Origin: Desulfocapsa sulfexigens DSM 10523 | Lineage (GTDB): Bacteria; Desulfobacterota; Desulfobulbia; Desulfobulbales; Desulfocapsaceae | Direction: 5' to 3' | Length of the DNA: 32,000 nucleotides | NCBI RefSeq assembly: GCF_000341395.1 | Contig: NC_020304.1 | Span: 780,001 to 812,000, forward strand | Shown here: positions 1-32,000 of the stretch, piece by piece | How the letters are laid out: each line of letters opens with the position of its first letter | How positions within the stretch are numbered: the stretch's first letter is position 1 | Program-made: the position numbers and the translations under genes | Notes under the pieces: model-generated | Database searches by the model: none | Seen by the model: only the letters and a program-made list of their open reading frames with translations | What the model was told of the DNA's origin: nothing

Positions 1-207
1 ATATCCACCATACACTTTAAAGCCCGTGTCGCTATCGTCACAGGTCAACAAGCCATCACAAACGTCACGGCCATAGGAAGTACCTGCGCTAATACCCATG
101 TAGAATGCATCTGTACCTTTCACCGATGGGGCTTCTTCTAATGCCACCGCAAGAGTAGATACTGATAATAGTGTTGTAGCTATGGTAATAATAGTTTTAG
201 TTTTCAT
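1..207 (-). CDS. outer-membrane beta-barrel (OmpA-like/porin family) protein; only the N-terminal 69 codons are here and the gene runs off the window edge
   Basis: Absent from the ORF track because there is no stop in the window. ATG at 207-205 is preceded by GGAGAAGGAGAA. Translation: MKTKTIITIATTLLSVSTLAVALEEAPSVKGTDAFYMGISAGTSYGRDVCDGLLTCDDSDTGFKVYGGY. This gives a signal peptide followed by beta-strand-like alternation and a C..C-D-DTGFK-x-GGY pattern that I recall from OMP beta-barrel family proteins. Confidence 0.5.
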   Translation of the reverse strand, partial: MKTKTIITIATTLLSVSTLAVALEEAPSVKGTDAFYMGISAGTSYGRDVCDGLLTCDDSDTGFKVYGGY

Positions 208-919
208 TCTTCTCCTTCTCCTGGTTATCTTCCAACTGGGTCACTGAACCCTGTGTCTCTGATTTCAGTTGAGCCCCTTCAATTTCTACAATGACAATAT
301 CTAAACCTTCACCATACTTATTATTAATTACTCTGGCAATTCCATCAGCATCATACGATACATCCATTGAAACCGTGCCAACATTCTCATTAAAGCTCTC
401 TGAGTACTTGGGACTGGACACTAGGCCCGAAAGAGGGCCAAGCAACACTGCAGCCGTTGCTGGATCCATTCCAGATGATTCGTCCCCCATTATCTCTTGT
501 CCTATATTCCAATTGACTACAATGTCACCAAGATAGTTCGTCTTCTTAGGGTGAACATTGAAGGCATAGCTTAACGCAAGGTTCTGAAGCGGTAGTGTGG
601 GGTAACCCTCATAATAATTGATACCCGTTAGAACTTGCCTACCCTGATCGAAGTCAAATGCAAACAAACGCCCCGGTAATGTCTTAATGGGAGTACCAAC
701 AGAACTTTCATTAAAGAATAGTGCACATTGGTTTGTAACGTCTTTACCATTGATTTGAACACTGATTGTCCCTGCCACTAGACCCTGTTGGTCATTCAGG
801 GCAGACAGGGACTCAACATTACCCTTCGCACCACACCCACCTAAAGTCAGTGACACCAACAATGTCAATATCACAGACAGAATCGGATATGTTAATTGTC
901 TACGACGTACCATAATCAT
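197..919 (-). CDS. hypothetical lipoprotein (240 aa), no family recognised
   Basis: Signal peptide with lipobox (LTLGG-C-G). Purine-rich RBS (AAGAGAG) upstream. Tightly packed between two other envelope genes on the same strand. Confidence 0.7.
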   Translation of the reverse strand: MIMVRRRQLTYPILSVILTLLVSLTLGGCGAKGNVESLSALNDQQGLVAGTISVQINGKDVTNQCALFFNESSVGTPIKTLPGRLFAFDFDQGRQVLTGINYYEGYPTLPLQNLALSYAFNVHPKKTNYLGDIVVNWNIGQEIMGDESSGMDPATAAVLLGPLSGLVSSPKYSESFNENVGTVSMDVSYDADGIARVINNKYGEGLDIVIVEIEGAQLKSETQGSVTQLEDNQEKEKNEN

Positions 920-946
920 CTCTCTTGTATTCAGTTTATCTTTGTA

Positions 947-1309
947 TCAATCATACCGTACTGGTTGTGGAGGCAAGTCAGATGTATCGCAATCAATCTC
1001 CTTGGCAAGAGCAAGTAACCTGATATTCCGATCTAATAGTGCATTCCCCTCAATCCCATCTGCATTTTTAAAGTCCGCCAATCCAGGCCAAACTAAAGCA
1101 CCCACGATAACATCCTGAACATCATCACCATTATTCTTATCAATCTTAGCTGTAGCGACTTCTGTGTTTGACTTATACGCAACTGTTATCTCTTGGCAGA
1201 CGAGATTAAGATCATTCGCTTGCTTCATCATTACGGGGTTAGGATCTCTAGTGTTAGCGCATCCTGTAAATAGAAATAACAAGAGAACAACACCAATAAA
1301 GTTCTTCAT
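947..1309 (-). CDS. hypothetical small lipoprotein (120 aa)
   Basis: N-terminus MKNFIGVVLLLFLFTG-C-ANT is a classic lipobox. RBS AAAGGAGA lies upstream of the ATG. First gene of a three-gene envelope operon. Confidence 0.7.
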   Translation of the reverse strand: MKNFIGVVLLLFLFTGCANTRDPNPVMMKQANDLNLVCQEITVAYKSNTEVATAKIDKNNGDDVQDVIVGALVWPGLADFKNADGIEGNALLDRNIRLLALAKEIDCDTSDLPPQPVRYD

Positions 1310-1418
1310 TTTACAATCTCCTTTCAGTGAAACATCTTGACCTTCCCATACTATATTGAGACACTTGCTTGCCGCAATGTCACATAAGTACCAACGCTTC
1401 TACTTTGCATGCCTGAGC

Positions 1419-1452
1419 GTGTCAACACCAAACATATGTTCAGTATTGACAC
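1419..1452. promoter_or_regulatory. 34-nt near-perfect palindrome (candidate operator) overlapping a minus-strand TTGACA -35 box upstream of the lipoprotein operon
   Basis: Sequence is GTGTCAACACCAAACATATGTTCAGTATTGACAC, with 14 of 17 positions self-complementary and a perfect AACATATGTT core. On the minus strand, TTGACA (1425-1420) is followed by a 17-nt spacer and TAGAAG. The site lies 110-143 nt upstream of the ATG at 1309. Confidence 0.3.
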
Positions 1453-1853
1453 TCGTTCCCACTTGCGCCCAGAGATACCGATACCACAGACTTTATAAAT
1501 AAATATAGCTACATATTTAATTCCTAAAATTATCTTGGATACCATTCCGCCCACCATCTGAGATACTCTTCATTGCTATCAAAGCTCAAGGCAACAATTA
1601 GCTTCTTATCCTTAACTATAGGTCTTGCTTATCCACACATGAGCACTCTGAGGTAGATTCCAGCTTCTTACCACCAGTTGACTTTATATATTATTCATAA
1701 GGAAGAGAGTGACTACCCTCCACTGGCGGGGGAGCCCAAAGCTAGAGCGACGACCTCCTACCCCTTCAGATTACTCCCCCCACCCTTGTCTTAAATTCGA
1801 GAGATTAAGGTAAAGAGTTAAGGAACCTAATCATAATACTAAGGAGGTTAATA

Positions 1854-2339
1854 ATGGAGATCTACGTAACTAATCTAAGTCAATACAACGCTGGGAAGCT
1901 TGTCGGGGAATGGCTGGAACTACCTTGTAGTGAGGAAGAGCTACAGGATGCTTTAAGCAGAGTTCTAGACCCTGATAAGGAATACTTTATAACGGATACA
2001 GAAGGCCTTCCCTTCACTGTTAATGAGTATGATAATATCTACAGAGTGAATGAGAAGCTAGAACAATACGTGGCTCTGGAAGCAACAGAGGCGCTCTGTG
2101 TAACCTTCTTGCTCTCGGAGGGTTACGACTGGAATTACTCAATAGAACACCATGAAGATGTGATTGTCTACGCTGAGCAGAACCTTGAGGATGTAGCTTA
2201 CTCTTTGGTTGAAGATGGGTGCTTTGGAGCTATAGGAACTTCTCTAGAGAACTATATTGATTACTCAGCAATAGCAAGAGACCTTAGCTATGATGGTTAC
2301 AGAGAGAGAGAAGAAGGAGTCTTCTATTATGTTGGGTAG
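1854..2339 (+). CDS. ardA: antirestriction protein ArdA (DNA-mimic inhibitor of type I restriction-modification)
   Basis: Strong RBS AAGGAGG 7 nt upstream. The 161-aa acidic protein aligns along its length with my memory of Tn916 Orf18/ArdA: IYVTNLSQYNAGKLVGEWL vs VYIANLGKYNEGELVGAWF, LPFTVNEYD vs LPFTVDEYT, HEDVIVY vs HQEDIII, and LENYIDYSAIARDL vs LQNYIDYQAYGRDL. Confidence 0.9.
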   Translation: MEIYVTNLSQYNAGKLVGEWLELPCSEEELQDALSRVLDPDKEYFITDTEGLPFTVNEYDNIYRVNEKLEQYVALEATEALCVTFLLSEGYDWNYSIEHHEDVIVYAEQNLEDVAYSLVEDGCFGAIGTSLENYIDYSAIARDLSYDGYREREEGVFYYVG

Positions 2340-2520
2340 ATTAACAGTGCTGAGGAAGGTCTGCCGAGGCCATAGGAGCTACTTTGAATGCAGGTGTATC
2401 TGTGGTACTATTAAGGAGATACGAGCCGATAACATCCTCTCAGGCCTCACACAGAGCTGTGGGTGCTTAAGCAGGGAGAAGGCATCTGAGAGACTCAGAA
2501 GATTACATGGAGGACAATAA
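2329..2520 (+). CDS. small Cys-rich zinc-ribbon protein of phage/mobile-element type (63 aa)
   Basis: I place the start at ATG 2329, with RBS AAGAAGGAG at 2311-2319, overlapping the ardA stop. MLGRLTVLRKV..YFECRCICGTIKEIRADNILSGLTQSCGCL matches the GRLTV...C.C.CG...V....L.SG.T.SCGC N-terminal module common in phage and island ORFs. Confidence 0.6.
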   Translation: MLGRLTVLRKVCRGHRSYFECRCICGTIKEIRADNILSGLTQSCGCLSREKASERLRRLHGGQ

Positions 2521-2773
2521 GATGTGTCTTGAGTTTAATGAGGAGAACAGGGAAGAAGAAGATGATGAGATGTACGAAGTGGGAGCTTATAAGAGTTATA
2601 CGACTGTCAGGAATTCAATGAAGCCATGGGGAACTAAGAATGCCATTGTCTACAATGATGTCATGGAGGAACTCAACTATAGTGACAATGACGGACGTTT
2701 GTATACTCTCAAGTTGTTCACACACCATCCACTAGACGACAGGATAGTTTTGGGATCATCAGATCCGCTTTAA
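2507..2773 (+). CDS. hypothetical highly acidic small protein (83-88 aa)
   Basis: Third gene of the ardA operon. ATG 2507 overlaps the upstream stop. The alternative ATG 2522 has a GGAGG 8 nt upstream and is probably the true start. The N-terminus EFNEENREEEDDEMYE is strongly acidic. No family recognised. Confidence 0.5.
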   Translation: MEDNKMCLEFNEENREEEDDEMYEVGAYKSYTTVRNSMKPWGTKNAIVYNDVMEELNYSDNDGRLYTLKLFTHHPLDDRIVLGSSDPL

Positions 2774-2854
2774 AGCTACTAACAGTCTACCAGAGAAACA
2801 ACAACAGAGAGTAACTATCCGAATAATAAGAATTAATATAGGTGAACAGTAAGT

Positions 2855-2894
2855 ATTTTGAGTCCAGTGCGTCTACCAGTTTCACCACTCCGGC
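2855..2894 (-). pseudogene. tRNA-Leu(CAA) 5' fragment, truncated immediately after the anticodon loop
   Basis: The minus strand reads GCCGGAG TG GTG AAACTGGTAGA CGC A CTGGA CTCAAAA T. That gives the acceptor 5' arm, D arm, 5' anticodon stem and a loop with anticodon CAA. The following ACTTA cannot pair with CTGGA. No variable arm, T arm or acceptor 3' strand follows. Confidence 0.8.
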
Positions 2895-2915
2895 ATAAAT
2901 AGAATGGATGGGTGA

Positions 2916-2945
2916 TTAATACTGTAAATGGTTCCGAACTGTCAA
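2916..2945 (-). promoter_or_regulatory. sigma70-like promoter of the (now truncated) tRNA-Leu gene
   Basis: On the minus strand, a perfect TTGACA (2945-2940), an 18-nt spacer and TATTAA (2921-2916). The predicted start is about 12-15 nt upstream of tRNA position 1 (2894). Confidence 0.35.
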
Positions 2946-2959
2946 GAAAAATGGCGTAT

Positions 2960-3520
2960 TCAGGAAGCTTCCACGAAAATATTACGAAGAGTATACGTAT
3001 AATTAACTGCTGACCAGACACTCAAAACCACTGAGATATACAGCAGCACCATTCCAGATTCATACTGAAATGGAATGGGGAGAAGATTCAATGGAAAAAG
3101 CAGCAAACCAACACCATAATACTGAAAATTACTTTTAATTTTGCCGAGATTGTCGGCAGCCACAACTATCCCTCTGGATGCCGCAAGACCACGAATTCCC
3201 GTTATAAAAATCTCACGACCGATTATAATCAGGCAGACCCAGGCCGGTACACGACCGAGGGGAATAAGCATAATAAGAGCCGCCGTTACCAGAAGTTTAT
3301 CGGCAAGCGGATCCATAAGTTTTCCAAGAATTGATTCTGAATGATACTTTCTTGCGAGATAGCCATCGAGCCAATCAGTAAAAGCGGCGAGTGCGAAAAC
3401 TGACCAGGCAAGAAAGGCAATGAAAACAGTCTGCTCCAGTGTCATGAGAAACACCAGCAGAGGGATCATCAGAAATCGCATCCCGGTTAGAATATTTGGC
3501 CAGGTCATAAGTTGCTTCAT
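2960..3520 (-). CDS. pgsA: CDP-diacylglycerol--glycerol-3-phosphate 3-phosphatidyltransferase
   Basis: CDP-alcohol phosphatidyltransferase motif DWLDGYLARKYHSESILGKLMDPLADKL. Multi-pass membrane protein of typical length (186 aa). Confidence 0.9.
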   Translation of the reverse strand: MKQLMTWPNILTGMRFLMIPLLVFLMTLEQTVFIAFLAWSVFALAAFTDWLDGYLARKYHSESILGKLMDPLADKLLVTAALIMLIPLGRVPAWVCLIIIGREIFITGIRGLAASRGIVVAADNLGKIKSNFQYYGVGLLLFPLNLLPIPFQYESGMVLLYISVVLSVWSAVNYTYTLRNIFVEAS

Positions 3521-3542
3521 TGGATGCCTTCACACATTTCGA

Positions 3543-4217
3543 TTATTTCTCATTGAGTGCGGCAATCCTGATTCGAGACTGCTGGATATTGCCCCTATAG
3601 CCTTTATAATGGCCCATAACTTTTTGAACATAACGAACAGTTTCTGGAATTTTCGGGATTCGCTGGAGGCGTTTCACCAATGTCGGTCCGGCATTATAAG
3701 CAGCCAGACTCAGTGGTACATTACCATCAAAGAGATCTAACATATCCCTTAGATAACGGGTACCACCGTCGATGTTTTCGTGTGGATTAAATGGGTTGCG
3801 AACATTAAGCCCCCTTGCCGTCTCTGGCATCAACTGCATTAATCCCTGAGCACCTGATTTGGACAGGGCGTAGCAATCAAAATCTGATTCAGTTTTAATA
3901 ACCGCCTTTATCAGATAGGGATCAACATTATACTGACGACTGGATCGTCTGATATGATAATCATATGAAGAGGCATCATGCCTTGTCTGCCTCGGCCGAA
4001 AAACTGGCTGAAGTGACGCGGTTACGACTCCAGGCCTTCTGCTTATCCCGACCCGTTTACTTAAAGGGCGGCAGTTAACAGAACTGTTCATATTGGTATA
4101 CTGCTTTTTCCCGGCAGCATCCACACAAACATACATCTCCGCTTCCGCCTCAGACTGCAACAGAAACAGCAGAAAAAATCCTGCAAACAGAGTTAGAAGA
4201 GTAACCGTTTTTCCCAT
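3543..4217 (-). CDS. lytic transglycosylase (SLT domain) with N-terminal DUF4124-like segment
   Basis: SLT catalytic region TESDFDCYALSKSGAQGLMQLMPETA...AAYNAGP. The start is probably MGKTVTLLTLF (ATG 4217) rather than 4259, which would overlap the upstream gene by 22 nt. Confidence 0.85.
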   Translation of the reverse strand: MGKTVTLLTLFAGFFLLFLLQSEAEAEMYVCVDAAGKKQYTNMNSSVNCRPLSKRVGISRRPGVVTASLQPVFRPRQTRHDASSYDYHIRRSSRQYNVDPYLIKAVIKTESDFDCYALSKSGAQGLMQLMPETARGLNVRNPFNPHENIDGGTRYLRDMLDLFDGNVPLSLAAYNAGPTLVKRLQRIPKIPETVRYVQKVMGHYKGYRGNIQQSRIRIAALNEK

Positions 4218-4237
4218 ATGATTTTTTCCTGCTACTT

Positions 4238-4882
4238 CTATTTCTTTCTGTTTTCCCAATCAGATAAAAACTGTTCAATCCCTATGTCGGTGAGCGGATG
4301 CTTAGCAAGCTGTTCTATCACTTTCAACGGAATAGTCGCAATATCAGCTCCGATGGCGGCAGATTCCATAACGTGCTGCGGACTACGAACGCTTGCCACT
4401 ATCACCTCTGTCTGAAATCCATAAATACGGAAAATCGACATAATTTCACTTACCAGATCCATTCCCGGAGTACCTATATCATCCAGACGGCCAACAAAGG
4501 GAGAGACATAGGTTGCCCCGGCTTTTGCAGCAAGCAGCGCCTGGGCAGCTGAGAATATCAGAGTGACATTGGTTTTAATACCAAGAGCAGTGAGTTGCTT
4601 AACAGCCTTAATGCCCTCCATGATCATGGGAATTTTAATCACAATATTATCACTCATGGCAGCAAGTACTTTTGCCTCCTCAATCATCCCCTCTGCTTCA
4701 AGACTCACAACTTCAGCACTGATGGGACCATCAACAACGGCCACGATGTCTCTAAGGATCTCCTCAAAAGGCTTATTCTCTTTGGCAATCAGTGATGGAT
4801 TGGTGGTCACTCCATCAACCATGCCCATGGCAATACCTTTCTTGATCTGTTCGAGATTGGCGGTATCTATAAAAAATTTCAT
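4238..4882 (-). CDS. tal: short-type transaldolase / fructose-6-phosphate aldolase family
   Basis: [15 protein letters not shown]...[14 protein letters not shown] and KIP...G...TN.TLIFS are hallmarks of the ~215-aa Tal/Fsa family. The start ATG 4882 has an AAGGAGAAAAG RBS and an ATGA overlap with the upstream gene. Confidence 0.9.
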
Positions 4883-5157
4883 TTCTTTTCTCCTTCTTGA
4901 CTGACAAATAAATTGCAGCACTCTTCACTGCAGAAATACAGGATTTCACCTCTTGTCTGAGAATTGAGTCGAACAGCCTGCTCCCTGGGAACCAGTTTGT
5001 GACAGACCGGATCTTCAACCAGCACATCGGCAATCGGCCCGTCATCCTGTTTGTGAATTTCTTCCTTTGTATCCCTTTTTTTCTTCCAGTCACTGGCCAG
5101 CAACCGATATCCAAGGTACAGAAGAAGGGCTATGATAATTAGTTTTATCGGACCCAT
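4879..5157 (-). CDS. membrane-anchored YHS/TRASH-type metal-binding domain protein
   Basis: N-terminal TM helix ([17 protein letters not shown]). C-terminal DPVCHKLV....[11 protein letters not shown] is the YHS/TRASH cysteine pattern. Confidence 0.7.
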
Positions 5158-5200
5158 GTCAATAGTATAGTATCATTTTCTCTAAAAAGTCGATGGCAAA

Positions 5201-5734
5201 TCATGCCCAGGTATCACGCTTGATGTCTTGAACGGCTACTATTCCTGCGTCCATCTGTTGCAGAAGCTTTTGATGCATCGCCACTGCTGTCAGTCCATTA
5301 GCTGGGTCAATGTGCTCCGGATCAATCTCTACAAGAGGCTCCAGCACAAAGAGTCTTTCCCCAATATGAGGATGCGGCAACACAAGCTTACTGGATGTCA
5401 GGACACACCCATCAAAGTAAAGAATATCCAGGTCAAGCAGACGATCCTCATACCCTTTCCCAACCATTTTTCTGCTACGGCCAAATTCTTTCTCCACCTG
5501 CTGCAACACCACAAGCAGAGATTCGGGGGGAAGAGTTGTCTCCAGAATCCCGACTGCATTCAGAAAAAGATTACTGCTGTCCATCCCCACGGGTTCAGTA
5601 ATATAAGGGCTGGAAAGACAGATGGAATCAAGCGCCTCCTCATTGCCCAGTCGTCGCCAGGCTTTCTGCAAGATTTGTTTACTCTCGCCAAGGTTTGAGC
5701 CAAGCGCCACCCAGACCCGACTTCTACCACTCAA
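5201..5734 (-). CDS. folK: 2-amino-4-hydroxy-6-hydroxymethyldihydropteridine diphosphokinase (HPPK)
   Basis: VWVALGSNLG..., PYITEPVG, FLNAV, RLLDLDILYFD and LPHPHIGERLFVLEPL are canonical HPPK motifs. Confidence 0.9.
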   Translation of the reverse strand: MSGRSRVWVALGSNLGESKQILQKAWRRLGNEEALDSICLSSPYITEPVGMDSSNLFLNAVGILETTLPPESLLVVLQQVEKEFGRSRKMVGKGYEDRLLDLDILYFDGCVLTSSKLVLPHPHIGERLFVLEPLVEIDPEHIDPANGLTAVAMHQKLLQQMDAGIVAVQDIKRDTWA

Positions 5735-5736
5735 GC

Positions 5737-6546
5737 CTATAGATCCTGTAATCCCAGGACATCAAACATGGTGTAAAGGCCCGGTTTCTTGTCGGCAATC
5801 CAGGCAGCAGCTTTTGCTGCGCCCTGAGCAAAATTATCACGACTGTGGGCACGATGAGTGATTTCAATCCGTTCCCCGGGGCCACAAAAATAAATAGTGT
5901 GCTCCCCAACGATATCGCCGCCGCGAACGGTCTGAACACCAATCTCTTCCACGCTGCGTTCACCAATTATGCCATTTCGTTCGTAGACTCCGACTTCAGC
6001 AAGGTTTCTCTTCACCCCGGAGGCCGCCATCTCAGCAAGTTTCAGAGCAGTACCCGAGGGTGCATCTTTTTTCTTGTTGTGATGGAGTTCCACAATCTCT
6101 ATATTGTAATCATCCCCGAGGATAGAAGCGGTTTTAGCTGCGAGTTTAAAAAGGACATTGACACCTACTGCCATATTGGGCGCCTGGACACAGGGAAAAT
6201 CAGTGGAAAGCTGTTTCAACTCTTCAAGATTCTCTGCACTGAGGCCCGTGGTACCAATAACCATGGCAGTCTTATGTGCTGCTGCTATTTTTGCAAAACC
6301 CATTGTGGCTTTGTGAAAAGTGAAGTCGATAATCACGTCACCCTTATCGATTACAGCTTCCAGTCCTTCCTCAATGGTCACACCAGCACTGCCCCAGCCA
6401 CCCATTTCACCGGGATCACGCCCTATAGCCGAACTTCCTGTTGCCTCAAATGCAGCAGCATAATGAAGTTCAGGGTGCTGCGAAACCATATATCCAATAC
6501 GCTGCCCCATTCTTCCGGCAGCGCCTGCAATAATTACATTTATCAT
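5737..6546 (-). CDS. dapB: 4-hydroxy-tetrahydrodipicolinate reductase
   Basis: N-terminal GAAGRMG dinucleotide fold, ELHHNKKKDAPSGTA motif, 269 aa. Confidence 0.95.
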   Translation of the reverse strand: MINVIIAGAAGRMGQRIGYMVSQHPELHYAAAFEATGSSAIGRDPGEMGGWGSAGVTIEEGLEAVIDKGDVIIDFTFHKATMGFAKIAAAHKTAMVIGTTGLSAENLEELKQLSTDFPCVQAPNMAVGVNVLFKLAAKTASILGDDYNIEIVELHHNKKKDAPSGTALKLAEMAASGVKRNLAEVGVYERNGIIGERSVEEIGVQTVRGGDIVGEHTIYFCGPGERIEITHRAHSRDNFAQGAAKAAAWIADKKPGLYTMFDVLGLQDL

Positions 6547-6570
6547 CTGTTTCTTCCTTAAGCTGTTTTC

Positions 6571-7452
6571 CTACAGAAGACCTGCATCTTTCATAGCTCC
6601 TTTCAGAGTTTGCAGAGCCTTGTCATCAATCTCGGTCAATGGCAGTCGTGGTAAACCATTTTTGATTTTACCCATGAGTTCCACGCCTTTTTTTGCGGGA
6701 ACCGGATTTGGGGCCGCAAACATCGATGTCATCAGGGGGAAGAGACTGTAGTGAATCTCATTTGCCTTTTTGATATCACCGGAAAGTGCAGCTTCCATCA
6801 GATCTGCCATACCACGAGGATGCACATTCGATGTAACTGAGATAACACCTTTACCCCCTATAAAAACTGTTGGCATTGAGGTGAAATCATCCCCTGAGAG
6901 GACGATGAAATCGTCTGGACACTGACGAATTATCTCACTTATCTGCTGCAACGATGCAGAGGCTTCCTTGATACCGATGATATTTTCAAGTTCAGCCAGA
7001 CGTGCGACAGTCTCAGGCAGCATATTGGTAACGGTTCGGCTCGGAACATTATACAGGATAACTGGGATATCAACAGCTTCTGCAATTGCCTTAAAGTGTT
7101 GATACAGGCCTTCCTGACTTGGCTTATTGTAATAAGGGACCACGGAAAGAGTGGCATCCGCCCCGCTGGCCTTTGCACTTTTCGCAAGATCAATGGATTC
7201 GGCGGTTGAGTTGGCGCCCGTTCCGGCAATTACTGGAACACGTCCGGCAACAGTTTTTACTGTAAGCTCAATAATCCGTTTATGCTCATCAAAGCTCACA
7301 GTTGCTGATTCACCCGTCGTTCCACAGGGGACGATTCCGTGAGTGCCATTTTCAATCTGAAAATTAATCAGATCAACCAGCCCCTGCTCGTCAATTTTAT
7401 TATTAATAAAAGGGGTAACAATTGCAACGATTGCGCCATGATATTTTTCCAT
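6571..7452 (-). CDS. dapA: 4-hydroxy-tetrahydrodipicolinate synthase
   Basis: GAIVAIVTPF, GTTGES and YNVPSRT motifs, 293 aa. Confidence 0.95.
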   Translation of the reverse strand: MEKYHGAIVAIVTPFINNKIDEQGLVDLINFQIENGTHGIVPCGTTGESATVSFDEHKRIIELTVKTVAGRVPVIAGTGANSTAESIDLAKSAKASGADATLSVVPYYNKPSQEGLYQHFKAIAEAVDIPVILYNVPSRTVTNMLPETVARLAELENIIGIKEASASLQQISEIIRQCPDDFIVLSGDDFTSMPTVFIGGKGVISVTSNVHPRGMADLMEAALSGDIKKANEIHYSLFPLMTSMFAAPNPVPAKKGVELMGKIKNGLPRLPLTEIDDKALQTLKGAMKDAGLL

Positions 7453-7561
7453 GATTCTATTCTCCTTCTCTTCCTTCTCTATTAGGCTGAAGACCGAAGG
7501 TTACAGGCTGAAGTAAAAGAATAAATACCCTCTCCCTCTTCCTCTTTCCCTTCTGCCTCGT

Positions 7562-8404
7562 TCATTCCAGTGATTCGGCCGTTAGCTGGCCGATGTAGAT
7601 AATTCGTGCCGGTCCCTGCAGATATACATTCTCTGCAGTACCATCCTGATTCAGATCAAAGACTATGGTCAATTTTTCTCCACCCGAGGTGATAACAGTC
7701 ACCGGCGAGACCACAAGTCCCCTGTTCGCCGCAAATATTGCGGAAGCAACAGCCCCTGTCCCGCAGGCCATGGTTTCATCCTCCACGCCCCGCTCATATG
7801 TGCGAACCCGGACAGTGCCATCATTCAGAGATTGAACAAAGTTGACATTCGTCCCAGCGGGAGCAAACTGCTCATGGAATCGAATTGCATGACCCCATTT
7901 TTTCACAGCAATTTCCGCGCCCTCATCTTTAAAAATAACCGCATGGGGAACTCCGGAGTTCATAAAAGAAATCTCCGTCGCCTCTCCGTCAAGCTCTGCT
8001 TCAAGACCACTTCGATAATCAAAGGGTGCCGTCATCAACAGGCTTACATCTCCGCTATCATTTAAAACCTCGGCCTCAATAATTCCCGCCAGGGTCTCAA
8101 AAGACATTTTCCTTTCTGCAATCCCTCTGGCAAATGCAAAGCGGGCTGCACATCGGGCACCGTTTCCACACATTTCAGCTATGGAGCCATCTCCATTGTA
8201 AAACCGCCAGCTAAAATCCGCCTTCTCTGAACCTTCAATAAAAATAACTCCATCTGCACCAACGGAAAACATCCGACGGCAGACACGGCGTACGAAATCG
8301 GACTGTTTATCTTCCGGTACCAAAAGTCTGCGATGGTCAATGACTATAAAATCATTGCCAGTACCGCTCATTTTGGCAAAGGGTACAGGAAATTCGATAT
8401 CCAT
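7562..8404 (-). CDS. dapF: diaminopimelate epimerase
   Basis: SGTGNDFIVID plus two catalytic Cys motifs, MCGNGARC and ACGTGA. I prefer the start at ATG 8404 (MDIEFPVPF), 1 nt after the lysA stop. Confidence 0.9.
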   Translation of the reverse strand: MDIEFPVPFAKMSGTGNDFIVIDHRRLLVPEDKQSDFVRRVCRRMFSVGADGVIFIEGSEKADFSWRFYNGDGSIAEMCGNGARCAARFAFARGIAERKMSFETLAGIIEAEVLNDSGDVSLLMTAPFDYRSGLEAELDGEATEISFMNSGVPHAVIFKDEGAEIAVKKWGHAIRFHEQFAPAGTNVNFVQSLNDGTVRVRTYERGVEDETMACGTGAVASAIFAANRGLVVSPVTVITSGGEKLTIVFDLNQDGTAENVYLQGPARIIYIGQLTAESLE

Positions 8405-8405
8405 A

Positions 8406-9677
8406 CTATTTCTCCACAAATTCAGGAATACTTTCACCCTGAATCAATGATTCCATACTTTCGCGCTCGCGTATAATTCTAAACTGATCTCCGGAAACCA
8501 TCACTTCTGCAACACGAGGCCTGGAATTATAATTAGATGCCATGGTAAAACCATAGGCACCAGCGCTGAAAACCGCCAGCAGGTCGCCCTGCTCGACATG
8601 TGGTAACCTGATATCCTTTCCAAGAAAATCACCAGTCTCACAGATAGGACCAACGACATCAGCAACCTGAACGAGATCGACATCTTCCTTAACTGGTTCA
8701 ATACGATGATACGCACCATACAGGCTGGGACGGGTGAGATCGTTCATCCCGGCATCGACCACCACGAAATGCTTCTCTTCTGCACCACCTCTGTTGCTTT
8801 TGGTGTACTGAACTTCAGTAACCAGAATCCCGGCATTCCCGACAATAACCCGACCCGGCTCAAGTATCAGAGTGGCCGATAAACCATCCAGCTCTTCCTT
8901 GATGGCACTTGCGTACTCTTTAGGATGGGGTGGTTCTTCATCATCATAAGTGATGCCCACCCCGCCACCAAGATCGATGTACTGTATAGTAATTTCATTT
9001 TCAGCCAGGCGTCCGACAAAGGCTTTAAGCTTTCGCAGAGTTTCAACAAAAGGTGATATAAGGGTCAACTGAGAACCAATGTGACAGCTCACGCCCTTCA
9101 CCTCAATATGTTCCATTGCCTCAGCTTGCAGATACAGATCAAGTGCCTCATGAATGGGAATACCGAACTTGTTCTTAGCCAGACCCGTGGAAATGTACGC
9201 ATGGGTTTTGGGATCAACATCAGGATTCACCCGAAAGGAGACGGGAGCCTTCACGCCCATATCTGCAGCCACTGTGTTTAGACGATGCAGCTCCTGTTCT
9301 GATTCAACATTAAAAAAGAGGATATTGGATTGCAGACCGTAACGCAGTTCGCTTTCAGTCTTCCCTACACCCGAATAGATTATCTTCCCAGGATCGATAC
9401 CAGCCTGCAGAGCACGAAACAACTCTCCACCGGAAACAATATCCGCACCACCGCCAAGGCCTCCAAAAAGCGACAAAATGGCAATATTCGAACAACTCTT
9501 CACCGCAAAACAGGTAATATGGTCTATCCCTTCAAATCCTGAGTCAAAGGCCTGAAAATGCCGGGTCAGAGTCGCTTTTGAGTAGAGATAGAAAGGCGTC
9601 CCTACTTCTTTTGCAATATCGCTGACAGCAAGATCTTCACAGAAGAGCTCACCGTTTTTATATTCAAAATGATTCAT
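8406..9677 (-). CDS. lysA: diaminopimelate decarboxylase
   Basis: PLP fold-III decarboxylase of 423 aa with FAVKSCSN (PLP Lys), GGGVGI, CETGD and SAGAYG motifs. Confidence 0.95.
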   Translation of the reverse strand: MNHFEYKNGELFCEDLAVSDIAKEVGTPFYLYSKATLTRHFQAFDSGFEGIDHITCFAVKSCSNIAILSLFGGLGGGADIVSGGELFRALQAGIDPGKIIYSGVGKTESELRYGLQSNILFFNVESEQELHRLNTVAADMGVKAPVSFRVNPDVDPKTHAYISTGLAKNKFGIPIHEALDLYLQAEAMEHIEVKGVSCHIGSQLTLISPFVETLRKLKAFVGRLAENEITIQYIDLGGGVGITYDDEEPPHPKEYASAIKEELDGLSATLILEPGRVIVGNAGILVTEVQYTKSNRGGAEEKHFVVVDAGMNDLTRPSLYGAYHRIEPVKEDVDLVQVADVVGPICETGDFLGKDIRLPHVEQGDLLAVFSAGAYGFTMASNYNSRPRVAEVMVSGDQFRIIRERESMESLIQGESIPEFVEK

Positions 9678-9715
9678 GGTTCTTTGTAAGACTATCTCGT
9701 GATAACTGAAAAATA

Positions 9716-10771
9716 TTAATGACGTATGCTGGCCTCACGAGATTGTTCACTCTCGTTTGGAGTTTCCGCCTTGTCGTAAGCGGTGACAGAATAAAAGTAA
9801 TTTCCATCAGCGGCTACATTCACGTCCTCAAAAATGGAGTAGACACCACTCACATCACCAATCACCCTGGCTGTTTTTTCATCCGCACTGCGTCGATATA
9901 CCTTATATCCCTTCACATCTGCATCCTGGGACTTGTCCCAGAAAATCTTAATACCACCACCGGTCTGCACTGCCGTTATTCCGGTGGGAGCCGCGGGGGG
10001 AGTCTGATCTATGGCAGTAGCTGCCACTGACCCTGAAAGACCTCCACTTACGGCAACTCCATCAACCATAAGGAGCGACTGAACCTTATAATAAAAGGTT
10101 TCCCCATTTTTCAGTGATTTATCAACAAACCGAGTAGCTTTTACAGGTTCACCAATGCTTTCAAAGCCTGCATTATCCCTGCTACGCTGCACCTGATAGA
10201 GCAGCGGATAACTGACCTTCTCTTCATCCATAAGCTGCGTCACGGTCTGCCAGCTGACAACAACACTGGAATCAACCCCTTTTGCCGTCACACCTTCCGG
10301 AGCTTTGGCTGGAATATGCCACACAAAAGAGACGATATTAGAGTCTGGACTCGCCGCCCACCAACTTGTTCTGGCATTGACCTTGAAAAAGTATTTATGT
10401 CCAGAACGCAGCAGTGAAGTCTCATATGTACCCTGCCGTGTTTTTTCCGGATCAACCACCCCACCCGGAACCTGTATGGCTTCATTAAAGGGAATCGGGC
10501 ATGTGGGACAATAATCTTTCAGTGGAACAACTGCCCTGTACACATCGAAGGTAGCAATGTCGGTAAGGTCAGTCCCTCTAATCGTCTCCTTAGGAAAGCT
10601 CCAGTTCAGGATTACCCCTTTTTCACTCACTGAATACCGTAAATCTTCAATGGCCTTGGGAACAATGGAATCAGGAGGAACGGGTTCAGTCTTATACCCA
10701 CAACCGCCTGCCAGAAACAGTGTTCCAGTAAGAAGAATTGCCCCTGCAAACTGTGCTTTTCTCAACATCAT
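9716..10771 (-). CDS. lipoprotein with about three fibronectin-type-III-like repeats
   Basis: Lipobox LFLAGG-C-GYK. Three repeats end in aromatic-rich strands: YFFKVNA, FYYKVQS and YFYSVTAYD. The start overlaps the argH stop (TAATG). Confidence 0.75.
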   Translation of the reverse strand: MMLRKAQFAGAILLTGTLFLAGGCGYKTEPVPPDSIVPKAIEDLRYSVSEKGVILNWSFPKETIRGTDLTDIATFDVYRAVVPLKDYCPTCPIPFNEAIQVPGGVVDPEKTRQGTYETSLLRSGHKYFFKVNARTSWWAASPDSNIVSFVWHIPAKAPEGVTAKGVDSSVVVSWQTVTQLMDEEKVSYPLLYQVQRSRDNAGFESIGEPVKATRFVDKSLKNGETFYYKVQSLLMVDGVAVSGGLSGSVAATAIDQTPPAAPTGITAVQTGGGIKIFWDKSQDADVKGYKVYRRSADEKTARVIGDVSGVYSIFEDVNVAADGNYFYSVTAYDKAETPNESEQSREASIRH

Positions 10772-12174
10772 TACTCTCCAATTCCCATTTGTTTTTCAGC
10801 AGCTTGCACTGCTTCTTCAACCCGCAGTGTTGCGGTTCCTCCGGTCGAGACTCTGGAGTTCACAGAACCTTCAACACTCAACACATCAAAAACATCCTCA
10901 TCAATGACAGGAGAAAAGTCCCGCATCTCCGAGAGAGTCAAATCGGTCAATTCACAGCCCTTTTCTATACAGGTGGCTACTGCCCGCCCCACGATGCCGT
11001 GTGCCTCACGAAAGGGCACATCATGGAGGACAAGATAATCGGCGAGATCCGTGGCCGTCATAAATCCCGTCCGGGTTGCCTCCCGCATGCGCCTGGTATT
11101 GAACTCCAGGTTCCCGAGCATTTCAGCCATAATGGCAAGTGAGGCAGATACGGTATCCACCGCATCAAAAACAGGTTCTTTGTCCTCCTGAAGATCCCGG
11201 TTATACGTCAACGGCAAACCTTTCATCAGGGTAATAAGGGACATAAGACTGCCCACCACTCTGCCGGACTTACCACGGATCAGTTCAGGGATATCTGGAT
11301 TCTTTTTCTGTGGCATAATGGAAGAGCCGGTGCAGAACTTATCTGCAATACTGACAAAAGAAAATTCCTGGCTAGACCAGAGCACCAACTCTTCTGAGAG
11401 TCGTGAGAGGTGAAGCTGGATCATGGTACAACAGGAGACAAATTCAATGGCAAAATCACGATCCCCGGAAGTGTCCATGGAATTGGCCGTCACCCTGTCA
11501 AAACCAAGGAGCCCGGCAACCATTTCCCTGTCAATGGGGAGACCTGTTCCAGCCATGGCCGCCGCGCCAAGGGGCAGAACATTAATCCGCTTCCTGCAAT
11601 CTGCAATGCGCTCACTATCACGGCCGAACATTTCATAATAGGCCATCATGTGATGGGCAATCAGTACCGGTTGTGCCCGTTGCATATGGGTATAGCCAGG
11701 CATCACCTGTCCCATGTATCTCCTGGCAAGCCCCACAAATGCTCTGCGTATATTCTCAAGCAGTACAACAAAACGGTCACACTGATCACGAAGATAAAGA
11801 CGAAGATCGAGTGCTATCTGATCATTGCGGCTCCGGGCACTGTGCAGTTTGGCTCCGGCCGGACCAATTGCATCGATAAGCGCCTTTTCAATATTCATAT
11901 GAATATCTTCAAGCTCACTCTTGAAGGAAAATTCCCCATTATCAATAGCTGTTTCAATATCGGACAGGCCATCGATGATAGCGCTCAACTCTTCTGCCGT
12001 GAGCAGGTCATTGGCTGCCAGCATGGTAGCATGGGCTTTGCTGCCCATAATATCATACGAATACAGACGCCTGTCGTAGCTGATCGATTCGGTAAAGGCT
12101 TCCACCGAGGCCGCGGTAGCCCCTTCAAACCGTCCGCCCCAGAGCTTTTGAGATGTATTTTTTTTCACGTTCAA
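10771..12174 (-). CDS. argH: argininosuccinate lyase
   Basis: LWGGRF N-terminus and the fumarate-lyase signature GSSIMPQKKNPD. The start codon is TTG at 12174 (GTG at 12168 is possible). Confidence 0.95.
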   Translation of the reverse strand: MNVKKNTSQKLWGGRFEGATAASVEAFTESISYDRRLYSYDIMGSKAHATMLAANDLLTAEELSAIIDGLSDIETAIDNGEFSFKSELEDIHMNIEKALIDAIGPAGAKLHSARSRNDQIALDLRLYLRDQCDRFVVLLENIRRAFVGLARRYMGQVMPGYTHMQRAQPVLIAHHMMAYYEMFGRDSERIADCRKRINVLPLGAAAMAGTGLPIDREMVAGLLGFDRVTANSMDTSGDRDFAIEFVSCCTMIQLHLSRLSEELVLWSSQEFSFVSIADKFCTGSSIMPQKKNPDIPELIRGKSGRVVGSLMSLITLMKGLPLTYNRDLQEDKEPVFDAVDTVSASLAIMAEMLGNLEFNTRRMREATRTGFMTATDLADYLVLHDVPFREAHGIVGRAVATCIEKGCELTDLTLSEMRDFSPVIDEDVFDVLSVEGSVNSRVSTGGTATLRVEEAVQAAEKQMGIGE

Positions 12175-12181
12175 CTATCCA

Positions 12182-13378
12182 CTACTTCTTTTGCATGGCT
12201 ATGATCTGCAAGCGCAAACCGTTGAGACGGATAAAGCCACCGGCATCGGCCTGATTGTAAACAGTATCCTCTTCAAATGTGGCAAAACTTTCCTGATACA
12301 GTGAGTAATCCGATTTCTTTCCAACTGAGACACAATTCCCCTTGTACAGTTTCATCCGCACTGTGCCGTTCACCGTTTTCTGACTCTCATCCATGGTCAC
12401 CTGGAGCAGTTCCCGCTCGGGGGAAAACCAGAAACCATTATAGACAAGCTCTGCGTAGCGTGGAACCAGAGAATCCCTGATTCGCATCACTTCCCTGTCC
12501 ATACACATGGTTTCCAGGTCACGATGTGCGTTGCGAAGCAGGGTACCACCGGGAGTTTCATAGACGCCGCGGGACTTCATACCCACAAAACGGTTTTCAA
12601 GGAGATCAAGACGACCGACACCATTGGCACCGGCAACCTTATTCAGGGCCGTGAGGAGGGGCAGGGGATCCATGCGTTCGCCATTAATGGCAACGGGATT
12701 CCCTTTCTCAAAATCAATCTCAACATAGGTCGGCTTATCCGGTGCATTTTCAGGGGAGACGGTAAGCTTGTACATATCCTCATCGGGCTCGTTCCATGGA
12801 TCTTCCAGAAGTCCGCCTTCAAAACTGATGTGAAGAATGTTCTCATCGGAGCTGTAGGGGTTCTTCTTGGTAGTGGGTACCGGAATATTGTGTTTTTTGG
12901 CAAACTCCTCAAGCTTGGCCCGGGAGTTCAAATCCCAGATACGCCAGGGGGCAATAATCTTTAAACTTGGATCAATTCCGAGATAGGAAAGTTCAAAACG
13001 AACCTGATCATTTCCTTTGCCGGTGGCACCATGACTCACGGCATCCGCACCTTCAGCATGGGCTATGCGTACCTGCTCTTTTCCGATAATAGGACGGGCA
13101 AGGGATGTTCCAAGAAGATAGGATCCCTCATAGATCGCATTGCAACGAAAAGCCGGAAAGATATAATCTTCAACAAACTCCTGACGGAGATCGGAAATAA
13201 TAACTTTTTCGGCCCCGGTAGCCATTCCTTTTTTGCGAATTGCGTCCCAGTCCTCCGTCTGACCAACATCGGCAGCATAAGCGATAACAGGACACTCATA
13301 TTCTTCTTCCAACCATTTCAAAATGACTGAAGTGTCCAATCCGCCAGAATAGGCCAGTACGATTTTTTTAACGTCCAT
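12182..13378 (-). CDS. argG: argininosuccinate synthase
   Basis: [12 protein letters not shown]-binding motif, [13 protein letters not shown], 398 aa. Confidence 0.95.
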
Positions 13379-13551
13379 TATATTTTTCTACCTCTCCCGC
13401 AACATCAAGCCACGGAAATTGTTTTTCTTTTATTACAATTCGCTAACCCAAGTAAGTGATCAGGGTGCCGTAGATTAGTACAGGCATGATCAGCCGCAAT
13501 AGTCTCCTCTATGCGGACGATTGTGACCGTACGAATATGCGGTGCTCCTGG

Positions 13552-14469
13552 TCATTTACAACCAATAAGCAGCTCCAGAATGGCTTTGTGCATATGCATC
13601 TTGTTCTCTGCCTGATCAAAAGCCACACACTGCTCCGACTCGAGCACTTCTTCAGTAATCTCTTCTTCACGATGGGCTGGTAGACAGTGCAAAACAACAG
13701 CATTGGCAGGAGCTTTGGCCATAAGGGCCGAGTTAATCTGCAATGGCTGGAAAATAGCGAGGCGCTCTTCCGCCTCCTCTTCCTGCCCCATGGAGGCCCA
13801 AACGTCGGTATTAATCACATCGGCCTGTGCCACCGCCTCTTCCGGACTACGGGTGACAGTAATTGGCTTTACTGCCTCCTTCTGTGCAGCTGCCATTATT
13901 TCAGGATCAGGGTCATAGCCTTCGGGGCAGGCCAGAATCAGCTCAAACCCGATACGACTTGCAGCCTGTATCCAGGAGTTGGCCATATTGTTACCATCAC
14001 CTATCCAGGCAATTTTCAACTTTTCAATATTCCCTTTTTTCTCTACAACAGTCATGATATCGCTGAGAATCTGACAGGGATGGTGAAGATCGGTGAGAGC
14101 ATTTACAACTGGTACGGAAGAGTATTCAGCGAGTTCTGTTACCACTTCCTGACCAAAAGTCCGTACAACTATTCCGTCCACATAACGGGCCATGACTCTG
14201 GCCATATCCTTTAAAGGTTCAGAACGAGCAAGCTGGGTATCACGACCGGAAAGAAAAATAACCTGCCCGCCAAGACCATACATAGCCGACTCAAAAGAGA
14301 CCCGGGTCCTGGTAGAAGGTTTTTCAAAAATCAACCCAACCGTCTTTCCTGCCAACTGTCGATGAGTGACCCCGGCAAGACGTTCTTCTTTAAGCTGAAT
14401 AGCGCGATTAATAAAACCAAGGAGTTCTTCTTTACTAAAATCTTGCAGTGACTGTAAGTGGCTTACCAT
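13552..14469 (-). CDS. argF: ornithine carbamoyltransferase
   Basis: FEKPSTRTRVSFE carbamoyl-phosphate motif and the HCLPAHR motif, 305 aa. Confidence 0.95.
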   Translation of the reverse strand: MVSHLQSLQDFSKEELLGFINRAIQLKEERLAGVTHRQLAGKTVGLIFEKPSTRTRVSFESAMYGLGGQVIFLSGRDTQLARSEPLKDMARVMARYVDGIVVRTFGQEVVTELAEYSSVPVVNALTDLHHPCQILSDIMTVVEKKGNIEKLKIAWIGDGNNMANSWIQAASRIGFELILACPEGYDPDPEIMAAAQKEAVKPITVTRSPEEAVAQADVINTDVWASMGQEEEAEERLAIFQPLQINSALMAKAPANAVVLHCLPAHREEEITEEVLESEQCVAFDQAENKMHMHKAILELLIGCK

Positions 14470-14618
14470 GACTCGTATCTTCTATGAACAGACCTATCTT
14501 TTTCAAGACAAGATCTCTTAATCTATATCCCCGAGCCCAATCGCTTTATTATAGGGGAAAGAAAGCATATTTACCCAAAAAAAGATCGATTTGCAAAGAT
14601 TTTCGTGAAAAGAGCCAC

Positions 14619-15824
14619 TCAGACCTTACATTCTCCCAAAACTTCACCCAAGGCCGTTAATAACTGATCAAGCTCAGTCCTGGTTATAATGAGGGGAGGC
14701 AGAAAACGAAGCGCCTTGTTTCCAGCAAAGTTGATAAGCACCCCCCTTTCAAAGAGTGCTTTCACTATTGCGCCTCCCTGTTCGATTCCTTTTTCAGTGA
14801 GAACAAGCCCCCGGATCAACCCCATTCCCCGCGCTCCACTTGCGAGCAGCGGGAAGCGTCCAGCCAGATCCTCAAGTCCCTTCTGCAGATAGTCGCCCTT
14901 CTCCCTGACCTCTGCCAGAAAGCCCTCTTCCAGCATAATCTTCAGAGTAGCCACGGCTCCTGCTGCTACCACCGGGTTACCCCCGAAGGTGGTACCATGA
15001 GTTCCCGGGGCCAGTGAAGCAGCAATTTCTTTTCGGGTGAGCATGGCACCGATGGGCAGGCCATTACCAAGGGCCTTGGCTACGGTCATGATATCCGGCA
15101 CAATGCCCAATTGCTCATAGGCAAAAAGGCTTCCGGTTCGTCCCATCCCAGTCTGTATTTCATCAAAAATCAGGAGCAAGTCATGCTTCCTGCACAAATC
15201 CTGCAGCCCTTTCAGGTACTCCACATCCAGTGGCCTTACACCACCTTCCCCCTGCAGAGGTTCACACATGATCGCACAGGTCTGGTCGGTTATCATGGCC
15301 TCCAGCACATTCAGGTTCCCAAAAGGGGCGTGAGAAAAGCCTTCGGGCATAGGTTCAAAGCCCTCTTGAAATTTGGGCTGTCCGGTGGCTGCGACCGTGG
15401 CAAGTGTCCTGCCATGAAAAGATCCGGCGAGTGAAATAATTCCGTAGCGTTCATAACCTGCGCAGATTCTTGCAAGCTTGATGGCTGCCTCATTTGCCTC
15501 AGCCCCACTGTTTGCCAGAAAAACCCGATCAGCAAAGGAATTTTCGGTCAGCAACTCAGCCAATTCTGTCTGAGGCTGGGTGTAATAAAGGTTTGAGACA
15601 TGCACCAGCTGTCTTGCCTGTGCACATATGGCCTCGGTCACCACCGGATGACAATGGCCAAGACTGCAAACGGCTATCCCTGCCAGACAATCCAGGTATT
15701 CTTTTCCTTCAGCATCGGTCAGGATACAACCTTCACCCTTTACCATGGTAGCTGGATATCGTGTGTAGGTTCCTATAATCACATCGTCACTTCTCTTGGC
15801 CCAGCCTGCATTTTCTCCACTCAT
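14619..15824 (-). CDS. argD: acetylornithine aminotransferase (class III PLP)
   Basis: NSGAEANE, DEIQTGMGRTG and the TVAKALGNG PLP-lysine region. Arg-operon context, with an ATGA overlap with argB. Confidence 0.9.
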   Translation of the reverse strand: MSGENAGWAKRSDDVIIGTYTRYPATMVKGEGCILTDAEGKEYLDCLAGIAVCSLGHCHPVVTEAICAQARQLVHVSNLYYTQPQTELAELLTENSFADRVFLANSGAEANEAAIKLARICAGYERYGIISLAGSFHGRTLATVAATGQPKFQEGFEPMPEGFSHAPFGNLNVLEAMITDQTCAIMCEPLQGEGGVRPLDVEYLKGLQDLCRKHDLLLIFDEIQTGMGRTGSLFAYEQLGIVPDIMTVAKALGNGLPIGAMLTRKEIAASLAPGTHGTTFGGNPVVAAGAVATLKIMLEEGFLAEVREKGDYLQKGLEDLAGRFPLLASGARGMGLIRGLVLTEKGIEQGGAIVKALFERGVLINFAGNKALRFLPPLIITRTELDQLLTALGEVLGECKV

Positions 15825-16711
15825 CAGACAATCTCCGTCCCTATCCCTTCCCGGGTAAAGATTTCAAGCAGAATAGCGTGTTCTATCCTGCCATCAATAA
15901 TATGTGTTTTGGTTACACCAGCTTTTAACGCATCACCACAGCATCTCACCTTGGGTATCATTCCACCGCCAATGGTTCCATTGTCAATATAGCTCTCAAG
16001 ATCACTCCGCTTCAATGATTTCAGCAGTGTTCCTTCATTGTCCTGGACACCAGCCACATCGGTGAGCAAAACCAGCTTCGCAGCCTTCAGCTCTGCAGCA
16101 ATGGATCCGGCCACAAGATCTGCATTGATATTAAAGGCCTGTCCATCTTCTCCGACGCCAACGGGCGCAATCACCGGAATAAAATCATTGGTCTCCAGTG
16201 CCTGCAGAATCTCAGGATTAACCCGGGTCACCTGGCCAACCCGTCCCAGATCAATCAACTCAGGAGGAGCATCCTCCAAGGTTCCATCATTTTTCTTACT
16301 CACCTTCATCTTTTCCGCACAGATAAGATCACCGTCACGTCCTGAAAGCCCGACCGCCCGACCACCACAATGGTTTATATTTCCGACAATCTCCTTGTTA
16401 ACCTTCCCCACAAGAACCATCTCAACCACACTCATGGTCTCTCCGTCGGTTACTCGCATTCCCTGAACATAACTGGGCTTTATCTCGAGCCTATCGAGCA
16501 GCCGATTGATCTGAGGCCCGCCACCGTGAACAATCACCGGATTGATACCGATATGCTTCATCAGTATAATATCCAGAGCAAATTGTTTTTTGAGATTTTC
16601 ATCCACCATGGCATGGCCGCCATATTTAATAACCACGGTTTTATGCCTGAACTCCTGCATATAGGGAAGAGATTCAATTAATCCTCTGGCCCGATCAATA
16701 CTTTCCTGCAT
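15824..16711 (-). CDS. argB: acetylglutamate kinase
   Basis: [17 protein letters not shown] and NINADLVAG motifs, 295 aa. Confidence 0.95.
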
Positions 16712-16939
16712 ATCCCTTTGTCCTTTTTATAGAAATCTATATTTTCGTTTTAAATCAATTAAGTACATCCATATCGCATACAAGACATTCTCATTCTACT
16801 GATTCATCTGATTGAAGTAAAGAAATCTTTCTTTACCTTTCAGCTCCGGGATTTCTTTACTTTCTCAAGCACCAAGGCTATATTAGGCCTGGTATTTGCA
16901 TTGGACTCTTTCTTACTTTGTTTACCAGGAGACTTTTTT

Positions 16940-17464
16940 GTGAGTAATAATACTATATTTGGCTTCTTTTCAGGACTGGTTCTCTCTCTTATTTTCTTTT
17001 CCAGTCCTCTTCTTGCAGCAAGTGCACCCATCACCATCGAGGCGGATCACATGACCTCTCTGGAGAATGAGAATAATGTCCTCTTCAGCGGAAATGTAGA
17101 TGCAGCGCAGGCCGATGTCCGCATTCGCTCGGATGAGATGACAGTATATTACTCCGCTGCCGAAAAAGAAAAAAAACAAGAAGTCAAACGTCTCCAGTGT
17201 GTTGGCAATGTGGAGATCACTAAAGGAGCATGGCTTGGCACCGGTGAAACAATGAACTACCTGGCAAAGGAGCGCAAGGTAATCCTGAGTGGCAACGCCA
17301 AGGCATGGCAGGGTACCAACCTGGTGACTGGAAACACTATTATTTACTATCTCGATGAAGGGAGATCCGAGGTTGTCGGCAGTCGCCCCTCGGCCACAGT
17401 TGGCAGTGACTCCGGTGAAGCAAACAAACCTGGCCGGGTAAAAGCAACCCTTACTCCCCAATAA
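16940..17464 (+). CDS. lptA: LPS transport periplasmic protein LptA (OstA-like)
   Basis: OstA-fold repeats (ITIEADHM...NNVLFSGNV...IRSDEMTVYY...NVEITKG...VILSGNAKAWQG.N.VTGNTIIYY), directly upstream of lptB. I prefer the GTG start at 16940 (AGGAGA 7 nt upstream) over TTG 16901. Confidence 0.8.
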   Translation: MSNNTIFGFFSGLVLSLIFFSSPLLAASAPITIEADHMTSLENENNVLFSGNVDAAQADVRIRSDEMTVYYSAAEKEKKQEVKRLQCVGNVEITKGAWLGTGETMNYLAKERKVILSGNAKAWQGTNLVTGNTIIYYLDEGRSEVVGSRPSATVGSDSGEANKPGRVKATLTPQ

Positions 17465-17469
17465 CTATT

Positions 17470-18192
17470 ATGGCACTGCTGGAAGTTGATAAAATAATCA
17501 AACGTTACCGTGCTCGCACCGTGGTTGACGGAGTAAGTCTCCAGGTGAACACTGGTGTTATCGTCGGTCTTTTAGGCCCGAACGGTGCTGGCAAGACCAC
17601 TTCATTCTATTCAATTGCCGGATTTATCCGTCCCGATGAGGGGCATGTTCTGCTCAATGGTGAAGATATCACCAAGTTCCCCATTCATTTGCGAGCTCAA
17701 AAGGGCATCTCCTACCTTGCTCAGGAACCCTCGGTTTTTAAAAAACTGACAGTTGAAGAGAACGTCCGCATCATCCTCGAGCCTCTTGGACTGTCAAAAA
17801 ACGAGATAAACAACCGCATCGATGAACTTATGGCAGACCTTAAAATCGAATACCTCCGGGAAAACAAAGGGCACGCCCTGTCCGGAGGTGAGCGACGCCG
17901 GGTTGAGATCATGAGAGCTCTTGCCACACGCCCGAGTTTCATCCTTCTTGACGAACCCTTTGCTGGCATTGACCCTCTTGCCGTGGCAGACATCCAAAAG
18001 CTTATCATTGCATTGAAGGACAAGGGATTAGGGGTTCTGATCTCAGACCACAACGTTCGGGAAACCCTTCAGGTTTGTGATTTTGCCTACATCATGAACG
18101 CAGGACAGATTTTGACCAGTGGCGTTGCAGATGATATCATTGAAAGTGAAGTAGCCCGTAAAATGTATCTTGGCGAAAATTTCAGCATGTGA
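17470..18192 (+). CDS. lptB: LPS export ABC transporter ATP-binding protein
   Basis: Walker A GPNGAGKTT, signature LSGGERRR, Walker B ILLDEP, 240 aa. Conserved lptA-lptB-rpoN order. Confidence 0.95.
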   Translation: MALLEVDKIIKRYRARTVVDGVSLQVNTGVIVGLLGPNGAGKTTSFYSIAGFIRPDEGHVLLNGEDITKFPIHLRAQKGISYLAQEPSVFKKLTVEENVRIILEPLGLSKNEINNRIDELMADLKIEYLRENKGHALSGGERRRVEIMRALATRPSFILLDEPFAGIDPLAVADIQKLIIALKDKGLGVLISDHNVRETLQVCDFAYIMNAGQILTSGVADDIIESEVARKMYLGENFSM

Positions 18193-18206
18193 TGTAAACA
18201 ACACCA

Positions 18207-19664
18207 ATGGCCCTCGAACTCAGACAACAGCTCAAGCTATCACAAAAACTGGTAATGACGCCTCAGTTGCGTCTGGCCATTAAACTGCTACAGATGAACC
18301 GGCTGGAGCTTGGCGATGCACTACAGGCCGAGATTGAGCAGAATCCGGGCCTCGAAGAGGATGTCAGCATTCAGGAGCATCGCGAAAACCCGCAAAGCCT
18401 CTCCACAACAACCGAACAGAAAGGAACGGAGAAGGAGCAGGATTATACCGATCAGGTCAGAGCAGAAGACACTATCCCCGAGACAAATTGGGAAGACTAC
18501 GCCAACACCTTTGACAGCAATGTTTCCTTTTCCCACGAGACACCTGCGGCGGATGCTCCCAGCCAGTTTGATTTCATCTCAGAAAAACCGGGCCTCCTCG
18601 CCTATCTGCAGTGGCAGCTCGCCCACGCCGAACTCGAACCTGAAGAATGGGATACTGCTCTTTTTATTGCCGGTAACCTTAACCGTTACGGATTTCTCGA
18701 ATGTAGTCTTGAAGAGGTCATGGAAGCCACCAAATGTGACCGCGATTCTGCAGAATATATTCTTGAGGTTATTCAGGATCTCGATCCTCCAGGCATTGCC
18801 GCCCGTGACGTCTCCGAGTCACTCTTTCTTCAGTTGGAACGCATGGGAATGAAAGACTCCCTTGCCGCAGAAATCGTTAAAGATCATCTTAACCATCTGC
18901 AGACCCGCAATTACAAGGCCATCAGCCAGGCAACGGGCCGCAAACGTAATGAAGTAATCAAGGCTATTGAGTTCATCACCTCCGAGCTCACCCCGTATCC
19001 GGGTCTTCCCTACAGCACCGAAACAACGAACTATGTTGTCCCGGATGTCTATGTTCGAAAAATCGATGGCGAATTTGTTATCCATCTCAACGAAGAGGAT
19101 ATTCCCAACCTGAAACTCTCCTCCCAATTGCAGGAACTGCTGCAGGCCGATGAGGGCACCATCGAAAAGTCATCAAAGGCCTATATCAGGGAGAAGCTTA
19201 AAGATGCCGGATGGTTCATCAAGTCTTTGCATCAGCGCCAGCGTACCATATTCAAGGTAATGGAAAGTATCCTCAAATTCCAGCGCGAGTTTTTCGAACA
19301 TGGAGCAACCCGCCTCAAACCACTCATCCTGCGTGACGTTGCCGAAGATATAGAAATGCACGAGTCCACTATCAGCCGGGTAACATCAAACAAGTATGTG
19401 CACACTCCTCTCGGGATATATGAACTGAAATATTTCTTTTCCACAGCCATTCCACGAGCCGGGGAGGAGTCACTTGCCGCAGAATCAATCCGGGAGCGTA
19501 TCCGGAAAATGATTCAGGACGAAGATCCTCACAAACCCCTCAGTGATAACAGTATTTCTGAAAAACTTGCCGAAAGAAATATCGAAATCGCCCGCCGTAC
19601 CGTTGCAAAATACCGGGAACAGCTGAAGATCCTTCCAGTAAAACATCGTCGCAAACCCAAATAA
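18207..19664 (+). CDS. rpoN: RNA polymerase sigma-54 factor
   Basis: N-terminal LKLSQKLVMTPQL..AIKLLQ region I and the C-terminal RpoN box ARRTVAKYR. Confidence 0.95.
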   Translation: MALELRQQLKLSQKLVMTPQLRLAIKLLQMNRLELGDALQAEIEQNPGLEEDVSIQEHRENPQSLSTTTEQKGTEKEQDYTDQVRAEDTIPETNWEDYANTFDSNVSFSHETPAADAPSQFDFISEKPGLLAYLQWQLAHAELEPEEWDTALFIAGNLNRYGFLECSLEEVMEATKCDRDSAEYILEVIQDLDPPGIAARDVSESLFLQLERMGMKDSLAAEIVKDHLNHLQTRNYKAISQATGRKRNEVIKAIEFITSELTPYPGLPYSTETTNYVVPDVYVRKIDGEFVIHLNEEDIPNLKLSSQLQELLQADEGTIEKSSKAYIREKLKDAGWFIKSLHQRQRTIFKVMESILKFQREFFEHGATRLKPLILRDVAEDIEMHESTISRVTSNKYVHTPLGIYELKYFFSTAIPRAGEESLAAESIRERIRKMIQDEDPHKPLSDNSISEKLAERNIEIARRTVAKYREQLKILPVKHRRKPK

Positions 19665-19718
19665 CCAGCCGTGTAAAACCACTCTCAAAAACTCAATGTA
19701 TTATTGCCACACCGTCGA

Positions 19719-20654
19719 ATGAGCCGCCTCGAACGTATCTACTTTTTTCACCAGCAACTCAAAGCCGACCGCTTTCCCAATGCCCAGAGCCTGATGAAAG
19801 AGTTTGAACTTTCCCGCGCCACCGCTCATCGCGATATCAGCTATATGCGTGACAGACTGCTCGCCCCCCTGGCATTCAACTCCAGTCGCAAGGGCTTTTG
19901 CTACACTGAAAACGACTTTTCCCTCCCCTTTGAAGAAAGCCCAAAGATTCTCTTCCTCATGGGCTTGCTCAATAAAATGGCAGATGAAGCAGGACTTGGC
20001 AGCCTTCCAGAGATGAAAAAACTAGAGAAACGCCTGAGTCAGTTGATTGCTCCAGGCTATGAACGGGTAATGGACAACGTCCTCTGTCAATGGGTAGAGG
20101 TTGAGACACTGGCACCAGCCATTTTTGAAACAATCGTTGAAGCGGTGCTGAAAGACCGTCTCCTTGAGGTTGAGTATTGCTCGGTTGAAGGTGCAAAAAG
20201 CAGTCGTACAATTGACCCCCAGCGCCTGATCAACTACCAGGGACGCTGGTACCTTCTTGCGTATTGCTACCTGAGAAAGGGGCATCGTCTTTTTCATATG
20301 GCAAGAATCGAAAAAGCGGAAACGGGAACAAAACGAAATGACACGCAACACCTCGTCCCAGAGTCCTTTCTCGATGATGCCTTTGGCATTTTCGCAGGAG
20401 AATTTCGCTATCATGCAAAAATCGCCTTCACCTCCACCGCTGCAGAACTGGTACGCAGGCAATTCTGGCACGAAAATCAGCTGATCGAAGAGACAGAAAA
20501 CGGCATTGTTCTTACCCTGCCGGTTAATGATGACAGGGAAATCATTATGAAGATCCTTCAGTATGGTTCAAGGGCAAACGTTATCGCGCCAGATTCACTG
20601 CGGAAAAGGGTAATGGAAGAGATTAGAAAGATGTCAAACTCGTATCACCGATAA
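19719..20654 (+). CDS. HTH + WYL domain transcriptional regulator
   Basis: N-terminal HTH (AQSLMKEFELSRATAHRDISYMRD) and a WYL core (IDPQRLINYQGRWYLLAYCYLRKGHRLFHMARI). ATG 19719 is preferred over the TTG at 19704 used by the track. Confidence 0.8.
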   Translation: MSRLERIYFFHQQLKADRFPNAQSLMKEFELSRATAHRDISYMRDRLLAPLAFNSSRKGFCYTENDFSLPFEESPKILFLMGLLNKMADEAGLGSLPEMKKLEKRLSQLIAPGYERVMDNVLCQWVEVETLAPAIFETIVEAVLKDRLLEVEYCSVEGAKSSRTIDPQRLINYQGRWYLLAYCYLRKGHRLFHMARIEKAETGTKRNDTQHLVPESFLDDAFGIFAGEFRYHAKIAFTSTAAELVRRQFWHENQLIEETENGIVLTLPVNDDREIIMKILQYGSRANVIAPDSLRKRVMEEIRKMSNSYHR

Positions 20655-20661
20655 TTCCTTT

Positions 20662-22461
20662 CTATAACCTGTTCTCAGACTCCCCCATGGAGTAACTCCC
20701 CTTCCTGATATTTCCGAATGTCAGTTCCGGTAGACTGTAAAAAATTCCCCGCAACGCCTGATTCAGGTTTTCTCTTCCATCAAGAGGAAGCATTGCCAGA
20801 CCGGCCACTCCGTGTGCAATACCATAGGCCACATTTACAAGACCCAGAAGCGGACGCAACAGCAGAGAGTCATCTGTAAAAAACAGAAAAGGAGTATCTT
20901 TGCTGCGAGGCTGGTACAGAGTAGAGCTTACTGTGTTTGATTCCCTGAGCCAGACGACAAGGTCGTTCTCCTCGGCATACAAAGTCTCCAGATTCCGCAG
21001 ACGTCTGGCCTGAAGGAACTGTTCATCCTGCAGAGAAAAGGCCTTAACCGATTGTTCATAGAAGAGAAAGGGTATAAAGGCAAATCCGCTGTCCGGTTCC
21101 ATCCAGCCGCCAAGAACATTTTTTCCTGATTCAGAATCTGTAAAGGTTGAATTGAGGGAACGTATCAGTTCGGTGGCACAATTCCGGGTAAAGAGATTGT
21201 AGCCATAAAGTTTCTCACTTTTTTTCTGTTTTTCTGCAATCTCCTCTTCGAGTATTTGGATATTTTCCTTAACACCATCAGGGTCCGGATGCAGTGTATC
21301 AACTGTTACATTGCCAGACCGTGTCGGCAGGGTCACTTTCGTCAGGAGCCGCACCCTTCGCTGCCCACCATTTACCTGCTCCAACTCCCAGGCCCTTGCC
21401 CGGCCAGTCTCCATAAGTGTATAGGCAATCTCGAGGTGACGTCCTTCTTTAAAAAACAACTCACGGCGTTTTTCAGACTGCTCCAGCAACCCCTCCTGCA
21501 GAATCCGTAACCGGCCACCCTCGATGTCCTCATCACTGAGTTTCACCTCCCGCACATCTGCAAAAAATGGATCAAGGGTCAACATCTGCCCTTTCTCCAG
21601 TGAACTTTGAACCGCCAGGAATCTGGCAGTCTGAAGAAGAATAGCCGTTCCCCTGTCGGGACGTCTGGACCGAAGTAATTCAACAAGTGATTCGGCAAGG
21701 TGGTCTCCAAATGCTTTCAAGATTTCTCTCTCAGAGACATTCAACGACACCTCCTTATCCATCGCTGGAATAAGGGCATCATCGGTCAGTGCCCGATTAT
21801 CCAAAAGCACTCGTAGAGCTTCCCGAAGGGCAAGAATCTCCTGAAATCCATTTCCCGGTCTTCTGCCCTGATTCATTGCAGCAACAGCTTTATACAGCTC
21901 TCCTTCCACCTCTTTCAAAGTGAATTCAAGGAAATCTGCGCCCAATGTTTTCTCTATATATCTCGGAAGATCCGACGGAGAAACAGCCCTCCAGGTATTC
22001 GTGAAAAAGCCGAGACAGTCCACCGCAACATCAGTCTTTCCGGCAAGCAGGCTCTCAACAAATCGTTTTTCCTGACGGAGTTGTTCAAGAGCATTAAAAA
22101 ACTGCTCCTGAGCAGCAAGCAATTCCGCAAAATGATTGCGTATCTGTATAGCTGCTGAGAGATCCAGTGGGAGCGCAGCAATGGCAATACTGCGATTATG
22201 GAGGTCATTGTATAAAAAGCGAAAGGAATCCCAGGGTTCACGAACAAGAAGAAAAGTTGAATCGGGAAAGAACTGATAATGAAAAACTGCATCACCAAGG
22301 CGTAAGGCCGTATGGCCACCGGCTGCCTCACCGGCATTGGCATTGATATAGAGGAAATCAATGGAAACCTTATCGGGCTGTTTCGTGACTTCAGCAGCAG
22401 CAAGCTGAGAGGGAAGCCACAGGAAAAAGAGCAGTACTGGCAAACAAAGTAACCGTGGCAT
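20662..22461 (-). CDS. secreted protein with split DUF4105 (Lnb N-terminal-like) motifs
   Basis: Signal peptide MPRLLCLPVLLFFLWLPSQLAAA. GGHTALRLGDAVFHYQFF near the N-terminus and YGYNLFTRNCATELIRSL near residue 450 resemble, from memory, the FGHTAIRV...VFNYG and Y.FF.DNCATR motifs of DUF4105. These are separated here by about 330 largely helical-looking residues. There is a hydrophobic C-terminal segment. Confidence 0.6.
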   Translation of the reverse strand: MPRLLCLPVLLFFLWLPSQLAAAEVTKQPDKVSIDFLYINANAGEAAGGHTALRLGDAVFHYQFFPDSTFLLVREPWDSFRFLYNDLHNRSIAIAALPLDLSAAIQIRNHFAELLAAQEQFFNALEQLRQEKRFVESLLAGKTDVAVDCLGFFTNTWRAVSPSDLPRYIEKTLGADFLEFTLKEVEGELYKAVAAMNQGRRPGNGFQEILALREALRVLLDNRALTDDALIPAMDKEVSLNVSEREILKAFGDHLAESLVELLRSRRPDRGTAILLQTARFLAVQSSLEKGQMLTLDPFFADVREVKLSDEDIEGGRLRILQEGLLEQSEKRRELFFKEGRHLEIAYTLMETGRARAWELEQVNGGQRRVRLLTKVTLPTRSGNVTVDTLHPDPDGVKENIQILEEEIAEKQKKSEKLYGYNLFTRNCATELIRSLNSTFTDSESGKNVLGGWMEPDSGFAFIPFLFYEQSVKAFSLQDEQFLQARRLRNLETLYAEENDLVVWLRESNTVSSTLYQPRSKDTPFLFFTDDSLLLRPLLGLVNVAYGIAHGVAGLAMLPLDGRENLNQALRGIFYSLPELTFGNIRKGSYSMGESENRL

Positions 22462-22478
22462 AGCAGATCACTGCAATC

Positions 22479-22946
22479 TTACATCTTATAACCCTTTATA
22501 ACGCTTGAATAGTTTGAGCTCTTGGCGATGGAACGGAAAAACGGTAAATTAGTGATGGAATCCTCACTCACCCCTGCACGTCTCAAACCCTTTCCCATAG
22601 CAAGAAAGGTACTTTCTTCCTGTTCCCAGTCACTGATTCCATGGTTCTTGGCAATAGCTGTAACCTGGCGTTGATAGTCATCGGTGGTCTTCTCCCGACT
22701 GACATAGAGGACGGTGACAGCAGCGACATCTTCTTCGTAGACAGTACCCGTTGCATTTATTTTTGCCTCTTCCTCGCTACCACCGGAAGATGACGTTGAG
22801 ATAGACGTTATGGAAGTTATGGAATCAAGACTCGCTGAGACAGAATCCGATGACTTCTCAAGAGAATAGGAAATAGAGCAACCTGTCTGTATCAGGGATG
22901 TGACACACAATAAAGTAATATATATAAACTGTTTTCTAGAAAACAT
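22479..22946 (-). CDS. hypothetical lipoprotein with Ser/Thr-rich linker
   Basis: MFSRKQFIYITLLCVTSLIQTG-C-S lipobox. GGAGAG RBS upstream of ATG 22946 (the track start at 22961 lacks an RBS). Sits 17 nt upstream of the DUF4105-like gene. Confidence 0.7.
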   Translation of the reverse strand: MFSRKQFIYITLLCVTSLIQTGCSISYSLEKSSDSVSASLDSITSITSISTSSSGGSEEEAKINATGTVYEEDVAAVTVLYVSREKTTDDYQRQVTAIAKNHGISDWEQEESTFLAMGKGLRRAGVSEDSITNLPFFRSIAKSSNYSSVIKGYKM

Positions 22947-23277
22947 ATTGTTTCTCTCCATCTAAAATTTAGTATTCTCTTTTAACATAGAGCACATCAG
23001 CTTTCCATTACTCTTTTATTTAGATATTTTATTTTTTTTTAACAAAAATCAACCGAAACCAAGAGTTCACGATCCAGAAAAACGATTTCATCAAAGATAT
23101 CAGATTGAAGCCATTTAGGATGAAGGCTGCATGCAAAGAGAAAAAAGTACTGTTTATCAGCACGTTACAGAATATCAGAAACTTGAGCAATAGTATCCAT
23201 GGTTCCAATTCTTACTGGTATCATTTGATACTGTCATTATTTGTCGATATTCGATATTATTGATGATAGGTCAATAT

Positions 23278-23286
23278 AAAATATAT
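23278..23286. repeat. target-site duplication AAAATATAT (left copy)
   Basis: Identical 9-mer immediately outside each IS end. Confidence 0.85.
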
Positions 23287-23304
23287 CAGTGCTGTCTCAT
23301 AGTT
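23287..23304. repeat. IS left terminal inverted repeat CAGTGCTGTCTCATAGTT
   Basis: Exact reverse complement of 24520-24537. Confidence 0.9.
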
Positions 23305-23387
23305 GAACAATAAAAAGAGGCTCGGAGAGCTCTTTGTGTTATAATGATTTCTACCAAAAAGCCATTTAATACAAGGAGATCCGAGCC

Positions 23388-24527
23388 ATGGCGCATTATA
23401 ACACAATCCTTAGTCAAATTACTTCACTTATTAACAGACATGTTTTTGATGATCATGCCAAACTTCATCATTCGGGCCAGAAATTCAGATCCTATGACCG
23501 CTGGAGCCAGTTTATGGCAATGCTGATAGGACAACTTTCCAGTAGAAAAAGCCTTCGTGATATTACTGATAATTTGAAGGCGCAAAAAAATCGTTTATAT
23601 CACCTCGGCATGAAACCAACTTCAAGGGCGACACTGGCAAGAGTAAATGAAAAACAGCCAGCATCCCTTTACGAAACTGTGTTTTCTGATCTGTTGAAAA
23701 AGTGTCAAACGGTGACACCCGGTCACAAGTTTTCTTTTAAAAACAAGCTGTACCTACTTGATACAACAACTATTGATCTTTGCTTGTCAGTATTTCCATG
23801 GGCTGAATTCCGTAAAAGAAAAGGCGCTGTCAAACTGCACATGGGTATAGATGCTGATGGTTACCTTCCTACTTTTATGGACATGACCGATGGTAAAGTC
23901 CATGAAATCAACTGGGCAAAAGAAACACTCAAGCTCCCCAAAGGGTCATTTGCTGTCTTTGATAGAGGTTTTACAGATTATGGCTGGTATTCCTCCCTCA
24001 TGAAAGACGGAATTTTCTTTGTGACCCGTTTGAAAAGCAATGCTGATGCTGAATATCTTTTCAAACGGGCTGGTCGCAAAAGTCCTGGCGTAACCAATGA
24101 CCAGCAAATAAAACTCAAAAATATTAAAGATCCACTTCGTCTTGTTGCCTACACAGACCTGGAAACTGGCCAGGAATACCGTTTTGTTACTAATGCTCAC
24201 CATCTAAAAGCTGCAGAGATAGCGGCGATCTATAAAGAGCGGTGGCAGATCGAACAATTTTTCAAATGGATCAAGCAAAACCTCAAAATCAAGACATTTC
24301 TGGGTACATCAAAAAACGCAGTCCTCACCCAAGTCTGGATAGCTTTGTGTGTTTATCTGCTGATTGCATATCTTAATTTTAAAGCTAAATTGGGTGCCTC
24401 CATGCAGCAAATACTCAGAGTTTTACAACTGAACCTGTTTCAACGGCGTGCCTTGGCAGATCTTTTTAGGCCGCCAGACAAACAACAACCTGTTTCTCCA
24501 CAGCTTTTACTGTGGGGAAAACTATGA
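23388..24527 (+). CDS. IS4-family DDE transposase
   Basis: 379 aa. Candidate DDE residues lie in LYLLDTTTIDL, FAVFDRGFTDY and YKERWQIEQFFKWIK. The last of these is an exact Y-2-R-3-E-6-K IS4 signature. The stop codon lies inside the right inverted repeat. Confidence 0.9.
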   Translation: MAHYNTILSQITSLINRHVFDDHAKLHHSGQKFRSYDRWSQFMAMLIGQLSSRKSLRDITDNLKAQKNRLYHLGMKPTSRATLARVNEKQPASLYETVFSDLLKKCQTVTPGHKFSFKNKLYLLDTTTIDLCLSVFPWAEFRKRKGAVKLHMGIDADGYLPTFMDMTDGKVHEINWAKETLKLPKGSFAVFDRGFTDYGWYSSLMKDGIFFVTRLKSNADAEYLFKRAGRKSPGVTNDQQIKLKNIKDPLRLVAYTDLETGQEYRFVTNAHHLKAAEIAAIYKERWQIEQFFKWIKQNLKIKTFLGTSKNAVLTQVWIALCVYLLIAYLNFKAKLGASMQQILRVLQLNLFQRRALADLFRPPDKQQPVSPQLLLWGKL

Positions 24528-24537
24528 GACAGCACTG
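24520..24537. repeat. IS right terminal inverted repeat AACTATGAGACAGCACTG
   Basis: Exact reverse complement of 23287-23304. Confidence 0.9.
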
Positions 24538-24546
24538 AAAATATAT
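24538..24546. repeat. target-site duplication AAAATATAT (right copy)
   Basis: Identical 9-mer immediately outside each IS end. Confidence 0.85.
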
Positions 24547-24764
24547 AAATTTATAGCTTACTATCTACTTACTGGTAGATAAACACTGGTTAAAGAAAAC
24601 GCGGAGAGCGACTTGCTTTCAAGTGGAAATTTCCCCAGTATTTCCGTTGTCGACACAACAACAACGTTGGAGAATACTTACCCTCCGTCTCAAAGCACTG
24701 TGGTATATTTAAATATTCCGTACATATCACCGTGATTGAATAATCCTCCTGAAAGGTACTATGC

Positions 24765-25868
24765 ATGAAAAATTTGCTATTTATTGGATTGTTTATTGTC
24801 CTTTTTACCTCAAATGCCTGTGCTGAGCCGATTCGTATCGGAGTTATTTTTGCGAAAACCGGACGAGCTTCTGATGTGGGGGAAGATTTCTTCAAAGCTA
24901 TCCGACTTCTAACGGATGATATAAACAAAACAGGCGGCATCCTGAACAGACCAGTTGAATTAATCGAATTTGACAACCAAAGCACCCCACTCGGCTCAAA
25001 GCAGGCCGCTTTAGATGCAGTGAAAACCGATGTGGTAAGTGTAATTGGGGCGGCCTGGAGTGCCAATACCACCGCCCTTGCCGAGGTTTTTCAAAAAGAA
25101 GGAATCCCGCTCGTATCCCCCCTGGCTACAAAACCCGAGGTTACCGAAGTTGGTAATTTTATTTTCCGCGTCTGTTTCACAGATCCCTTCCAGGGAAAAG
25201 TCATGGCTAAATTTGTCCGTGAAGATTTACAAGCAGTTACGGCCGCAATATTTGTCAATGCAAGCAGTTCCTACAGCAGAGGCCTGTCGCAGGAGTTCAG
25301 TCAATCATTTGAAAATCTTGGCGGTACAGTACTTGCCACCTATGACTACATCCGCCCCGACACGGACTTTGAAAAAGAAATTGAAGATCTGCATCGTTTA
25401 AAACCTGATGTGGTCTACCTGTCCGGTTACAGTCGGGATTCTGCCCTGATTATCCGACAATCGATAAAAATGGGAAACAATTTTGTTTTCGCTGGTGGAG
25501 ACGGCTGGAATGAAGCAATGTACACCTTTGCTGGCCCTGAAATCGACGGCAATTATTTCACTAATCACTGGCATCCGGACAATCCCAATCCCATTAGCGC
25601 CAGGCTCATAGCAAAGTACGGTAAAACCGAATTTAAAGGCTCTCGCCTGGTACTGGCGAACGACGCCTTAATGGTACTTATGGACAGCATTACACGGGCA
25701 GGGAGCAGCGACAGAAAGGCGATCCAAATTGCCCTTGCCAACACCGTTGATTTTCAAGGAGCCACGGGAAATATCACCTTCGATGCAACCGGTGATCCTG
25801 TGAAGGCCGCGGTGATTCTCCGTCTTGAAAAGGGTTCCTCCTCATTTGTCAAAGCAGTACAACCATAA
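24765..25868 (+). CDS. periplasmic substrate-binding protein, LivK/branched-chain-amino-acid (type I PBP) family
   Basis: Signal peptide ...FTSNACA/EP, then IRIGVIFAKTGRASDVGEDFFKAIRLLTDDINKTGGILNRPVELIEFDNQSTP, which is typical of Peripla_BP_6 proteins. Confidence 0.85.
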   Translation: MKNLLFIGLFIVLFTSNACAEPIRIGVIFAKTGRASDVGEDFFKAIRLLTDDINKTGGILNRPVELIEFDNQSTPLGSKQAALDAVKTDVVSVIGAAWSANTTALAEVFQKEGIPLVSPLATKPEVTEVGNFIFRVCFTDPFQGKVMAKFVREDLQAVTAAIFVNASSSYSRGLSQEFSQSFENLGGTVLATYDYIRPDTDFEKEIEDLHRLKPDVVYLSGYSRDSALIIRQSIKMGNNFVFAGGDGWNEAMYTFAGPEIDGNYFTNHWHPDNPNPISARLIAKYGKTEFKGSRLVLANDALMVLMDSITRAGSSDRKAIQIALANTVDFQGATGNITFDATGDPVKAAVILRLEKGSSSFVKAVQP

Positions 25869-25883
25869 AAAACGCACCTTAAG

Positions 25884-28175
25884 ATGTTTGACCTTGGCTT
25901 AAAACAAAAGGCTTTAATCAGTATCCTGGGAATTTTCACTCTCTTCTCTCTGCTTTTTACGGCTACCTACATCCCGTTCCAAAACCAGATTAGTGACTAT
26001 ATCCTGGATCGGAACAAACTATTGATTCAGACTCTCATTGAAAGAGACAAGGACCCCATAGCCAACGAAATTTTTGACCACAGCGACAAATCCATCAAGA
26101 TTCGCCTCAAAGATATGCTCCGTGTCGATGGAGTTCTCCTTATCAGTGTTCATGACAAAAAAGGGGAAATTATTGCTTTTGAGGGACCGACAACCTCCCC
26201 GGACGAATTGACAATACCGACCAGGGTGCTGACCCGTGGAGGTACAGATAGCAATATCAGCCAATGGCAAGACCATACCGTACTGCAATATTTCTATGAG
26301 ATTAAAGCAATCGGTGAACGGATGGGATTTATCCAAGTCTACTTCCTGTTGGATGATATGATGCGCTATAAGCAGTATTCTTTTATCTTTTTAATGGTCT
26401 TTCTGACAAGTATTCTGCTGACTCTTGGGTCAGCGGGAAATTACCTGTTATCCAAAATGGTCACAGAACCAATTATTACCCTCCGAGACCTGATGTTAAA
26501 AATCCAGGCTGGCGATTTCAAGCAGCGCATGGATATTCACCGGGCCGATGAATTTGGCGAACTGGCCTCCTCCTTTAACGGGATGGTAAATAATCTGGAT
26601 GCGTCATACTCAGAGATCAAACAAAAGACTGACCAGATTCAGTCCATGAGGAGCTATCTGAAAAATATCATCGACTCCATGTCTTCCATGGTGATATCGG
26701 TAGATCAATATGCGAAGATCACAGCGTTAAATCAGGCAGCCCTGAATTTTATGGGGATGGATGAACAGGAAGGCATTGGAAAAAACATCTGTTCTTTCAT
26801 CCCACTGTTTGAACAGTATCGCAGCAATGTACAGGATGTAATTCAGACAGGTACCCCCCTTGAATTGTATCAGCAAAAACTGGCCGAAAATCAAGAGAAG
26901 CTCTATGCTATCTTTATTTCGCCATTAACAGCGGATGCACAGGGCGCTGTTATACGCATTGATGATGTTTCAGAACTCCACGAAAAAGATGAACAACTAA
27001 AGCAAGCCCAAAAGATGGAAACTATCGGCACACTCGCCGGGGGCATTGCCCACGATTTCAACAATATACTCTCAGGTATTGTGGGAACAGCCTCTCTTTT
27101 AAAATATACCATGGAATCAGGGAAACTCGACGACAAGACACTCAACAAAAGCATTGGTACCATTGAGATATCTTCAAGAAGGGCATCGGAACTTGTCAAG
27201 CAGTTACTTGCTCTTTCCCGAAAACAGGAAATGAGTATAGGGAAAATTGATCTGAATGAATCGATCCGGCACGTTGTCAATATATGCAGGAATTCCTTTG
27301 ATAAAAGTATTGAAATCAGGGAAATCTATGAGCATGAACTGGCAATGAGCAATGCTGATTCATCCCAGATAGAGCAGGTCCTGTTAAACATCTGCATCAA
27401 CGCTTCCCACGCTATGACCATAATGCACCGCGACCACAATGACTGGGGTGGTATTTTGTCTCTTTCAGTCACTTCTTTTTTGGCTGACAAGCTCTTTTGT
27501 GAACGTCACAGTAATGCAGTGGAGGGCAACTACTGGTGCATCACCGTTGTCGATTCAGGTGTCGGTATGGATGACACTACAATAAAAAAGATCTTTGACC
27601 CCTTTTATACAACCAAAGAATATGGCTTGGGAACTGGCCTTGGACTATCCATCGTATACTCTACCATCCGGCAACACAATGGCATCGTAGAGGTAAGCTC
27701 CAAGCCCGGAAACGGAACGACCTTCAGTATCTATCTGCTCTCCGCAGAAAGAGAAGACGGTTCAAGTGCCACTGACGTGCAATCCGAAGCAACCGGATTA
27801 ACATTCGGCAGTGGAACTATTCTGGTAATCGATGACGAAGCCATTGTCCGAAATATGGCAGAACTTATCCTGCGCCAAGCCGGCTATACCGTTTTATTAG
27901 CTAAAGACGGAGAGGAAGGTCTTCAACTGTTTCGTGAAAAGAGTTCCGAAATATCTGCGGTACTGCTGGATCTGGTAATGCCCAAAATGCATGGCCATGA
28001 AGTATACAGGCACCTCAAAGAACAGGATCCTGAAGTAAAGGTACTTATGGTCTCAGGGTTTATCCATGACGAACGCGCCCGCAAGGCACTGTCAATGGGA
28101 GTCCAGGGATTTCTCCAAAAACCCTATACCCTTGCAAGCCTCACCGACGCAATTGACACCTTACTACACTCCTGA
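25884..28175 (+). CDS. hybrid sensor histidine kinase/response regulator (TM sensor-HAMP-PAS-HisKA-HATPase-REC)
   Basis: Two TM segments flank a ~150-aa periplasmic region. HAMP (DEFGELASSFNGMV), H-box GGIAHDFNNIL, G-boxes DSGVGM and GTGLGLS, and C-terminal REC (ILVIDDE...LLDLVMPKMHG...VSG). Confidence 0.9.
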   Translation: MFDLGLKQKALISILGIFTLFSLLFTATYIPFQNQISDYILDRNKLLIQTLIERDKDPIANEIFDHSDKSIKIRLKDMLRVDGVLLISVHDKKGEIIAFEGPTTSPDELTIPTRVLTRGGTDSNISQWQDHTVLQYFYEIKAIGERMGFIQVYFLLDDMMRYKQYSFIFLMVFLTSILLTLGSAGNYLLSKMVTEPIITLRDLMLKIQAGDFKQRMDIHRADEFGELASSFNGMVNNLDASYSEIKQKTDQIQSMRSYLKNIIDSMSSMVISVDQYAKITALNQAALNFMGMDEQEGIGKNICSFIPLFEQYRSNVQDVIQTGTPLELYQQKLAENQEKLYAIFISPLTADAQGAVIRIDDVSELHEKDEQLKQAQKMETIGTLAGGIAHDFNNILSGIVGTASLLKYTMESGKLDDKTLNKSIGTIEISSRRASELVKQLLALSRKQEMSIGKIDLNESIRHVVNICRNSFDKSIEIREIYEHELAMSNADSSQIEQVLLNICINASHAMTIMHRDHNDWGGILSLSVTSFLADKLFCERHSNAVEGNYWCITVVDSGVGMDDTTIKKIFDPFYTTKEYGLGTGLGLSIVYSTIRQHNGIVEVSSKPGNGTTFSIYLLSAEREDGSSATDVQSEATGLTFGSGTILVIDDEAIVRNMAELILRQAGYTVLLAKDGEEGLQLFREKSSEISAVLLDLVMPKMHGHEVYRHLKEQDPEVKVLMVSGFIHDERARKALSMGVQGFLQKPYTLASLTDAIDTLLHS

Positions 28176-28341
28176 TGTGCATCTCTGGAAATACTATGCT
28201 GATATTCTTAATAGCCAGCTGATGTCAGATTAATTCGCCCCCTTTGATAGGTACCGTTCTTTCACATTTTGTGATAGGATCAACTCAAAAGAAATCGCTT
28301 TCAAACAGGCCCCATATGAAGTCATCTTAGAGGTAACTGCA

Positions 28342-29457
28342 ATGGTCTCTTCCTCTGTATCCCTTCCCCCTACTCTGTATATTCTTTTTGTTGGGGGAGG
28401 ACATGGTTGCTATGACATCCTAAACCTGCTTACCGACTATTCCTTCCAAAACATACGCCCAAAAGTCATCGGTGCAGTTGACCCCAACCCTACTGCCAGC
28501 GGAAGAGTGCTTGCCGAGAAACTCGCCATCCCCACCAGCAGTACTTTTGATCAATTCCTGTCAGACCCGCGCCTTTCTCTAATCATTGAACTGACTGGCA
28601 GTGACACAGTACTTCAGGAACTGTATCACCGCAAACGACCAGAGGTCAAAATTCTCGATCATGTTGCCGCACAGTTCCTATGGGAAATAATAGCAATTCA
28701 AAAAGAACATATTCAGTTAAAACACAAATTAAGTCGTCTTGACAGTATGGCTGCCGTGGGAGAGATGGCCGGACGCTTAACTCACAAACTGCGAAATCCG
28801 CTGATGATCTTCGGCGGCCTTATTCGACGCATAATGACACGCCCGGATATTGGACACGGAGTGCGGAAACGCCTCAAACGTGCAGCAGTACAGGTAGGAA
28901 AGATGGAGGAGGTTATTACCGATATTTGCGATGTAGTTCGCCCTTTGCGGCCTCACATGCAAGCAACGAACATGAGCACTTTCCTGAACCAGTGGTGCAA
29001 AGATATCGCTGTCGAAGTCCGTTTAATCGGGGTCATGCTCAGTTCAAATATCCAACAGGATCTCCCGGTTATTCAGGTTGACCCTTCCCTGCTTCGCCAG
29101 GCACTGTTCCATCTCCTTGAAAACAGTTTTGAGGCCATGGCTGAGAATAACGGTCATATTAAGATCGAAACGAGAATGGACGAAGATAACCTTTATATTG
29201 TGTTCAGCGATACCGGTAGTGGCCTGAAAAATATAACCCCTGGCAAAGCCATCCACCCATTCACCGGTACAAAAACAGACCATTTGGGACTTGGCCTGAC
29301 GCTCTGCCAGCAAATAATATCGAAACATAACGGCGACATTGAACTACGCAATATCGAAGAAGGTGGCACCATGGTCATTATCAGAATCCCCATCGTATTA
29401 AAAAAAATACATCCACTTTCCGATCAATCTGATGGCAATGGGAAAAATACGGGATAG
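28342..29457 (+). CDS. cytoplasmic histidine kinase with N-terminal Rossmann-like (GGGxG) domain
   Basis: No TM segments. N-terminus ILFVGGGHGCYDIL...VIGAVDPN resembles a dinucleotide-binding fold. H-box GRLTHKLRNPL, N-box LLENSFEAM, G-boxes DTGSGL and GLGLTLC. Confidence 0.8.
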   Translation: MVSSSVSLPPTLYILFVGGGHGCYDILNLLTDYSFQNIRPKVIGAVDPNPTASGRVLAEKLAIPTSSTFDQFLSDPRLSLIIELTGSDTVLQELYHRKRPEVKILDHVAAQFLWEIIAIQKEHIQLKHKLSRLDSMAAVGEMAGRLTHKLRNPLMIFGGLIRRIMTRPDIGHGVRKRLKRAAVQVGKMEEVITDICDVVRPLRPHMQATNMSTFLNQWCKDIAVEVRLIGVMLSSNIQQDLPVIQVDPSLLRQALFHLLENSFEAMAENNGHIKIETRMDEDNLYIVFSDTGSGLKNITPGKAIHPFTGTKTDHLGLGLTLCQQIISKHNGDIELRNIEEGGTMVIIRIPIVLKKIHPLSDQSDGNGKNTG

Positions 29458-29459
29458 GT

Positions 29460-30029
29460 TCACACCTCCCTTTCCGCAAACACCAGATACCTGAACGGTG
29501 TATTCGATCGTAACGTATCGAATGGATAGCAGGTCAGAAGTGTCAAGGAAGACGCGTCACTTTCCTGAAAATAAAGATCCTCTGCTTTATGGATCACATT
29601 CTCCATGACTCTGTATTTTTGCAATCCCCCAATTACCGGCTGTATCGTTACAATATCATCCTTGCGCAGATCCTGTAAAAATTGAAAATTAGTGTCTCGG
29701 TGCCCTGCCAGAATACAATGGCCATTACTGCCAGGATCACTACTTCCAGGAAGATGTCCAGGCCCAAAGGCGAGCACCTCACCACTCTCTCCCTCAAGCA
29801 CAATCAAATCAACCCCAAGCCGCTCCACCTGTAGACGTGCTACGGGCCAGGTATCGGCCCAGGGCCACGGCTTTGTCTGTTCTCCGCTTGCCAGAGTTTG
29901 TTCCCAGGCGTGCTGCAAAAGAATCTGAGCAAGCACCGCCTTTGTCCGTATCCAACAGCCGTCAGCCAGGAGAAAACTGCCACCTGCCAGCAGGACAAAG
30001 ACGATGATGCGCAAAAGTCCTGTTTTCAT
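29460..30029 (-). CDS. sortase, Gram-negative (marine proteobacterial / class GN) type
   Basis: N-terminal TM anchor, catalytic His region ILAGHRDTNF, TLLTCYPF catalytic Cys motif and a downstream Arg (FRYLVF). ATG 30029 forms an ATGA overlap with the upstream substrate gene. Confidence 0.85.
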   Translation of the reverse strand: MKTGLLRIIVFVLLAGGSFLLADGCWIRTKAVLAQILLQHAWEQTLASGEQTKPWPWADTWPVARLQVERLGVDLIVLEGESGEVLAFGPGHLPGSSDPGSNGHCILAGHRDTNFQFLQDLRKDDIVTIQPVIGGLQKYRVMENVIHKAEDLYFQESDASSLTLLTCYPFDTLRSNTPFRYLVFAEREV

Positions 30030-32000
30030 GCCCGCTGCCTCCTTCCCCAAAACAGAAATAAAAACGCAATAAGCAGCAGAAAGGCCCCAATAACAATTTG
30101 AAGCTGAGCAGGAGTCGCTGTTTTCGCAGTACCACCAAATATTTTCTGTGCCTGCCAGCCATGGGGAAGATTGCTTCTCAGGGCTGACTGACGAAGATCT
30201 TCTTCAGGAGGACGTGACACTTCTTTTTCAACTGCCACCAGACTGGTATAACGACTGACCAGATGATGGGCCAATGCGGTATTCAGCACTTCCCTCCGAA
30301 CATCCTCCTCCATTGCCCCAAGCGCCAGAGAATCCATCAGGGAACGAATCTTCTTTCTTGCCCAGAGTGTTGCAATCCCGGGCCTCTCTGCAAGTTTCTG
30401 CAAGTCCACTTGTTCCTGCCACAGATCAAGACCGAGATGACCACTGATACTCAGGACCTCCTGTTCATTTCCTTCCGGTATCTTCAGAGAAACCACCAGG
30501 GGCTCTCCCGCATAGAGGTCCGCAATGGGATTTGGATAACCCAGCAAAGACTTACCACTGCTGTTTTTCACCGCGATATCGGTGATCGCAGGATGCTCCA
30601 GTTTCTGAAACAACCGGGCCATCTTTTCCTCCACTTCACTCGTCTTTCCGATATAGGTATAACTCCCCCGCCCCATACCAGCTGCCCGTGACATAAAGTA
30701 GGAATTGGGAGCAGAACCGATGCCAACAGTAAAGAGACGGGAATCACCAAGCCGCGAGGCAATCATGGCAAGGAGTTCTTTTTCATTTCCAACACTGCCA
30801 TCGGTGAGAAACATAACCTGACGGATGCGCTCATGATTCTTTCTTCCATCAAGTGCCAGATCCAGTGCCCTGGCAATCTCGGTGCCCCCTTCAGCCTTGA
30901 GAGAACTGACAAACCTGATCGCCTTTTTCCGGTGTTCTGCATCGGCCGCTTCGGCGTGGTCAAATAACCTCCTGGAATCGGAATTAAATTCAATCACGTT
31001 GAAACGATCATGTTCGCTGAGACGTGAAATGGCGAGAATCAACGCTTCCCGTGCCTGGACAATTGAAGGGCCGGCCATAGATCCCGAGGTATCCAGCACA
31101 AAGACAACCTCCCTTGGAGGTGCCTGCCCGGTAAGATCAAGGGTCGGGGGACTGAGCATCATCAACAGATAGGTATCACCGCCATGTTTTTCGCTGAAAA
31201 GTGCTGCATGGGGATGATACTGTTGTGCCGCCTCCCATTCGAGAACAAAATCACGATCCGCCTTCACACTACCATCAAAGTGAAGCACCTTCACATCTCT
31301 CTCTTTGTCTTCCACGGTTATACCATGATAGAGACTCTCAAGCCTGGACACAGGAAATCCTGCAGCCAGTTCAACCATAAGACGAACTGGATTCTGCTGT
31401 CTATCTGATGCAACGGGAGGTGTGATTCGTGATGCGTCGGGAACCCGATCGGTATCCATGGCCCAGCCCGTACCACTAAACTGAATTGTCCCCACATCGC
31501 TATCCGCCATCAAAGGCCTTCCAGGGATATAACGTGGTCCAACCACCATGGGAAAGCGAAGGGAAAACACCCCATTGCTCAAAGCCACCACCTGCTGGAA
31601 CTGGATTTCAACCTCTATCTCTTCACCGGGAGGAATATTGGCAACGGCCATTGTGAAAATATTTGCTCGTTCCTGAGAGAGAAGAGAGGCCTTCTTTCCC
31701 TCTTTTTTTTGCCTTTTCGTACACCTTTTTTGCTTCTTCTTTCTCCCTTATCTCTCCTTCGATTAACCTTTCGCCAATTTTCATTCGCAGCTGATCCACA
31801 GCAGATTCATCTGGCAGAGGAAAAACATAAATCGCCTCCTGCCACCGATCCGTGTTATTGGCAAAGCGTTGCCGAACCATGGTTCTTGCCGTCATGGCGC
31901 TTATATATATCTCCACATCCTGTGAAAGCTGTGGTGCAGCTTCATATTTTCCTTCATTACCACTCGCAGCAAAGAGCAAAGAACCCTGCTGCACATCCGA
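30026..32000 (-). pseudogene. VIT + von Willebrand A domain sortase-target protein, interrupted by a frameshift in an A8 run; N-terminus lies beyond the window
   Basis: ORFs 31623..>32000 and 30026..31651 are consecutive pieces of one VIT domain (...YVFPLPDESAVDQLRMKIGERLIEGEIREKEEAKKVYEKAKK | ANIFTMAVANIPPGEEIEVEIQFQ). These are followed by a vWA domain with a MIDAS DTSGSM motif and a C-terminal TM helix plus RRQRA tail. Removing one A from the run (T8 at 31703-31710 on the + strand) fuses the frames. Confidence 0.8.

What the first reader, a model, noticed from the sequence alone, without database searches (positions are those of the whole stretch)
2774..2959. tRNA-Leu(CAA) gene cut off right after its anticodon loop marks an island/chromosome junction
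Minus strand 2894->2855 is a flawless 5' half of a type II Leu tRNA, with acceptor arm, D arm, 5' anticodon stem and a CTCAAAA loop. The very next bases (ACTTACTGTTCACC...) cannot close the anticodon stem. I found no variable arm, T arm or 3' acceptor strand anywhere in 1310-2854.

Housekeeping genes lie to the right: pgsA ends 65 nt upstream, and a pgsA-tRNA linkage also exists in E. coli as pgsA-glyW-cysT-leuZ. To the left is ardA and other foreign-looking cargo. tRNA-Leu(CAA) (leuX in E. coli) is a classic, dispensable island target.

Normal integrase recombination regenerates a whole tRNA, so a naked 5' half is abnormal. Two explanations fit. The element may supply the 5' part, leaving the intact gene at its far end. 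Alternatively the tRNA may have been destroyed by a secondary deletion or an illegitimate event.
Basis: partly seen in the sequence, partly recalled or inferred. Interest (0 to 1): 0.7.

Follow-up and report, generated by a model that had tools for sequence, protein, structure and literature searches.

The report
Displaced tRNA-Leu half beside mobile element
The half tRNA-Leu gene is real: it is the stump left when a ~9 kb mobile element inserted at the anticodon loop and apparently brought its own promoter and front half of the tRNA, a known but rare reversal of the usual arrangement.

Summary
Window 2894->2855 (minus strand) is the first 40 nt of tRNA-Leu(CAA). It is identical to 120 intact Desulfobulbales genes, and nothing tRNA-like follows it.

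The window comes from Desulfocapsa sulfexigens DSM 10523. A sister strain (98.3% identity) has the intact gene, and its homology to the window stops exactly at 2855.

The DNA to the left is one end of a ~9 kb integrative element, about 10 genes long. It encodes a tyrosine integrase, probably an excisionase and a primase, cargo, ArdA and a small HNH-like ORF.

The integrase end, about 7 kb left of the window, carries a second copy of the tRNA promoter: 30 nt identical to window 2947-2918, where the contig ends. Homologous elements elsewhere show the integrase diverging from a promoter plus an intact tRNA. Homologous ArdA ends abut bare 5' halves of tRNA-Phe and tRNA-Arg, cut at the same place.

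So the element replaces the 5' part of its target rather than the 3' part. I did not obtain the sequence of the far-end tRNA in this strain. The kind is known but rare; this is a new member.

The parts
2960..3520 (-). pgsA (CDP-diacylglycerol--glycerol-3-phosphate 3-phosphatidyltransferase; AGF77251), the last chromosomal gene before the junction
   Evidence: Pfam CDP-OH_P_transf, E=6.5e-40. Identity and accession. Synteny with sister strain L130.
2855..2947 (-). Repeat R: the tRNA promoter, leader and first 40 nt of tRNA-Leu(CAA). This is the chromosomal copy at the ArdA-side junction (attL). Its first 30 nt (2947-2918) recur next to the integrase gene at the other end of the element.
   Evidence: The last 30 nt of L129 equal window 2947->2918. 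L001 ends at 2918 and L002 at 2947, the pattern expected of a k=31 graph branch at the start of a repeat. Whether the second copy extends beyond 30 nt was not seen.
2915..2945 (-). Promoter-like element of the tRNA gene: -35 TTGACA (2945-2940), an 18-nt spacer, then TATTAAT (2921-2915). It is still attached to the truncated gene.
   Evidence: Read from the sequence. TTGACA and TATTAnT are conserved in L029, L104 and L130. The simple consensus scan did not flag it.
2855..2894 (-). Displaced 5' part of tRNA-Leu(CAA): gene nt 1-40, which is the acceptor 5' strand, the D arm, the 5' anticodon stem, the loop CTCAAAA and one T
   Evidence: 40/40 identity to intact genes in 120 stretches. No tRNA called by ARAGORN or Rfam.
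2854..2855 (.). Element/chromosome junction, at the 3' edge of the recombination core. Homology with the sister strain ends here.
   Evidence: L130 aligns to window 13505..2855 at 98.3% and stops at 2855. L130 then continues as an intact tRNA.
2774..2791 (-). Pair of arm-type repeats, GGTAGAC then AGTAGCT, 11 nt apart. They are presumed binding sites for the integrase arm-binding domain.
   Evidence: The same paired motif at 11-12 nt spacing occurs at the ArdA ends of L128, L029 and L104, and beside the integrase start codon in L129, L131, L132, L038 and L104. The variant covaries (GGC) between L029 and L038, which come from the same genome. Background is about 1 hit per kb. Binding is inferred.
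2507..2773 (+). UWK_00670 (AGF77250; annotated as 83 aa, longest ORF 88 aa), a poorly conserved terminal ORF of the element
   Evidence: Accession. No Pfam or PHROG hit. Only an N-terminal remnant is present in L104.
2290..2520 (+). Unannotated 76-aa Cys-rich ORF overlapping the end of ardA. It is conserved next to ArdA in every family member seen.
   Evidence: PHROG phrog_374 (HNH endonuclease), E=6.6e-15. Homologues in L029, L104, L126 and L128.
1854..2339 (+). ardA anti-restriction gene (AGF77249)
   Evidence: Pfam ArdA, E=9.9e-34. 100% identical to the D. sulfexigens DSM 10523 protein.
1..2854 (.). Right-hand 2.85 kb of the ~9 kb element. It includes cargo lipoprotein genes at 947-1309 (minus; AGF77248) and 197-919 (minus). 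The rest of the element lies left of the window.
   Evidence: L002 extends 1,616 nt further left. GenBank accession numbers put the integrase (AGF77241) eight genes before ArdA (AGF77249). The element is colinear with the one in L132.

Best explanation
The 40-nt fragment is the chromosomal 5' part of tRNA-Leu(CAA). It was displaced when a ~9 kb integrative element recombined with the gene at the anticodon stem-loop.

The element, read from its far end towards the window, carries:
- a tyrosine integrase with an arm-binding domain;
- by homology, a small excisionase-like HTH protein and a primase-polymerase;
- cargo genes;
- ArdA and a small HNH-like ORF.

Unlike the usual tRNA-targeting islands, the part of the tRNA gene carried in this element's attachment site is the promoter plus the 5' half, placed beside the start of the integrase gene. 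Integration therefore gives two junctions. At the ArdA end, the host promoter and 5' half are stranded; this is the finding. At the integrase end, the element's promoter and 5' half are fused to the host 3' half, giving an intact chimeric tRNA.

The crossover lies within gene nt 26-40 (CACTGGACTCAAAAT), most likely in the 7-nt anticodon loop.

Shown: the truncation, the empty site in a sister strain, the integrase, the promoter copy at the integrase end, and the same architecture in homologous elements. Inferred: that the promoter copy in this strain continues into an intact tRNA, the exact crossover position, and that the element is still mobile.
For: 1. The truncated gene is real.

2. The source is Desulfocapsa sulfexigens DSM 10523. 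GenBank protein accessions are serial along the genome: integrase AGF77241, OmpA-like AGF77246, lipoprotein AGF77248, ArdA AGF77249, UWK_00670 AGF77250, pgsA AGF77251. The integrase and ArdA are therefore eight genes apart in one small element.

3. Contig L129 holds that integrase. Upstream of its start codon come the arm repeats CTGGTAGCCTTCTGGTAGAC, then about 135 nt, then TCTTGACAGTTCGGAACCATTTACAGTATT, where the contig ends. Those 30 nt equal window 2947->2918, which is the tRNA promoter.

4. The L129 integrase end aligns with that of L131, which continues into an intact tRNA-Leu(CAA). That tRNA is followed by a 3' flank beginning ATGCCAAG, a start also seen after this tRNA in about nine other loci (ATGCCAAG/ATGCCAGG).

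5. L132 has the same layout with tRNA-Leu(TAA), and L038 with tRNA-Leu(CAA).

6. ArdA-end homologues abut bare 5' halves of other tRNAs. L128 has tRNA-Phe(GAA), 38/39 identical to intact Phe genes and cut after CTGAAAAT. L126 has tRNA-Arg(TCT), cut 2 nt after the loop. ARAGORN calls no tRNA in either.

7. Sister strain L130 (98.3% identity) has the intact gene and no element, and its homology ends exactly at 2855.

8. Contig L138 ends exactly 30 nt after a mismatch in a partial tRNA copy. That is the expected signature of another copy in the same sample that joins the loop CTCAAAAT to CCAGCG....

9. Paired arm-type repeats occur at both ends and covary between the two ends within one genome.
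Against: The intact far-end tRNA in this strain is therefore inferred, not seen.

Logan contig L002 runs through the right edge of the repeat (2855) without breaking. If the second copy were identical over the whole 93 nt, a k=31 graph should branch there. So either the second copy differs somewhere in its 5' half, or the assembler resolved the branch; I cannot tell which.

No contig from any genome carries both ends of one element.

Two relatives with the same module have an intact tRNA at the ArdA end: L029 (whole tRNA duplicated) and L104 (3' part duplicated). The family is therefore not uniformly 5'-replacing.
Confidence: 0.85

Rival explanations
1. Secondary deletion or illegitimate recombination. 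A conventionally integrated island once sat behind an intact tRNA, and a later deletion removed the tRNA 3' half together with the island's terminal sequence.
For: Relatives L029 and L104 have an intact tRNA-Leu followed by the same HNH-like-ORF/ArdA module. The module's divergence (69-71%) is similar to that of the flanking housekeeping DNA (about 72%). That would fit an old shared island that was damaged in this lineage.
Against: The same cut, 1-2 nt after the anticodon loop, is found next to homologous ArdA modules at two other tRNA genes in other genomes. The integrase end of this very element carries the tRNA promoter. The 98.3%-identical sister strain lacks the element altogether, so the insertion is recent rather than ancestral.
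Confidence: 0.04
2. Disruptive integration without reconstruction. attP and attB share only the short anticodon-loop core, so the tRNA is split into a bare 5' half here and a bare 3' half at the far end. Function is then either lost or supplied by a separate, complete element-borne tRNA, as in phage 'tRNA-dependent lysogeny'.
For: Integration of this type exists in mycobacteriophages (PMC10865867). I did not see the far-end tRNA of this strain. L002 does not break at 2855, which might mean that no identical second 5' half exists.
Against: The integrase end carries the tRNA promoter directly. In the homologue L131, the intact tRNA has element sequence upstream and a conserved chromosomal-type flank immediately downstream. 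It therefore sits at the junction itself rather than inside the element, and no extra 3' half follows it. The end of L138 indicates a further copy in which the loop is joined to the 3' half.
Confidence: 0.08
3. Assembly or window artefact: a chimeric join inside a tRNA gene.
For: Short-read assemblies do break at this repeat (L001, L129, L029, L104, L131 and L132 all end there).
Against: The source is a closed isolate chromosome of 3,986,761 nt. The independent contig L002 reproduces the junction base for base. The same architecture recurs in unrelated assemblies.
Confidence: 0.01

Closest known systems
[quoted passage not shown]
   Same: A tyrosine-integrase element recombines with a tRNA gene so that the 5' part of the gene, not the 3' part, is what lies within the repeat. 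The orientation of the tRNA relative to int is reversed. PMC6563490 states that such recombination is 'considerably less frequent' than 3'-distal recombination.
   Different: This is a different host clade (Desulfobulbales) and a different element: an integrase/excisionase/primase/ArdA module of about 9 kb. Here the repeat demonstrably includes the promoter. I could not read the 2002 paper (not held), so what I say about its content beyond its title and how it is cited rests on memory.
Canonical tRNA-targeting genomic islands and P4-type integrases (3'-replacing; Williams 2002 sublocation classes, from memory)
   Same: Both involve a tyrosine integrase with an N-terminal arm-binding domain (PF13356), a crossover at the anticodon stem-loop, and tRNA-Leu(CAA) as a hot spot. 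Integrases 52-54% identical to this family sit conventionally just downstream of intact tRNA-Leu(CAA) in L053, L074 and L108.
   Different: Canonical elements leave an intact tRNA next to int and a 3' fragment at the far end. Here the stranded piece is a 5' fragment at the end away from int, and int is upstream of and divergent from the tRNA.
tRNA-dependent lysogeny of mycobacteriophages (Guerrero-Bustamante & Hatfull 2024, PMC10865867)
   Same: Integration at a tRNA gene leaves a non-functional host fragment at a junction, and the element brings tRNA sequence that keeps the cell supplied.
   Different: In those phages attP and attB share only about 10 bp, neither junction is functional, and a separate complete phage tRNA complements the loss. 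Here the homologous elements show a functional gene rebuilt at the integrase-side junction.
P4-like satellites and other small integrase/AlpA-type excisionase/primase islands
   Same: The core gene set in homologue L132 is an integrase, a 56-aa HTH_17 excisionase-like protein and an 839-aa Prim-Pol/PriCT_2 protein. From memory, P4 itself targets leuX, which is tRNA-Leu(CAA).
   Different: No capsid-redirecting or helper-interaction genes were identified. An ArdA module is present. The integration polarity is the opposite of P4's.

Membership tests
Functional tRNA-Leu(CAA) gene | Complete cloverleaf: 3' anticodon stem, long variable arm, T arm and 3' acceptor strand | tested here: not met
   Only gene nt 1-40 are present. 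ARAGORN finds 0 genes, Rfam finds no tRNA match, and the sequence after nt 40 differs from all 120 intact genes.
Canonical 3'-replacing tRNA island | Intact tRNA at one junction, a direct repeat of the tRNA 3' part at the other, and int next to the intact tRNA's 3' end | tested here: not met
   The junction in the window holds a 5' fragment. The integrase lies at the other end, upstream of the tRNA promoter copy. The pattern does fit two neighbouring islands at the same locus, the dnd island and the hipBA islet.
Reverse-polarity (5'-replacing) tRNA-integrating element | Stranded chromosomal 5' fragment, with its own promoter, at the junction away from int | tested here: met
   Window 2947-2855. 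The upstream region matches sister strain L130 apart from 1 nt.
Reverse-polarity (5'-replacing) tRNA-integrating element | Element-borne copy of the promoter and 5' part beside the integrase gene | tested here: inconclusive
   The first 30 nt of the promoter copy are seen at the end of contig L129. The remainder is not in any sequence I could obtain. Homologues L131, L132 and L038 have the full promoter plus tRNA there.
Reverse-polarity (5'-replacing) tRNA-integrating element | Intact, chimeric tRNA at the integrase-side junction | not testable with these tools
There is indirect support from the end of L138 and from L131.
Reverse-polarity (5'-replacing) tRNA-integrating element | Unoccupied target in a close relative, with homology ending at the core | tested here: met
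   L130 is 98.3% identical, carries an intact tRNA-Leu(CAA), and its alignment ends at window 2855.
Tyrosine recombinase (phage integrase family, arm-binding type) | Phage_integrase catalytic domain plus an N-terminal arm DNA-binding domain | tested here: met
   P0169 (370 aa, AGF77241) is recorded with PF00589 and a weak PF13356 hit, and matches PHROG phrog_1 (integrase) at E=6.5e-55. The L038 homologue scores PF00589 at 7.2e-24 and PF13356 at 5.2e-07.
Integrative and conjugative element (ICE) | Type IV secretion, coupling protein and relaxase genes | tested here: inconclusive
   None were found in the parts seen (window 1-2854, L002, L129, and the L132 homologue). The element has only about 10 genes. 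About 1.7 kb of the D. sulfexigens element was not seen.

The most novel reading that the evidence does not exclude
Within one integrase clade, the side of the tRNA gene that the element replaces may be evolutionarily labile. The ancestral attachment site would carry a whole promoter-plus-tRNA cassette, as in the JAIPEF element (L029 plus L038), where the direct repeat is the complete gene. That cassette can then decay to a 5'-only form (D. sulfexigens, L126, L128) or to a 3'-only form (L104). The symmetric anticodon stem-loop core works in either case, and one intact gene always survives.

A further possibility is that the stranded 5' half, still driven by its promoter and reading antisense into the UWK_00670/HNH-like/ardA genes, is transcribed and modulates the anti-restriction module.
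Probability: 0.25. Interest if true: 0.6.

Novelty: new member of a known kind. Interest (0 to 1): 0.42.

Why it matters
The finding shows that a bare tRNA 5' half next to foreign genes need not mean gene decay. It can be the regular footprint of an element that replaces the 5' end and promoter of its target.

Most island-finding tools look for an intact tRNA plus a 3' repeat (my own knowledge), so they may miss or mis-bound such elements.

The family described here targets at least four tRNA genes: Leu-CAA, Leu-UAA, Phe-GAA and Arg-UCU. It has variants in which the whole gene, the 5' part or the 3' part is duplicated. That makes it a compact natural system for asking how integrases that use the symmetric anticodon stem-loop choose orientation.

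For D. sulfexigens itself, the result defines a three-island array at one tRNA gene: this element, a dnd-type DNA-modification island and a hipBA islet.

Tried and rejected
- Group I/II intron or split-tRNA reading: Rfam gave no hit in 1300-3000 even at E<=10. No 3' half was found in the window, L002 or L129.
- Random deletion: rejected after two further bare 5' halves turned up at the same sublocation.
- Fetching the far end directly failed several ways. The exact look-up of the RefSeq integrase P0060 found nothing. The GenBank version P0169 gave only a 2.7 kb contig that ends 30 nt into the repeat. The hipA route reached the far side of a 13-gene dnd island, not the tRNA.
- The metagenome scan with the integrase gave only three distant loci.
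- Two viral-contig scans gave nothing.
- The key papers (PMC139527, PMC100330, PMC7192596) are not held.
- The global alignment of the window junction with L104 was uninformative.
- The simple promoter scan did not flag the conserved TTGACA-N18-TATTAAT, and no terminator was found after the half gene.

Full report
**1. The observation**

On the minus strand, window 2894->2855 reads GCCGGAGTGGTGAAACTGGTAGACGCACTGGACTCAAAAT, followed by ACTTACTGTTCACC. The 40 nt parse as follows: acceptor 5' strand GCCGGAG, then TG, a D arm, the 5' anticodon stem CTGGA, the loop CTCAAAA with anticodon CAA, and one further T.

In every one the next bases are CCAGCG...GGTTCGAnTCC...CTCCGGCACCA, a complete type II tRNA-Leu, wherever the held sequence reaches that far. 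ARAGORN called 116 intact tRNA-Leu(CAA) genes in the loci held.

In the window, ARAGORN finds no tRNA. Rfam finds nothing at gathering score and no tRNA match even at E<=10 in 1300-3000.

pgsA (2960-3520, minus strand) ends 65 nt upstream of the fragment, and ArdA lies at 1854-2339.

**2. Source and reality of the junction**

The ArdA protein is 100% identical to that of Desulfocapsa sulfexigens DSM 10523, on a record of 3,986,761 nt, which is a closed chromosome. An independent Logan contig, L002, is identical to the window from its start to 2947 and so spans the junction. This is not an assembly artefact.

**3. The empty site**

Contig L130 comes from a sister strain. It is 98.3% identical to the window over 10,656 nt and has the same gene order from the arginine- and lysine-biosynthesis genes down to pgsA. 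The alignment covers window 13505..2855 and stops exactly at 2855.

L130 then continues with the 3' half of an intact tRNA-Leu(CAA) at 10615-10701. It carries no ArdA element. The DNA left of 2855 is therefore an insertion specific to this strain, and its boundary sits one base after the anticodon loop.

**4. What the insertion is**

GenBank protein accessions run serially along this genome:

| Accession | Product |
|---|---|
| AGF77241 | integrase ('XerD', 370 aa) |
| AGF77246 | OmpA-like protein |
| AGF77248 | lipoprotein |
| AGF77249 | ArdA |
| AGF77250 | UWK_00670 |
| AGF77251 | pgsA |

The element therefore has about ten genes.

The integrase has a Phage_integrase catalytic domain and an arm-binding N-terminal domain.

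A homologous element in L132 is colinear with the D. sulfexigens pieces. It has an integrase, a 56-aa HTH_17 excisionase-like protein, an 839-aa Prim-Pol/PriCT_2 primase and several small ORFs. It also has the same 230/238-aa and 120-aa lipoprotein genes that precede ArdA in L002.

Summing the pieces gives about 9 kb. No conjugation genes were seen, so this looks like a small integrative (mobilisable or satellite-like) element rather than an ICE. About 1.7 kb of the D. sulfexigens copy was not seen.

**5. The other end carries the tRNA promoter**

Contig L129 holds the D. sulfexigens integrase. Reading away from its start codon gives CAT|TCTGGTAGCCTTCTGGTAGAC, then about 135 nt, then ...CCCTGAAATC|TCTTGACAGTTCGGAACCATTTACAGTATT, where the contig ends.

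Those last 30 nt are identical to window 2947->2918. That stretch holds the -35 box TTGACA and the spacer of the tRNA promoter.

The pgsA-side contig L001 also ends 30 nt into this stretch, at 2918, and L002 ends at 2947. That is the pattern expected from a k=31 assembly graph at the start of a repeat. The integrase end of the element therefore carries a second copy of at least the start of the promoter-plus-tRNA unit.

**6. Homologous elements show what follows**

The L129 integrase end aligns along its length with that of L131. L131 continues through TATTAAT and a leader into an intact tRNA-Leu(CAA). That tRNA is followed by ATGCCAAG..., a start also seen (as ATGCCAAG or ATGCCAGG) after this tRNA in about nine other loci, and as ATGACAAG in L130. 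In L131 the upstream part is therefore element and the downstream part is chromosome, so the tRNA sits on the junction.

L132 shows the same layout with tRNA-Leu(TAA). L038 shows it with tRNA-Leu(CAA), with the integrase start 142 nt upstream and divergent.

**7. The bare 5' half is systematic**

ArdA homologues sit in other genomes at the edge of their islands, together with the same small Cys-rich ORF. In two cases the next thing is again a tRNA 5' half.

- **L128:** GCCGGGATAGCTCAGTCGGTAGAGCAACGGACTGAAAAT|ACCTCG. It is 38/39 identical to intact Desulfobulbales tRNA-Phe(GAA) genes, which continue CCGTG.
- **L126:** GCGCCCATAGCTCAGCTGGATAGAGCAACGGCCTTCTAAGC|TCTG. It parses as a tRNA-Arg(TCT) 5' half cut 2 nt after the loop, and it lies next to cysS.

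ARAGORN calls no tRNA in either locus. Three different tRNA genes cut at the same sublocation next to the same module argue strongly against a random deletion.

**8. Core and arm sites**

Partial tRNA copies left by conventionally oriented events at this locus begin at gene nt 25/26 (CACTGGA...). They are seen in L104, L130 and L137. The repeat in the window ends at nt 40. The overlap, CACTGGACTCAAAAT, is the 5' anticodon stem plus the loop. I infer that the crossover lies here, probably in the 7-nt loop.

Pairs of xGTAGRY repeats spaced 11-12 nt apart lie within 100-200 nt of both ends. In the window they are at 2791-2785 and 2780-2774, although the second copy there, AGTAGCT, departs from the motif. 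At the integrase end they lie right beside the start codon.

The variant is GGC at both L029 and L038, which come from one genome, and GAT in L131 and L132. The Arg-targeting element L126 has a different 11-nt-spaced repeat, GTTGAAACT. These are plausible arm-type integrase sites, but binding is inferred.

**9. Variants within the family**

In genome JAIPEF the direct repeat is the whole tRNA gene. L029 has pgsA, an intact tRNA and then the ArdA end. L038 has the integrase, a promoter, an intact tRNA and then the flank.

In L104 the integrase is frameshifted and ArdA is truncated. The copy at its integrase end starts at nt 26 and runs 57 nt past the tRNA.

So the same module can sit behind an intact tRNA. 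What distinguishes D. sulfexigens, L126 and L128 is that the ArdA side of their attachment site has no 3' half. A whole-gene attachment site that decays to either polarity would explain all three states. This is an inference.

**10. Indirect evidence for the far-end tRNA in this strain**

Contig L138 holds hipB and a partial tRNA copy that has a G at gene nt 32. It ends exactly 30 nt after that mismatch. In a k=31 graph this means another sequence in the sample shares CTCAAAATCCAGCGGGCTTTGGCCCGTGTC but with a different preceding base. An intact tRNA (...GGA|CTCAAAATCCAGCG...) would produce exactly that.

Against a simple picture, L002 does not break at 2855. The second copy may therefore differ somewhere in gene nt 10-29, or the assembler resolved the branch. 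I could not settle this.

**11. Wider locus**

hipA of D. sulfexigens is AGF77227, thirteen genes before the integrase. Contig L137 shows, in order:

- a partial tRNA copy (gene nt 25-69) at the contig start;
- hipB and hipA;
- the flank that follows the tRNA in the sister strain;
- a 16-nt tRNA 3' remnant (TCCGACCTCCGCACCA);
- a dnd-type island (PAPS_reduct, DndD, DndE/FtsK-like, AAA_15 plus DUF4435).

In the direction of the tRNA, the locus therefore reads:

pgsA -> stranded 5' half -> this element -> (inferred intact tRNA) -> dnd island -> 3' remnant -> hipBA islet -> partial tRNA.

The sister strain has only the hipBA islet.

**12. Comparison with what is known**

[quoted passage not shown] It cites Zhao & Williams 2002 and several archaeal cases.

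The present element is a new bacterial example of that rare kind. It has a clear empty site and homologues at four tRNA genes.

It differs from tRNA-dependent lysogeny (PMC10865867), in which neither junction is functional.

Related integrases (52-54% identity) at the same tRNA in L053, L074 and L108 use the ordinary arrangement.

**13. Verdict**

The finding is real and is explained by a known but uncommon mechanism. The missing piece is the direct sequence of the far-end tRNA in this strain.

Noticed in passing
L137 1-2100 and 2339-9200; L130 10615-13060: The same tRNA-Leu locus carries two further islands in D. sulfexigens. One is a dnd-type island (PAPS_reduct, DndD, DndE/FtsK-like, AAA_15 plus DUF4435), bounded by a 16-nt tRNA 3' remnant, TCCGACCTCCGCACCA. 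The other is a hipBA islet, bounded by a partial tRNA copy starting at gene nt 25/26. The sister strain has only the hipBA islet.
   Followed up: partly
window 2290-2520 (+): An unannotated 76-aa Cys-rich ORF overlaps the 3' end of ardA. It matches PHROG phrog_374 (HNH endonuclease, E=6.6e-15) and is conserved next to ArdA in L029, L104, L126 and L128.
   Followed up: partly
L131 9704-9790 (-): The junction tRNA-Leu(CAA) of this homologous element has G1.U72 and G5.U68 wobble pairs in its acceptor stem (5' GCCGGAG against 3' CTTCGGT). That would fit a chimera of an element-derived 5' half and a host 3' half. However, G1.U72 also occurs in a few ordinary-looking loci (L009, L020, L075).
   Followed up: no
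L002 (= window -1615..2947), at window 2855: The Logan contig runs through the right edge of the promoter-plus-5'-half repeat without a break, yet it begins exactly at the left edge. This is unexpected if the two copies are identical over all 93 nt. The second copy may differ in gene nt 10-29.
   Followed up: partly
P0060 / P0169 (integrase, about 7 kb left of the window): RefSeq now annotates the integrase as 310 aa (WP_407637467), which lacks the arm-binding N-terminus. The 370-aa ORF (AGF77241) is intact in contig L129 and aligns end to end with its homologues.
   Followed up: partly
L006-L125, sequence just 3' of tRNA-Leu(CAA): A few sequence types recur immediately downstream of this tRNA across genera, for example ...AAGGCTTTATCCC, GTAAAaTCAAGGGTTT and TCCATTCACTTCCG. 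Several genomes hold two intact copies. This suggests several other island families use the same site.
   Followed up: no
L104 311-1394 and 7244-7757: This looks like a decaying copy of the element. The integrase is split into two frames, ArdA is truncated, and the UWK_00670 homologue is reduced to about 20 codons. The direct repeat runs from tRNA nt 26 to 57 nt past the gene.
   Followed up: partly
window 16501-17000 and 23001-25000: These are patches of low G+C (0.34-0.42, against about 0.48 elsewhere) within the housekeeping part of the window. They were not examined.
   Followed up: no
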